Below are positions 1 to 64,000 of a stretch of DNA of 64,000 bases, piece by piece; position 1 is the stretch's first letter; the number at the start of each line of letters is the position of its first letter. Under the pieces are notes generated by a model, which had not been told where the DNA came from, did not search any database, and saw only the letters and a list, made by a program, of their open reading frames with translations. Where the stretch lies: assembly GCA_964035545.1 (NCBI GenBank), contig OZ037772.1:5026233-5090232 (forward strand), in the 5' to 3' direction. The translations under genes were made by a program, and so were the position numbers. Source of the stretch: Bugula neritina. Taxonomy: Eukaryota > Animalia > Bryozoa.

Positions 1-352
1 TGATAAACTTTACAAATTTAGAAACAACTATAAATCTGCATTTTGAAGTATAAAACAAAAATGGATTATTTTCAAAAACTACCAAAAATGATAGAAAATA
101 TTGTCGCATATACTAATAAAATATAAATTATATAACTGGTATTCAGCTTAAAGTCTTGAAAAGAAGAACTTATGCAGTATATTTCACACACATATGTGAG
201 ATTTATATCTAATAATGTCTTTTATTCCAACTTCATTTTTCATTAAATAAAATTTATATATCAATAAAAAACTTTACGCTAGAATTACATTGCTGTAGCT
301 TAAGATGGTTGTATTACTATATGATGTCTCAACTGGTATATGTTTACTATAG

Positions 353-493
353 CATGTCTAATCTGAAGAATCTGGAGACTCTTGATATGTCACATAATAA
401 CTTCAGTGAAGGATTACCTGATGTATTCACATCAATGACATCTCTAAGAGAGTTGAATATTAGTTCCTGTGAACTACCAAATCTACCTGGGAG
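353..493 (+). CDS. LRR exon 1 (two LRRs, 47 aa, phase 2/2)
   Basis: tactatAG|C...GAG|GTtagt; MSNLKNLETLDMSHNNFSEGLPDVFTSMTSLRELNISSCELPNLPG. Confidence 0.9.
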
Positions 494-3400
494 GTTAGTA
501 AGAATGTATTAAATAAAATGTTCATTAGTGTGAAGGATATAATTCTTCAATAGAAGTACTTTTTTTTTTATTAAAATTATCTACAGGTTTTAAAGTTCTA
601 TAGTTTTACAAATTTTCTGCGTTTCAAAAGTGCAATATATTAGGTATTATAGAATCACAAGTACCAACTGTGTTACATACTTCCCATTGAAAGTCAACCA
701 CCGGCTTGCCAGCTGACGCACTAACTATTACACTACAAGGGTAATCCTAAAACTCCATGCAACCAGTTATTCTAAACTCTGCTGGTTCCCTTACTACTCA
801 TTCAGTTTAGGCTTCCCGGGCCTCTCAACTCTCTTGGCGTACTACCAAAATGCTATACTAAATGTGAAAGAGTTTGCTAACAATTACACATGGGTCGTTA
901 GGTAATCTCAACACCACACCAAGCTGTTCACATGTGCATTCAGCTCCCTGCTACCATAAAGCTATTCACGTGCACTAACCGTCATGATGTAAGAACTTCA
1001 ATTACAGAAGGTTCTAATTTTACATGCCCCTCCTTTCAAATGGAAGGATATCACAATTACTAGACATCAAATTTTTATAAGCGCATTACAGAGATTACTT
1101 GATTAGCATGTGAATAAAATCTTAGTTGTATATATTATATGCTTCACTTGGTCTAATACATGAGCTGCCTACTTGTATGACACAGCAGATGTGCACACCC
1201 AAAATCTACTACAATATTACTAAATGATGTTTCAATTACTATATTATGTTTACTATAGCATGTCTAATCTGGAGAATCTGGAGACTCTTGATATGTCAGG
1301 GAATAAGTTCAGTGAAGGATTACCTAATGTATTCACATCAATGACATCTCTAAGAACGTTGAATATGCAGATCTGTGAACTACCAACTCTACCTGAGAGG
1401 TTAGTGAAAGCAACTCAATATGAAATACAAATAATATGTTTTTATCTGTAGTACACGATACCCATTTCTTTATACTTAAATTTTTTGCTGTCAGGTAATT
1501 TCTGAAAATTTTTCAAACCAGTGAAATTATTCTTGCCATATTGTATATAATATGCAAATAAATACAAGCCAATAAAAATATTCTATGTAGTATTATGACA
1601 TATGGTTCTAGAATATATGAAAGATGTTACAATATTTTAATCTCCTATATTCCTTAATGCTTCAATTAAGTAAAAGGTAATGAGTTAAGTTCAGTATATA
1701 ATTTTTTTTCAGAAGATATACAGCTTAAGCTCTATTTTATAATATACCTGCAGACTAAAACTAGCCATTGATCTGACAACATAACGTATAATTGATATCT
1801 AAATTATACAGTCTTTTATTAGATACAATAAAAATTGTTAATTTGACAATCTTCAAATTTTAAAATATAACAAAAACAATTTATTTTAGCAAATCTTATG
1901 TAATTATCGAAAAGAAATTATTATTTATATGTGAATAAAATTTTAGTTGTACATCTGATGCTTCACTCAGTTTTGAAAAAAAGCTCATGCTGCAGTACAT
2001 GTTTCACATTTATATGTAATATCTACTGTTTATCTACTAATGTATTTTATTCTAACTTCATTTTCAATCGAATGAAATCTGTATGGCAATCGGCAATTTT
2101 ATGCTAGAATTACATTGTTTTAGCTTAAGATGGTTGTATTACTATATGATGCTTCAACTGGTATATTATGTTTACTATAGCATGTCTAACCTGAAGAATC
2201 TGGAGACTCTTGATATGTCACAGAATAAGTTCAGTGAAGGATTACCTGATGTATTCACATCAATGACATCTCTAACTACATTGTATATGCAGATCTGTGA
2301 ACTACCAACTTTACCTGAGAGGTTAGTGAGAATGCATTAAATGAAATGTTCATTAGTGTGAAGGATATAGTTCTTCAATAGAAGTACTTTTTTTTAATAA
2401 AATAATCTACAGGTTTTAAAGTTCTATAGTTTTACAAATTTTCTGCGTTTCAAAAGTGCAATATATTAGGTATTATAGAATCACAAGTACCAACTGTGTT
2501 ACATACTTCCCATTGAAAGTCAACCACCGGCTTGCCAGCTGACGCACTAACTATTACACTACAAGGGTAATCCTAAAACTCCATGCAACCAGTTATTCTA
2601 AACTCTGCTGGTTCCCTTACTACTCATTCAGTTTAGGCTTCCCGGGCCTCTCAACTCTCTTGGCGTACTACCAAAATGCTATACTAAATGTGAAAGAGTT
2701 TGCTAACAATTACACATGGGTCGTTAGGTAATCTCAACACCACACCAAGCTGTTCACATGTGCATTCAGCTCCCTGCTACCATAAAGCTATTCACGTGCA
2801 CTAACCGTCATGATGTAAGAACTTCAATTACAGAAGGTTCTAATTTTACATGCCCCTCCTTTCAAATGGAAGGATATCACAATTACTAGACATCAAATTT
2901 TTATAAGCGCATTACAGAGATTACTTGATTAGCATGTGAATAAAATCTTAGTTGTATATATTATATGCTTCACTTGGTCTAATACATGAGCTGCCTACTT
3001 GTATGACACAGCAGATGTGCACACCCAAAATCTACTACAATATTACTAAATGATGTTTCAATTACTATATTATGTTTACTATAGCATGTCTAATCTGGAG
3101 AATCTGGAGACTCTTGATATGTCAGGGAATAAGTTCAGTGAAGGATTACCTAATGTATTCACATCAATGACATCTCTAAGAACGTTGAATATGCAGATCT
3201 GTGAACTACCAACTCTACCTGAGAGGTTAGTGAAAGCAACTCAATATGAAATACAAATAATATGTTTTTATCTGTAGTACACGATACCCATTTTTTTATA
3301 CTTAAATTTTTTGCTGTCAGGTAATTTCTGAAAATTCTTCAAATCTGTAAAAGTATTCTTGCTATATTGTAAATAATATGCAAATAAATGCAAGCCAATG

Positions 3401-6400
3401 AAAAAGATTCTATGTAGTATTATGACATATGGTTCTAGAATATATAAAAATGTCACAATACTTTAATTTCCTATATTCCTCATCGCTTGAAATAAGTAAA
3501 AGTTGATGAGTTAGGTTTAGTATATAATTTTTTTCTTGAAAAGATATACAGCTTAAGCTCTATTATATAATATACCTGCAGACTAAAACTAGCCATTGAT
3601 CTGACAACATAATGTATAATTGATATCTAAATTATACAGCCTTCTATTAGATACAATAAAAATTGTTAATTTGACATTCTTTAAATTTTAAAGTATAACA
3701 AAAACAAATTATTCTAGCAAATCACCTGTAATTGTTGAAAAAAATTTCTTTTATATGTGAATAAAATTTTAGTTGTACATCTGATGCTTTACACAGTTTT
3801 GAAAAAAGGCTCATGCTGCAGTACATGTTTCACATGCATATGTAATACCTACTGCTTATCTACTAATATATTTTATTCCGACTTCATTTTCCATCGAATA
3901 AATGTATGCATGTCAATTGGCAATTTTATGCTAGAATTACATTGCTTTAGCTTAAGATGGTTTTATTACTATATGATGTCTCAACTGGTGTATGTTTACT
4001 ATAGCATGTCTAATCTAAAGAATCTAGAGACTCTTGATATGTCAGGGAATAAGTTCAGTGAAGGATTACCTAATGTATTCACATCAATGACATCTCTAAA
4101 GAACGTTGAATATGCAGATCTGTGAAATACCAACTCTACCTGAGAGGTTAGTGAAAGCAACTCAATATGAAATGCAAATCAACTATGTTATCTGTAGTAC
4201 ACGACATCCAGGATTTGCTTGCATTTCTTTATACTTAAATGTTTTGCTGCCAAATAATTTCTGAAAATTTTTCAAACCAGTGAAATTATTCTTGCCATAT
4301 TGTATATAATATGCAAATAAATACAAGCCAATAAAAAGATTCTATGTAGTATTATGACACATGGTTCTAGAATATATAAAAGATGTTACAATATTTTAAT
4401 CTCCTATATTCCTTAACCCTTTGGCGATCAACTTTGAAGTTACGTAATTTCAAGCCTCGTTTGAGTTTATCGCGAAATTTGCTAACAAATTTTGCATAAC
4501 TTTCAATTTCAATATTAAAAAGTTACACTTGATTTTGGCCTTAATTAAACTGGGTAATATAATTTTAAGAGTCTTTTCTTTTATAAAAAGCTTCTTAAAG
4601 TGACGGGAGACCTCAATTCTAGCTAAAATCAGTCATTTTAATTTGCCTCTCAAAACCGCTATTTTAAAATTGAAAAATCAAAATGATAAAATTAGTTTAT
4701 AATATGATTCAAAATATAGTGAATTTAACATTTCTGTTTATTTAGATAATCTTCTAAATGTAATCTGAATAAAATAAACTGGCTCTCTATAATTTGACAG
4801 CAGTTTCATGCATTTGAAAGTAGCGTTAAAATTTACCGATAATTTTGAAATTTAAGGATTAAATTGAAAAGCAACTAGCTGGCTTGGTAGCTATTAATTT
4901 AATCAAATTTAATGGCTCTAATTTTTCCAAAATTACTAAGCTGCCCTATCAACCTCAATTACAAAAAGTTTTAGGCTTTTCGGTTGAAAACTGGAAGTTT
5001 AAAGTAAGCGCTATTGTTTGTTTACCTAAAAGACCATATATGGTCCATTGATCTGTGGATAGTGTCGCTTTCAGGGACATATATGGTCCATTGATCGCGT
5101 AAGGGTTAACGCTTGAATTAAGTAAAAGGTAATGAGTTAAGTTCAGTATATATTTTTTTTTCAGAAGATATACAGCTTAAGCTCTATTATATAATATACC
5201 TGCAGACTAAAACTAGCCATTGATCTGACAACATAACGTATAATTGATATCTAAATTATACAGTCTTTTATTAGATACAATAAAAATTGTTAATTTGACA
5301 ATCTTCAAATTTTAAAATATAACAAAAACAATTTATTTTAGCAAATCTTATGTAATTATCGAAAAGAAATTATTTTATATGTGAATAAAATTTTAGTTGT
5401 ACATCTGATGCTTCACTCAGTTTTGAAAAAAAGCTCATGCTGCAGTACATGTTTCACATTTATATGTAATATCTACTGTTTATCTACTAATGTATTTTAT
5501 TCTAACTTCATTTTCAATCGAATGAAATCTGTATGGCAATCGGCAATTTTATGCTAGAATTACATTGCTTTAGCTTCAGATGGTTGTGTTACTATATGAT
5601 GCTTCAACTGGTATATTTTTACTATAGCATGTCTAATCTGAAGAATTTGGAGAGTCTTCTTATGCCATGGAATAAGTTCAGTGAAGGATTACCTGATGTA
5701 TTCACATCAATGACATCTCTAAGATTGTTGTATATGCCGATCTGTGAACTACCAAGTCTACCTGAGAGGTTAGTGAGAATGCATTAAATGAAATGTTCAT
5801 TAGTGTGAAGGATATAGTTCTTCAATAGAAGTACTTTTTTTTAATAAAATAATCTACAGTTTCTAAAGTTCTACAGTTTTACAAACCTTCTGCATTTCTT
5901 AAGTGCAATATATTAGGTTCACGGTAGAATCACAAGTACCAACTGTGTTACAAACTTCCCATTAAAAGTCAACCACCAGCTTGCCAACTGACCCACTAAC
6001 CATTACACTACAAGTGTAATCCTAACACTCCATGCAACCAGTTATTCTAAACTCTGCTGGTCCCCTTACTACTCATTAAGTTTAGGTTTCCCGGGCCTCT
6101 CAACTCTTTTGGCGTACTACCAAAATGCTATACTGAATGTGAAAGAGCTTGCTAACAATTACACATGTGTCACTAGGTAATGTCAACACTACACTAAGCT
6201 GCTCACATGTGCATTCAGCTTCCTGCTACCATAAAGCTATTCACCTGCACTAACCGTCATGATGTAAGAACTTCAATTACAGGAGGTTCTAATTCTACAT
6301 GCCCCTCCTTTCAAATAGAAGGAAATCACAATTACTAGACATCAAATCTTTATAAGCGCATTACAGAGATTACTTGATTAGCATGTGAATAAAATCTTAG

Positions 6401-9400
6401 TTGTGTATTTTATGCTTCACTTGGTCTAATATATGAGGTGCACACTTGTATGACACAGTAGATGTGCACAGCCATAATCTACTACCATATTACTAAATGA
6501 TGTTTCAATCACTATATTATGTTTACTATAGCATGTCTAATCTGGAGAATCTGGAGACTCTTGATATGTCACAGAATAACTTCAGTAAAGGATTACCTGA
6601 GGTATTCACATCAATGACATCTTTAGGAGAGTTGCATGTGAAGAATTGTAAATTAGAAACTCTACCTGAGAGGTTAGTGAAAGCAACTCAATATGAAATA
6701 CAAATAAACTATTTTATCTGTAGTACACGACATCCAGGATTTGCCCGCATTTCTTTATACTTAAATTTTTTGCTGCCAAATAATTTCTGAAAATTCTTCA
6801 AATCTGTAAAAGTATTCTTGCTATATTGTAAATAATATGCAAATAAATGCAAGCCAATGAAAAAGATTCTATGTAGTATTATGACATATGGTTCTAGAAT
6901 ATATAAAAATGTCACAATACTTTAATTTCCTATATTCCTCATCGCTTGAAATAAGTAAAAGTTGATGAGTTAGGTTCAGTATATAGTTTTTTTCTTGAAA
7001 AGATATACAGCCTAAGTTCTATTATATAACATACCTGCAGACTAAAACTAGCCATTGATCTGACAACATAACGTATAATTGATATCTAAATTATACAGCC
7101 TTCTATTAGATACAATAAAAATTGTTAATTTGACATTCTTTAAATTTTAAAGTATAACAAAAACAAATTATTCTAGCAAATCACCTGTAATTGTTGAAAA
7201 CAATTTCTTTTATATGTGAATAAAATTTTAGTTGTACATCTTATGCTTTACACAGTTTTGAAAAAAGGCTCATGCTGCAGTACATGTTTCACATGCATAT
7301 GTAATACCTACTGCTTATCTACTAATATATTTTATTCCGACTTCATTTTCCATCGAATAAATGTATGCATGTCAATTGGCAATTTTATGCTAGAATTACA
7401 TTGCTTTAGCTTAAGATGGTTTTATTACTATATGATGTCTCAACTGGTGTATGTTTACTATAGCATGTCTAATCTAAAGAATCTAGAGACTCTTGATATG
7501 TCAGGGAATAAGTTGAGTGAAGGATTACCTAATGTATTCACATCAATGACATCTCTAAGAACGTTGAATATGCAGATCTGTGAACTACCAACTCTACCTG
7601 AGAGGTTAGTGAGAATGCATTAAATAAGAAGTTCATTAGTGTGAAGGATATAGTTCTTCAATAGAAGTACTTTTTTTATTAACATTTTCTACAGTTTTAA
7701 AGTTCTACAGTTTTTAAAGTTCTTCAGTTTTACAAACCTTCTGCATTTCTTAAGCGTAATATATTAGGTTCACAGTAGAATCACAAGTACCAACTGTGTT
7801 ACATACTTCCCATTGAAAGTCAACCACCGGCTTGACAGCTGACGTTCTAGCCATTACACTACAAGTGTAATCCTAACACTCCATTCAACCAGTTATTCTA
7901 AACCCTGCTGGTTCCCTTACTACTCATTCAGTTTAGGCTTCCCCGGCCTCTCAACTCTCTTGGCGTACTACCAAAATGCTATACTGAATGTGAAAGAGCT
8001 CGCTAACAATTACACATGTGTCACTAGGTAATCTCAGCACTACACCAAGCTGTTCACATGTGCATTCAGTTCCCTGCTACCATAAAGATATTCACGTGCG
8101 CTAACCGTCATGATCTCATAACTTCAATTACAGGAAGTTGTAATTTTACATTTTATCTGCAGACATATTGGCAAATTAATAAACATCAAATGAATATGAA
8201 GTCAGTATAAGCAGCTTTTTATGAAATAAATTACAAAAAAATTATTATGATCAATAATATTATCATTATTATCATAGTAGGTCAGTTCAGGTAGAATGCC
8301 TGCTACCAGACAATTATGAAAACCGGTACAACCTAATTCATGTGGCTAGTGGTCAGCGACTAAACTAACAAGTGAGTGTGACTGGACATCTTTAGGTCTG
8401 TGGTGGGGGGGGCAAGCCAGTCGGTGTGAGGTGACACACACTCCCAGAAGTGCAGGGATTAACATACCTCTCTCTTAGTCAGTCCCTGCCACGTAAGTGC
8501 TATAGGTCATGCAAAAGCCAGTAGTACCTTCACTTCTTTGCAAGCCGTTTTCATGAAATGGTACGTCAATAGCACATTCATGCCGGCTCGAACATCGCTC
8601 AGAATAAGAAGATCTGCACTGATCTGTTCTTACTCTGGCAGTCAGCGTACAGTGTGCTTGGAGACAGAAGGAAAAGGGAAGAGATTTTCCCTTATATGTA
8701 ACAGAATAAAATGCACAAACACTAATTGATCTATCACAAGCACAGAATCCAGAAAGACAGACAGCTCTTGTAGCCATGGAGATGGACAAATATGGCATCA
8801 TTGCCAGGCTATGATAGTTTAATAGATCATAGGTATTTCTTCTACTAGAGTGGAAAGTCAGCTGATGAAAGTTGAGAAGCAGGAGTAGGACTTGCCGTCA
8901 AAAAAGAAGATTGCTGCCACTTTGAAGGGCAAACCAACTCCTGTGAATGATTGAATCATGATGATGAAACTTCCTTTTCAAAAGAGATTTCACGCGATTA
9001 CTATGACGAATACTGAAGAAGTAAACAAACAGTTCTACATTTATCTGAGAGACACAATCCATTGTGTTCTAGCTAATGATATATTAACACTGAGTGGTAA
9101 TTTTGTTGCAAGGATAGGCTCAGTTTTTGAGAAATAGAAAGGAGTACTTGGTAGTCATAGTGTAGGTAAGTGCAATAGAAATGGAGAGTTGCTTTTAGCT
9201 CTCTGTTTAGAGTACAGTCTTGTGTTAGCCTAGGGCCACACGGTGCGTATTTTTGCATGCGAAAATTGAAATCACAAGTAGCAAAGGTGTCCACTGTATG
9301 CGTTGAGAAAACATTCGCACTTGTCGCTCTGCATTTTCAACGCAAGTGCGAATCGTCTCTGTCGTCGTCACCTAATTGGCTGGTAGTTATTCAGCGAGCC

Positions 9401-12400
9401 CAATTTCTTTATTTAGTGCTATATTCCAGCAAATTGCGTTTTATTGAAAGCGAGTGCGATTTAAAAATGAAAGCTTTATTTATCACGCATCACTGACGCT
9501 ACAGTGGACACCTTTGCTACTTGTGATTTTAATTTTCGCATGCGAAAATACGCACCGTGTGGCCCTAGGCTTAACTAATACCATCTTCAAACACAAGGAA
9601 TCACACAGGAGTACATGAATGCTTCCACAAGTTAACAAATGGAACTTACTGGATTACATCATTCTCAGGCGAAGGAATTTGAGTGAGGTTTTAGTTACTC
9701 GAGCTGTAAGAGGAGCAGATTGTGGCACAGATCATGTAATGCTAAAATCAAAAATATAAGGATTAAAAGATAAAACATTGCAAGAAAGCCACCAATTAAA
9801 CTAAGCACTGTTATGCTGAAAGATCCAGAAAAAACAGAACAACTTAAAAAGAAATTGAATAAGAATATAAAGTGTTGAGATGAAAATAATAATGAGATAG
9901 ACAAATGTGGAAAATTTTGAGGAAAACGGTGTTTTCAACTGCTAGTGAAGTGGTTGGGAAGCAAGGCCGTAAACATCCGGATTGGTTTAATGAGCATGAT
10001 GAGCTACTACGGCAGTTGATTGAGAAGAGAAACAAGGCAAGACAAGCTTTCTTCCAGTGTAATACCAGAGTGAAAAGAAAGAGCTGCTTAAAAGTGCAAA
10101 GCAGTCTTCAGAGGTATACCAGAGAAATGAAAAATAACTGGTGGGAAAAAAAAGCAATAGAACTCCAAATGTCAGCAGACAGAAAAGACATGAAAGCATT
10201 ATATTTAGGCTTAAAAGAAGTTTATGATCCGAAATCAAGAGTAACGATTCACCTACGAGACCATAATGGAAACACAGTTTTACACGAGAAGGAAAAAATA
10301 TTAGAAATAATATCTGATCACTTCAATCCTTTGCTCAACATACCAGGCGAGCTGGATAAAGCAGCAAAAAACATAATGCAAAGGTCACGTGTTGCACTTT
10401 TGGATGGTCCGCCCAATATGGATGAGCGTGTGTCGGCAATTAGTTCATTGCGGGATGGAGAAGTTGTTGGCAGAAATGGTATTCCATTTGTGGTATGAAA
10501 GCATGCTGGTCAAAAAATGGCAGGGTGTCTTTACAATACAGAATGTATGGGACACCTAGACGGTACCACCAGACTGGACAGAAGCAAGCATTTTTCAATT
10601 TTTAAGAAAGGCAATATGAAAGTAAACGGGAATTATCGGCACATATCTTGTATCTATTGTAGGCAAGATTTTCTCTTGCATACTATCGACTAATTGCACA
10701 TACTATCCAAGAGGTGCTAGTGGAGTCTCAGTGTAAATTCAGGAGTGCGGAAAGAAGTCCAAGTGTAAAAGAGGTGCACAGAACAAAATATGCTACTTTT
10801 CGCAGTATTTTTTGACCTCAGTAAGGCATTTGATATTGTATATATTGCAAGCCTTCGGCAGGTCCTTAAAAGGTTTGGCTTCCCAGACAAGTTTATTTGC
10901 AATAATGAAGCACCTCATACAGGCATGCAAGTATATGTACCAATGAGTAGTTCTACTGCAAATGGAAAGCTTGGAAAAGGTATATATGTGAACACTAGAA
11001 AAGAAGCAGACCTGTTTGATGTAACTCATTTCAACTTTAAAACCAAAACCTTTACCGAGTTAGAGACTTGTTAAGGAAATGACAGGTTGTTTTTTTAAGC
11101 TTTTCCGGAGTGTGTGGGATACCACGACTGTTCCACAACACTTGAGCAATGCAAGCATTATCCCATTATTTAAGAAAGGCAATACACCAGGGGTGGGAAT
11201 TACTGGGGCATATCCCCTCTATCTATTGTAGGCAAGACTCTTTCCCATTGCTATTAAATCGGCTAAATGCCCATATTTTCTCAAAGGTGGTACTAGAGTC
11301 TTAGTGTTTTTTCAAGAGTGGAAGAAGTACAATTGATATGGTTTTCTGCTTGAAGGAAGTGCAAGAGAAGTGCATAGAACAAAATATGCCACTTTGCATA
11401 GTATGTTTTGATTTCAGCAAGGCATTTGACACTGTTTCTAGAACAGGCTTTTGGCAAGTCATTAAAAGGTTTGGCTGCACAGAAAAGTTTACCGGCAATA
11501 CTGAAGCTTTTTATACAGGCATGCAAGCAAATGTGGCAGTGAACGGTTCCATCTCAAATGAATTTGCAGTAACAAATGCTTGAGGTTGTCTTTAAAGAAT
11601 TAGAAAAGAGTCGGATCTGTTTGATGTTAGTCATATCAAGTCAAAATTTAAGACCACTACTGAGTTAGTGAAAGACTTGCTATTTGCTGGTGATATAAGT
11701 ACTTCAGTTTTTTTTTGTTCTCATGCTATACAGACTCCGGTCAACAGATTTGCCAATGCTGCAAAATATTGTAATCTTCAAAATTAACATCGACAAGACA
11801 GAAAGCCTCTACCAGCTTGCAAAATTTGAAAATGAAGCATATCAGCCAAACCCTATAGCCATCAATGGATAACTTTTAAAAAAGTGTCAAACCTTCAAGT
11901 ACTTTGGAAGCACAATAGCAGTGAGCACTAAACAAGATAATAAATTTATCTGAGAATTGGAAGCACTAGTGCAGTGTATGAAAAGTTGAGAACCAGACTT
12001 TGCACTGATTGTTAATTTTTAATCAAAGTCAAGTATCAGATGTACCATACTATAGTACTCGCTGCCTTACTGTATGGTGATGAGACTTGGAACATACACA
12101 GTGTGCAAGTAGACAGACTGCAAGCATATGTCATGCAATAAATATGCTCAATCATGGGTGTATTTTAGAGAGACAAGATTACTAACCAAAAAGTACAAAA
12201 GAGAGCTAGCTTAGCATCTTCAAAATCTGTCCTTATTCAAATAAACTTGAAATAGCTAGGGCATCTCGAAAAGATAGGTCATAGCCACTTACCTAAACAA
12301 CTTTTTTATCCGCAGCTAAAAAAAAGTAAACAAAGCCAAGGGAAGCCAATATTGAGATTTAAAGACACTGTAAAGCGAAATATAAAAAAGTTGGACATGT

Positions 12401-15400
12401 ACAGAGATAGCTGGCAAAGGAAGGGTTAATGTAGATATGGATGGAGACGTTTGATCAAACTAAATTGAAAAGAGTCATTGTCGCACCGACAGACTGCTCT
12501 GATGACGACAGTGATGGTGATGATGATAATGATGATGATGATAATGATGAAAATTCTCCTTATTACTTTTATTGTTGTTTTAAGATCATAGAAAACCAGA
12601 TATTTAATTTGTTCAAAAAAAACAGTTAGGTTTGATGTATCTATAACATTATCTTTTATAACATTTTGCTGTATTTAGTTTACTTCCAAGTGATGCTGAA
12701 AAATTTCTACAGTAAAACAGTTGCATAGAGCTGAGGTTTTTTAAATGACGTGTTTAAGAAAAATTTCCAGTGATAAGTTTGCAGACATCTTTGCAAATGC
12801 ATTATCGTCTGAAATGGGTGAAATATATTTTTTTAAAGATCTTCAAAAGCTATATTCAGAAGCAACTTGTTTGCTAGAATCTGACTTATTATATATCATA
12901 TTTTATCTGAATTACAGTTTGCAGTATTTGGAGAATCTGGAAGTTCTGGACATTCAGCGCAACAACATGACTATAATTCCAGAGGCGGTCTGCAACTTGA
13001 AAAAATTACGTAAAATAGATGTTTTTGGATGTGAAAGTCTAACCACTCCCCCTTATGAAGTCTGTACAGAAGGATTATCAGCTATCAGACAATACTACAG
13101 AGATCTTGCTAAAGGTAAAGGAAAAAGTCTTCCCCTAGTCACCATTGCCGTGATTGGTAACACAATGGCAGGGAAAACGAGTCTCATCAGAACATTGCAG
13201 AGTGAAGAGAGAAAAAGAGTGCTGACAAATCGTGGACCTGAGGTTGCCGTTGACGAAACAACTAAAGTTTTTAAAGTCGAAGAGTTGAAAGTAAATAATA
13301 CAGTTTTGAGACTAATTGACATGGGAGGACAACCAGTGTATCACATGACATACCAGCTAACACTTAAACAAAACTGCATGCCGATAGTAGTGGTGAACAT
13401 GGAGCATTATCATCAGCTGGCACAAGAAAAGGGAGACAGAGAGGCTCTGAGAAGACTGGCTTTTGATTGGCTGGCTCATTTATATGTGGCAAATCCTGGA
13501 ATTAGACAACCGAAACTGGTTTTTACTCACAAAGACAAGTTTGATGAGGAGAATTTCACAAAGCTGACTTATAATTTCACTAACACAGCTGATCTACTGA
13601 AAGATGAAATTATCAGAGAAGAGAAACAACTAGACCAAAGCTTAGCAGAGATAGAACATTTCCATCAACACAAAGAGCTGTTTCTGCGTGAGGATATCTA
13701 CTCAGTTGGAAAAGAAGATACTTTTCAAGTTTTTGAGAATATGAAATCTGCCATTTTTAATTCAGCTCAAAAATTTGTAAAGGTATTGCCAAAACTATGG
13801 GAAGATGTAAATGAGAAGGTTTTAGGATTGCAGACAGCATTCAGTACATTTGATGAGATACTTCATGCAGTGCAACAAGTAGGTAGAAGTATCACACCTG
13901 ATCAGCTCACCACAATCCTCACCTACATGCATGATTGTGGTAAGGTCTTGTGGTACAAAGATATCAAGGAGTTGAACTTGATTATTTTTCACAAAATTGA
14001 GGAAGTTACTAAACTACTCAAAGTCTTGTGTCGTCATGATAAAGATGCGTGCCATACTTGGCAATCAAGTTTTCAACCATTGCGATTGACTAATGGAGCC
14101 TTTCTTGAAGAAGAACAATTTGGAAAACTTGTAAGAGATTTCTTGTCAGCAGGAATCATGGGAAGCCAACTTCTAGAATATTTATTCAAAGCTGAGACAG
14201 CATTCTTTGATGAAAATGCATACCTACTTGCTGTCACTTTGCTGCAGAAAATCAGCATTATCTACGGACCAGTTGATCTGGAATCAAGGAGCTGCTTCAT
14301 TGTTCCCTTCTACTCTACTGATTACTTTGAAAACAATCTTACTACTGATGAAGACGTCATTCTCCATGCTGAAATCATGTTCAAAGGTCTCTCAATTCCA
14401 CAATATGTCTACCAGCAGATGAGTGTTGTTGTCCTACAAATGTTCCCGGATGAGACAAGTTTTTCCCTTGTTAGAAAAAACGGAGTAAAGGTTTTCCACG
14501 ATGACATCTCGGTGCGCCTTGTCCATGATGGTCTTTCAAGGAAGGCAGATGTTACAGTGTCTGGAGCAACAGAGAAAATCACAAACTGTTGGAAACACAT
14601 GGTCAGCATAACCAGGCAAATATCCAAGGAGATTCGGCGTTCATGGCCTGCCAGCAGAATGGTACACAAGTCTAGTTGTACGCACTGCATTCTGAAAGGT
14701 GAATCCAGTCCTGAATTTCAGGTTACTCCCAGCTGGTGTCTTGAATTTCAAACTGACGAACCATATCATCAGTTTCAGAAGGAGATGGTGACAGTTCTCT
14801 GTAGAGGAGATAAGATTTTGAGTCCACTTGTTCATCCCTGTAAGTCAGTAATGAGTAGTTGTGTGATGTTTCAATTGCAAGTAATATCATACTAGTTACC
14901 TGTTTGCACCGCTGAGTGCATGTCTGGTGTTGCTATTCCAGGCACCTCTTTAACAAGCCAAGAAACTCAAAGTCTCAAGAACATCATTGCAGGACTGAGA
15001 GAAAAAAAACAAGAGAAAAGCTCCAAAAGTGGTGAGCTACAGCCTTTCTTCAACATCTAGTAAATCCTTTTCTCATTTAGTATGTTGGTCTATAGCAAAC
15101 ATAAATGTCAAGTTTCTTGTTTTTGCAATAGCAAAGACACTCTAAAACAAAAACAAACTAGCGCAAGGTGACCAATGCAAAAATCATTAGAGAAAAAAGT
15201 ACATAAAATCTAAGTGCCTACATTTATACATTTTTTTTTCTATCAGAGTATTATTTTAATGAAACAATATGATAATTTTTACAATACAGAAGCTGTCAAA
15301 TCTCATCAGCAAACCACCACCACCTCTGTGGAAGATGAGCTGAGTGATCTCTCTGATGATGATGAATATATTCTACCTCCACAATCTGCTGTTGACAAAT

Positions 15401-17621
15401 TAAAACATCTTAAGCAAGTCCCTGTCTTTACAACTAAACAAAGTATAAAAGAGCTCTTTTCAAACACTGAGAAGGTAATGTAACAGCTTTTCGTACAACT
15501 CTATGGAAAGCCTTCAGCATTGCTCAAAAATACATGTATAGTAGTAATTTAAAAATATTTGTACTATTTTTGTCTCACAATTATAAAAAAAGTGTGTTAT
15601 TAGTATTAACTTCCTAACGTGCCTGTGTTATGCTTTAAGGGTATGTTATTAATTTAGCATTATTAGGTTCAGCACTTCACCTATCATATGTATTCCAATT
15701 AGGTGTTTGGTATGACAATGCCAAGAGGAACCGCTTTGATAATCAACAATGAAAAGATAACCAATAGCTCAGACAGACCAGGTTCTCAAGTTGATGTTCA
15801 AAATCTGAGTGACATGCTACGATCCTTTCAGTTCAATATTGAGATGAAAACAGATCTCACAGCTGAGGTGGCAGTTATGACCAATTTTGTTGTTTCTTTT
15901 AATTAATTTTAAGCTATATAATCACAAGTGTTGTTATAAGCAAATTCGACTCAGATATAATATAAGAGCTGAGTTTAAATCTTTTGATTTCTAATAATTT
16001 ATAAGTTAAAAGTTACGATTGTGCTTCTCATTTGCTTTTATATACTTTTAACCGTCTGAATCGTTTTACAAAAGCTCACAACTTTTACACAAATATACTC
16101 ATTATTTCCAATTTTTTATACAAACAGGAAATATACCAAACGGTTAAAGCAGAAATTAACAACAGCAGAAATGCTGACCACGGAATGTTCTTTCTGTTCA
16201 TTGGTTCTCATGGAGTTGAGAATCATGTCTATGGATCAGATGGAGAGTTGGTAAAACTGACAGACCCGTATGACCTGCTATCTGTTCCTCAGAATCCAGT
16301 GGTTGCTGACAAGCCTAAACTGGTTGTCATCCAAGCTTGCAGCATTGGTGAGTATTCTATATTTTCCATCTTACTATAAGCCCATGTATTTCAGCATCAA
16401 AAGTACCTCTACCAATCAAATACAATATATGAATCATTTAGATCTACCTAAATCTAAGAAAACAGAACACCCTGGTGCTGAGACTGCTACACCTTCAGTT
16501 TCTGTTGCTAGTACCATAGACAGAAGTCTGCTGGAGAGACGTCATGGTGAAAATTTATATGTTATGAAAGCTAGCTTTCCGTGTGAGTAAAAAGTTCTTT
16601 TTTTTAGATTACTATGTTCTCTGTAGATATTTGCTTTTACATCTAAACATAAAGTTGTTCTGTATGTGCTAACTTTTTTACAAAAAACCAAAATATTGCA
16701 TTCCAGTTCATGTCAGTTAGTAGAGCAATTTTCACATTAGTAGTAGAAAAGTGTTGGTTCTGGCTCAATCCCTGACACCGGAGAGTCGAAGACTCGACGG
16801 GGGAAGGGGGTTGAGCCAGAACCAACACTTTTCTACTACTCACATTATTACTTATAGCTATTCAAGTACTAAAAGTTCAGCTTTGTTGTATATTGTATAG
16901 CTTATAGTGCCTGGAGATTTTCTGACTGTGGATCTCTATTCATCAGATGCTTTGTTAGGACCATGTACCGACATGCCGGTCACAGAGACATGCATGAGAT
17001 CTATAAAATTGTGAGTGTGCTACATTTCATCTGATATAATATAGTAACATAGCTTCTCTCAAAACTTGTTTATGTATTCGGTGTCTCATCTCTTTTGTTT
17101 TCATAACGTGAAAGACCATAGTAATTAAATGAAAATAACTCAGAAAGAAATAGAAACACTGATTATGTTGACTTTCTCAATTTGAGAATATTTCTACATT
17201 ATGTTTCAACTCACATTTAAGTCTAAGAATTCCTTCTGGGGTGACAAGTTGCATTATTTTTATGTAGGTACAAAATCGGGTTAGAAAATTTTGTACAGAA
17301 AAGAGACTTTCTCTTGGACAACTACCAGTTGCTACAGACACTCTGACACACCACAGAAAGCTCTACCTGTTTCCAGGATACAATGGAAGTTCTGGTAAAG
17401 AGAAGGAGCTGAGTTTACTTCAACTCAGAAAGAGACATCAACATCCTCCATCCAAGTCATTTCTGTCCAGTTTAGCTGCACAGTCCACACTGTCAGAGTC
17501 AGCTAGCACTTCACAGCAGGCAGAGAGTGGACAAGGCAGCAAATCAAATAACCAGAAGAGAAAATTAGACTCCAGCAAGGATAGCATGCAAATTATAAAA
17601 CACAGAAAGTTGAGTGAATGA
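353..17621 (+). CDS. LRR-Roc-COR-caspase fusion protein (ROCO family), multi-exon, 5' end outside window
   Basis: Exons joined in frame by GT-AG introns: LRR exons 353-493, 1259-1399, 2181-2321, 3085-3225, (4005-4146 frameshifted), 5628-5768, 6532-6672, 7464-7604; LRR+Roc-COR 12918-14839; linker 14942-15031, 15290-15474; caspase 15703-15867, 16128-16347, 16442-16582, 16901-17010, 17268-17621 (TGA). Intron phases match at every junction if exon 4005-4146 is skipped. Confidence 0.85.
631..1024 (-). mobile_element. LTR-like segment in type A introns (other copies 2457-2850, 5904-6299, 7755-8150)
   Basis: TG...CA ends with imperfect terminal inverted repeat (TGCAATATATTAG / TGTAAAATTAG); purine tract AAAGGAGGGGCA abuts the TG on the - strand. 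Confidence 0.5.
1259..1399 (+). CDS. LRR exon 2
   Basis: Same splice sites, 141 nt; LETLDMSGN / LRTLNMQIC. Confidence 0.9.
2181..2321 (+). CDS. LRR exon 3
   Basis: Same splice sites, 141 nt; LETLDMSQN / LTTLYMQIC. Confidence 0.9.
3085..3225 (+). CDS. LRR exon 4 (same protein sequence as exon 2, 1826 bp downstream)
   Basis: ORF translations at 1224 and 3050 are identical. Confidence 0.9.
4005..4146 (+). pseudogene. LRR exon 5, frameshifted (142 nt)
   Basis: tctctAAAga at 4098-4100 versus tctctAAga in sister exons; reads ...SLKNVEYADL*; splice sites intact. Confidence 0.8.
4417..5105 (+). mobile_element. piggyBac-type non-autonomous element (MITE)
   Basis: TTAA target duplication (4413-4416, 5106-5109); TIR ccctttggcgatcaa / ttgatcgcgtaaggg; empty site tccttaatgc near 1651 in the sister intron. 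Confidence 0.9.
5628..5768 (+). CDS. LRR exon 6
   Basis: 141 nt; LESLLMPWN / LRLLYMPIC. Confidence 0.9.
6532..6672 (+). CDS. LRR exon 7
   Basis: 141 nt; LETLDMSQN / LGELHVKNC. Confidence 0.9.
7464..7604 (+). CDS. LRR exon 8
   Basis: 141 nt; LETLDMSGN / LRTLNMQIC. Confidence 0.9.
8270..12550 (+). mobile_element. Decayed RTE-clade non-LTR retrotransposon in ROCO intron
   Basis: Broken-frame motifs ERQTALVAMEM, LLDYII..VTRAVRGADCGTDH, HPDWFNEHD, WWEKKAIELQ, FD(L/F)SKAFD, GKPILRFKDTVK; (GAT)n-like tail at ~12500-12550. Confidence 0.85.
9228..9570. mobile_element. PIF/Harbinger-like MITE nested in the RTE
   Basis: ~70-bp TIR starting gcctagggccacacggtgcg; TTA duplication (9225-9227, 9571-9573); removal restores LVLTNTIFKH. 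Confidence 0.85.
12918..14839 (+). CDS. Large exon: terminal LRRs + cap, Roc GTPase and COR domains
   Basis: Phase-2 acceptor attacAG|T; LENLEVLDIQRN; cap LTTPPYEVCTEGLSAIRQYY; P-loop GNTMAGKTS; G3 DMGGQ; G4 THKD; COR-like LTYMHDCGKVLWY; donor CCCT|GTAAGT. Confidence 0.9.
15703..17621 (+). CDS. Caspase (peptidase C14) domain exons and basic C-terminal tail of the ROCO gene
   Basis: PRGTALIINN, DRPGSQVDVQNL, catalytic SHG, KPKLVVIQAC, p10 motifs SYSAWR..GSLFI and RKLYLFPG across five exons. Confidence 0.9.
16739..16840. mobile_element. 102-bp inverted-repeat mini element with Polinton/Maverick-like ends
   Basis: 30-bp perfect TIR AGTAGTAGAAAAGTGTTGGTTCTGGCTCAA; 6-bp duplication CACATT (16733-16738, 16841-16846). 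Confidence 0.75.
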
Positions 17622-19136
17622 ATTTGGATGCAAGCTTCATAAAAACCTCTCAGTATCTAAATTGGCATGTTTTTGGTTTTTTTATACAGCTCATAACAAA
17701 CACTAGATGTTGTTAAAACCATTGAGCATGGCTGACAAAGAGTGCTTAGAAAAAAGTATTCAATATGATTCACACACATCATTATGTTTGAGCTAAGACT
17801 TTTGTCAATATAATGCAATTATTAGAAATGTAGGAAAGCTTCTTTTCAAACTACATAATATTGGACAGTTACTCTACTAAACTAAATGATTTTATGGTGT
17901 CAGCTTTTAACAAACTCTGCATTTGCATAACCAATATTTTGATATCTATATAATATGTTATCCTCATATTACACTTTCCACAATAATAACAGTATGTTAT
18001 ATGTTATTATCATTTATTCTTAGCATAGAATTGTCTTACCTATTTCCTTTTATTTTGTACCCTTAAACTTGATGTATGTTACAATTTACTATTATTTTGG
18101 TCAATTTAAACTGTGATTATATATAAGCATTGTTTACTGTGTTTTGCTATATAATTAGAAACTTTAATATTTCTTGTAACTTATATGCCTATAGTTTGTG
18201 TGAACAAATATAATATTCTGTAAGATGTCACAGTTCAGGAAGTTTCTTATGTTTATCAGCTGGCTTTTTATAAAGTTCAAACAGCAACTCAAATTGCTAT
18301 TAATTTAGAATCTAGCATTTCACTAAAAATTATGACAAGACTTGATATTATACTGTATATAATTAACTGCTAAAATATACTATACGTATGTCAAATGTTA
18401 CCAACTAAATTAAGGTGTGAAAAGAACCTCTTCAGAATAGATATAGTTTCTTATAATATATTGCCTGCATGTGGTCCTGTGTGCAAGTATGATTGTTACA
18501 TATTAGCTTTAGTTTGGATAAGTCCAGGTCTTACAATAGTGTAGACTGTTATCTAAACCTTGTAAAGTGTCAGCTAGTATAACAGTCACAACATTATAAT
18601 TATCTTATTCATTGTCATGGAATGAATAAACAAAGTAAGAAACTTGCCTAGTTCATTAATTGCTGAATACCTGATAACATGAGTCACAAAGAAGTTTATA
18701 TGAACTTACGAAAAAAGTATTTTGGAAAGCACAGTTGGTACATAATAATTGGCTGATTCATGTCTTAAATTAAATTGGTATTGTCATGCATATACAGTAG
18801 ATGAGACAGAAAGATTGACCAAAATAACCAATTATAGGGCAAGATGCACAGTAACTCATAAAAACATGTTGCTGTGTAACAGAGTAGTTTCTCCATTTCT
18901 GAATTATTTATAGTAGACCATCCTCATGTCTCTACTAGAGAGGATGTTTTGAGGTACACTTGTCCACTTTAAAAAATACTCAGGAAATTGCAGATTCTGA
19001 GCTAAGGTAGAGATATGCACCAATGAGGTCAAAGGTTGTAAAACTAGAGTTCTGTTTATTCAGATAAAATATGGTTCTGGTGTACCGTGTTACTCAAATT
19101 CTGACAGTTACGGCTGCATTGTTATGGGTTTTTTTA

Positions 19137-19276
19137 TTAAAGCAAACTGAAGACTTATTATTCAAATGAGGCACAAGAGCAATTCTCTAACATCACCAAT
19201 GGTCTTTGTCGACGCTCGAACCCATGACCTCGTGTTTATTGAGTAAACGATCTAACGCCTAAACCATTGCTTCTCT
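19137..19276 (-). mobile_element. tRNA-derived SINE, partial
   Basis: Reverse complement matches copies at 42467 and 57159; B-box GGGTTCGAGC. Confidence 0.75.
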
Positions 19277-19844
19277 CTATAGTAATAAGACATAGATTTC
19301 ACAAAAATTTAAAAAGGGAGTAAAACATTGTTACACAATTTGTGCTACTTGCTTCTTGACTTTGTGAAAAAAATTTAATATCAAATCAAAGTTTTAGCAG
19401 TCAAATGGGTAAAAACAATTATATGCTTCATGCTTCATTGATGAAGCTTATTTAGACATGATTAGTAAAAATGGTATTGATCTAGCATGATTTTACACCC
19501 AAAGACTGTTGCAAAAGTATCAGATGAATAAACCCCTTGTATTTGTATAACATATTCCAAAGTATATAAATATGGGCAAATTTTCCAAATAGAAATACTA
19601 ACCAATGCAATATGTTTTTTAATAATGTGCTCAGATTTCCAATAAGCCATTAAAGTTCCTAAAAATTAAATCAGTTTATTATAATATATTATTCAATCAA
19701 CCTGCATAGATGTCCATTTCATTTTCCTACTTACCGTGAGTTGCCTTCCTTATGTTACTTTGATATAAATACAAAAACACTGACATATGCATGTATAAAA
19801 GCATGTTCACAAGCACAAAGAGGCACACACCTAGATACACCTGT

Positions 19845-19915
19845 AAACAAAGACACACACACGCACACTCACCCACACACTCACACGCACACGCACACTC
19901 ACACGCGCCTACACC
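19845..19915. repeat. CA-rich microsatellite
   Basis: acacac/acgcac runs. Confidence 0.7.
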
Positions 19916-21365
19916 ATTAATTTCACACCTAAGTCAGACCTAATTTAGACTCAATTCACACCACTTTGCACCTGGTACCCAGTATATATACACCAACATA
20001 ACCTTTTATACTAGGGTGCAGAAATTGTGGGAAGAAAGTAATAAACAGATCTGTGTCATGCTTAAAACTAATTCAATATGTAATCTTTTCATGGCTGTCA
20101 TTCAATTAATGATGAGTGTTTGCAGCATTTTTTTATAATTCTAAGCCACATAAAAAATGTTGCTAATAATCTCAAGAAGTTATAACAAGCAGACATATTG
20201 AATACAGCCAACACTGAGTATTATGTTGTATTAGACGACACTTTCTTCATTATCAAGGTGTGATAACTTTTGTTCATTGTCTCCTCTAATATAAAATAAT
20301 ATCATATATATTATATGACTGCTCCTTTAACCTAACTTATAGACTTGTTCTTTCACTAAATGCACTACATTATTGTTTTCACAATACGAAGCTATCGAGT
20401 CTTTCATTAAAACCAGGTCTCCCAATTGCAAGTTTTGCTTTTGCTACTCTTTTACCTAGACTGTGCTCATTCTATAACCTTAAATTGTTTCAGCTCATTC
20501 AATGATGTATTTAGTTCTGTGCAAAACTAATTATGTTGATCAAAGTGAATATTCTCTTTTCATTTCAATTTATACTTTTATTTGGCAATATAAAAATCTG
20601 AAAAGCAAGGTTCATACTTCAAAGCAGATGTCTACTTATTCATTGCAAACCAAGATTTTTTCAATCTACATCAGCTACGAATAGTCACAAAGGGTATGAC
20701 TTTACTGCATTTTGATTTTTTTAAACAGATCCACACGTTAATATCTGGTTTATCTAAAGACCACTTGAGGAATCAGAATGTAGATTGCAGTTTATTGGCA
20801 AACTCCTTCAAATTGTTTTTGAGAGTCCAAAGAAGTGAAAAATTCAACTTGGCACAGATTATTGACATAATGAGTGATACACAAGTATGAAATGTTTTAA
20901 TAGTTTGCATATTGCATGATTATTGCATGCAAACAAAACTAATTTCATACATTAAACTAACTCTCTAATTAAAAATATGATATTTTATTGATTTTGGACT
21001 CTATTTCTTATCCATTTGTTAATTGGCATTTATTTTCAGCAATATATTTCTACTAGCAAATTATCTATACACAAGTTAACATGAGTGAATTAACTGCAGT
21101 TCGAGATGCTCTGTAACAATACCTGGGTCTTATATGTTCAATAATTCCATATCTTTTGCAATGAATTATAAAAATATATTTTACAAGTTTTCAGATTTAT
21201 TATCGTATCAAAATTTACATAGTGAAACTAAAATTTAAACTTTTGATAAAACAGTGTACCTGAGGTTCTTTAGTTGCTAATTTTTTATTTCTTAGCTGTT
21301 TTTTATTACTGACTGCTTATATTTTGGAGAAAGTTGGCTATGGAAAATAACAATTAGAAAAACAC

Positions 21366-21398
21366 TATATTATATATATAATATATATAATATATATA

Positions 21399-21478
<80 letters not shown>

Positions 21479-21485
21479 TATATAT
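21366..21485. repeat. (TA)n microsatellite
   Basis: Direct. Confidence 0.95.
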
Positions 21486-22796
21486 GTTTTATAGTATGAG
21501 AAGCATAATACTATATATATTATAGTATGAGAAGTATAATACTAGGTCAAACTTGTCCAGCTGTGGTAATATATTGAAAAGCCTCATTCAGTTTAAATAT
21601 TCAATTAATTTAGGAAATATTGTGCAATTTTATGTTCTTAAAATTAATAGATTTTCTTTGATTTTATATACACTGTTTCATTAATTTAGTGTTTTGCAAC
21701 TTTTTTAAACAGACCCTTAAGCAAATGTCAAACTTGTCTGAAAACACTTTCAGCAATAGAATTGCAGATTGCAATTTATTGATAAACTTCTTCAACTTGC
21801 TTCTGACAACCATAAACGTTGAACATTTAAATTGACACTAAAATTATTGACATAATGAGTCATTTACTAAAATGGGCTGCTTTACTAATATATAATATAT
21901 ATCTAATAGAAACGCAATATTGCCTGCATACAAGTAAAACTTATTTTATGCATACAACCAACCCTTTAATTGACAAAATTGTAGTATTTTTTTATTTTGC
22001 ATTTAATGTTAGCAATTTTTTTTCGCCTACAGTCAATCAGCTATAGATTACTAAATTTTACACCAATGACTCATCCACAGTTCCTGATGCTCTAAAAGAA
22101 CATTTGGGTCTCAGCTGGTTAAGAATTATGCATCACTCTGTAATTTAAAAACTGAAACTTTATACTTATGCCAGTTTTACCAACACTCTGTAGGACTTAA
22201 ATAGTAAAACTTTGAATCTGTAACAGATCTGCAATCAAACGGTCTGGATACAGATTGTTGGAACTTGAACTAAAGATGATAATAATATAATCTAAACTAT
22301 TGACTGTATCAAGCAATCCGATAATATTGTTTATCACGTTTCGGGTTTTTTGAACTTATGATAAAACAGCGTTCTACTGTCATTGCTATAGTGTACTGTG
22401 TTTTTTATCTTTTCTTCTGTTGATTGTTAAATTCCTGCATGTGCTAGTGCTTTTGAGAAAAAGGAGTTATTTTGAGTTATTTACAGAATTTCATATTTGA
22501 GGTACAATATTTAGCACTTTATTAAAGTATTTCAACAGATTTCAAAGCAAATAAAGAAGAAAACTTCAAATAGAATTTTTATGAAAACAGGATCAGCTAG
22601 TTTTACATACAACATATAAATATTCATTCACATCACAACTCACAATCGACAGCATTTGCGACAACAGTTAATTGTCAATTTTACTTCAGAAAGAACAAAA
22701 AGTTAAAATATTTTAGTGACTTTAAGCATTTTAATAGCTTATGCAATTCAATAACAATACAACATTCTGGAAATCAAAATAAGATAATGTGGATTG

Positions 22797-23759
22797 TTAG
22801 TTGATTCCCATAGGTCGAATAACTCTGTGAGAACGTGTACCTATTCTTAAAATGTTTCTCACATGATCAATGTATTTTGGATGAAAAAAAATAAACATGA
22901 AGACATTCACAATCCCATACAATGAAAACAGACTTGCACTGACTGTCTCTAATACAACAGCTAATTTTGCAAGAAAACTAAAACTCTGACAAATAAGAAA
23001 TACGACACCGAGCGAAAAATGAAGTTGATAAAGCAGATAACTCCATATAATATATTTACTGGCTGATATTACCAGCTCATCTCCTGGTAAATTTCTTTGA
23101 GCCATCAGCTTCAGCTCTTTCCATACTTTGACAAGGAAAAAAGATGTAATGAATGACAGAGCTAGGAGCTCGAGTGCATACAAGATATACACTACACTGT
23201 ATCCCATCTCTCTTGACACAATTTGTATTGCTATTGCAGTCCAACAGAATTCTACTGTTGCTATCATATTAAGTGCAAAACAGTTTAACACTCCTAGAAG
23301 ATAAATTATTCCAGTCATAGACTTTATATTGTTAATGAAAAGGTGTGTGCCATATCTGTATGGGTGACACACTCCAATATATTTCTCAACGCTTGAAACC
23401 AGAAACACAAGAACTCTTGAAAAGGTTCCACATGCGATTATAGAAATTAGAAGTTTTGAAACCCAATAAGCTGTTTGTACACCGAGCTGTAAAACAATTT
23501 CTTTAAGTTTGCAACTGAAGAACACAGCATCCGAAACGCTGTATATTATGTCAGATAAACCGATGTTTACCAAAACCCAGAAAAATTTGGTTCTCTTAAG
23601 TTCTTTCATTCGGTTGAGTATAATGAGATGCAAGACATTGACAATAATAGAGAGGCAGTTTATCCCATCATTAATCTGTACAAATGAGTGGTAACACTTT
23701 TCTGTCTCATTGTGACATGGTAAAATCTCGTCATATGATGAGGTGTTGTTTCCTTCCAT
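22797..23759 (-). CDS. Divergent class A-like 7TM receptor (GPCR), intronless ORF, paralog 1
   Basis: 320 aa, seven hydrophobic segments, N-terminal N-glycosylation sequons, TM2 IGLSD, TM3 end SVEKYIGVCHP (DRY-like), TM7 VNVFMF. Confidence 0.8.
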   Translation of the reverse strand: MEGNNTSSYDEILPCHNETEKCYHSFVQINDGINCLSIIVNVLHLIILNRMKELKRTKFFWVLVNIGLSDIIYSVSDAVFFSCKLKEIVLQLGVQTAYWVSKLLISIIACGTFSRVLVFLVSSVEKYIGVCHPYRYGTHLFINNIKSMTGIIYLLGVLNCFALNMIATVEFCWTAIAIQIVSREMGYSVVYILYALELLALSFITSFFLVKVWKELKLMAQRNLPGDELVISASKYIIWSYLLYQLHFSLGVVFLICQSFSFLAKLAVVLETVSASLFSLYGIVNVFMFIFFHPKYIDHVRNILRIGTRSHRVIRPMGIN

Positions 23760-24109
23760 TTTTTATAGCAAGAGAAAGTACATAATTAGTAAATCCACAA
23801 AATGATATGTATACAAACTAACTATAAGGTATGTAAATTAAGAACAACAAATCCAACAAAAATAAATTGTACCTTTGACTTCTGTGACTAAATTGTTTTT
23901 TAAAGTGAATGACGCTTACCAGCAGACAGAATAAAACAGCTAAGCTCGACCATTAATGGATCTGGTTTGGTTTTTTAATTATTCTCAGGTGTTCCTTTAG
24001 TGTGCTGTTGCTGAATCTCTAATGATGTACTGCAGTGTATCTCTTATTTCTTATGTCTTATCTTTTATCTCTTTCGCTAAATTCAGGCTTCAAGCAACAA
24101 TTCTGAGCC

Positions 24110-24272
24110 AGCATCACGTGATTCAAATCTCCTCAGTCAACGCCATTGATTGGCTCTACTTCAGCATCAACTCAATCTGATTGCTTAAAACTTTATTTGA
24201 ATATTTGTTAATTTATATAGAAAAAGGTGAATGATTGGTTTAGTCTAACAATATTATTTAACGTTATTGGTT
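24110..24272 (-). promoter_or_regulatory. Candidate proximal promoter of 7TM gene (3 CCAAT boxes, E-box); also present at ~34985-35145
   Basis: ATTGG at 24149, 24234, 24266 and CACGTG at 24115, ~350-500 bp upstream of ATG; motif presence only. Confidence 0.3.
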
Positions 24273-25714
24273 AAAATGTATTGCGAAGCAAGTTACATCG
24301 TTTATATATAGATATTGAATCATATGCATCGCATATATATCTATATCGACTCAGGAAAATTTAAAATACCATGTTATTATATTACACCATTTGATGCTAA
24401 ATGTTGTACCACTGTATCAATTGACGTTGAAGAATAGTCTACAATTATATAAGTAATAGCTACCTGTGATAGACTCAATCACTACCTGCATGGTTTTTTG
24501 AAAAAATTGCAAATTTAGACAGCATGCACAATGCTTGTTATAGGAGCATATTTCCAAGCAGGTTTACAATAAAAACCCAGTCCAATTTAATAAAGTAGAA
24601 TATAATAATCAATGACACTAAAACAAACCTATACATGTAGATATGCTAAAAACATGAATCATAATTTAAAACAACAAACCTATTAAAGTTTGAAAAACAG
24701 TGAAACCCTAGATGAGTATATAACATACTATACAGCTCTATGTACACTGTTTATTAATTATGTGTACTTCAAGTATAATAATGGGTACGCTATACCAACA
24801 ATTTTATGAGTTACCCGGGAATTTTGCTAGTCCTATGAACATCACTAGTTATCACAAGTTTAACATTATGTTGGCACTTCTGAATGGTTTTGATTGAGTT
24901 TTTAATTGCAGCTGTAGGCCAGGCACCAAGTTTTTTATTTATCAATTCATTAGAAATCAGGTTTTCTCAGTTATATGCTGAAGATTATCATATTAGAAAA
25001 CTAAGAAAATAAAAGATGAGTGTAAAGGTCACAGGCAATATATATAGTAAGTTTAGATCAATTCTGTTAGCAAAATTGTGTTAATATATACCGAGTGGAT
25101 CATCAGAACAATATTTGCTAATGCTTTAAGCTAAGTGTTACTGATTAGGCTGTTTTTCTGTATTATTAAATTATTATTCATTTTTATAGAGCACAAAATG
25201 TTTATTTATAAACTACAATTGCTAGCATACTTTTGCATATAGTGACATCTAAGACACTGTGAGTAAATCAAATTTAACTGGAAGATTTTGATGATTGTTT
25301 ATTTGTATATGCTCATTACACTCAATTTTGAAAAAAGTCCTAGAAAAGGCCAGATTTAAAAGTTCAAGTTGCAAACTTTCATGTTTATAGTTTTTGAACC
25401 AAGGGGACTGTTTTGTAGGGTTAGAATAAAAACAACTTTTTTTGTCATTTGAATATCATTGGAGGTTCTTCTCTAACTATTTTATGTTGTCATCAGTGTT
25501 GCAATGCAAAATGTGATCTGGAGATCTCAGCCTCAAGAGCATCTTCCACAGAGTAGTCCAGTCAACATTGTCAACGGCGTTAGTAACATCAATGAATATT
25601 ATGCACAAAGGCATATTTTATTTATTGTTTTTTTTTGAAGAACTGTAGCAATGTTCCAGGTTTCTTGGATGATGTCAAAAAAGGCACATAAAAGCTTTGG
25701 GTCTCCTTTATTAA

Positions 25715-26200
25715 CCTTTCAGCTACCACCTTCAAATTTATATAATAATACGGCTTGTTTGAAATTATTGTGAAATTTGCCTTCAACTTTTGGTATTAGG
25801 TTTTATTTAATTACTAATAAGTGACAAGATTTTTTGTCATAAATTAACTAGTCAATAGCATTTTAAGTGCATTTTCTATTCTAAAAAGCTGTTCAAAGTG
25901 ATAGGAGACTAAAATTATCAATATATAGAATCAATCATTTCAATTAGCGACCTCAAAGCGACTGCCTGCGAACTGAAAAAACCAAAACAATAACAAAATT
26001 CGATAAAACCAAGCATAACATTGCAATTTGAACATTTTTGTTTATTGTATTTTCTTTATAAAAAATGCCTGAATAAAATCAGCTGGGTGGGCATAATTTA
26101 ATAACAGTTTGTTGCATTGAAAACTTGCTGGTCATTTATTCAGACTTGATGTTTATAATTATTTGTAGACTACTAAGCTAAGTTATTAACATCACTTACA
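25715..26200 (+). mobile_element. Old diverged relative of the piggyBac-type MITE (duplicate at ~36857-37350)
   Basis: Starts TTAA|cctt; colinear patchy similarity to 4417-4900 (gaaatttgc, aaaagct..aaagtga..ggagac). Confidence 0.45.
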
Positions 26201-26321
26201 AAAAAATTTGGAGCAACTTTACCACGAACGTGTTTCTAATGTTGCGTTTTGTTCTGATGAGAGAACAAATCCCAAAACAGCTGCTGTTCATAGATTGAGA
26301 TATATATATATATATATATAT

Positions 26322-27462
<1,141 letters not shown>

Positions 27463-28807
27463 ATTGTAAATTTAAAAGATGCAGTTTTAGCACAATATTT
27501 ATCTATATCTATGCAGCTGGGACAAGGAAACTTTGCAACTCAATTGCAGATATTTCTAAAGTTAGTAAAATTTAAAGTACTTGATGTTGCAAAAACATTT
27601 AGTATATTTGGTTCTCATCATAATGTTTGAAAGTTTATTTTCATTATGGTCTGAAATCTATCTAATCAAATAACACTAAGTATTATAACAATTAATAGCA
27701 TAGTATAGTAGTCATTTATAGTTTTTTATCAAGATACAAGACTTTCAACTTATTAAATATATTTTAAAGCAGATGTGAAGAGGTTTATCAATAAAATACA
27801 ATTTATATTTTAATATAAATTCATTTATATATTGTAAATGCATTCCATTTAAAATATCAGCCTATATGTATATACATTGGTGTTGCCACTCTCTTGGAGT
27901 TATACTACATATACGTGAATATTGTAAAGAGTTGTGCCCCTGTGTATATTGAAAGGACAACTCCAATATCTTCATTCTGTTATCCTAATGCGTAGCGTCT
28001 CTAGTACACTCAGCCTAACAGTGTCTACATTACTACACTACTGACTTACGCTCTGAACAAAGGGAGGATCAACCAAATAGAATGGAACTAACAATGACAC
28101 TGACATGGGCTAATCAGTAGTGCACTTGGATAAGCGCAGTTGGACAGTGGCATTGATTTAGATAGGTTGTGTTATGCTGTCTGTAATTACGCAGTGTTTT
28201 CATTATTTCTGTATTAGTTTTACTTGTGTATCTTTTGACAAAGTCTTTGTGGCTCTACACTTGGCAGTATTGCATTAGCTATAAATACCCAGTAACTAGT
28301 GAGTTCGCAAATTCACAACAATATGATGACTTATTAGCAGATCACTGGTACAACACCAGATAATCACGTAGTTGTCTTCCCATTTCTAATAAAACCATTG
28401 AACTATACTCACTCTTTAATAATATGTTTTATTACAATTGAAAGTTAAATAACATCATTGATTACACTTTTGTTTTTTTATTTTTAGTATATGCAATATC
28501 AATGATTTATCTCAGCACTGTATTTATAAACGCAGGTATAGTTCTGCTGAACAATATTCAGCCTATTATTGTTAAATTGCTTGCCACCGTTGTCCTCTCT
28601 CCTAATCAAAGTTCATTTTTATAAAATATGCTGCTGTACCAGTCCTCCAAACTGCTTTTCGTTATTTATCATTTTGTTATACTAGATAACCAGGCTTCCC
28701 TTTTTTTTTCTGCCTTAATTGCTTCTTGCTTTGACTTAAAAGACCGGATAACATTTCTTTTTTTTAAGTGAATTGCCTAAGAAACGTGTTTTTATTGGGA
28801 ATATGTT

Positions 28808-28875
<68 letters not shown>

Positions 28876-28923
28876 ATAGGTATACGAGAAACATTGTTAT
28901 TTATTACTTTATTAGGTAAAGTA

Positions 28924-28972
28924 ATTACACTGATATTTCGGGTACCACTGTACCCATCTTCAGAGTAGCAAT
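28924..28972 (-). ncRNA. Type I hammerhead ribozyme
   Basis: Reverse complement of the 30614-30662 motif. Confidence 0.8.
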
Positions 28973-30613
28973 GAATGAAATTCAAAAATTATTATGTTAC
29001 GTTAGACGTTATGCATGACACAAAGAATAGAGAGTGACAGTTATTGTAAATTATTGAAACTTAAAGGAGATAATCTTTTTTTATATATTACACAGGTCAA
29101 AAATTATACTGATTTTTTTTTTCTTTATTTTTTGCATAAAAAATAAATTAGAGTTGACAAAATAAAAAAAAAAAAAAAAAAAATTAGATATATCCAAATA
29201 TAAAAACAGCAAGAATTAGTGAAACTATGTGAGAGTTGAGTAGTGTGGGGCTATTGATATAGTTTGAGTGGTATGGAGTAATTTTGTTTATTGAGTTGCG
29301 GTTTTATTTGTTTAATGTAGAGAGCTTCGGCTACTTTTCGATGGTGGATTCCTTTAAATGAATAATTTAAAACTGTTACATTGTCTATTGATATGTTTCC
29401 ATGATTAGTGGTAGAGATGTGTTGATGAATTTTGGAATTGATGTCATTGCAGTGTTCATGTATCCTGTGTGATAGGCGACGTCCGGTTTCGCCTACATAT
29501 GTTTGTTGACAGGTAGCTTCAGGGCAGGTTATTTTGTAGACTAGGTTGTGAATGTGTTCTTCATTGGTTTTATCTTATAGCTCAGTGGAAACCGCAGTAT
29601 TCCGCAAACCAACACATAACGATACATACTTACATTGGAACTCTTTCTCACTAAAAACGTGGAAGCTAAGCACACTCAAGTCACTAGTATTAAGGGCTAA
29701 TAAAATCTGTTCTACTCCAGCACTTAAGACCCAAGAACTAAACTATATTCGAAATGTTTTTGAACATAAAAATGGTTACCCTAAATATGTAATAGAGAAA
29801 ACTATTAACAACATTGGTGACGGACTACTCAGTGAAAAAGACAACAGGAAACACATTTTACTTCAGCTGCCTTATAAAGGAGTAACAGGAGAAAAACTAA
29901 TCCGCTCCCTCAATAAATTAATTACAGACTCTTTTTCAAATGAACTCAATGCCCGTATTTTATTTAAAGGAACCCCCTTAAGTTCACATTTTAATCTCAA
30001 AGATAAAACCAATAAAGAACACATTCACAACCTAGTCTACAAAATAACCTGCCCTGAAGCTACCTGTCAACAAACATATGTAGGCGAAACCGGACGTCGC
30101 CTATCACACAGGATACATGAACACTGCAATGACATCAATTCCAAAATTTATCAACACATCTCTACCACTAATCATGGAAACATATCAATAGACAATGTAA
30201 CAGTTTTAAATTATTCATTTAAAGGAATTCACCATCGAAAAGTAGCCGAAGCTCTCTACATTAAACAAATAAAACCGCAACTCAATAAACAAAATTACTC
30301 CATACCACTGAAACTATATCAATAGCCCCACACTACTCAACTCTCACATAGTTTCACTAATTCTTGCTGATTTTATATTTGGATATATCTATTTTTTTTT
30401 ATTTTTTTTTTTTTTTTTTTTTTTTTATTTTGTCAACTCTAATTTATTTTTTATGCAAAAAAAAAAAAAAAAATCAGTATAATTTTTGACCTGTGTAATA
30501 TATAAAATAAGATTATCTCCTTTAAGTTCCAATAATTTACAATAACTGTCACTCTCTATTCTTTGTGTCATGCATAACGTCTAACGTAACATAATAATTT
30601 TTGAATTTCATTC

Positions 30614-30662
30614 ATTGCTACTCTGAAGATGGGTACAGTGGTACCCGAAATATCAGTGTGAT
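30614..30662 (+). ncRNA. Type I hammerhead ribozyme
   Basis: attgctact CTGAAGA t gggtac agtg gtaccc GAAA tatc agtgtgat; minimal stem III. Confidence 0.8.
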
Positions 30663-30744
30663 TACTTTACCTAATAAAGTAATAAATAACAATGTTTCTC
30701 GTATACCTATTTATAATCAAATTACTAGCTCGTAAAGATATATT

Positions 30745-30834
<90 letters not shown>

Positions 30835-32495
30835 CTACTCTTCAACTCTGGAAAGGCATGGGGAAAACATAACCACAACCTCTTCGACGTTACAATGGGA
30901 GGATACGACGGCGCGGAAACATGCGAATTAGTTGGGGCTTACATTTTAAACTCAATAACACTAAAACATGGCAAAAACTTTGGCCTGTACAGAGATGACG
31001 GCTTAGGAGTCTCTGACAAAACACCCAGAGAAATAGAGAACATAAAAAAGGACATCTGCAAAATATTTTCTGAAAATGGATTAAAAATAACAATCGAAGC
31101 AAATAAAAAAATTATTAACTTCTTAGACACCACACTCAACCTAAATAATAAAACCTACACACCATACACTAAGCCAAACAGTTCTACTAAATATATTCAT
31201 AACAAATCCAACCACTCAGCAAGCATAATCTCCAACCTACCCTCGTCCGTTAATAAACGACTGTCGTCAATATCATCTAACGAGAAAATTTTCACACAAT
31301 CCACCTACAACCACCAAAACCTCCTAAACCAAAGTGGCTACAAACACCAACTACAATTCCTACCAAGAACCCAAACAAACAACACACAACAGAAATCTCG
31401 AAACCAAAAAAGAAAAGTTGTTTGGTACAATCCACCATACAGCCAACATGTAACCACAAGAATTGCAAAAATCTTCTTTAAAATCATGAATGAGGAATTT
31501 CCAAAACAACACCCACTCTATAAAATAATCAACAAAAACACTATAAAGGTTAGCTACAGCTGCATGCCAAACATAAAACAGACCATAAATGCCCACAATA
31601 ACAGACTATTAGAGAAACAGAAGCAACAAAACAAAACCCCTAGAAAAAACTGCAACTGTAGAAAAAAAGAAAGTTGTCCGCTGAAAGGAAGCTGCCAGGA
31701 GAGCAGAGTTATATACCAAGCAACTGTGGAAACTACCGAAAACGAGCCTGCAACATACATTGGCCTAAGTGAAGGACCGTTCAAACTAAGATACGCAAAC
31801 CACAGATCATCATTTAAAAACAAGGAGAAAGCAAATCAAACAGAACTTAGCAAACACATTTGGCAACTAACTAACAAAAACATTAAGCACAACATAAGCT
31901 GGAAAATATTAAGAAAAGCGAAACCATACAACACAACTACCAAAAGGTGTAATTTATGCCTATGGGAATGTTTCTTTATTTTATACAAACCTAACATGTG
32001 TACTTTAAACAAGCGAAACGAACTCTTATCAACCTGCCGACACTCAAAAAAATTCTTACTGTGCAACCACAAAACCTAGAAACTCTGTAGCCTATTTATA
32101 TTTTAAGTACTATAGTAAATAATATACAAATACCCATAGAGAATAGTCACCCAACAAAAACTTCATGCATCTGCTATAAATTATGTTTGTACATTACATT
32201 ATGGTTTTTATATATTAATTTACACCTACAAACCTATATAACAATACAGCCACTGCTATGTTTTCGTTACGTTTTACCTTGTGTTTAGCATTTTGATTTT
32301 CTTAATGTAAAAATTTAAATTTGTCAATATTGTGCCTGAGGAGTGCCGAAGAGGCATGAAACTATTAGTAGTACAATAAAACAACATCTATATAATTAAA
32401 TTGCTCTTTTCCTCAATAATATAATTGCTCATTATTATACACGTAATAATTTGAGCACTTTTTTATCGCTGTTTTTTAAAAATCTCACGATACAA
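30835..32495 (+). mobile_element. Second Penelope-like family (Naiad-like), 5'-truncated, open RT C-terminus + GIY-YIG (frame 30835-32079)
   Basis: FDVTMGGYDGAETCELVG, GLYRDDGL, Cys linker CNCRKKESCPLKGSC, VIYQA..YIG..RYANH, CNLCLWE..LNKRNE..CRH; begins directly at a TA tract; clade label from motif recall. Confidence 0.85.
32328..32378 (+). ncRNA. Type I hammerhead ribozyme (3' UTR of Naiad-like element)
   Basis: Stem I tattgtgc/gtacaata, CTGAGGA, stem II gtgcc/ggcat, GAAA, stem III act/agt, GUA cleavage triplet 32368-32370. Confidence 0.9.
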
Positions 32496-32499
32496 TTAT

Positions 32500-32534
<35 letters not shown>

Positions 32535-32659
32535 ATACATATAGGGTACAAAAATTGTGTAAATAATGTTACAAACAGAGCCGTGGAAAAAGGTGTCACT
32601 AGTATCGGAAAATGACAAATGGACCCTTCAGAAACGTCTGAAAACCTTGAATGATGGAA

Positions 32660-35600
32660 ATGCAAATTGCAATTTATTGATAAACCTCTTCAGATTGCTT
32701 CTGACAGGTATAAGAAAGTTGAACATCTAATTTGACAACTATTATTGACATCATAAGTAATATACTATGTGGTATGGAGTGCTATATTATCAATACTTAT
32801 ATTTCCCTAAAAGAAACGCATGCAAGTAAAAGTTATTTTTACATTGCAACTGACTTCTTAAATTTGGAAAGTTGTGGAACTTTCTTTCTTTTGAGTTTAA
32901 TTTTTTATCAAAACCTTTGCATTAAATCCTAGCAAAATATTAGCCAGATAACTCAACTATTTACACCAATGGCTTATCCCCAGTTCCAGATGCTCTAAAA
33001 TAATATTTTGGTCTCAGTTGCTTAAAAATTATGTATTCCTCTTTAATTTATAAACATATATTTTATATCTTTGCCAGTTTTACCACTACTCTGTAAGAAT
33101 TGGATAGTAAAACTTGAATCTGTAACAGATCTGCAGTCAAACAGTCCAAATGAAGACTGTTGGCACTTGAATAAAAAAGAATAATAATATAATCTAAACT
33201 ATTAGCTGTGTAACACAAGCCCAGCATAGCATTGTTCATCACATTTTGGTGTTGTTGAACTTTTGATAAAACAGTGTTTGTTCATTGCTCTGGTCTTGTA
33301 TTGTTTATCCTCTTTTTTATTAAGTGTTAAATCGCTGCATCTGCTAAAGCTTTTGAAAAAAATAATTCTTTTGAATAATTTACGGCACTCTATATATAGA
33401 AAAAACAATATATTTAGCATTTCATTAAAGTCTTTTAACAGCTTTCAAAACAAATAAAACTGTGCAACTTCAAATAGAATTTTCATGAAAGCAACAACAG
33501 CATATTCAAACAGAACTTACAATTGACAGCATTTGCACAAAATAGTAGTTGCTTACTTTATTCTAACAAGTACAACAAACTAAATCATTTTGTAGTGACC
33601 TTAGGTACTTAAATTATAGTACGTGTATGCAGTCGAATAAAAACTGAAAAGTTCTGGAAACTGAAATGAAATAATGTTAATTGTTAATTGATATCAATAG
33701 GCCGAATAACTATGTGAGAACGTGTACCTATTCTTAAAATGTTCTTCACATGATCAATGTACTTTGTATGAAAATAAATAAACATGAAAACATTCACAAT
33801 CCCATACAATGAAAACAGACTTGCACTGATTGTCTCTAATACAACAGCTAACTTTGCAAGAAAACTAAAACTCTGACAAATGAGAAATACGACACCGAGC
33901 AAAAAATGAAGTTGATACAGCAGATAACTCCATATAATATATTTACTGGCTGATATTACCAGCTCATCTCCTGGTAAATTTCTTTGAGCCATCAGCTTCA
34001 GCTTTTTCCATACTTTGACAAGGAAAAAAGATGTAATGAATGACAGAGCTAGGAGCTCGAGTGCATACAAGATATACACTACACTGTATCCCATCTCTCT
34101 TGACACAATTTGTATTGCTATTGCAGTCCAACAGAATTCTACTGTTGCTATCATATTAAGTGCAAAACAGTTTAACACTCCTAGAAGATAAACTATTCCA
34201 GTCATTGACTTAATATTGTTGATGAAAAAGTGTGTGCTATATTTGTATGGGTGACACACTCCAATATACTTCTCAACGCTTGAAACTAGAAACACAAGGA
34301 CTCTTGAAAAGGTTCCACGTGCAATTATAGAGATTAAAAGTTTTGAAACCCAATAAGCTGTTTGTACACCGAGCTGTAAAACAATTTCTTTAAGTTTACA
34401 ACTGAAGAACACAGCATCCGAAACGCTGTATAGTATATCAGACAAACCGATGTTTACCAACACCCAAAGAAATTTGGTTCTCTTAAGTTCTTTCATCCGG
34501 TTGAGTATAATGAGATGCAAGACATTGACAATTATAGAGAGACAGTTTATCCCATCATTAATCTGTACAAATGAGTGGTAACACTTCTCTGTCTCATTGT
34601 GACATGGTAAAATCTCGTCATATGATGAGGTGTTGTTTCCTTCCATTTTCTATAGCAAGAGAAAAGACATAATTAGTAAATCCACAAAATGATATGTATA
34701 TACAAATTAACTATAATGTATGTAAATTAAAAACAACAAATCAAACAAGAATAGAACGTACCTTTGAATTATGTGACTATTAAGTTATCTTTTAAAGTGA
34801 ATGAGGCTTATCAAATGACAGATTAAAACAGCTAAGCTCTACTATTAACTGATCTGGTTTAGTTTTTTAATTATTCTCAGGTGATTCCTCCGTGTGCTAT
34901 TGATAAATCTCTTATGATGTACTGCAGTGTATATCTTATTTCTTTCGTTAAAATCAGGCTTCAAGCAACAATTCTGAGCCAGCATCACGTGATTCAAAGC
35001 TCCTCAGTAAACACCATTGATTGGCTCTACTTCGGCATCAACTCAACCTGATTGCTTAAAACTTTATTTGAATATTTGTTAATTTATATATAGAAAAAGG
35101 CAGATGATTGGTTTAGTCTAACAATTTATATAACGTGATTGGTTAGAATGTATTGTGAAGCAAGTTACATCATTTATATATAGATATTGAATCATATGCG
35201 TTGCATATATATCTATATCGACTAAGGAAAATTTGAAATGCCACGTCTTCATATTACACTATTTGATGCTAAATGTTGTACCACTGTATCAATTGACGTT
35301 GAAGAATAGTCTACAATTATATAAGTAATAGCTACTTGTGATAGACTCAATCACTACCTGTACGGCATTTTGACAAATTTTCAAATTTAGACAACATGCA
35401 AAACGCTTGTTATAGGAGCATATTTCCAAGCAGGTTTACAATTAAAGCCCAGTCCAATTTATTAAAGTAGAATATAATAATCAATGACACTAAAACAAAC
35501 CTATACATGTAGATAGGCTAAAAACATGAATCATAATTTAAAACAACAAACCTATTAAAGTTTGAAAAACAGTGAAACCCTAGATGAGTATATAACATAC

Positions 35601-38185
35601 TATACAGCTCTATATAATAGACTGTTTATGTCAGATTAACTATGTGTACTTCAAGTATAATAATGCGTACGCTATACTAACAATTTTATGAGTTACCCGG
35701 GAATTTTGCTAATCCTAAGAACATCACTGGTTATCACAAGTTTAACATTATGTTGGCACTTCTGAATGGCTTTGATTGAGTTTTTGATTGCAGCTGTAGG
35801 CCAGGCACCAAGTTTTTTATTTATCAATTCATTAGAAACCAGGTTTTCTTAGTTATATGCTGAAGATTATAATATTAGAAAACTAAGAAAATAAAAGATA
35901 AGTGTAAAGGTCACAGGCAATATATATAGTAAGTTTAAATCAATTCTGTTAGCAAAATTGTGTTAATATATACTGAATGGATCATCAGAACAATATTTGC
36001 TGATGCTTTAAGCTAAGTGTTACTGATTAGGTTGTTTTTCTATATTTTAAAATTATTATTCATTTTTATAGAGCACAAAATGTTTATTTATAAACTACAA
36101 TTGCTAGCATACTTTTGCATATAGTGACATCTAAGACATTGTGAGTAAATCAAATAAGGGTCATTTTACTTAATTTAGTACACACTGGATATTTTCAGTT
36201 TTGGCTATTTTTCCCAATTTAGCTGGTAATGAACATGGTCTTTTGGCCGAAACTAGTAAAACACCAATAAATACACTTAAATAATCAAAGTTCTTTTCAA
36301 CTTTGCTTTATTTCCTATGTTTTTCCCTAACTATTCAGCTAGGTTTGGTTACAGACCGTTATACGGTTTTTTCGTAACGGTCCGCACATATGGAATATTA
36401 AGTGCATATGACAATGACCTGTGCTTTAATGTTGGGGAATCCTCTTCCAGCCTTTTCTGTTATGCATAGTTAAAACCAGCACATAAAAGGCCAGATTTAA
36501 AAGTTTAAGTTGCAAACTTTCATGTTTATAGTTTTTGAATCAAGGCGACTGTTTTGTAGGGTTAGAATAAAAACAACTTTTTTTGTCATTTGAATAGCAT
36601 TGGAGGTTCTTCTCTCACTATTATATTATGTTATCAGTGTTGCAATGCAAAATGTGATCTGGAGATCTCAGCCTCAGAAGAATCTTCCACAGAGTAGTCC
36701 AGTCAACATTGTCAACGGCGTTAGTAACATCAATGGATATTATGCACAAAGGCATATTTTACTTAATGTTTTTTTTTTGAAGAACTGTAGCAATGTTCCA
36801 GGTTTCTTGGATGATGTCAAGAAAGGCACATAAAAGCTTTGGGTCTCCTTTAGTAACCTTTAAGCTACCACCTTCAAATTTACATAATAATACGGCTTGT
36901 TTAAAATTATTCTGAAATTTGCCTTCAACTTTTTGTATTAGGTTTTATTTAATTACTAATTAGTGACAAAAGTTTTTTGTCTAAAATTAACTAGTCAATA
37001 GCATTTAAAGTGCATTTTCTATTCTAAAAAGCCGTTAAAAGTGATAGGAGACCAAAATTATCAATATAGAATCAGTCATTTCAATTAGCGACCTTAAAGC
37101 GACTGCTTACGAACTGAAAAACCAAAACAATAACAAAATTCGATAAAACTAAGCATAAAATTGCAATTTGAACATTTTTGTTTATTGTATTTTCTTTATA
37201 AAAAATGCCTAAATAAAATCAGCTGGGTAGGCATAATTTAATAACAGTTTGTTGCATTGAAAACTTGCTAGTCATTTATTCAGACTTGATGTTTATAATT
37301 ATTTGTAGACTACTAAGCTACGTTATTAACATCACTTACAAAAAAATTTGGAGCAACTTTACCACGAACGTGTTTCTAATGTTGCGAAGGTGTGAGCCAC
37401 AATATTCCGTTTTGTTCTGATGAGAGAACAAATCCCAAAACAGCTGCTGTCCATAGATTGAGATATATATATATTATTGTAAATTTAAAAAATGCAGTGT
37501 TAGCACAATATTTATCTATATCTATACAGGGACAGGGAAACTTTGCAACTCAATTGCAGATAGTTCTAAAGTTAGTAAAATTTAAAGTACTTGATGTTGC
37601 AAAAACATTTAGTATATTTGGTTCTCAACATAATGTTTGAAAGTTTATTTTCATTACTGTCTGAAATCTATCTAATCAAATAACACTAAGTATTATAACA
37701 ATTAATAGCATAGTATAGTAGTCATTTATAGTTTTTATCAAGATACAAGACATTCAACTTATTAAATATATTTTAAAGCAGATGTGAAGAGGTTTATCAA
37801 TAAAATACAATTTATATTTTAATATAAATTCATTTATATATTGTAAATGCATTCCATTTAAAATATCAGCCTATATGTATATACATTGGTGTTGCCACTC
37901 TCTTGGAGTTATACTATATATACGTGAATAGTGTAAAGAGTTGTGCTCCTGTGTATATTGAAAGGACAACTCTTCGGCTTTTATTCTGTTCTCCTAATGC
38001 GTAGCGTCTCTGGTACACTCAGCCTAACAATGTCTGCATTACTACACTACTGACGTACGCTCTGAACAAAGGGAGGATCAACCAAATAGAATGGAACTAA
38101 CAATGACACTGACATGGGCTAATCAGTAGTGCACTTGGATAAGCGCAGTTGGACGGTGGCATTGATTTAGATAGGTTGCGTTATG
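32660..38185. repeat. Tandem segmental duplication, copy 2
   Basis: Colinear with ~21764-28176, lacks the Penelope insertion. Confidence 0.9.
33684..34646 (-). CDS. Divergent class A-like 7TM receptor, paralog 2
   Basis: 320 aa, near-identical to 22797-23759. Confidence 0.8.
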   Translation of the reverse strand: MEGNNTSSYDEILPCHNETEKCYHSFVQINDGINCLSIIVNVLHLIILNRMKELKRTKFLWVLVNIGLSDILYSVSDAVFFSCKLKEIVLQLGVQTAYWVSKLLISIIARGTFSRVLVFLVSSVEKYIGVCHPYKYSTHFFINNIKSMTGIVYLLGVLNCFALNMIATVEFCWTAIAIQIVSREMGYSVVYILYALELLALSFITSFFLVKVWKKLKLMAQRNLPGDELVISASKYIIWSYLLYQLHFLLGVVFLICQSFSFLAKLAVVLETISASLFSLYGIVNVFMFIYFHTKYIDHVKNILRIGTRSHIVIRPIDIN

Positions 38186-38188
38186 TTG

Positions 38189-38607
<419 letters not shown>

Positions 38608-38737
38608 CTGTATGCTGATTGTCAATCTAGTTGGAGTTCCAGCAGTGTAAAGTGCTCGATATCACCGGTGACAGAGCTAATATAATGTAGTGTGTTCAGA
38701 TTGTTAATGATACATATATATATTTTTATTTAAAAAA

Positions 38738-38790
38738 TCTCTCACGACTATATAGTTTCGTACAGTAAACTGCACTCGTCAGGTGTTAGA
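38738..38790 (-). ncRNA. Type I hammerhead ribozyme
   Basis: - strand: tctaacac CTGACGA gtgcag ttta ctgtac GAAA ctatata GTC gtgagaga. Confidence 0.85.
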
Positions 38791-38910
38791 CTAAAAATAA
38801 ATAAAATCTATGAAGCATACCGATTATTCAAACTTTTACATAAAGGTTTTCTTTACGTAAAAATTTGAATAATCGGTATGCCTCATAGATTTTATTTATT
38901 TTTAGTCTAA

Positions 38911-39357
38911 AGTTGCGTTTATACCTTCACGATTTTCGGTCAAAATTTCAATTTGGCCGGGTTGAAATTTCTCCGAGTTGCATTGCATTGTAAAAGCCAC
39001 CCGTTGAAATTTTTGTACTGTGATAACTTAATCGGCCAATTTTAGAATAGGAGTAATAACTCCTTGTAAACATCGTTATCTAGTTATTACTTTGGCGATT
39101 AGACAACGTACTTATACGGTTATAATTACATAGCCTATGCCTTCTCAATTATCGCTTTTATGGTTTCCGCTTCACTAATTCACGACGTTTACAAAGGGCA
39201 TCAAATAGCTATTATGCGAGTCAAATTTCAATTTCAGAAAGTGAGCAACCGCATCAATATGATTTCAACGAGTTTTGGTTTGACTATAAAGGGGTACCCG
39301 GACAAGCATTATTAACTTAAACTCGGTACTTTTTTCAGCAGAGGTATAAACGCAACT
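38911..39357. mobile_element. PIF/Harbinger-like MITE
   Basis: TIR agttgcgtttatacct / aggtataaacgcaact; TAA duplication 38908-38910 and 39358-39360. Confidence 0.85.
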
Positions 39358-39408
39358 TAACACCTGACGAGTGCAGTTTACTGTACGAAACTATATAGTC
39401 GTGTGAGA
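39358..39408 (+). ncRNA. Type I hammerhead ribozyme
   Basis: acac CTGACGA gtgcag ttta ctgtac GAAA ctatata GTC gtgt. Confidence 0.85.
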
Positions 39409-39459
39409 TTTTTTAAATAAAAAAATATATATGTATCATTAACAATCTGAACACACTAC

Positions 39460-39518
<59 letters not shown>

Positions 39519-40019
39519 CACTGCCTAAAGTTTTAATGTTTAATATACACAGTGTATTATTTATGTTGTATTATGTAGTATAATTCTACATTGTTTAATT
39601 ATAATTTAACTTGGATGAGACTTTAGGAAAATAGTCCCATTTTATATGGAGTGCATCTTTCAATTTAATGCTCCAGTGCCCTGCATGCTGGTTAATTGTG
39701 TGCGGATTGCTTATAAGTCAGTCATTCACTCTGCAGCTCACATATTCTACTCTCTCCGTCACCCAATGTAGTTGGTTCATTTACGCTGGTATATTTAGAG
39801 TCGCTAGGCTTGGACATTTTCATATTGAAACACTGATTCCTGCAATACACAACTCCTTATTTGCAAGAGAGAATAGCTTTGTAATTATTTAGTTTAATTT
39901 ATATTCACCATTATATGCTTCAAACAACTTGAAGTCTGAAAGGGATTAAACATTAATTGTTGTCTCTACAACCGACAGCTGTTGTTGTTTACTTCTATAG
40001 TTGTTAACACAAACGAACC

Positions 40020-43000
40020 ATGAGACAAGGAGTTTACTTCACTCTGAAGAACAAGTTTAAATCAGATGGGAGGATTTTTGCTGCGTATGTGATGAGCTTT
40101 GCTGTCGCTCTTGTCGTGCTGTCGGTGTTAGCTACAGTGTTAGTGTGGCTGCATGTTTCCTCAAAGAACAGTAAGTCTGCACTTCTATGACAGAGTAAAA
40201 GTTACATGATTTAGATTTTAGAGGCTAATCAATTTAAAACTGTTCATTTTTTGACACAAGCAGCAATGCTGCTTGACAGCAAGCAGCTTTGTAAGTGTAC
40301 TCGCAGTTGTTGGGTTGATATGGGTTTACTATTATTGGGTTGTTATTTGTACTTTTTTTTGAAAAATATTATCACACTTTTATGCCTTTTTTGAAAAAGA
40401 TTTAAAAATACACTTTTACGTATGTTATTTCCAAAGAAACATAATATTGTTATCATTATTTAAATTTTTTTCAATACTACATAGTGCCATCATTTACATT
40501 AACTATGAACAGGGATAACTCATCAATTTTATAAATCACTGCCATTCCTTGATAAATAATATATGTAAAGGCTTTTCATCTAAAGATTTATAAGATATAC
40601 TACTAAACAAACGTCTATGCTGCAGATTTCTCAAAGAAATTACTGGAAAAGTGCAAGGCGGCTCCTCCCAATGTGCCGTGGGCTGAGGCTACTGTAGAAG
40701 GAAATGTGGCTATCTACAACTGTGTATATGGATACTGGATGAAAGAAGGTGTTCAAAACAACATAACCTGTGGAAAGGATGGTTGGCCTCCCCATAACAT
40801 CTCTAATTTGTGTGGTGAGCTTATATTATAAGCATGTCAGTTGAATTTGATTACCTATCAGTGAAAAAAACATTACTTAAGAAATATTGAAAGTGCAATT
40901 ATCAGCAGGGGAAGAAAACTTGTTATTAAAAAACCTTAGCATAATTGTATATGTTGAATAGGTAAACTTAATAGCCTATAATGACTTTTATGCAAAATTT
41001 CTTATTGGTAGAAACATTTGAAAAATAATTTGTCAGAAGATTCCTGAAGCATGCATATATTTAAGCATTTATATGCAAACTGTGCTTGCATCTAAAAGTG
41101 CCAGCAAGTTTACAGCATGTATATGCATGTATGTATAGCATGCCTATATGAGCTTGTATATACACATACATATAGTATTATAAGGTACACTATGTGACTA
41201 GATAGTAGAGCTATAAACAAACTTGAAATTCTGATCAACGGAAAAATTATTTCAATAGCCCTTTTCGTCAACCATTTCAATCAATACCATTAAAGTTTGC
41301 TTTTGTCTTGTAGCTAAATTTTAAGCTTTTAATATTGAAGTACAGAATATAACATTATAACTCACAATTAAATGTATAAAATAAACTTCAATCTCCTAGC
41401 AATGTAATCACATTTTGAACCATTCAATATTTTATATACACTTCTCTCAAGTATTAATTAAGCGAAGTTGCTTACAAGAGACATGATATTAAATAGTGTT
41501 GTATTGTTAAGGGTTTGTGTATATATCACCACCTTCTTAGTTTAGCTTGAGGTGAATTGATTGATGAAGGATTACATAACTAATTGTGGAAAGTGACAAG
41601 TTATTTCCTATAAAATCAATTATCAGCTTAATTTTTTTCTGGAATGTTTAGAATAAATATTCATGTCTCAACTATAATTTTAACTCAGCCTAAAGTATGA
41701 TTAATGAGAAGTCAAATTGATTTATTGCCTTATGAACTCATAATAATACAACATATGTTTGTAAATTAAAAATTTTGCTCTTTTATATCTTGATGTTTGT
41801 GAAGAGCATGTTTTCTTAGGCTGGCTTCTATAGCCTCCGCCAACCATATATTTTACTGAAGTTGCATTCTAATCAAATCTAAGTTTAAATAGGTTTCACT
41901 AGGAGATTTCAATATAGCAAGAGTTATACCAAATCTAACAAAACAGTTGAAACTTTTATTTTACAGTAAAACATTAGCATTCGAATGTTATTTTTGATAA
42001 AATTAACAAAACAAGTAGCATCTATATGTGTTCCTTTTTGACTATTATGCTGTCTCTCTTGCATATAAAGCAAAAGATAAAAGTGCTTTGATTGCTTTGG
42101 CTAACCTAAATTATTTTTTGTAGAATCATCACCATTTGCACTAGCTTTACCTGCCCTGGACAACTTGAGTGACCAGTCAGAGAATACAGGTACTTGCAGG
42201 TTATTGTATATATACATTGTGTCACTTTTCAGTGTCACTTTTCAGGGACATGCATGGGAATCAAACAACATAATTATCATATTGCATTCTAAATTACTGA
42301 TTTCCTGAGGTGCTTTATGTGAACCGTTGAAGAGTTATAAAAGCATAATAATCAAAAAATTAATTGTTTTTTATATTATTTATCTATATTAGCATATTAT
42401 AATACATATATAATCTCCTTTGAACAATAGAAATGGGTATTTATGCAAATTGTAGAAGAAAGTAAAGGGAGCAGCCATGGTCTAGGGGTTCAAACGTTTG
42501 CCTAGTAAATACGAAGGTTATGGGTTCGAACCCTGGCAAAGGCCATTGGTGATGTTAGATAGAGCATCCAGTCATAATTGCTTCTGTGCCTCATTTAAAT
42601 AAGTCCTTAGCCCGCTTTAACAAAAGCCCCTTCTATCAGGGGTTTCTCACAGGGATAGCGACTATACACTTGGGTGAGTGAGTAGAAGAAAATATTTTGA
42701 AAGAAAACTCGTCACGTCGTAGACAAAGTCTTTTCCCATTGTAATGTTCTAATAGCTTTTTTAGTTTTCAATTCCTTGCAACTGAACTGAACTTATTATA
42801 ATACTAAAACAATACCAGTATAGGCATGGAAACTTAATTTATGTAAATATCCCTAACTTCAGCTATGAAAATGAAGTTTATATGAAACCACAATCTATAT
42901 TTACATAGTTGGGCACAATGCCAAGTTTCTGACAGACCCAGTGCATCAACATCGGAAGTTTGCTTGAATTGACCTGCAAATAGATGTATTCACTATGCGA

Positions 43001-46000
43001 TGCAATTATCATATCACATATTGTTTGCGCAGTTTTAAGGCATCTGTCTTATATGATGCAACCATCGGATACACTAATGCCCTCATTCTCATCATTGTAA
43101 TATTAAAGGTGTTCTCCTATGGCCACCCTTTCTTATAATTATAGGCACTTAGAATGATTGTGATTTCACAGGGAAAAAATCGTAAAACCCTAGTGATTCA
43201 AACCAGATTGCATGTGACACTCGCCCAGTACAGCTACTTTTAAAATATTTCATAAAAAAACTCAGGCAGGTTTACAGTCGCTATCCTTGTGAGAAATCTC
43301 TGATGGAAGGCGTTTTTGTTAAAGCGGACTAAGGATTTGTTCATATGAGACACAGGAGCAATTATGACTATATGCTCTTTGTTGGGGTTTGAACCCACGA
43401 CTACTCCCTTTTTTAAAATACTTCATATTGTGGTAAAAATAGTTGAAGCAAACAAGAATTAGACAGCAAAAGACTATAGCTGTTTTGTTGAAATAGCAAA
43501 TAAATTATCATTAACACTTTGCAATGATTTAGTCCTGATGATGATTTATATTAGTAAAGTTCTGTAATTCCAACGATTGGAAAAAAGTGGTGTCAGGTGT
43601 AGCCTATAATGAGCTAATGCAAGTTTTGAAATTTCATTCACTGTTGATCCAGATATTGCATACAACTAATGCGACTACAAAGATAATACTGACCCTTTTG
43701 TGGAATTGAAATAGTATAAAAGACTATATATATATATAGTTTGAGTTTGTAAAAATACGACAATTTTATGCCAATTATCATAAGTAATTGTAACTACTGG
43801 GTTAAATACAGATGAGATATTAGTAAGCTGTCCTCCGTGAGTAAACCCTCTTTTTCAACAGTAATAAATCACTTTCTTGGTTAAATATATTATTACTCAG
43901 TGTCGCATATAACCGGCTCGACAGCATTTATTGTTTTGCCCTTTAATTGCACTAAATAGTAGGCTATTCAGCTGAAAAGCCTATTTTCTTTAATTTGATA
44001 ACATTTAACTCCATCAACGAATGGCACATAATCGTTTTTAATTGGTAATTTTTCTAAGAACTTAGTTTCACCAAGTTTAAGCACATATTTGCCTCCAAAA
44101 TGTTCAACTCAGTGTCTCTGGTAAATAAGTTATCCTTGCATGCTTTCACAGGGACATCAGTTCCAAGAGCTGTTTACAATAATTCTTTTAGCTACTTTTA
44201 GTTATTATTGCTCTAATCGGACTAAAAGCAGTGACTACACTTGCTATAATATAATATATCCATAATGATATAAATTTAGAAAACCGGCTCGAAATTATGT
44301 GGGTGCCTTCTTGTTTAAAATTAATAAACTTTCAGTAAACAGTCCAATGATATTGATTTATTATTACAACATAATAGCCTAATCAACAAAAAGTATGTAT
44401 TTATATATACAAGCTGTCATTTTGATGGCACCTGCTAATGCTAGTCAAAACATGATTTAAAGTTGTCACAAGTTCATGTCGGTTCATCAACTTTTAAATT
44501 CAAAATCAATGTCAAATAAAATAAAACTTCAGTGTGCTGAAGGATTTTATTAGTAAATGGTAGCATTTTATAGTTTAGCCAAATTTTTTCTTTTCACTAA
44601 TATATGAATTTCATACATTATAATTTATACCGTTGGTGTATTGTATGATATATAATGTTGCTCATACGCTTACTATAGTGTTTATATATCTAATGTTCAC
44701 CACTGTTGGTATATCTCATTTCCTTTGGATATATTTTAATATTATATCACAATATTAGTGCACTATTTTATATATACTGTGAAATCCTGCACCCATGTAG
44801 CTGTTAAGCTACCATATTACGTATGGTGTGATTATTAGACTATAATATTAATATAAAAGATTTGCTTTTGCATATAATTATGTTTCGTTAAAAGTTGCCT
44901 TGAATAGGCACATTTAAATTCTTTTTCCTGATTGGCTTATTTGGTTGTTTAGATTGTCACGATTAGTTGTTAATATAAATGACTAATTGATGTGGTTGAG
45001 ATTTTTTCACACTTGAACAATTTATAGTTTGCAGTAATTACCGATTGTATTGCTCTAGCTAGGAGCTTTCCAATGTTACAAGACGTTACAAGAGACCATT
45101 GTCTATAGTATTATACGAAACATATTCAAGCACTGATTCTTATCTGCCATTACAATGTTGCTTTATGTTATTTGATGGGTTTTATAGACAAATCGCTAGA
45201 AGCTTTATGACATAAAAGCAATTAAAATTTATCTATTGAATGAAGTTGATTGAGTATTCATGACATGTATAACAATTATCACGTACCTCATATCATCAAA
45301 ATGACTAGCTCAGTTATCACTAATAGCCAAAGTGACTATTATTCAACCAACTAGGTCACTGTCACAGTCAACTAACTATAATTGTATCAATTATAATTAG
45401 CCAGTTTAATGATGACTGCATGATAGTCAAACAACTAAATAATGTAACTAGCAGCTAGTCAACCTGCTCAGTGACTATAACAGTCAGTCATAGCTGATTA
45501 GTTACTATTACTTATCTATAATTACTTCACATGTGTTTCAGATTGCGGAGTTCCTTTAAATGGGATTAACACAATTTCAGTTGTGGTAGAGAACACCACC
45601 CATCTCAGCACCTACAACTATTCATGTTCTTCAGGCTACATAACCAGAGATTCACTTCAGGTTTCTTGCTTGAAGTCGGGTAACTGGTCATCACCTCCCC
45701 CTAAATGCGTTGGTGAGATGCTTAGAGTTATTGCTGCTTGTATTTGTTTATCTATTGTATTGTTATCACATGCTCATATGAAATTCATAATTTAGAGATC
45801 AACAGAAAATTTTGATTTATTTGATTGTGTTTTTAAAACTTGGGGTAGAGGGCAGATAATTGTATGAATCACAAATAAGCTATATTCTAGTCTCTGAACA
45901 ACAATTTATATAAACTTGCAGATGTTCCTTTTTATGAAAGTCTTTAGCTAACTAAAAGTTATGTCTAACATGTTTTTCTGAAGGTACATAGAGTAGAACG

Positions 46001-49000
46001 TTTTTAAAACGATTCAAGTTTCCTAATAATTTGTAAACTTGACGGAAAAAAAACTATTTTTCAAACTGAAAACAAGAAAAGTTTGTAAATAGTAGAATTG
46101 GAGCCAATTTACTGCAAAAATTGTTATACGGATAATCAACTTTCTGTCTGCACTGGCATACATGGTATATAACTCCAAAACTTATATGCTATTAGTTATT
46201 ATATCTAGTTATATATTGCTAATTCCTTTTAAATACTTGAATGTGAATTTATTTCAGGGGTTTTACTGCATTGTATACAACTGCAGCTAAATTTTAATGC
46301 ATCTTGCTACCAATAACTCAGCAGTTTCACTTCCTTGTTACTATATATAGTTCCACTTCCTGTCACTATATATAGCCGCGCTTTCTGTTATATATATTAT
46401 ATAGTTCCACTTCCTGTTACTATATATAGTTCCACTTCCTGTTACTATGTGTAGTTTTACTTCCTGTTACTATATATAGTTCCACTCCCTGTTACTATAT
46501 ATATAGTTCCACTTCCTGTTACTATATTTAGTTTCACTTTCTGTTACTGTATATAGTTCCATTTCCTGTTACTATATTTAATTTTATTTTCTGTTACTGT
46601 ATATAGTTCCACTTCCTGTTACTATATATATATAGTTCCACTTCCTGTTACTATATATATATAGTTCCACTTCCTGTTACTATATATAGTTCCACTTCCT
46701 GCTACTATATATAGTTCTACTTCCTGTTACTATATATAGTTCCACTTCCTGCTACTATATATAGTTCTACTTCCTGTTACTATATGTTGTTTAACTTCCT
46801 GTTACTATATTTAGTTCCACTTCCTGTTACTATATATAGTTCCACTTCCTGTTACTATATATAGTTCTACTTCCTGTTAATATTTATAGCCACAATTTCT
46901 GCTATTATATATAATTCTACTTCCTGTTAATATTTATAGCCACAATTTCTGCTACTATATATAGTTCCACTTCCTGTTACTATATATAGTGCCACTTCTT
47001 GTTACTATATATAGTTCTACTTTCATGTTACTATAAATAAATAGTTCTATTTCCTGTTACTATAAACTACATATATTTCTACTTCCTGTTACTATAAATA
47101 GTTTTGCTTCAAGTTACTATATATAGTTCCCTTTTCCTGCAGCACAAATACTTTTTTAAAAATAGAAGGCCCAAACTGGTTTTGATAGTTTATCCATTTA
47201 AACCGAATTATAGACAAGCCATATACGTATATTATATCATTTATGCAACAACTTCTTAGCATACCATCACTTTTCATCTTATAGTTAAATGTTCGACGAA
47301 AACTATGTATATAATATTACTCACACCATGTGTATATAATTATAGTTATTTAAATGCAAACCACCCATTACGTGGAATGTTTGAAATATTTAAAAGAGAA
47401 TTTGTGGCCTGAAATGTATCTAGCCTACGCTTTGCTCTGTAAGCTTTGCTCTAATCTACACAGCAGGGTACTTAATTAAGGATTAAAACCAATCTGTACA
47501 ACATTCTAGATAACTTTTTGGTGGGTTTTTTTTCAAAATACATGCAATAATAAGATTTCTATTTGATTGACCACCAATCATTTTGGTCTGATTTATTCTT
47601 ACTATGTTAAATCAATAGTTTGTGTAATTTTTACTTGTTTAATATATGGTTTAGTGTTTCCTACCAATAATATATGCATGTCACTCAATTGACAGCACAT
47701 TGAAACATAGTGTTGCAGTGAACTAAAGTGCACTAAGCAGGTTTACATCTTCAGGTCTAAAACTTACATAATTACAGATGAGACAATAACTTTTACCAAA
47801 TAGTCATACTGAATTTTCTTTATAATATCAACTATTCTGACTTTTTCATGAAAATAAAATCTTACAAAAGTTTCGAATTTGTTTGATTTTTTTGTAGCTG
47901 TAGAATGTGAAAAGCCACTCGAAGGAGTCAACACAGTACCCGTACCAGAAAACGTCACCACTACGTTTAGCTCTCTATTTATCTATCAATGCTTGGAAGG
48001 ATACACAACACAAGATCATTTGGGGACCACATGCAACTCTTCAGGGAATTGGACTAAACCCTCGCCCAAGTGTCATGGTACAATATTATTGTTTTATTTC
48101 AAATACATTTTAATTACCTAGGTGTTGTAGTGTTTGTGTTACAATCACCCACTTGCACAATTTGTTTGTTGTTTTGCCATTTATTTTCAACAACAGGATA
48201 TATTGCAACAAAAAGTAAAATTCCTTCATGTTTCTTCATAATAATGTATGAATGCACACCACATATATAACGATTCAGTGTCATAGAATAAAACAGTTAT
48301 GGTATAACAATTTTGCTGAATGTTGTAATAGTTGTAATTAACCTATGTGCATTGCATATAACAGAAATGACACACAATACAAAAGATAACCTGATATACA
48401 TGATAAATACTTTTGATTTCTTGTCAAGTTTATTTCTGTACATGCAAACATTTAGTATTCAGTATCTTTTCTGTGCTGATCATAAGCTTTGATTTCTTTT
48501 CTTCAAAGCCATTGATTGTGGGAGGCCATCTGATGGACTCAACACTGTCTCTGTTCCAACTATACTCACAACTACATTCAATTCCTCTTTCTCTTACCAA
48601 TGTTTGGAAGGATATTCAACCACAGACCAGCTAGAAGTTCATTGTCTTGCTACAGCAGTTTGGTGTCATGACCCTCCAAAATGTTATGGTAAAGATCCTT
48701 ATATACATTATTATATAGAAATATTGCTTTGTAATAAATTGGAATGTTGCCAACGAGGTATGGTGTAGTAATGGAAAAATTTAGAAAGGCCTGTGTTCTA
48801 GAATACAAATGTAGCAAAAGTAGTTATGTTCTCGCAATGATTTCAACCCAAGTCTCCAACCAAACTTTATAAAAACTTTACATGCAGAACATGGACTATC
48901 TCAATTTCTCCACTACTGCTCTTAAAAGTTTAAAATTTGTCACATTACTCAAGATGCGAGTAACTTAATGTCTGCTTATATCTAATCGACTTTGATTGGG

Positions 49001-52000
49001 TCTCTTCAATACACAGTTTTTCACAAAACAATATTTCATCTTTTCATCTAAGCTATTTTTTCTTTTAACTCATCAGATGCTTATTTTATTTCAGCTGTCA
49101 ACTGTGGAAAGCCGTTTGATGGAGAAAACACTGCTCCCATACCAGATGACATTGTAACAGTCTTTAACTCTTCCTTCACCTATAGTTGCCTAGAAGGATA
49201 TTCCACTACAGAAGATGTAGAAATGACTTGTAATTCTACAGGATTTTGGTCTGCACAACCTCCAAAGTGCCATGGTAAGATTTTGAGATATGCCGATCTC
49301 TAGCATTGCATCATTCCAAATAAACATAACTATATCTATGAATTATTTAAACTGTTGGTTAAACATTAAGCTGACTTTGGTTCTAGCTGCTTGTCTGCTT
49401 AGTAATAGCAGCGCACGTTAAAATACTTTTATTATGTGAATCTATAACTTTATTACAAACATTGGCAACTTGTCTAATACCAATTTTCCTATTGGCTAAC
49501 TAATTCTTTGTCTTAGTCTTCTTTTTACATCATTTTTGGTTGCCTATTATTTCAGCTGCGGACTGTACCCGGCCGCTTGAAGGAATCAACACAGAGACAT
49601 TACCAGAAAATATTACAACCACATCCAACTCATCCTTTACCTATCAGTGCTTGCAAGGCTATACAACCCAAGATGACTTGGAAGTCAGATGTAACTCTGA
49701 TGGGTCCTGGTCTAATAAACCACCTAAATGTGATGGTAAGTTACATCATTACAGAGCTGTGATAGAGTTAGATACCAAAGATGCTTGTCAAGTCTTTCAC
49801 TGTTATGGCACTTAAAATAAATTGATCTTGAGCTTTAAAGCATTAGAGGCGTGTAAAAAATTTGTAGGAATATTTAAACCTTACGCGATCAATGGACTAT
49901 ATATGTCCCTCAAAGCGACACTATCCACAGATCAATGGACCATATAAATTATGGTCTTTTAGGTAAATAAACAATAGCGCTTACTTTAAACTTCCAGTTT
50001 TCAACCGAACAGCCTAAAAGTTTCTGTAATTGATGTTGATAGTGCAGCTTGGTAATTTTGGGATAATTATAGCCATTAAATTTGATTAAATTAATAGCTA
50101 CCAAGCCAGCTAGTTGCTTTTTAATTTAATCCCTAAATTTCAAAATTATCGGTACCTAAGTTTTAACGCTACTTTCAAATGCAAGAAACTGCTGTCAAAT
50201 TATAGAGAGCCAGTTTATTTTATTCAGATTACATTTAGAAGAACATCTAAATAAACCGAAATGTTAAAGTCACTATATTTTGAATCATATTATAAATTAA
50301 TTTTATCATTTTGAGTTTTCAATTTTAAAATGGCGGTTTTGAGAGGTCAAATTAAAATGACCCATTTTAGCTAGAATTAAGGTCTCCCGTCACTTTAAGA
50401 AGCTTTTTATAATAGAAAATACTCTTAAAATTATAATACCCAGTTTATTTAAGGCCAAAATCAAGTGTAACTTTTTAATAATGAAATTGAAAGTTATGCA
50501 AAATTTGTTGGCAAATTTCGCGATAAACTCAAACGAGGCATAAAATTACGTAACTTCAAAGTTGATCGCCAAAGGGTTAAGTTTAGTTTTTATAACAACG
50601 AACACAAAATATGCATGCATGCATGCATATTTCATTAAAAATACAAGCTTTGCTCATATTATCTCCATTTGTAAATTATGAAATTTTGACCAAATATGGT
50701 TTATTTTGTGTCTGTAGTAAAGTGTGTAAGGTGAGGTTAACAAGAGTCATCATTTTTCTAGTCATGAAGAGTCTGATATTATCACATAAAGCAAAATTTC
50801 TTAGCTCCATTTTTCAGATTAAACATTGAACTGACAATTGCCAAGAAAAATCATTTTAAAAAATAATAGTTATAGCTGCATCACTGTGTTTCAGTCATAG
50901 GTTGTGGCTTGCCTCCCAACGGTATAAACACAATTGCTGTGTCCCAGAATACCTCAACAACATTTGGCAGTCTGTACAACTACATGTGCAGAGATGGCTT
51001 CTCATCCAGCTCAAAATCAAGGTCTACAGAGTGTCTGGCGAATGGTACCTGGTCAATGCCACCACCGATATGTATAGGTAAATTGCATGCCTCCTTTCAG
51101 GTATCATGCAGTTAGGCATAGCTTGAAGTATTTTTGTCAATTATATCCAGAAATAATCTACATAATATTTAGTAAAGCTCAAGGCATTTCAACTTTACAT
51201 TGAGCAAAAGTTTTGATATGTCCATTGTTTGAGCAAACATTTCAAATGTTTAGGCAATAACTGCCTGAAGCATTCAACTTTTTAAACAGTTGGAATTAAA
51301 AAACATAGTTTTTAATCAAAACTGACAGTACTTGTCAAACGACTGAGCAAGTGATCTTCTAACATTCTTAGTGACTTATAGAGATGCAGTATTGCAGAAG
51401 TAAATGCAACTAATTTAGTTTTGTCACAGCCATGTTCAACTTGTGCAGCAAAGTTGCTGAATGCATCTATTAATCTATAAATTTTATATGCGCCTTCCTT
51501 TGAAGTATACAATGGGCAAACATCTTTAACATTTATTGAAGGATAATTATGTTATCTATAGCTACTCATTCTTTGTTAAAAACCATCTGCATAGTTTATG
51601 TTTTTATGATATATAGCTGTTAGATGTGGTCTACCTCCAAATGGAGCAAATGTAGTGCCAGTTGAAGATGGAGTGAACACCTCATTTACTAGCACCTACA
51701 CATACAAATGTAAGGAAGGGTATATAAACACTACTGAACTAACAACAAAATGTTTCCCTAATGGAACTTGGTCTAATCTAAAGCCAAAGTGTAAAGGTTG
51801 GTTTCCTCAAGATGATCTAAGTTATTTTTTATTAAAAAACATTTAGGTCACTTGAATATCTTTGTTTGAAAAATGCTTTATTCGAATAAATTAGTTGTAG
51901 ATTAAAATATTAATATTAAGATATATGTCAAGGTTTGTTAAGCTTAAACACTCATATTAAGTTATATGTGAACTTGAAATGCAAATGTTGCTGTTTAACA

Positions 52001-52785
52001 TACTGGGACAACGTTAATACTTCTTCCAAAACGTGATATTGATACCTGTTTCAATAACAAAACAACTTTCCTAAAAGTATTACAATACATTAGTTCTAGA
52101 ATTGAAAACATTGCTTTGGTTGTAACTTGTGCTTTAGATAGATAATTAAAATGCTATATTATAGCTTATAGATGAGATCTTATAGAATCATAGTTATAAT
52201 GTAATTAATTTATTATAATCTACAGGTTAGACTATGATAGCATCACTGCAATACTGTGATCAGAGTGCAGGCAATGGCATTTATTTTTAATTTCTATAAT
52301 AACATCTACAATCTATAGATGAAACTTTAACATAATTTTTCAATTTAAATTTAAGCATTTTACCCTTCCTTTGCATTAAAAAGTAAGAACGTGCATGTTT
52401 TCAGAGTCGTCTGAAAAGGTAACTTTCTATTGTATTTAGCATTACCTCAGTTACATATAATATAATAAGCTATAATATTTTGTTTCACACCTATAATACC
52501 AATTGACTAATAAGTTATAGACTTTATTAATTATAAGGTGTGGGATAATATTTCAGCTGTTGAATGCCAACTGCCTGCTGATGGGATTGAGACAGATAAA
52601 GTTCCAGAAACTATCGACACCACCTTCTCTGGTGCCTACACTTACCAATGTAAACCTGGTTATGGATCGTGTGATTTTATGACCACTCAATTTACTGCAA
52701 ATGGCACATGGTCTTTACCTCTCCCACAATGCAAGAGTAAGTTTATTCTGTGCTTATTATAACCATTATACACAAAATATATATG

Positions 52786-52860
<75 letters not shown>

Positions 52861-52934
52861 AAGTGTGTGTGTGTGTGCAAGTGTATGCGAGTGTGTGCAA
52901 GTGTGCGAGTGTATGCGAGTGTGTTCAGGTGTAG

Positions 52935-52998
<64 letters not shown>

Positions 52999-53914
52999 AT
53001 GTGTGTGTGTTTGTGTGCAAGTGTGTGCAAGTGTATGCAAGTGTGTGCAAGTGTATGCGAGTGTGTGCAAGTACATACGAGTGTGTGCAAGTGTGCGAGT
53101 GTATGCGAGTGTGTGCAAGTTTATGCGAGTGTGTGCAAATGTATGCGAGTGTATGCGAGTGTGTGCAAGTGTATGCAAGTGTGTGCAAGTGTGCGAGTGT
53201 ATGCGAGTGTGTTCAGGTGTAGGCAAGTGTGTGTGTGTATGTGTGTGCATGTGTGTGTGCATGTGTGTGTGCTTGTGTGTGTGTTTGTGTGCAAGTGTGT
53301 GCAAGTGTGTGCAAGTGTGTGCAAGTGTATACGAGTGTGTGCAAGTGTATGCGAGTGTGTGCAAGTGTATGCGAGTGTATGCGAGTGTATGCGAGTGTGT
53401 TCAGGTGTAGGCAAGTGTGTGTGTGTGTATGTGTGTGCATGTGTGTGTGTGTATGTGTGTGTTCATGTGTGTGTGTTTGTGTGTGTGCAAATGTATGCGA
53501 GTGTATGCGAGTGTGTGCAAGTGTATGCAAGTGTGTGCAAGTGTGCGAGTGTATGCGAGTGTGTTCAGGTGTAGGCAAGTGTGTGTGTGTGTATGTGTGT
53601 GCATGTGTGTGTGTATGTGTGTGTTCATGTGTGTGTGTTTGTGTGTGTGCATGTGTGTGTGTTTGTGTGCAAGTGTGTGCAAGTGTGTGCAAGTGTATGC
53701 GAGTGTGTGCGAGTGTATGCGAGTGTGTTCAGGTGTAGGCAAGTGTGTGTGTGTATGTGTGTGCATGTGTGTGTGCATGTGTGTGTGCTTGTGTGTGTGT
53801 TTGTGTGCAAGTGTGTGCAAGTGTGTGCAAGTGTATGCGAGTGTGTGCAAGTGTATGCGAGTGTGTGCAAGTGTATGCGAGTGTATGCGAGTGTGTTCAG
53901 GTGTAGGCAAGTGT

Positions 53915-53968
<54 letters not shown>

Positions 53969-56900
53969 ATGTGTGTGTGTTTGTGTGCAAGTGTGTGCAA
54001 GTGTATGCAAGTGTGTGCAAGTGTATGCGAGTGTGTGCAAGTACATACGAGTGTGTGCAAGTGTGCGAGTGTATGCGAGTGTGTTCAGGTGTAGGCAAGT
54101 GTGTGTGTGTGTATGTGTGTGCATGTGTGTGTGTTTGTGTGTGTGCATGTGTGTGTGTTTGTGTAAGTGTGTGTAAGTGTGTGCAAGTGTATGCGAGTGT
54201 GTGCAAGTTTATGCGAGTGTGTGCAAATGTATGCGAGTGTATGCGAGTGTGTGCAAGTGTATGCAAGTGTGTGCAAGTGTGCGAGTGTATGCGAGTGTGT
54301 TCAGGTGTAGGCAAGTGTGTGTGTGTATGTGTGTGCATGTGTGTGTGCATGTGTGTGTGCTTGTGTGTGTGTTTGTGTGCAAGTGTGTGCAAGTGTGTGC
54401 AAGTGTGTGCAAGTGTATACGAGTGTGTGCAAGTGTATGCGAGTGTGTGCAAGTGTATGCGAGTGTATGCGAGTGTATGCGAGTGTGTTCAGGTGTAGGC
54501 AAGTGTGTGTGTGTGTATGTGTGTGCATGTGTGTGTGTGTATGTGTGTGTTCATGTGTGTGTGTTTGTGTGTGTGCAAATGTATGCGAGTGTATGCGAGT
54601 GTGTGCAAGTGTATGCAAGTGTGTGCAAGTGTGCGAGTGTATGCGAGTGTGTTCAGGTGTAGGCAAGTGTGTGTGTGTGTATGTGTGTGCATGTGTGTGT
54701 GTATGTGTGTGTTCATGTGTGTGTGTTTGTGTGTGTGCATGTGTGTGTGTTTGTGTGCAAGTGTGTGCAAGTGTGTGCAAGTGTATGCGAGTGTGTGCGA
54801 GTGTATGCGAGTGTGTTCAGGTGTAGGCAAGTGTGTGTGTGTATGTGTGTGCATGTGTGTGTGCATGTGTGTGTGCTTGTGTGTGTGTTTGTGTGCAAGT
54901 GTGTGCAAGTGTGTGCAAGTGTATGCGAGTGTGTGCAAGTGTATGCGAGTGTGTGCAAGTGTATGCGAGTGTATGCGAGTGTGTTCAGGTGTAGGCAAGT
55001 GTGTGTATGTGTGTGTGTGTGTTTGTGTGCAAGTGTGTGCAAGTGTATGCAAGTGTGTGTGTGTGCGTGTGCGTGTGCGTGTGCGTGTGTGACATGAGGA
55101 ATTGCTTATAAAGTTATCAAAGGATGTGGCAGCAATTTGAAATGTTGAATTTATACATGCATTAGTTTTTTCATATTGAATTTTCGAAATTAGTGTTTTA
55201 GTATGTGTGGACATTAAGATATGTAGATATTTAGTTCTGCATACCCAACAGCTGAGCATCTTCTAATGTTTGTAGAAAGACAAATAGGATCAACTTGTTT
55301 GGAGTATTTCAAGACACATCCTGAAATTAAAGATGGAACATGCGTGCCTTTCCTTTCTATAGACTCGTCATATGAAGTTCCCGTAAACTGTATAAAGGAA
55401 GATGGCAAAGTCTGGACTAAGGTGACTACAAATTTATAAACCTTATAAATAAAAATATTATACCTGTATCTAGGTCTCTTCATCATAATAATCTTCATCT
55501 TTTAAAATATGTACAGTATTGAAATTGTCACCAACTTTTCTTTGTTAATTAAAGACTGAGTGCATAAAAGGTGGTTCAATATGTTAATAAGATGTTAGAT
55601 TCTCAGAAAAGCTGGGTTAGACAGAAAAGATCTAAAATCTGTTGACAGTATTATACAAACTATAATCTAAAAGTAAAGCAAAGGCGGAATCATAACACTT
55701 GTTTAATATTAGCAAGAGTGAAATGCTTTCTTATATATGATCTCATCAATGATTGTTTTGCAGATTCACGCAGCTGGGGGTCGAGTGTACAGAACCTCAA
55801 GTGAAAGTTGCACAACACAGAGTAAGAGTCAGCAACCAACAGTGATTGATGGGATCACGACTCGCTACTGCAGTGACTCAGTAAATGTCACATACAGCCC
55901 GAGTACTGACGAAGATATATTTGTTATTGTAGAGAGCTTGACACGTTCTAACAAGACAAAATGTCAACAAGTAGTAAGTTATTTAAAACAAAATTCTAAC
56001 CAAAAGTTTGATGCTGTCAAATTTTCAAGCTTTATTGTATTTTACATGTTAATAAGGCTGCAGTGTTTGATAGTAGTCTAAAAAGATTGCATTTCATTAC
56101 GATTTAAACTCACATTGTTCACTGACTGCAAGCTAGTGCATAATTATCACACGGTTTTTTATCGCTAGAGGGTGTTACCAGTACTAATGCATGAGCAAAG
56201 CTCGATGCTTAATTACCAAAAACCAAAATACAGGAAACACTTCTGGCTTTATATTAGCTTAAATTATAAATGAGAGTCCACCATCTTGTATGTCATATGA
56301 GATATGATTATTGTCAGGAAAAGTTAGATGTACTAGATTTACCCAAGTCCACATATTTGGCACTAATTGCACAAATATTATAGTGTGACGTAGGAGAGCA
56401 ACAATACATGTTGATTATACATAACCCCTTGCATTTTTACACAGTAAAGCTTATCATGCACATGCATGTACCATGCAGTTATTTGATGGAAGACCTTTGT
56501 TGCATAAAATAGTGTATAAGTTGAAGTGTATTTTGTAGACAAGAATAGACTGTTTAAAGGGGTCTTCTCACTTCGTACCCATACTGCAACTCAAGTCCCA
56601 TTCGACAGTCTGTGCATATGGAGCAGACAACTCTAAACACTCTACATGTGACTGCTTTGAGGACACTGGTTCTGGCTACTGTAGCTCTGGGTAAATTACA
56701 CCTACTTTAAAAGTACATGCATGTGGTTTCATATAGGACCTGTATAGATCAGGTTATGGAAGTAATGTGTAGCCTCTTGAGCAAACAGGTTTGAATATTT
56801 AGGCAAGTGAAAATAATTTTTGAATACTGTCATTCAAAGCCATTCAGCAATAGTTATTTTGGTAAAGTCCCATGAATAAGTTTAATCTATACATGCAGCA

Positions 56901-57850
56901 ATTATACTAAAGGATTTATCTAAGTCTTATTACTACGTAAAGTTTAATTAGAGAAAGTATGTCTATATGTATTTATATATCAGTTGTAATTTTTAGAATC
57001 CAACAACATAATTAGAAAAATATATTAAATAAATTGCTTCGCAAGTTATTTAATTTGACAATAACATGCTTTTTTTAATCCCTTATCTATACTTGTAAAT
57101 AGTGCATTCTGTATTTACACATATGTAATTTTATAATAATTTTCAACATACAAGAGCAGGGAGCAGCCGTGGTTTAGGGGTTAGAGCATTTGCCTTATAG
57201 TAAACATGAGGTCATGGGTTCGAGCCCAGACAAAAGCTATTAGTGATGTTAGGAAGAGCATCCAGTCATAATTGCTTCTGTGCCTCATTTAAAAAATTCC
57301 TTAGCACGCTTTAACAAAAGCGCTTTCCATCAGGGGTTTCTCACGAAGATAGTGACTATAAATTTTATGAGTTTTATTTTTATTTTTTCAACATACTTAA
57401 TTAAGAGTGCATGCATCTTGTGTTGCAACGCAATTATGATACTAAAGATGAAAGCATCTAGCTGTGTTACCTCTCAAAAGTTACTCTACCAACACTAAGC
57501 ATGTATAGACTTCCACCATTCTGATACCAACACTCTTGCACTACAGTGAGATTAGTGTTATATTGCTTTATAATACTATAAAATGTATTTCATCACAATA
57601 TGAAAGTATCTTGTAAGATGCTGCTATATGTTGCTCTATATATAACTGTCTGTATTTCAGATGTCGATGTGCTGCCAGAGATAGAATGACAGACACTTAT
57701 GACACGGTGACTCAGGTGCTGCACAAGAACATCTTACCATACGTAGCCTCAGTACAAGCAGTTCTACACACCCCGCCCGGTCTGACGGATGAGTTTGGCA
57801 GGCTAAAAATTAGTGTAGGGGACATTGAGTGTAGCACACCACTGATGTGA
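40020..57850 (+). CDS. Predicted type II membrane protein: TM anchor, 9 CCP/sushi domains, C-terminal Caspr-type fibrinogen-like domain
   Basis: Exons 40020-40170 ([28 protein letters not shown]), 40626-40814, 42124-42189, 45542-45712, 47898-48077, 48509-48688, 49095-49274, 49556-49735, 50895-51077, 51617-51796, 52557-52736, 55276-55421, 55764-55973, 56539-56690, 57661-57850 (TGA); CCP exons phase 1/1 with C..P..YxC..GY..C..W....PxC; frame continuous. Confidence 0.85.
42467..42681 (+). mobile_element. tRNA-derived SINE
   Basis: A-box-like gcagccatggtctagg, B-box GGTTCGAACCC, shared core, (GAGT)n tail, flanking repeat gtagaagaaa. Confidence 0.85.
43270..43402 (-). mobile_element. SINE fragment, same family
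   Basis: Reverse complement of the core and B-box of the 42467 copy. Confidence 0.7.
46322..47135. repeat. ~25-bp minisatellite (ttccacttcctgttactatatatag)n, roughly 30 units
   Basis: Direct tandem units with variable TA number. Confidence 0.95.
49878..50576 (-). mobile_element. piggyBac-type MITE, inverted second copy of 4417-5105
   Basis: TTAA flanks 49874-49877 and 50577-50580; full-length reverse-complement match. Confidence 0.9.
52783..55091. repeat. Complex (GT)/(GTGC)/(GTGTGTGCAA) satellite with 1088-bp higher-order duplication
   Basis: Recurring marker gttcaggtgtaggcaa; paired ORFs offset by 1088 (53229/54317, 53417/54505, 53581/54669). Confidence 0.95.
57159..57383 (+). mobile_element. 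tRNA-derived SINE
   Basis: Same family as 42467; B-box GGTTCGAGCCC; flanking repeat ttttcaacatac. Confidence 0.85.
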
Positions 57851-59067
57851 AACTTTTAAGATTTCAGGCTTTCTTATGCATTCTAAAATCTTTCAACAGG
57901 AAGTTATAATAACTCTCGATATATTTAGTCTTTTGTGCAATTGTTATGGAGCATTTCTTTATTGTAATGAAATAATAAAACAGCTTTGCCAAGTAATCTT
58001 TTTGTAAACCAGGTCCTCATAGTTAAAAAAATGCAAAGTAAATATTTCTATTCTCCTCGTGGTAGATTTGACGCTAATTGTGTATTCTACACTAACTTGA
58101 TATATAATTGTGTGTGACAAAATCTAATGCAACTTATATAATATGCTTTTTGATTGTATTTCTGGAGTTCAAACTTTATAATTTTGAACAATGGTATTTT
58201 TATACCTTTAAGACTTTTATGGTATTACCAACACTTTTTTTAAAATCAAAACTTTCATTATATTACGATTGCAATTATTTTATGCCTGCGGCCAATTCGG
58301 ACTGAAGAAAGCTTTTGCAGTATCTTTTGAATTCTAAAGAATTACGTTTACTTATGTGTAGTTTTGATCTGCCATTTATCATATGCATATATTCACTTAT
58401 TAGGCATTCAATCATTTCTTTACTTTCTAATTATAGTGTTTGCATTATACTTTTAAATTACAGGACAAAGATTGGATATTTTGCATAAATATTCTTCTTG
58501 TACCACCTTTAATTTATTAAAATGTTAATTTGTGCACCCTATAAAAACTTTAAATTACGATGTTTAAATCAAAAATGCTACAATTAGTGCTTAAGTGGAC
58601 CATATATACAAATCTGTAGTGATATGAATTAATCAGCTAGGCAACCTGCATGTATATAAGAATAACTTAATAACATGCGGTCAAATAAGTGCCATTTGAA
58701 ATTTCCTACTATAACTGTCACCTCAAGCTAATAACATACGCATGCATGGCTATATATGCATTTGTCACATAAACATGCTTTATAACTTTTAAACTGTATA
58801 TAATTAGAATTTAAGTAGCAGAACCTATATCAAAGTTGTTTAAATTATTTCGATGACCTGGGGCTGTCCCCAGATTTGACTTAAGGTTATAGTCTACTGC
58901 ATGAGTCACCTGAGGCAGTCTGTATATTGCATTTGTAAAACACTTTATTTGTTTATAAAGACATCACGTTGCATATAAGATCCGAAAAAAAGCTTTAGTA
59001 AGTTCTTCTAGAAAATTTGACCATCTTGCAATAACATTATTATATGGATAATACGTAATGCAAGCGT

Positions 59068-59133
59068 TGTGTGTGTGTGTGTGTGTGTGCGTGTGCGTGT
59101 GCGTGTGCGTGTGCGTGTGCATGTGCGTGTGCG
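59068..59133. repeat. (GT)n/(GCGTGT)n microsatellite
   Basis: Direct. Confidence 0.9.
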
Positions 59134-62100
59134 TTATTTAAGTATAAATGTAGCGTATCATAAGTTTAGGCACTTGAGGCTTTAAAAAATTCACTTCAAA
59201 ATATTCAGTTTTGTGAATACCTACTGGAGATGCGCTCAGTTCTATTAACCAGTTTCACAGACGGACATAAATTATGTATAAGGTTAAAAATTATTACCCG
59301 AGATTGGCAAAAGTGAAGATGGAACTAATACTTCTATTTCCATGATAAATAGCTTCTATACTTTTCACACATTCGAAATCTTCTATAATTATAATAACTT
59401 CATACTCCCTATATATATATATATATGTTTATTCGGTTTTGAATTTTTTTGCTATTTTTATATTTCACTTTATATAAGAAATTACAAAAACACTTCTAAT
59501 TTTAGAAAGTAGTTCTATCTCCCAGTTTGTTGCACAAGTGCATTTTATAGCACCTGATGAAGTACCTATAAGTACCTATGCAATATATCCTTGACATGAA
59601 GATAGTCAAACTCAACTAAAAGATCGAAAAGATACAATGTGTATAGAAAGTAACTGTACAGCTAATTACAAACTATGGCAGGTGAGTAGAACTAGATCTA
59701 AAAATTTAAATCACCTGTCCAGCCAGATGACAATTATATTATAGGCAAACTTAGATAGGCTTATATATTGACCTTAGCACTGCCCGCGCACTAAATGACC
59801 TTGTCAACAGCTCATGCTAAATTTGACAAATGGAGGTAATAATAGAACCTTGCACGTGAACTATTTCCTACTGGTAGCTACTGTCAAGTTCGAAAACCTA
59901 TTCATAATGTTTTCCGGCTTATTGACTCTGCAGTGAAGTTAAACTAAGGGTCACTCTTGCATTGTTATACACCTTTTACTTCAACCTTGCTCACACACTT
60001 TTGTAGCATACTTTAATACCTGAGGCCTTCCTTAGGCCTTCAGCTTGGCACACTTAAGTTACCTCTATATAGTTTTATGGTACTTTAAGCACCTAACTCT
60101 AAACAGCAAGGTGTCTTATGCATTATGATTGGAGCTTTTTGTTTTTGTTTCATCTATACACTAATCCAACAAGTAGAAGATATTTACTCTGCAGCTGATT
60201 CACTATTTATTATTCTTTCTAGTGCTATAGAATGCACGTGATAATCTACACAATTCTAGACTTACTTCAGCTGACTGTTATCCTGTATTATGTCATAATG
60301 TTATTTATACAGTTATACTTATATCGCTATTAATTGCTTCCTATTTGGAAATTAGCTCCACGAAAAATTCTTTTAGGAGTTATCTTTTCCTATATTTAAC
60401 ATTTTTCTTATTACCCTAAATTTTACAACATTCAGCAAATGTTCTTTTGAGGTTTAAAACTGAATATAAAACAATTATAATAAAAATCAGATTTCAATTT
60501 TTGGACACAATCAAATTTTATAATTGTGAGCTGGTAAATTTTAAGAGCTATGGGTATGGAACATGAAATTGTGCAAACAGCTATGCCACAAAACATATTG
60601 ATATATTATTATGTTTCTAAATTGAAACACACTTTTAACAATACAACAGGTACATATACACTATAATATGCTTCTATTAATTTGCATTGCAAAATAATTT
60701 TTCCTTTGACTAATGGAAGTACATTAGTTATATCTAGTAAAACTGCAATTATAATAATTTATTTCGAACCACAAACCACAATTAATCCATACTGCAATAA
60801 GCAGTCATAGAAACACAATGATATAAACATTCAGCAAAATAATATTCAAATGTACAGCTTCTACCCTATTCTATTTCATAAAGTGCAATATATTTTGATT
60901 AATAATAAAATTATATATACATATCATATGTCTGCTTATATATAATTGGACATTACTTTATACAATACATGTGTACTATGGCTGTGTAATTAGCAGCCGC
61001 ATAAATTTGAGTGTTGCTGGCCGGCTTGAAAACTAAGAAAATAATAAATCAACTGGTTGCTATTGTTGAGTAGCCATAATTATTGTGGAAATAGCTGTGA
61101 TAATACATAAAAAATTATAATGAATTAGGAAGAGCTTTCTAAGCTCATGTTATATGATGTCCAAACATAATATTCTAAAGAGCATAAAATTGTGGTTACT
61201 TTTTATAATAGGAGTTTTATCAATTTCCTAAAGTGTAATGTTTGTGCAAGTGTTTGAGGCTGCTGGTAAACTTCATTTTTAGACAATATACAATATATTT
61301 TGGTTACTTTGTACTGGAGACAACTTTGTTTCAAAACATCAAATATATTATTTAGAATTTAGATATTTAAAAATCAATCAATATTTAGCTGCCAATAACA
61401 CTAATTTATAATATCATATGCTTTGACTTGAAGTACATGAAATACTATGATTTGATATGTTATGATATATGATATTCTATAATATATATATTTGAGAAAT
61501 AATATTATATATATTACATGACGTCAAATACTCTTTTCATTATATATGGTGCTTTTTCACTCTTGAATATCATATATTAATTAGGATAGATCTATAATGT
61601 TTTGGTATTTTTTTAAAATAATGTGGAATAAGCGGGTAGTTGCAGGTTGTTGATGAAATAAAGTCATGAATGCATTAAGTGATTTATACACATGCAAAAT
61701 AATTTGTAATAGTATATTGTGCATGCATGTATTTCTTTTGCTACACTTTATAGTTCCTATACGAAAAAAGCTGACATTCCTTGGCAAATGCGTTGTGTGT
61801 GCTTATATATAATTTGTTGAAGCTATGTTAGTTATTTGTTTTTTCAAATTTGCTTATTGGAATTTTTTTTTGTACTGGAAAACATAAATTTTAGTGCAAC
61901 ATAATGACGCAATGTAAGCTGTAACCAAGTGCCAAGTGATTTTTAGACGGGACGGAAATTTGTAGCACGGAGTTGTCTTTTAAATGCAAATCGAGCAGTT
62001 TAGTAATTACCAGGAATCCTAGTGATTACGTCCGAGCTCGTTGCGCGCAATGAACTCAATAATATCCAATATCATTCTAGTTCAGTAGCTGCTAACTATA

Positions 62101-62203
62101 AATATGATTACGATATGACTCCGATGTCATTTCGGGTTGTAATTTTGGCTACTCTTTATTGATTAACGGAAGTTGACTGTGAATTGGTTTCACTTTAAAA
62201 GAA

Positions 62204-62263
62204 ATGGAGGACTTAAAGAAGTTGGCTGGAGGTGCCTCTGCCCTTTTTAACCGCGCTGTACAG
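62204..62263 (+). CDS. SH3GLB1: Endophilin B, first coding exon (gene continues beyond window)
   Basis: MEDLKKLAGGASALFNRAVQ|GTAAGA resembles the endophilin B N-terminal amphipathic helix (KKLA..A..F..RAVQ); CpG-richer upstream region with CGGAAGT; B1/B2 cannot be distinguished. Confidence 0.8.
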
Positions 62264-62504
62264 GTAAGACAGTATGCCGTTCAACTTTAAATTTACATTC
62301 AAAATTCTGTAAAATTCATTGCGTTGAAAATAAGCTTTTAGTGTGTTGAGCTAAAGAAAATGCCTGCTGAAATTGAATCAGGCAATGTGAAACGGAATGT
62401 AAAAGTAAAACTAAAAGTAAATCAAAATGAGAAGTAAGTCAACTGTGAAGTTTGACTCATACTGTTGCAGTTAAAATAAGATAAACATAATTTTATCAAA
62501 TTTA

Positions 62505-63107
62505 ATAATAATTTGAAACTAAGATAACTAATTTATATGAGTTTTCATACTAATAATTCATTATACTGCTAGTAGTAATACTAATACTAAGTCCAATAGT
62601 AATAGTAATAGTAATAATCATAATGATAATACTAATACTAATAGCAATTATTGAATTAAGCTTAAACTTAAAGCATTGAATTTGATTATAAAATAGTAAA
62701 TTTATTTCTAGAAACTGATAGTGATCATCAGAATCTGTAATGCTAAGAGTAGGTGCATTGTACATTTTTTTCAATTTTAAATTGCTGTAGTCTGTGGAGT
62801 GTAGAGTGTAGGTAGATCGTCACAGTTAGTGTTACCATTATGATTAACTTAATTATTGTGATTATCTATTAGTGATTGGGATAATCATAATGACAGTCTT
62901 AACTTGCCGTATGTAATAAAATAAATTAACACCGAATAATAGTATCATTGTACATGTAATATTTGTAATGAACAGAATCATCATGACTATCACAGTTATC
63001 ACTTAGAGTGCTATTATCATTATGATTGTTACTATTAGTATTAGCAGTATAATGAATTATTAGTGTGAAAACTCATATAAATTAGTTATCTAAGTTTCAA
63101 ATTATTA
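62505..63107. mobile_element. AT-rich foldback/MITE-like element
   Basis: ~75-bp terminal inverted repeat ataataatttgaaactaagataactaatttatatgagttttca...; no clear target duplication. Confidence 0.6.
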
Positions 63108-64000
63108 TATTAGTTATTTAGTAATTAGGTTGTAGTTGCTGCGATAACCCATAAAGATAATGTAAATCAAAATGTAAGCCTGTGGGCTATGGGTAATGTA
63201 GCATTTCAGAAACTTTTGAGATGAAGTTTACTCCTGATGTATTCACTTTATTATTTGAAACACCAACAGCTGTACATCACCAGTAAACTTCTCTCAAAAG
63301 TCTCTGAAATGCTACAGGCAATTTAATAATAAAAACTGTTATTTATTCTCAAAATTCATTTGGATTGATCTGTATATCAAAGTGATAATTTTATTCTGGC
63401 TTCACTAAGCTTTTCTAAATTAAGCTTAAGACTTGAAACTAGTTTAACTTATATTGTTAACTGCTGACTGCTGGTAAGGAAGTTTACTCCAAATGTAGTG
63501 TTCCGATTGAATTTATTTCAAAATTATTAAAATACTATCACTGTGACTGGTTAAGGGCAATTTTGTCATTGTAATACTAGGTATTGCTTTTTTGTAGGAT
63601 TCTCAGTTATACTAATCAATTTGAATTCAATTTTTCTGCATTGACCATTTTTATTCTTTAGTTAGTAAGTTTGTCAACTTCAATTATCTTAGATATCAGC
63701 TTGTTGCTGTTTACAACAGATAGCTGTACCAGTTGTGAGGACAACTTCAAATCAACATAATCATTCTGTTCCAAGTGACACTATTTTATATGTCACAGTC
63801 TGTACTGCTGATCTGCTAAAGAGTGGATTTGTTTAATAGTAACAATTTAATAATCTATGTATAGTCATTATGATTTCAGTTACTCTCTCAATCCGTAAGT
63901 TTATCTGTTTGGTAATGATGATAGGCAAGCTGTCAGTACTTGTTTAGTAATGACTGGTGCAGGCTGGCAGTAATACTAGTATTCTTAATTTTATTTGCCT

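Follow-up and report, generated by a model that had tools for sequence, protein, structure and literature searches.

A Bugula neritina gene encoding LRRs, a ROCO GTPase and a caspase appears to be one member of a large tandem family in cheilostome bryozoans

We analyzed a 64,000-nucleotide stretch of the Bugula neritina genome (contig OZ037772.1, positions 5,026,233 to 5,090,232; hereafter the window). Conceptual splicing at in-frame GT-AG junctions revealed one multi-exon gene on its forward strand, in which LRRs, a ROCO GTPase and a complete caspase are encoded as one protein. Eight 141-nt LRR cassettes (353–7604) are followed by a Roc-COR exon (12918–14839), two linker exons and five caspase exons. 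The features are as follows:

353–493 (+): first LRR cassette exon in the window; 141 nt, phase 1-1, two LRRs, 47 aa; tblastn and splice sites ag/C...AG/gttagt
1259–1399 (+): LRR cassette exon 2; tblastn and splice-site inspection; identical in sequence to exon 3085–3225
2181–2321 (+): LRR cassette exon 3; tblastn and splice-site inspection
3085–3225 (+): LRR cassette exon 4; tblastn and splice-site inspection
4005–4146 (+): defective LRR cassette exon; 142 nt, one extra A (TCTCTAAAGAAC versus TCTCTAAGAAC)
5628–5768 (+): LRR cassette exon 6; tblastn and splice-site inspection
6532–6672 (+): LRR cassette exon 7; tblastn and splice-site inspection
7464–7604 (+): LRR cassette exon 8, the last ahead of the long intron; tblastn and splice-site inspection
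9905–11583 (+): degenerate retroelement remnants (reverse-transcriptase fragments) in the 5.3-kb intron, outside the protein
12918–14839 (+): single large exon with terminal LRRs and cap, Roc GTPase, COR-A and COR-B
12918 to about 13115 (+): terminal LRRs with cap, within the large exon
about 13117–13626 (+): Roc GTPase; Pfam Roc 30.8 bits; P-loop 13156–13182
about 13636–14253 (+): COR-A; AF2 model and Foldseek
about 14254–14838 (+): COR-B; AF2 model and Foldseek
14942–15031 (+): linker exon 1 (30 aa); in frame, GT-AG; same-length exon in paralogue L013
15290–15474 (+): linker exon 2; acidic stretch SVEDELSDLSDDDEY and conserved motif TTKQSIKELFSNTEK
15703–15867 (+): caspase exon 1; first strand and Arg of DRPGS (S1 pocket); Peptidase_C14 40.0 bits; RNA joint 15474/15703 in three runs
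16128–16347 (+): caspase exon 2; catalytic His and Cys; Peptidase_C14 40.4 bits; joint 15867/16128 in RNA
16442–16582 (+): caspase exon 3; large/small subunit linker; in frame; RNA joint in four runs
16901–17010 (+): caspase exon 4; small subunit, SYSAWR...GSLFIRC; RNA joint lengths
17268–17621 (+): caspase exon 5, then a Ser/Lys-rich tail of about 70 aa and stop TGA; joint 17010/17268 in three runs

The spliced frame starts at 353 in the window and meets no stop until the TGA at 17619–17621, which gives 1390 aa within the window, and every junction is a canonical GT-AG site, as the original prediction of an in-frame LRR-Roc-COR-caspase chain had held. Pfam, AF2/Foldseek and splicing located the LRRs, Roc, COR, acidic linker and caspase each where that prediction had placed them. 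Its end coordinate of 17621 stands, but 353 is the first in-window exon rather than the gene start, because similar LRR units sit 3–11 kb upstream of the window start (this upstream part was judged by coordinates alone).

The cassette exons share a length of 141 nt, a 1-1 phase and near-identical intron contexts. Inclusion of the defective exon 4005–4146 causes a +1 frameshift with a stop at in-window residue 227, whereas skipping it keeps the frame; being phase-symmetric like the other cassettes, it can be skipped without loss of frame. Within the 5.3-kb intron, the retroelement remnants include weak RVT_1 matches in the ORFs 10790–11071 and 11338–11580.

In the large exon, Roc passes the Pfam cut-off of 27 bits, and the G1, G3 and G4 motifs are all present: the P-loop GNTMAGKTS, followed by DMGGQ and THKD. 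Across 24 homologues, residues G80, G85, K86, T87, S88, D134, G136, G137, T203, H204 and D206 are invariant. Profile searches of the PDB matched the exon to CtRoco (3dpu, 9.6e-20; also 6hlu), MbRoco2 (4wnr, 2.5e-19) and LRRK2 (about 1e-12). COR-A and COR-B score 16 and 15.5 bits in Pfam, both under the cut-off, but some homologues pass, among them P0084 with 40.4 bits for COR-A. The AF2 model of the exon (pLDDT 86.1) found its best Foldseek matches in LRRK1 (1.9e-21), the CtRoco LRR-Roc-COR structure 6hlu (4.7e-20) and 3dpu (2.1e-17, TM 0.64 on the target), with 580–700 columns aligned to these three. LRRK2 was likewise among the best matches, and the isolated COR domain 3dpt was matched too (4.9e-9, TM 0.64). 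A COR module directly C-terminal of Roc is thus weakly apparent by sequence and clear in the predicted structure. When two copies of exon residues 440–640 were modeled as a COR-B homodimer, the score was 0.00 and the fold uncertain, which speaks neither for nor against dimerization.

Two separate caspase exons pass the Peptidase_C14 Pfam cut-off of 21.4 bits. The His codon of SHG lies at 16209–16211 and the Cys codon of QAC (QACS) at 16338–16340, while AWR falls in exon 16901–17010; the spliced product also carries the small-subunit motifs SYSAWR...GSLFIRC and QLPV...KLYLFPG. The catalytic His-Cys dyad is present, as is an Arg/Gln/Arg Asp pocket supplied by DRPGS (Arg), QAC (Gln) and AWR (Arg); we assign these three residues to the S1 pocket by alignment to caspase-2 and caspase-3 and by caspase numbering. 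The second caspase exon is closest in the PDB to caspase-2 (8.3e-7) and CED-3 (2.6e-6), and the full caspase of a Watersipora homologue to caspase-3, CED-3 and caspase-9. Judged from these motifs and matches, the effector is a complete metazoan-type C14A protease, predicted to be an Asp-specific caspase. The linker ahead of it is conserved in one further B. neritina protein (P0034) and one of W. subatra (P0064).

Transcript data cover the gene from COR to the stop. Every junction from COR to the caspase is bridged by spliced RNA contigs from three studies, most of which derive from paralogues, since they are only 90–95% identical to the locus; in run X1, 13 of the 79 aligned contigs are at least 99% identical to it. 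The proposed junctions 14839>14942, 15031>15290 and 15474>15703 were matched by these contigs in position or length. The length of linker exon 1 agrees with the 89+8 letters found between 14832 and 15290 in one contig (X1 record 5), which joins linker exon 2 to COR, and a second (X2 record 12) joins linker exon 2 to the first caspase exon. A joint at 16344>16441 with two letters between, seen in four runs, fits only the splice 16347/16442 (94-nt intron), which we therefore adopted. Donor 16347 with acceptor 16395 is out of frame, and donor 16351 with the same acceptor (43-nt intron) is in frame but lacks RNA support. Joints at 16580>16903 and 16580>16914 have lengths consistent with the splice 16582/16901, and one contig extends beyond the stop, to 17681. 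These joins were read from short assembled contigs of 380–640 nt, not single molecules, and no one molecule was observed to run from the LRRs through to the caspase. Since the bridges run from COR through the linker into the caspase, the caspase exons belong to the same gene, as had been predicted; the locus is a real LRR-Roc-COR-caspase gene, and its status as a single gene is well supported.

A count of paralogues, which had been proposed as a check, returned 536 first-look candidates in this genome, 62 of which were scored as intact. All 62 full-length copies scored E<1e-179, and nearly all have stop-free exon ORFs of 633–753 aa, which suggests a family of at least 60 genes, possibly hundreds. 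We fetched the letters of 20 paralogue regions and judged the remaining paralogues by coordinates. In 19 of the 20, caspase exons lie on the same strand at most 7.5 kb downstream of a Roc-COR exon that may be as little as about 47% identical to the window's, and about 30 more Roc-COR and caspase pairs were read from coordinates alone. The catalytic His is kept in 19/19 of these paralogues and the Cys in 18, the alignment of the other (L023) stopping before the Cys. The caspase exons are 93–100% identical to those of paralogue L013, with conserved splice sites, and an independent metagenome contig shows the same Roc-COR/caspase order. In a tree of Roc-COR exons, whose paralogue rows were chosen as best matches to the window gene, one row (L019) is an artefact, its longest ORF not being the Roc-COR exon (branch length 9.8). 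For these two reasons, we read from the tree no more than that tandem duplicates of recent date exist, together with two or more older subfamilies.

The architecture extends to other bryozoan protein models. W. subatra has two full LRR-(Roc-)COR-Peptidase_C14 models in RefSeq (XP_067948342.1 and XP_067947674.1), whose Roc-COR region was matched by homology, and the GenBank B. neritina entry EB796_002463 is a shorter model of the same architecture. A homology search with the caspase region of a Watersipora protein (P0066) matched only Watersipora proteins and one unrelated ankyrin-caspase, and one with residues 470–1413 of P0064 recovered just the query, an effect of the search's word filter; these outcomes do not demonstrate that the architecture is missing from other phyla. 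Some Watersipora RefSeq homologues are named "MFHAS1 homolog"; this naming is automatic. No signal peptide or transmembrane segment was detected in the homologue N-termini, so the protein is probably cytosolic. Taken together, the comparisons indicate that the window locus is one member of a large tandem "ROCO-caspase" family of cheilostome bryozoans.

Nei-Gojobori comparison of the window gene with its nearest paralogue gave omega values of 0.16 for Roc, 0.33 for COR-A and 0.34 for COR-B, and by this measure Roc-COR is under purifying selection. For the LRR cassettes, raw non-synonymous versus synonymous counts overstate the case, and we used the Nei-Gojobori pooled omega of 1.06 instead. Cassette replacements all fall in 17 of 46 columns, mostly at the variable x positions of the LRR motif. 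An omega near 1 could mean relaxed constraint or gene conversion, not positive selection.

No NACHT or NB-ARC domain was matched by Pfam in the window's protein, whose nucleotide module is Roc; the genome search returned no NB-ARC match and one weak NACHT match, compared with 300 caspase candidates. Family size, purifying selection on Roc-COR, variable LRR positions, conserved catalytic residues and scant NACHT/NB-ARC would all fit an NLR-like immune or death sensor. The explanation we favor, and hold to be somewhat more probable than its negation, is a large tandem ROCO-caspase family acting as receptors with an LRR sensor, a Roc-COR switch and a tethered caspase. The variable LRR surface would recognize a microbial, viral or altered-self ligand, and Roc-COR would serve as a nucleotide-dependent switch and dimerization scaffold. 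The tethered caspases could then become active when forced close together, or when LRR autoinhibition is relieved, and the outcome would be cell death or proteolytic signaling with no death-fold adaptor. We regard this mechanism as plausible, with ligand sensing, GTP control, dimerization-driven activation and the immune or death output all inferred. The Roco protein of C. tepidum forms dimers in the GTP-free state, whereas GTP binding favors the monomer, so a simple scheme in which GTP leads to a dimer and then to an active caspase may run in the wrong direction.

Several other readings were weighed, two of which concern the gene itself. On the first, there would be two genes, one for LRR-Roc-COR and one for a caspase downstream, linked by nothing more than annotation or read-through transcripts. 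This could be argued from the short, mostly paralogue-derived contigs in which the joins were seen, but we consider it exceedingly improbable: contigs cross GT-AG introns both between COR and linker and between linker and caspase, the linker exons keep the reading frame and show conservation between genera, the first caspase exon lacks its own start context, and the arrangement persists in 19 of the 20 sampled paralogues as well as in the Watersipora and Bugula models. It is more credible, though still unlikely, that the window copy is a decaying, non-functional member of a functional family, its frameshift leading to a truncated product or nonsense-mediated decay. The frameshifted cassette, the retroelement insertion in the last LRR intron and a 5' part outside the window would suit decay, and for these reasons this copy may not yield a full-length protein. 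Against it stand the openness of all remaining exons, the low Roc-COR omega, the 93–100% identity of the caspase exons to those of L013 with conserved splice sites, the in-frame skippability of the bad cassette and the existence of RNA contigs at least 99% identical to the locus.

The other two readings concern the role of the family. The same molecule might serve allorecognition, deciding whether bryozoan colonies fuse with or reject one another, instead of sensing pathogens. A large tandem family with variable LRR cassettes and a death protease would suit self/non-self discrimination equally well, and a parallel is found in fungi, where heterokaryon-incompatibility NLRs combine polymorphic repeats with a death effector. 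Yet contact allorecognition usually relies on surface molecules and this protein appears cytosolic from its homologues' N-termini, and we hold the reading to be rather improbable. Bryozoans are colonial, and their allo-incompatibility has been linked with apoptosis and cited as a context for it (PMC8195603). Allorecognition and immune roles are compatible with each other. We think it very improbable that the family instead regulates developmental cell death, such as cyclic polypide regression, or is a GTPase-scaffolded signaling protease and no recognition receptor. Caspases with long regulatory N-terminal regions do act in developmental death and bryozoans show recurrent tissue regression, but such a role leaves unexplained both the tens to hundreds of tandem paralogues and the concentration of cassette replacements at variable LRR positions.

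Returning to the sensor-switch-protease receptor, a wider proposal can be put forward tentatively, as one we hold to be somewhat less likely than not: the main intracellular surveillance repertoire of cheilostomes would consist of several hundred single-chain ROCO-caspases rather than NLRs, with a Ras-like GTPase switch coupled straight to the caspase, diversified by duplication, shuffling and possibly alternative splicing of phase-symmetric two-LRR cassettes. It would be an animal equivalent of the LRR-Roc-COR-caspase conflict systems of bacteria, to all appearances put together independently. If the layout reflects function, it would represent a third solution for intracellular sensing followed by cell killing, beside the STAND-ATPase inflammasome and the apoptosome, with a ROCO GTPase as the switch and no need for a death-fold adaptor. 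ROCO output would then be directly readable as caspase activity, a read-out that could help define the signal sensed by the LRR-Roc-COR core and the way its nucleotide state is passed on, questions that LRRK2 and MFHAS1 research has left unresolved. It would also add an immune or allorecognition repertoire particular to one lineage, in a phylum where immunity has received hardly any study, and a convergence of animal systems with those that Kaur et al. 2021 predicted for bacterial conflict (PMC8195603).

One of the closest described architectures is prokaryotic. Conflict proteins of the form LRR-AP-GTPase(Roc)-COR-effector have been predicted computationally as counter-invader death systems, and bacterial LRR-Roc-COR-caspase proteins were described in the same way (Kaur, Iyer, Burroughs and Aravind 2021, eLife, PMC8195603). 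They share with the bryozoan protein the module order of N-terminal fast-evolving LRRs, Roc, COR and a C-terminal effector, in some cases a caspase-like peptidase, and they too occur as multiple paralogues per genome (PMC8195603). In contrast to these bacterial, intron-less genes, the bryozoan gene has at least 15 exons on an animal chromosome, its effector belongs to the metazoan C14A caspases, with caspase-2, caspase-3 and CED-3 as nearest matches, and its family is far larger. Because of this caspase type, exon number and family size, the fusion seems to have arisen independently, through domain shuffling in animals and not by transfer of a bacterial gene, and on present comparisons the protein is best classed as an analogue, not a member, of the bacterial LRR-AP-GTPase-COR-caspase conflict proteins. 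Cyanobacterial COR-A/COR-B-CHAT clusters also appeared, as a protein-atlas lead only; atlas matches, with scores of 0.75–0.86, are used here as leads. A literature search in which most subscription journals lay outside coverage found no paper on an animal LRR-Roc-COR-caspase. The original remark that no characterized animal protein with this architecture came to mind thus holds as far as characterized proteins go, although uncharacterized bryozoan models and computationally described bacterial versions exist (PMC8195603). What is new is the animal LRR-Roc-COR-caspase family, which looks like an undescribed immune or cell-death receptor family; already known are the bacterial versions (PMC8195603) and the unstudied bryozoan database models.

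Among animal proteins, MFHAS1/MASL1, LRRK1, LRRK2 and DAPK1 share the LRR-Roc-COR core, and the bryozoan AF2 model superposes on LRRK1, LRRK2 and CtRoco. An effector domain is missing from MFHAS1; LRRK1 and LRRK2 each have a kinase plus WD40, and DAPK1 combines a kinase with a death domain. To our knowledge, none of the four carries a caspase or has expanded to tens or hundreds of genes. Membership in MFHAS1, where no further catalytic domain follows COR, is contradicted by the complete caspase found here and in XP_067948342.1 and XP_067947674.1. Protein-atlas leads with scores of 0.75–0.79, under the tool's threshold for anything stronger than a lead, point to mollusc Roc-COR-Death (Roc, COR-A and Death) and sponge Roc-COR-CARD (Roc, COR-A and CARD) clusters, which suggest that ROCO modules are often wired to caspase-recruiting death-fold adaptors; those proteins would use an adaptor, whereas in the bryozoan chain the protease itself is fused.

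Brown-algal LRR-ROCO proteins, which are candidate immune receptors (Teng et al. 2024, PMC11378527, citing Zambounis et al. 2012), likewise form expanded families with LRR cassette exons of one size and phase that duplicate, shuffle and vary. The algal exon encodes one LRR (72 bp, phase 2), and the algal proteins lack a C-terminal effector (PMC11378527); the bryozoan exon encodes two (141 nt, phase 1-1), and the bryozoan protein has a caspase.

In logic, the bryozoan gene resembles NLR/inflammasome and Apaf-1/apoptosome systems, which likewise combine a repeat sensor, an NTP-driven switch or oligomerizer, proximity activation of a caspase and lineage-specific expansion. Its switch is a Ras-like GTPase with COR and not a STAND ATPase, NACHT and NB-ARC being almost undetectable in this genome, and no CARD, PYD or death adaptor would be needed because the caspase lies in the same chain. 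The gene is NLR-like in layout, yet it is not a member of the NLR/STAND family.

The window has the base composition of AT-rich eukaryotic DNA (about 30–39% GC). With Pfam annotation, a 716-codon ORF (12745-14895) was found to contain terminal LRRs and a Roc GTPase (30.8 bits in the large exon, against a cut-off of 27), together with low-scoring COR-A and COR-B matches; two separate short ORFs after it, 15703-15906 and 16032-16379, match Peptidase_C14 at 40 bits each (cut-off 21.4). Canonical GT-AG joining brings these parts into a single open frame that runs until a TGA at 17619-17621. On the 5′ side, eight near-identical LRR cassette exons start at 353, 1259, 2181, 3085, 4005, 5628, 6532 and 7464; they share ag|C to AG|gttagt boundaries, a length of 141 nt (one of 142 nt), phase 1-1 and two LRRs per exon, and run directly in frame into the large exon through the acceptor at 12918 (...LPES|LQYLENL...). 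The spliced in-window product comprises 1390 aa without an internal stop.

Exons from the Roc-COR exon to the stop codon (window positions)
12918-14839 (+), large exon encoding Roc-COR
14942-15031 (+), exon after the large exon
15290-15474 (+), linker exon with an acidic stretch
15703-15867 (+), first caspase exon
16128-16347 (+), caspase exon with the catalytic His and Cys
16442-16582 (+), third caspase exon
16901-17010 (+), fourth caspase exon
17268-17621 (+), last caspase exon, to the stop

All motifs quoted in the original prediction were recovered from the spliced gene: the P-loop GNTMAGKTS (encoded at 13156-13182), DMGGQ, THKD, SHG (His codon 16209-16211), QAC (Cys codon 16338-16340) and AWR. 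The predicted in-frame LRR-Roc-COR-caspase gene at 353-17621 was likewise confirmed, subject to three corrections that concern one splice, one cassette and the 5′ end.

After the QAC exon, an intron of 43 nt (weak donor 16351, acceptor 16395) was replaced on the evidence of an RNA joint. In contigs from four RNA runs, 16344 is joined to 16441 across two intervening letters, and the splice 16347|16442 (GTGAGT...AG, a 94-nt intron) fits this joint exactly with one mismatch; it keeps the frame and makes the intersubunit linker 17 aa shorter than 16351|16395 does. The cassette at 4005-4146 contains one extra A (142 nt, the remaining cassettes being exactly 141 nt) and introduces a frameshift and a stop when included. 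The phase symmetry of the cassettes allows this one to be left out of the transcript without loss of frame; an assembly error, a pseudo-exon or a skipped exon could each explain it. Finally, units resembling a cassette plus its intron recur at C8:5015067-5023171 on the same contig, 3-11 kb ahead of the window start, which places the 5′ end of the gene outside the window. More LRR cassette arrays are found still farther upstream, 27-41 kb before the window (G000:C8:4985548-4998944 in the whole-genome coordinates), and the interval from there to the studied gene contains no scored Roc-COR exon; these arrays might be orphans, might form part of a very long 5′ region, or might come from an unscored paralogue. 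The 5.3-kb intron 7604-12918, which precedes the Roc-COR exon and is ~1.5 kb longer than that of the closest paralogue, harbours, at 9905-11583 (+), a 197-aa ORF and degenerate remnants of reverse transcriptase (weak RVT_1), and these look like an old retroelement insertion.

Elsewhere in the window, two ORFs of equal length (320 aa), 22797-23759 (-) and 33684-34646 (-), lie about 10.9 kb apart and show a weak rhodopsin-type 7TM signal, under the Pfam cut-off in both (E 0.002 and 0.0075); they may represent a tandemly duplicated intron-less GPCR-like gene. A 2.2-kb array at 52853-55059, built from about 227 copies of the 10-nt unit GTGTGTGCAA, accounts for a GC-rich, strongly GC-skewed block with spurious ORFs in all frames. 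A 25-nt tandem repeat (about 31 copies) occupies 46323-47130.

Whether the Roc-COR and caspase exons belong to one gene was assessed with RNA and genomic data. The RNA contigs come from runs X1 to X4, drawn from three studies, and contain intron-skipping GT..AG joints, identifying them as transcript assemblies. Record 5 of X1 (639 nt) aligns at 14513-14832 and again from 15282 to 15472, with 89 unaligned letters between; its total length fits exon 14942-15031 plus the exon ends, and it joins COR-B to the linker. Record 12 of X2 joins 15282-15472 to 15701-15868, and other contigs supply the joints 15867|16128, 16347|16442, 16582|16901 and 17010|17268. One contig extends beyond the stop to 17681. 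For most of these contigs, identity to the window is 90-95%, and they therefore derive from paralogue transcripts; 13 of the 79 contigs in X1 reach at least 99% identity. The fusion is therefore supported at the family level, through overlapping short contigs and not through one molecule of the studied locus.

Independently of the RNA data, linker and caspase exons were found on the same strand within the 7.5 kb examined downstream of the Roc-COR exon at 19 of 20 paralogue loci, whose Roc-COR exons share about 47-85% identity with that of the window. The sole case with no detectable caspase exon within this 7.5 kb was L021 (G000:C1:34563172-34572597), perhaps because the caspase has been lost, another effector has taken its place or the intron is longer. 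At L013 (G000:C8:4819808), the closest paralogue, exon lengths are identical to those of the studied gene and AG/GT boundaries are conserved, except for a GC in place of GT after the 90-nt linker exon (L013 2189-2278); the linker exon is 87% and the caspase exons are 93-100% identical to the window. A JGI metagenome contig, representing a separate assembly, carries a cassette exon, the Roc-COR exon and caspase exons in matching order. Against these observations, a division into an LRR-Roc-COR gene and a separate caspase gene appears highly improbable.

A profile built from 24 homologues and searched against PDB structures matched the Roco proteins of C. tepidum (3dpu, 9.6e-20; 6hlu, 2e-18) and M. 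barkeri (Roco2, 4wnr, 2.5e-19), as well as LRRK2 (about 1e-12). The AlphaFold2 model of the large exon (mean pLDDT 86.1, pTM 0.85) gave top Foldseek matches to LRRK1 (1.9e-21) and CtRoco LRR-Roc-COR (4.7e-20), along with CtRoco Roc-COR (2.1e-17, TM 0.64 on target), the isolated COR domain 3dpt (4.9e-9, TM 0.64) and many LRRK2 structures. These matches settle the COR assignment, which is sub-threshold in Pfam. Caspase-2 and CED-3 are the proteins closest to the His/Cys exon, and for the full-length caspase of the Watersipora homologue the closest are caspase-3, CED-3, caspase-9 and caspase-8 (1e-18 to 1e-22), which identifies an ordinary metazoan C14A caspase and not a bacterial caspase-like domain. 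The Arg of DRPGS, the Gln of QAC and the Arg of AWR, which we take from known caspases and from the alignment to be the Asp-binding pocket residues, are all present.

The paralogue count called for by the original prediction revealed a very large family. Searching the 216-Mb genome (321 contigs) with the large exon returned 536 first-look candidates, 64 of which were scored; 62 of these are full-length (all E<1e-179, nearly all stop-free ORFs of 633-753 aa). The scored copies form tandem clusters on contigs C1 (about 32.5-35.5 Mb), C6, C5, C8, C3 and others; the B. neritina protein EB796_002463 matches another cluster, on C7, with 85-90% identity. For Peptidase_C14, the genome yielded 300 candidates and 177 exon-level matches, many of them on the same strand as a scored Roc-COR exon and 1-4 kb downstream from it, and about 30 such pairs were counted beyond the fetched loci. 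The catalytic His is conserved in 19 of 19 sampled paralogues, and the Cys in all 18 whose alignment extends that far. The residues ahead of the Cys differ by subfamily: besides QAC, we found EVC or ETC at loci L019, L024, L027-L029 and L031, and HAC at L022, L025, L026 and L030, with His and Cys kept. Replacement of the Gln may have changed S1 specificity between subfamilies.

Homologous models are present in other bryozoan records. B. neritina EB796_002463 (907 aa) contains LRR, Roc, COR-A, COR-B and part of C14, and has in common with the studied gene an acidic linker, in which SD[LV]SD is accompanied by an acidic run, and the pre-caspase motif T[TN][KQ]QSIK.LF.NT.K. Watersipora subatra XP_067948342.1 (1413 aa) and XP_067947674.1 (1419 aa) combine LRRs, a Roc-COR region and a complete Peptidase_C14 (E=5e-40 and 1.5e-36); in these two models Pfam reports COR-A alone, and in the former alone, the Roc-COR region otherwise being defined by homology matches. 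XP_067948342.1 retains an acidic SDVSD stretch. It has a degenerate P-loop at residues about 495-510 (VVVVGKSSSRKK) and no Pfam Roc match, yet a complete caspase, and nucleotide binding may have been lost in some family members. RefSeq holds at least seven further Watersipora LRR-plus-caspase proteins, several auto-named 'MFHAS1 homolog'.

Comparison with the nearest paralogue (dS 0.16) gave omega values of 0.16 (Roc), 0.33 (COR-A) and 0.34 (COR-B), indicative of purifying selection on the encoded switch. Within the studied gene, cassette pairs that share 92-99% identity in their flanking introns share only 84-89% in the exons themselves. The pooled Nei-Gojobori omega of the cassettes is 1.06 (range 0.3-2.6). 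Replacements are confined to 17 of 46 columns, mainly the x positions of LxxLxLxxN-type motifs, and 29 columns are invariant. Such a distribution would be expected if a binding surface were under diversifying selection; the counts are small and part of the signal may come from gene conversion or exon shuffling, so the pattern is taken as suggestive.

The observed basis for a functional model is a single LRR-Roc-COR-caspase ORF with intact nucleotide-binding and catalytic motifs, a switch under purifying selection, a variable sensor and a very large tandem family. In the model that we propose, the LRR array would recognize ligands, Roc-COR would serve as a nucleotide-dependent switch and dimer scaffold, and two tethered caspases would be activated via proximity or release from LRR autoinhibition, leading to death or proteolytic signalling. 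CtRoco is a dimer when nucleotide-free or GDP-bound and a monomer with GTP, and the kinase site of LRRK2 is covered by its LRR; activation through released autoinhibition is therefore no less likely than a dimer induced by GTP. For the earlier reading as an immune or death sensor, architecture and repertoire-like evolution are supported (19/20 paralogues, the tandem family, the selection pattern), and the mechanism stands as a proposal. Among other roles, allorecognition, in which the protein would govern colony fusion or rejection, seems rather improbable, and a role in developmental death very unlikely. That the studied copy in particular is decaying is unlikely.

In an exon-wise search of the whole genome, which is liable to miss domains divided among small exons, NACHT gave one weak 33-bit match, CARD four and NB-ARC zero, compared with the 300 candidates for Peptidase_C14. 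No expanded NLR repertoire is visible, and STAND-type receptors seem scarce in this bryozoan. The studied gene resembles NLRs in layout but is not one of them, as it lacks a STAND ATPase.

The original prediction knew of no characterized animal protein with this architecture, and we found no paper describing an animal Roc-COR-caspase in the searchable literature, although databases already hold such models, unannotated or misnamed. The gene represents an animal ROCO family, so far unstudied, whose effector is a caspase. The animal ROCOs MFHAS1, LRRK1, LRRK2 and DAPK1 share its core but not the caspase, and leads from a protein atlas point to Roc-COR-Death clusters in molluscs and Roc-COR-CARD clusters in sponges. 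Brown-algal LRR-ROCOs have been proposed as immune receptors with LRR exon shuffling and without an effector (PMC11378527). The closest described systems are the bacterial LRR-AP-GTPase-COR proteins, predicted counter-invader systems whose C-terminal slot takes any of at least 24 effector domains, caspase included (PMC8195603). Judged by its domains, the bryozoan gene qualifies as a genuine ROCO and a genuine caspase; it is an analogue of this bacterial class and not a member of it.

What the first reader, a model, noticed from the sequence alone, without database searches (positions are those of the whole stretch)
353..7604. Cassette array of symmetric LRR exons with variation focused on the concave face
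Seen: eight 141-nt exons, all phase 2/2, so any can be skipped, duplicated or swapped in frame. Framework residues are nearly invariant while x positions of LxxLxLxxN/C vary: LETLDMS(H/G/Q)N vs LESLLMPWN; LRELNISSC, LRTLNMQIC, LTTLYMQIC, LRLLYMPIC, LGELHVKNC. Established: these positions form the ligand-binding beta-sheet surface in VLRs and plant NLRs, and exon-shuffled LRR-ROCO genes are known in the brown alga Ectocarpus. Inference: a receptor repertoire diversified by exon shuffling, alternative splicing or both.
Basis: partly seen in the sequence, partly recalled or inferred. Interest (0 to 1): 0.85.

Follow-up and report, generated by a model that had tools for sequence, protein, structure and literature searches.

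The report
Shuffled LRR exon cassettes, bryozoan ROCO-caspase gene
A colonial marine animal (very likely the bryozoan Bugula neritina) builds the sensor end of a GTPase-caspase protein from a tandem array of interchangeable 141-base exons whose predicted binding-face residues evolve faster than neutral DNA. This resembles a candidate immune-receptor design so far described only in brown algae.

Summary
The array is real. Seven of the eight window exons are intact 141-nt, phase-2/2 units, each encoding two leucine-rich repeats (24 + 23 aa). The fifth (4005-4146) is 142 nt, frameshifted and carries stops. Exons 2 and 4 are identical. The array continues upstream of the window, giving at least 15 cassettes. 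It splices in phase into a Roc-COR exon (12918-c.14839) followed by caspase exons.

Variation sits on the predicted concave-face positions (permutation p = 5e-5 for the window, 3e-5 for 56 family exons). At those codons dN/dS is 1.5-1.9 against local dS (p = 0.02-0.04) and about 3 against shared dS. Their nonsynonymous divergence is 3.8 times that of the flanking introns.

Exact repeats of up to 889 nt next to blocks about 10% diverged show recent duplication or conversion inside the array.

The genome holds at least 242 candidate Roc-COR exons and at least 877 candidate cassettes. RNA-like contigs cover the exons only and include cassette-to-cassette junctions, but isoforms could not be resolved.

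Germline exon shuffling with diversifying selection is supported. Alternative splicing and somatic diversification are untested. The closest precedent is the brown-algal LRR-ROCO family (72-nt cassettes).

First-stage readers of this scan noted similar arrays elsewhere in this genome; those notes are unchecked.

The parts
353..493 (+). LRR cassette exon 1 of the window (141 nt, phase 2/2, two LRRs). It is the 8th copy of the whole array.
   Evidence: ctatag|C...AG|gttagt, open frame; ends ...ELPNLPG.
1259..1399 (+). LRR cassette exon 2 (141 nt), identical to exon 4
   Evidence: lies inside the 889-nt exact repeat 579-1467 = 2405-3293.
2181..2321 (+). LRR cassette exon 3 (141 nt)
   Evidence: A paralogous array 170 kb upstream (C8:4856558) has a copy differing at 3 of 141 nt, with homologous introns.
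3085..3225 (+). LRR cassette exon 4 (141 nt), identical to exon 2
4005..4146 (+). Broken cassette: 142 nt, a +1 A frameshift and two in-frame stops, splice sites intact. 99% identical to exon 8.
   Evidence: Including it would truncate the protein before Roc.
4413..5109 (.). piggyBac-like MITE in intron 5 (19-nt terminal inverted repeats, flanked by TTAA); polymorphic
   Evidence: inverted repeat; a DNA-run contig joins 4412 to 5106 with 4 shared letters, which is the empty site.
5628..5768 (+). LRR cassette exon 6 (141 nt), the most divergent at face positions (LESLLMPWN ... LRLLYMPIC)
   Evidence: The upstream intron is 98-100% identical to that of exon 3, while the exons are 89% identical.
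6532..6672 (+). LRR cassette exon 7 (141 nt)
   Evidence: Exon is 87% identical to exons 2/4, against 93-97% for the flanking introns. Its nearest relative lies in the upstream array (C8:4994918).
7464..7604 (+). LRR cassette exon 8 (141 nt), last cassette before the Roc-COR exon
   Evidence: Its final AG plus T at 12918 gives Ser and keeps the frame.
494..1258 (+). Intron of type a (about 765 nt, holds a SINE-like stretch). Other type-a introns: 2322-3084, 5769-6531 and the start of 7605-8140.
1400..2180 (+). Intron of type b (about 780 nt). Other type-b introns: 3226-4004, 4147-5627 (with the MITE) and 6673-7463. Order along the array: a b a b b a b a.
7605..12917 (+). Long last intron of the array, filled from about 8100 to 12500 by decayed reverse-transcriptase-bearing retroelement remains
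   Evidence: broken ORFs with RT-like motifs and no LRR. No Pfam hit on the 197-aa ORF.
12918..14839 (+). Single large exon: last LRRs plus the Roc GTPase plus a COR-like region. The donor GTAAGT at 14840 is inferred.
   Evidence: Pfam Roc 30.8 bits against a cut-off of 27; homologues carry PF08477 and PF16095; aligns to residues 398-998 of a Watersipora LRR-Roc-COR-caspase protein.
15703..17387 (+). Caspase-domain exons (about 15703-15867, 16107-16352, 16894-17013 and 17256-17387). SHG and QACS active-site motifs are present.
   Evidence: (Peptidase_C14, E = 4e-10 on two pieces)

Best explanation
The stretch is the 3' half of a germline array of at least 15 cassette exons. They encode the N-terminal leucine-rich-repeat solenoid of a single-chain LRR-Roc-COR-caspase protein in a bryozoan, very likely Bugula neritina.

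Each 141-nt exon adds two LRR turns. Both flanking introns are phase 2 and the split codon is always Ser, so duplication, loss or exchange of a cassette keeps the frame.

The array changes through tandem duplication, unequal crossing-over and gene conversion between cassettes and between paralogous genes. The framework residues are kept. The residues on and beside the beta-strand of the concave face (positions 3, 5, 7, 8, and also 10) are driven apart by diversifying selection. This gives each gene, and the family of hundreds of genes, different binding surfaces.

Inferred, not shown: ligand binding by the LRR domain releases the Roc-COR switch. The resulting GTP-dependent dimerisation or oligomerisation brings the C-terminal caspase domains together and activates them. 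The protein would then act as an intracellular sensor coupled to cell death or proteolytic signalling, in immunity or self/non-self discrimination.
For: Exon status:
- Canonical AG/GT sites and an open frame in 56 of 61 sampled copies.
- Phase match to the Roc-COR exon.
- Contigs from RNA-like runs cover the exon bins and a repeated transposon but no intron bin. In run X8, contigs pass directly from a cassette end into a cassette start.
- A Watersipora subatra RefSeq protein has six consecutive 47-aa modules of the same design in front of Roc.

Gene architecture:
- Pfam Roc on the large exon and Peptidase_C14 on the downstream exons.
- Watersipora proteins of 1413-1419 aa have LRR, a Roc-COR-like region (residues 398-998 of one align to the window exon) and a full caspase domain.

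Shuffling:
- An 889-nt exact repeat and several of 185-272 nt lie next to blocks about 10% diverged.
- Exons and their flanking introns have different nearest relatives.
- 5 of 61 sampled copies are broken.

Selection:
- Entropy peaks at A5, A8, B3, B5, B7, B8 and B10 (permutation p = 3e-5).
- Nei-Gojobori dN/dS is 1.47 at exposed codons and 0.81 elsewhere.
- In 27 independent pairs the ratios are 1.56 (p = 0.03) and 0.73, and the two classes differ (Fisher p = 4.5e-4).
- Using single-hit codons only, the exposed ratio is 1.87 (bootstrap 95% interval 1.18-4.04).
- The ML codon model gives omega 3.16 against 0.72 with a shared synonymous rate (p = 5e-17), and 1.64 with a separate synonymous rate (p = 0.02).
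- In 13 pairs chosen on intron similarity alone, exposed pN is 0.25 against intron divergence of 0.066 (Fisher p = 9e-23).

Position on the fold: an AlphaFold2 model of the Watersipora LRR domain (pLDDT 81) places the strands at LRR positions 3-7.

Family size: at least 242 candidate Roc-COR exons, of which all 67 scored have E below 1e-181. At least 877 candidate cassettes, many beside Roc-COR copies on five chromosomes.
Against: - With the most conservative baseline (the synonymous rate of the exposed codons themselves), dN/dS above 1 is only marginally significant (p = 0.02-0.04).
- Synonymous divergence is also about twice as high at the exposed codons. Part of the excess could therefore come from exon-scale gene conversion or multi-nucleotide changes rather than from selection on point mutations.
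- In intron-matched pairs, exon divergence is already about 80% of the family average. Short-tract conversion would produce that pattern too.
- The ML test used a single tree despite evident recombination.
- Only 61 of at least 877 cassettes could be sampled.
- This particular gene carries a frameshifted cassette with good splice sites, so on this haplotype it may be a pseudogene.
- Its first exon was not found. It is unknown whether the LRR exons 28-40 kb upstream belong to it.
- No ligand, GTPase activity or caspase activation has been tested. The cytosolic location is assumed.
Confidence: 0.72

Rival explanations
1. Neutral birth-and-death. The array is a recently amplified, partly decaying repeat in which the face positions are simply unconstrained. 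The pattern would come from purifying selection on the framework, neutral drift elsewhere and gene conversion that mixes old variants, with no adaptive diversification.
For: - The frameshifted cassette 4005-4146 and the truncated copy at -3567; 5 of 61 sampled copies are broken.
- dN/dS against local dS is only 1.5-1.9, with p = 0.02-0.04.
- Synonymous divergence is also raised at the exposed codons.
- Exon divergence is nearly decoupled from intron divergence, as conversion would give.
Against: - Every estimate of omega at the exposed codons is above 1, and the bootstrap interval (1.18-4.04) excludes 1.
- Exposed nonsynonymous divergence is 3.8 times the flanking-intron divergence, and already 0.21 when the introns differ by 4%.
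- The Roc-COR exons of most paralogues are intact 650-750-aa open frames, so the family is maintained.
Confidence: 0.18
2. Combinatorial use at the RNA level. Cassettes are skipped or chosen in regulated ways, so one gene yields many LRR domains, as reported for brown-algal ROCO genes. Skipping would also rescue the frameshifted cassette.
For: - Every cassette is symmetric (phase 2/2, length a multiple of 3) with near-identical splice sites, so any skip stays in frame.
- A broken cassette with intact splice sites sits inside an otherwise intact gene.
- The algal precedent has up to nine isoforms (PMC11378527).
Against: - No isoform evidence was obtained. Logan contigs at this locus are 45-300 nt and map ambiguously.
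- Symmetric exons follow directly from evolution by exon duplication and do not imply skipping.
- The Watersipora model shows plain tandem inclusion.
Confidence: 0.3
3. Somatic diversification of the DNA (VLR-like copy-choice or rearrangement among cassettes) generating cell-specific receptors.
For: Only circumstantial. There is a dense array of near-identical cassettes with long exact repeats that could support recombination. Further LRR exons 28-40 kb upstream have no Roc-COR exon of their own.
Against: - The cassettes have ordinary splice sites and sit inside a normal exon-intron gene.
- The DNA run showed no rearranged cassette joints apart from paralogue cross-mapping and the empty MITE site.
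- No cytidine-deaminase or recombinase link was examined or seen.
Confidence: 0.03
4. Assembly artefact: the near-identical units are a mis-assembled or over-expanded repeat.
For: The 889-nt exact repeat and the identical exons 2 and 4.
Against: - The units differ in many places and alternate two unrelated intron types in an irregular order, with a unique MITE insertion.
- Contigs of the holder run X1 cover all 30 bins of the stretch laid (2150-7650).
- The same design recurs at hundreds of loci.
Confidence: 0.03

Closest known systems
Exon-shuffled LRR-ROCO genes of brown algae (Ectocarpus, Saccharina; Zambounis et al. 2012, PMC3341825; Teng et al. 2024, PMC11378527)
   Same: - N-terminal LRR domain in front of Roc-COR.
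- LRRs encoded by equal-length, phase-2 symmetric exons in tandem.
- Genes clustered and expanded.
- Mosaic or shuffled exons and broken copies.
- Positive selection on concave-face residues.
- Proposed role as variable-ligand (immune) receptors.
   Different: - The organism is an animal, so the similarity is almost certainly convergent; homology of the arrays was not tested.
- The cassette is 141 nt and holds two LRRs (24 + 23 aa), not 72 nt with one.
- A caspase domain follows COR. The algal paper never mentions caspase (0 occurrences).
- The family is far larger: at least 242 candidate Roc-COR exons against 37 genes in Ectocarpus (PMC4104024).
- Alternative splicing is documented in the alga but not here.
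MFHAS1/MASL1 and other animal ROCO proteins (LRRK1/2, DAPK1)
   Same: LRR-Roc-COR core. RefSeq names the Watersipora relatives 'MFHAS1 homolog'. MFHAS1 and LRRK2 have been linked to innate immune signalling (PMC4104024).
   Different: - The vertebrate genes are single-copy, without cassette-exon arrays and without a caspase.
- Orthology was not tested; identity to anything outside bryozoans is low.
- Trichoplax, the largest animal expansion mentioned in the review, has about 17 genes (PMC4104024).
Prokaryotic AP-GTPase/COR conflict systems with rapidly evolving N-terminal LRRs and variable C-terminal effectors (Kaur et al. 2021, PMC8195603)
   Same: Three-part logic of LRR sensor, Roc-type GTPase plus COR switch, and C-terminal effector domain. 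The LRRs are described there as rapidly evolving.
   Different: Those are bacterial, intron-less genes. No exon cassettes are involved, and the effectors differ.
Lamprey/hagfish variable lymphocyte receptors
   Same: Diversity is concentrated on the concave LRR beta-sheet and built from many LRR cassettes.
   Different: VLR cassettes are non-spliced donor segments copied somatically into an incomplete gene. Here the cassettes are ordinary exons of a complete germline gene, and no somatic change was seen.
NLR/NB-LRR receptors of plants and invertebrates
   Same: Large, clustered, fast-evolving families with LRR sensors under diversifying selection at the xxLxLxx positions, coupled to death signalling.
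   Different: The switch here is a Roc-COR GTPase, not a NACHT or NB-ARC STAND ATPase. The protease is fused in the same chain rather than recruited.

Membership tests
ROCO proteins | Roc (Ras of complex) GTPase domain | tested here: met
   Pfam PF08477, 30.8 bits against a cut-off of 27, at residues 134-225 of ORF 12745-14895. P-loop GNTMAGKTS is present.
ROCO proteins | COR domain directly C-terminal of Roc | tested here: inconclusive
   No Pfam COR hit on the window ORF at E <= 0.01. The roughly 430 aa after Roc align end to end with homologues that carry PF16095 COR-A (P0028, P0029, P0035; weak hits in P0033 and P0087).
ROCO proteins | Accessory repeat domain (LRR) N-terminal of Roc | tested here: met
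   LRR_8 and LRR_4 at the start of the Roc exon. The cassette exons join it in phase.
Exon-shuffled LRR-ROCO receptors (brown-algal type) | LRRs encoded by tandem equal-length symmetric (phase-2) exons | tested here: met
   141-nt phase-2/2 exons. The unit holds two LRRs rather than the one 72-nt LRR of the algae.
Exon-shuffled LRR-ROCO receptors (brown-algal type) | Evidence of exon duplication or shuffling, gene clustering and rapid birth and death | tested here: met
   Mosaic identity blocks and exact repeats. Exon and intron relatives disagree. Genes lie in clusters on C8 and C1. 5 of 61 cassettes are broken.
Exon-shuffled LRR-ROCO receptors (brown-algal type) | Positive selection on concave-face residues | tested here: met
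   Omega at exposed codons is 1.5-3.2 by four methods, with p from 0.04 to 5e-17 depending on the baseline. Recombination was not modelled.
Exon-shuffled LRR-ROCO receptors (brown-algal type) | Alternative splicing of LRR exons | not testable with these tools
   Only short Logan contigs were available. Junctions were seen but isoforms were not.
Exon-shuffled LRR-ROCO receptors (brown-algal type) | Common descent with the algal genes | not tested
   No phylogeny with algal ROCOs was made. The different cassette size and the animal host suggest convergence.
VLR-type somatically assembled LRR receptors | Cassettes are non-spliced donors copied somatically into an incomplete germline gene | tested here: not met
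   The cassettes have canonical splice sites within a complete gene. The DNA run showed no rearranged joints. Tissue comparison was not possible.
Dscam-type mutually exclusive exon arrays | Only one exon of the array is included per transcript | tested here: not met
   RNA-like contigs pass from one cassette directly into another. The Watersipora protein has six consecutive modules. A solenoid needs many repeats.
Caspases (Peptidase C14) | Caspase fold with catalytic His and Cys | tested here: met
   PF00656 at E = 4e-10 on two exon pieces. SHG and QACS motifs are present. The C-terminal pieces align to Watersipora full-length caspase domains.

The most novel reading that the evidence does not exclude
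The cassette arrays are used combinatorially within one animal, through regulated exon choice or, less likely, somatic recombination. Different cells or zooids of a colony would then express different LRR-Roc-COR-caspase receptors. That would be an anticipatory, Dscam- or VLR-like repertoire wired directly to a death protease in a lophophorate, possibly serving colony allorecognition as well as pathogen sensing.
Probability: 0.1. Interest if true: 0.92.

Novelty: new variant of a known kind. Interest (0 to 1): 0.68.

Why it matters
Animals are thought to rely on NLRs, TLRs and a few lineage-specific systems for variable intracellular sensing, and ROCO proteins are usually single-copy genes of unclear function. 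Here a bryozoan has expanded an LRR-Roc-COR-caspase design to hundreds of genes. Their sensor domains are assembled from hundreds of interchangeable two-LRR exons, and the binding face is under diversifying selection.

This has three consequences:
- It is an independent reinvention of the exon-shuffled ROCO receptors proposed for brown algae, which strengthens the idea that Roc-COR can serve as an immune switch.
- It offers a natural single-chain sensor-switch-protease that could be used to study how Roc-COR (the LRRK2 core) transmits a signal.
- It supplies candidate genes for immunity or fusion/rejection in a colonial phylum with almost no molecular immunology.

No paper in the searchable library links bryozoans with ROCO or MFHAS1.

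Tried and rejected
- A fuzzy-regex scan for copies timed out and was replaced by blastn.
The selection tests therefore rest on 61 copies from the 34 loci already held.
- First self-blast listings printed nothing because of my length and identity filters. This was solved with exact k-mer runs.
- Rfam and tRNA scans of 1-13000 and 1-8300 found nothing. The SINE-like stretch in the type-a introns remains unclassified.
- The first exon was not found. ORF lists and tblastn with Watersipora proteins over window -30000 to -10000 found only transposon ORFs and cassettes. An apparent LRR read-through at -27983 was spurious.
- No Roc-COR or caspase copy lies between -40000 and 12918. The LRR exons at -40577 to -27841 are therefore either part of this gene or an orphan array.
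- Read laying was meant to test skipping of the broken cassette and to find isoforms. The contigs were too short and mapped ambiguously, so there is no verdict. The joints 2273->3198 (X1), 3245->6520 (X2) and 3393->4306 (X3) have non-splice ends or replaced letters. I read them as cross-mapping of paralogues, not deletions.
- A Bugula spliced multi-cassette protein was not used for folding or database search. It has no reference, and I did not type it. The Watersipora homologue P0033:1-480 was folded instead.

Full report
**What is in the sequence.**
Window 353-7604 holds eight copies of one unit, at 353-493, 1259-1399, 2181-2321, 3085-3225, 4005-4146, 5628-5768, 6532-6672 and 7464-7604. Each is preceded by ctatag and followed by gttagt. 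Seven are 141 nt with an open frame.
- Each unit begins with the last base of a split codon and ends with AG, so both flanking introns are phase 2. The split codon reads AGC, or AGT at the junction with the next large exon, which is always Ser.
- Each exon encodes 47 residues, two leucine-rich repeats of 24 and 23 aa. Repeat A is L-E-T-L-D-M-S-x-N-x-F-SEGLPDVFTSMTS. Repeat B is L-R-x-L-x-I/M-x-x-C-x-L-PTLPES-MSNLKN.
- The fifth copy is 142 nt. An extra A shifts the frame and produces two stops, although both splice sites are intact.
- Exons 2 and 4 are identical.

The observation therefore holds with these corrections.

**The array is larger than reported.**
With 40 kb fetched upstream, blastn finds seven more copies at window coordinates -10893, -9482, -6300, -5548, -3567 (5'-truncated, without an acceptor), -2171 and -1554. 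A further group lies between about -40600 and -27841. No Roc-COR or caspase sequence lies anywhere between -40000 and 12918. The far group is therefore either part of the same gene or an orphan array. The first exon was not found.

**What gene it belongs to.**
- After a 5.3-kb intron filled with decayed retroelement remains, an acceptor at 12916-12917 opens a 1.9-kb exon whose first base completes the Ser codon.
- This exon encodes the last LRRs, a Roc GTPase (Pfam PF08477 above its cut-off) and about 430 further residues. These align with COR-bearing homologues.
- Downstream exons between about 15703 and 17387 encode a caspase domain (Peptidase_C14, E = 4e-10 on two pieces) with SHG and QACS motifs.
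- RefSeq proteins of the bryozoan Watersipora subatra, automatically named 'MFHAS1 homolog' or 'uncharacterized', have LRRs, a full caspase domain and, between them, a region that aligns to the window's Roc-COR exon, in 1413-1419 aa.
- Another Watersipora protein (P0033) has six consecutive 47-aa modules of exactly this design in front of Roc. The module is therefore older than the Bugula-Watersipora split, and modules are used in tandem.

The genome has 216,009,554 bases, which matches the 216.00-Mb Bugula neritina assembly (PMC11480708). Runs from a 2016 'symbiont metagenome' study hold parts of the stretch. The species assignment is an inference.

**Expression.**
All runs were available only as short Logan contigs.
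- Three runs (X2, X3 and X8; X8 is labelled RNA-Seq) cover the bins containing exons and the repeated MITE. They have zero depth in most intron bins. The holder run X1 covers all 30 bins.
- In X8, contigs pass from a cassette 3' end (...CTACCT + AGAAG or GAAAG) directly into a cassette 5' start (CATGTCTAA...). These are spliced cassette-to-cassette junctions, probably from paralogues, and they are absent from X1.
- This shows that such cassettes are transcribed and spliced head to tail. It gives no information on isoforms or on whether the broken cassette is skipped.

**Is variation focused on the concave face?**
I fixed the exposed class in advance as positions 2, 3, 5, 7 and 8 of LxxLxLxxN/CxL in both repeats, 10 of 46 codons. 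An AlphaFold2 model of the Watersipora LRR domain (pLDDT 81, pTM 0.80) places the beta-strands at positions 3-7 of each repeat. This agrees with textbook LRR geometry.

From the 34 loci held I collected 61 copies, of which 56 are intact.
- Entropy peaks at A5, A8, B3, B5, B7, B8 and B10. L1, N9/C9, L11 and L14 never vary.
- Mean entropy is 1.77 bits at exposed codons against 0.52 elsewhere (permutation p = 3e-5).
- For the seven window exons alone the values are 1.03 against 0.24 (p = 5e-5). The 10 exposed codons carry 53% of all amino-acid differences.

**Selection tests.**
- Nei-Gojobori over all pairs gives dN/dS of 1.47 at exposed codons and 0.81 elsewhere.
- In 27 disjoint nearest pairs the ratios are 1.56 (binomial p = 0.03) and 0.73. 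The two classes differ (Fisher p = 4.5e-4).
- Using only codons with a single difference, the ratios are 1.87 (bootstrap 95% interval 1.18-4.04) and 0.72.
- A GY94-type likelihood on a fixed tree gives omega of 3.16 (exposed) and 0.72 (rest) with one shared synonymous rate (LRT against 1, p = 5e-17). Giving the exposed codons their own synonymous rate, which comes out 2.3 times higher, lowers omega to 1.64 (p = 0.02).
- In 13 disjoint pairs chosen only because their flanking introns are alike, intron divergence is 6.6%. Framework nonsynonymous divergence is 6.1% and framework synonymous divergence 7.6%. Exposed nonsynonymous divergence is 25%, which is 3.8 times the intron rate (p = 9e-23).
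- Binned by intron divergence, exposed pN is already 0.21 at 4% intron divergence and saturates near 0.3. Framework sites plateau at about 0.08 even when introns reach 24%.

Taken together, the framework is conserved or homogenised while the face positions turn over very fast.

The main caveat is that exon divergence in intron-matched pairs is about 80% of the family-wide average. Short-tract gene conversion that swaps whole exon variants would produce this too. That is shuffling rather than point-mutation selection, and the two are not separated here.

**Shuffling.**
- Two unrelated intron types alternate irregularly along the array (a b a b b a b a).
- Identity along aligned units jumps between blocks with no mismatches per 100 nt and blocks with about 10.
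- The longest exact repeat is 889 nt (579-1467 = 2405-3293). Others of 272, 196, 194 and 185 nt link different unit pairs.
- Exon 3 and exon 6 share a 98-100% identical upstream intron but are only 89% identical themselves. Exon 7 is 87% identical to exons 2/4, while its introns are 93-97% identical to theirs.
- In paralogous arrays, the best-matching focal exon and the best-matching focal introns usually differ.
- Five of the 61 copies are broken.

These are the marks of repeated unequal exchange or conversion and of birth-and-death evolution.

**Scale.**
- The Roc-COR exon has at least 242 first-look candidates in the genome. All 67 that were scored have E below 1e-181, and most are uninterrupted.
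- The 46-aa cassette has at least 877 candidates. All 150 scored match end to end, many in tight arrays just upstream of Roc-COR copies on five chromosomes. Some are spaced only about 275 nt apart.
- First-stage readers of this scan noted similar arrays (138, 141 and 144 nt) and LRR-Roc-COR-caspase genes in many other windows of this genome. Those notes are unchecked and are not counted as evidence.

**Comparison with the known.**
- The closest described system is the brown-algal LRR-ROCO family. It has 72-nt phase-2 exons with one LRR each, shuffling, positive selection on the concave face and alternative splicing (PMC3341825, PMC11378527).
- The bryozoan version differs in host kingdom, cassette size (two LRRs), the fused caspase and family size.
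- Searches for bryozoans together with ROCO, MFHAS1 or Roc found nothing relevant.
- I file it as a ROCO protein. Roc and LRR are met; COR is supported only through homologues. It is a new variant of the exon-shuffled LRR-ROCO kind.
- It is not VLR-like in mechanism, because the cassettes have splice sites and no rearranged DNA was seen. It is not Dscam-like either, because the cassettes are used in tandem.

**Mechanism.**
Shown:
- the cassette architecture and its frame-neutral modularity;
- the mosaic history of the array;
- accelerated change at the face positions;
- linkage to Roc-COR and caspase exons.

Inferred:
- the LRR face binds variable ligands;
- binding is transmitted through Roc-COR dimerisation to proximity activation of the caspase;
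- the biological role is immunity or allorecognition.

This particular copy may be non-functional on this haplotype unless the frameshifted cassette is skipped.

Noticed in passing
window 4413-5109: A 697-nt MITE with 19-nt terminal inverted repeats (TTAACCCTTTGGCGATCAA...) flanked by TTAA, which is piggyBac-like. A contig of the DNA holder run joins 4412 to 5106, so the insertion is polymorphic or heterozygous. The element is highly repeated, with very high word depth in all runs.
   Followed up: partly
window 4005-4146: A cassette with a +1 frameshift but perfect splice sites, 99% identical to the last cassette (7464-7604). It is either skipped, a null allele, or a recent conversion product that carried a mutation.
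   Followed up: partly
upstream of the window: C8:4985656-4998391 (window about -40600 to -27841): A second group of at least 8 LRR cassette exons with no Roc-COR or caspase exon before the focal array. A 17-kb transposon-rich gap follows. It could be an orphan cassette reservoir or the 5' part of one very long gene.
   Followed up: partly
whole genome: At least 242 candidate Roc-COR exons and at least 877 candidate 47-aa LRR cassettes, concentrated on C1:33.8-35.5 Mb, C6:2.6-6.2 Mb, C5 and C8. Some arrays have about 275-nt spacing, which implies introns of about 135 nt. If confirmed, this would exceed the ROCO expansions mentioned in the review I read (about 17 genes in Trichoplax, 37 in Ectocarpus).
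   Followed up: partly
window 650-1000, 2476-2830, 5925-6280, 7776-8130: A roughly 350-nt stretch shared by all type-a introns has a higher GC content and looks like a SINE. There was no tRNA or Rfam hit.
   Followed up: partly
window 9229-9569: A near-perfect long inverted repeat (foldback element) is inserted in the decayed retroelement that fills the last intron of the array.
   Followed up: no
window 22797-23759 (-) and 33684-34646 (-): Two intron-less 320-aa rhodopsin-type GPCR-like paralogues (weak Pfam 7tm_1, below its cut-off), nearly identical to each other. They flank inverted copies of a transposon ORF (26723-27493 on the minus strand, 29552-30325 on the plus strand) and a 394-aa ORF that also occurs upstream of the window.
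   Followed up: no
window 52600-55300: A long GT/CA-rich minisatellite with strong GC skew gives many spurious ORFs (CVCV/HTHT peptides).
   Followed up: no
exposed codons of the cassette family: Synonymous divergence is about twice as high at the hypervariable codons as in the rest of the exon. Possible causes are multi-nucleotide substitutions, conversion of short tracts, or a counting artefact. This remains unexplained.
   Followed up: partly
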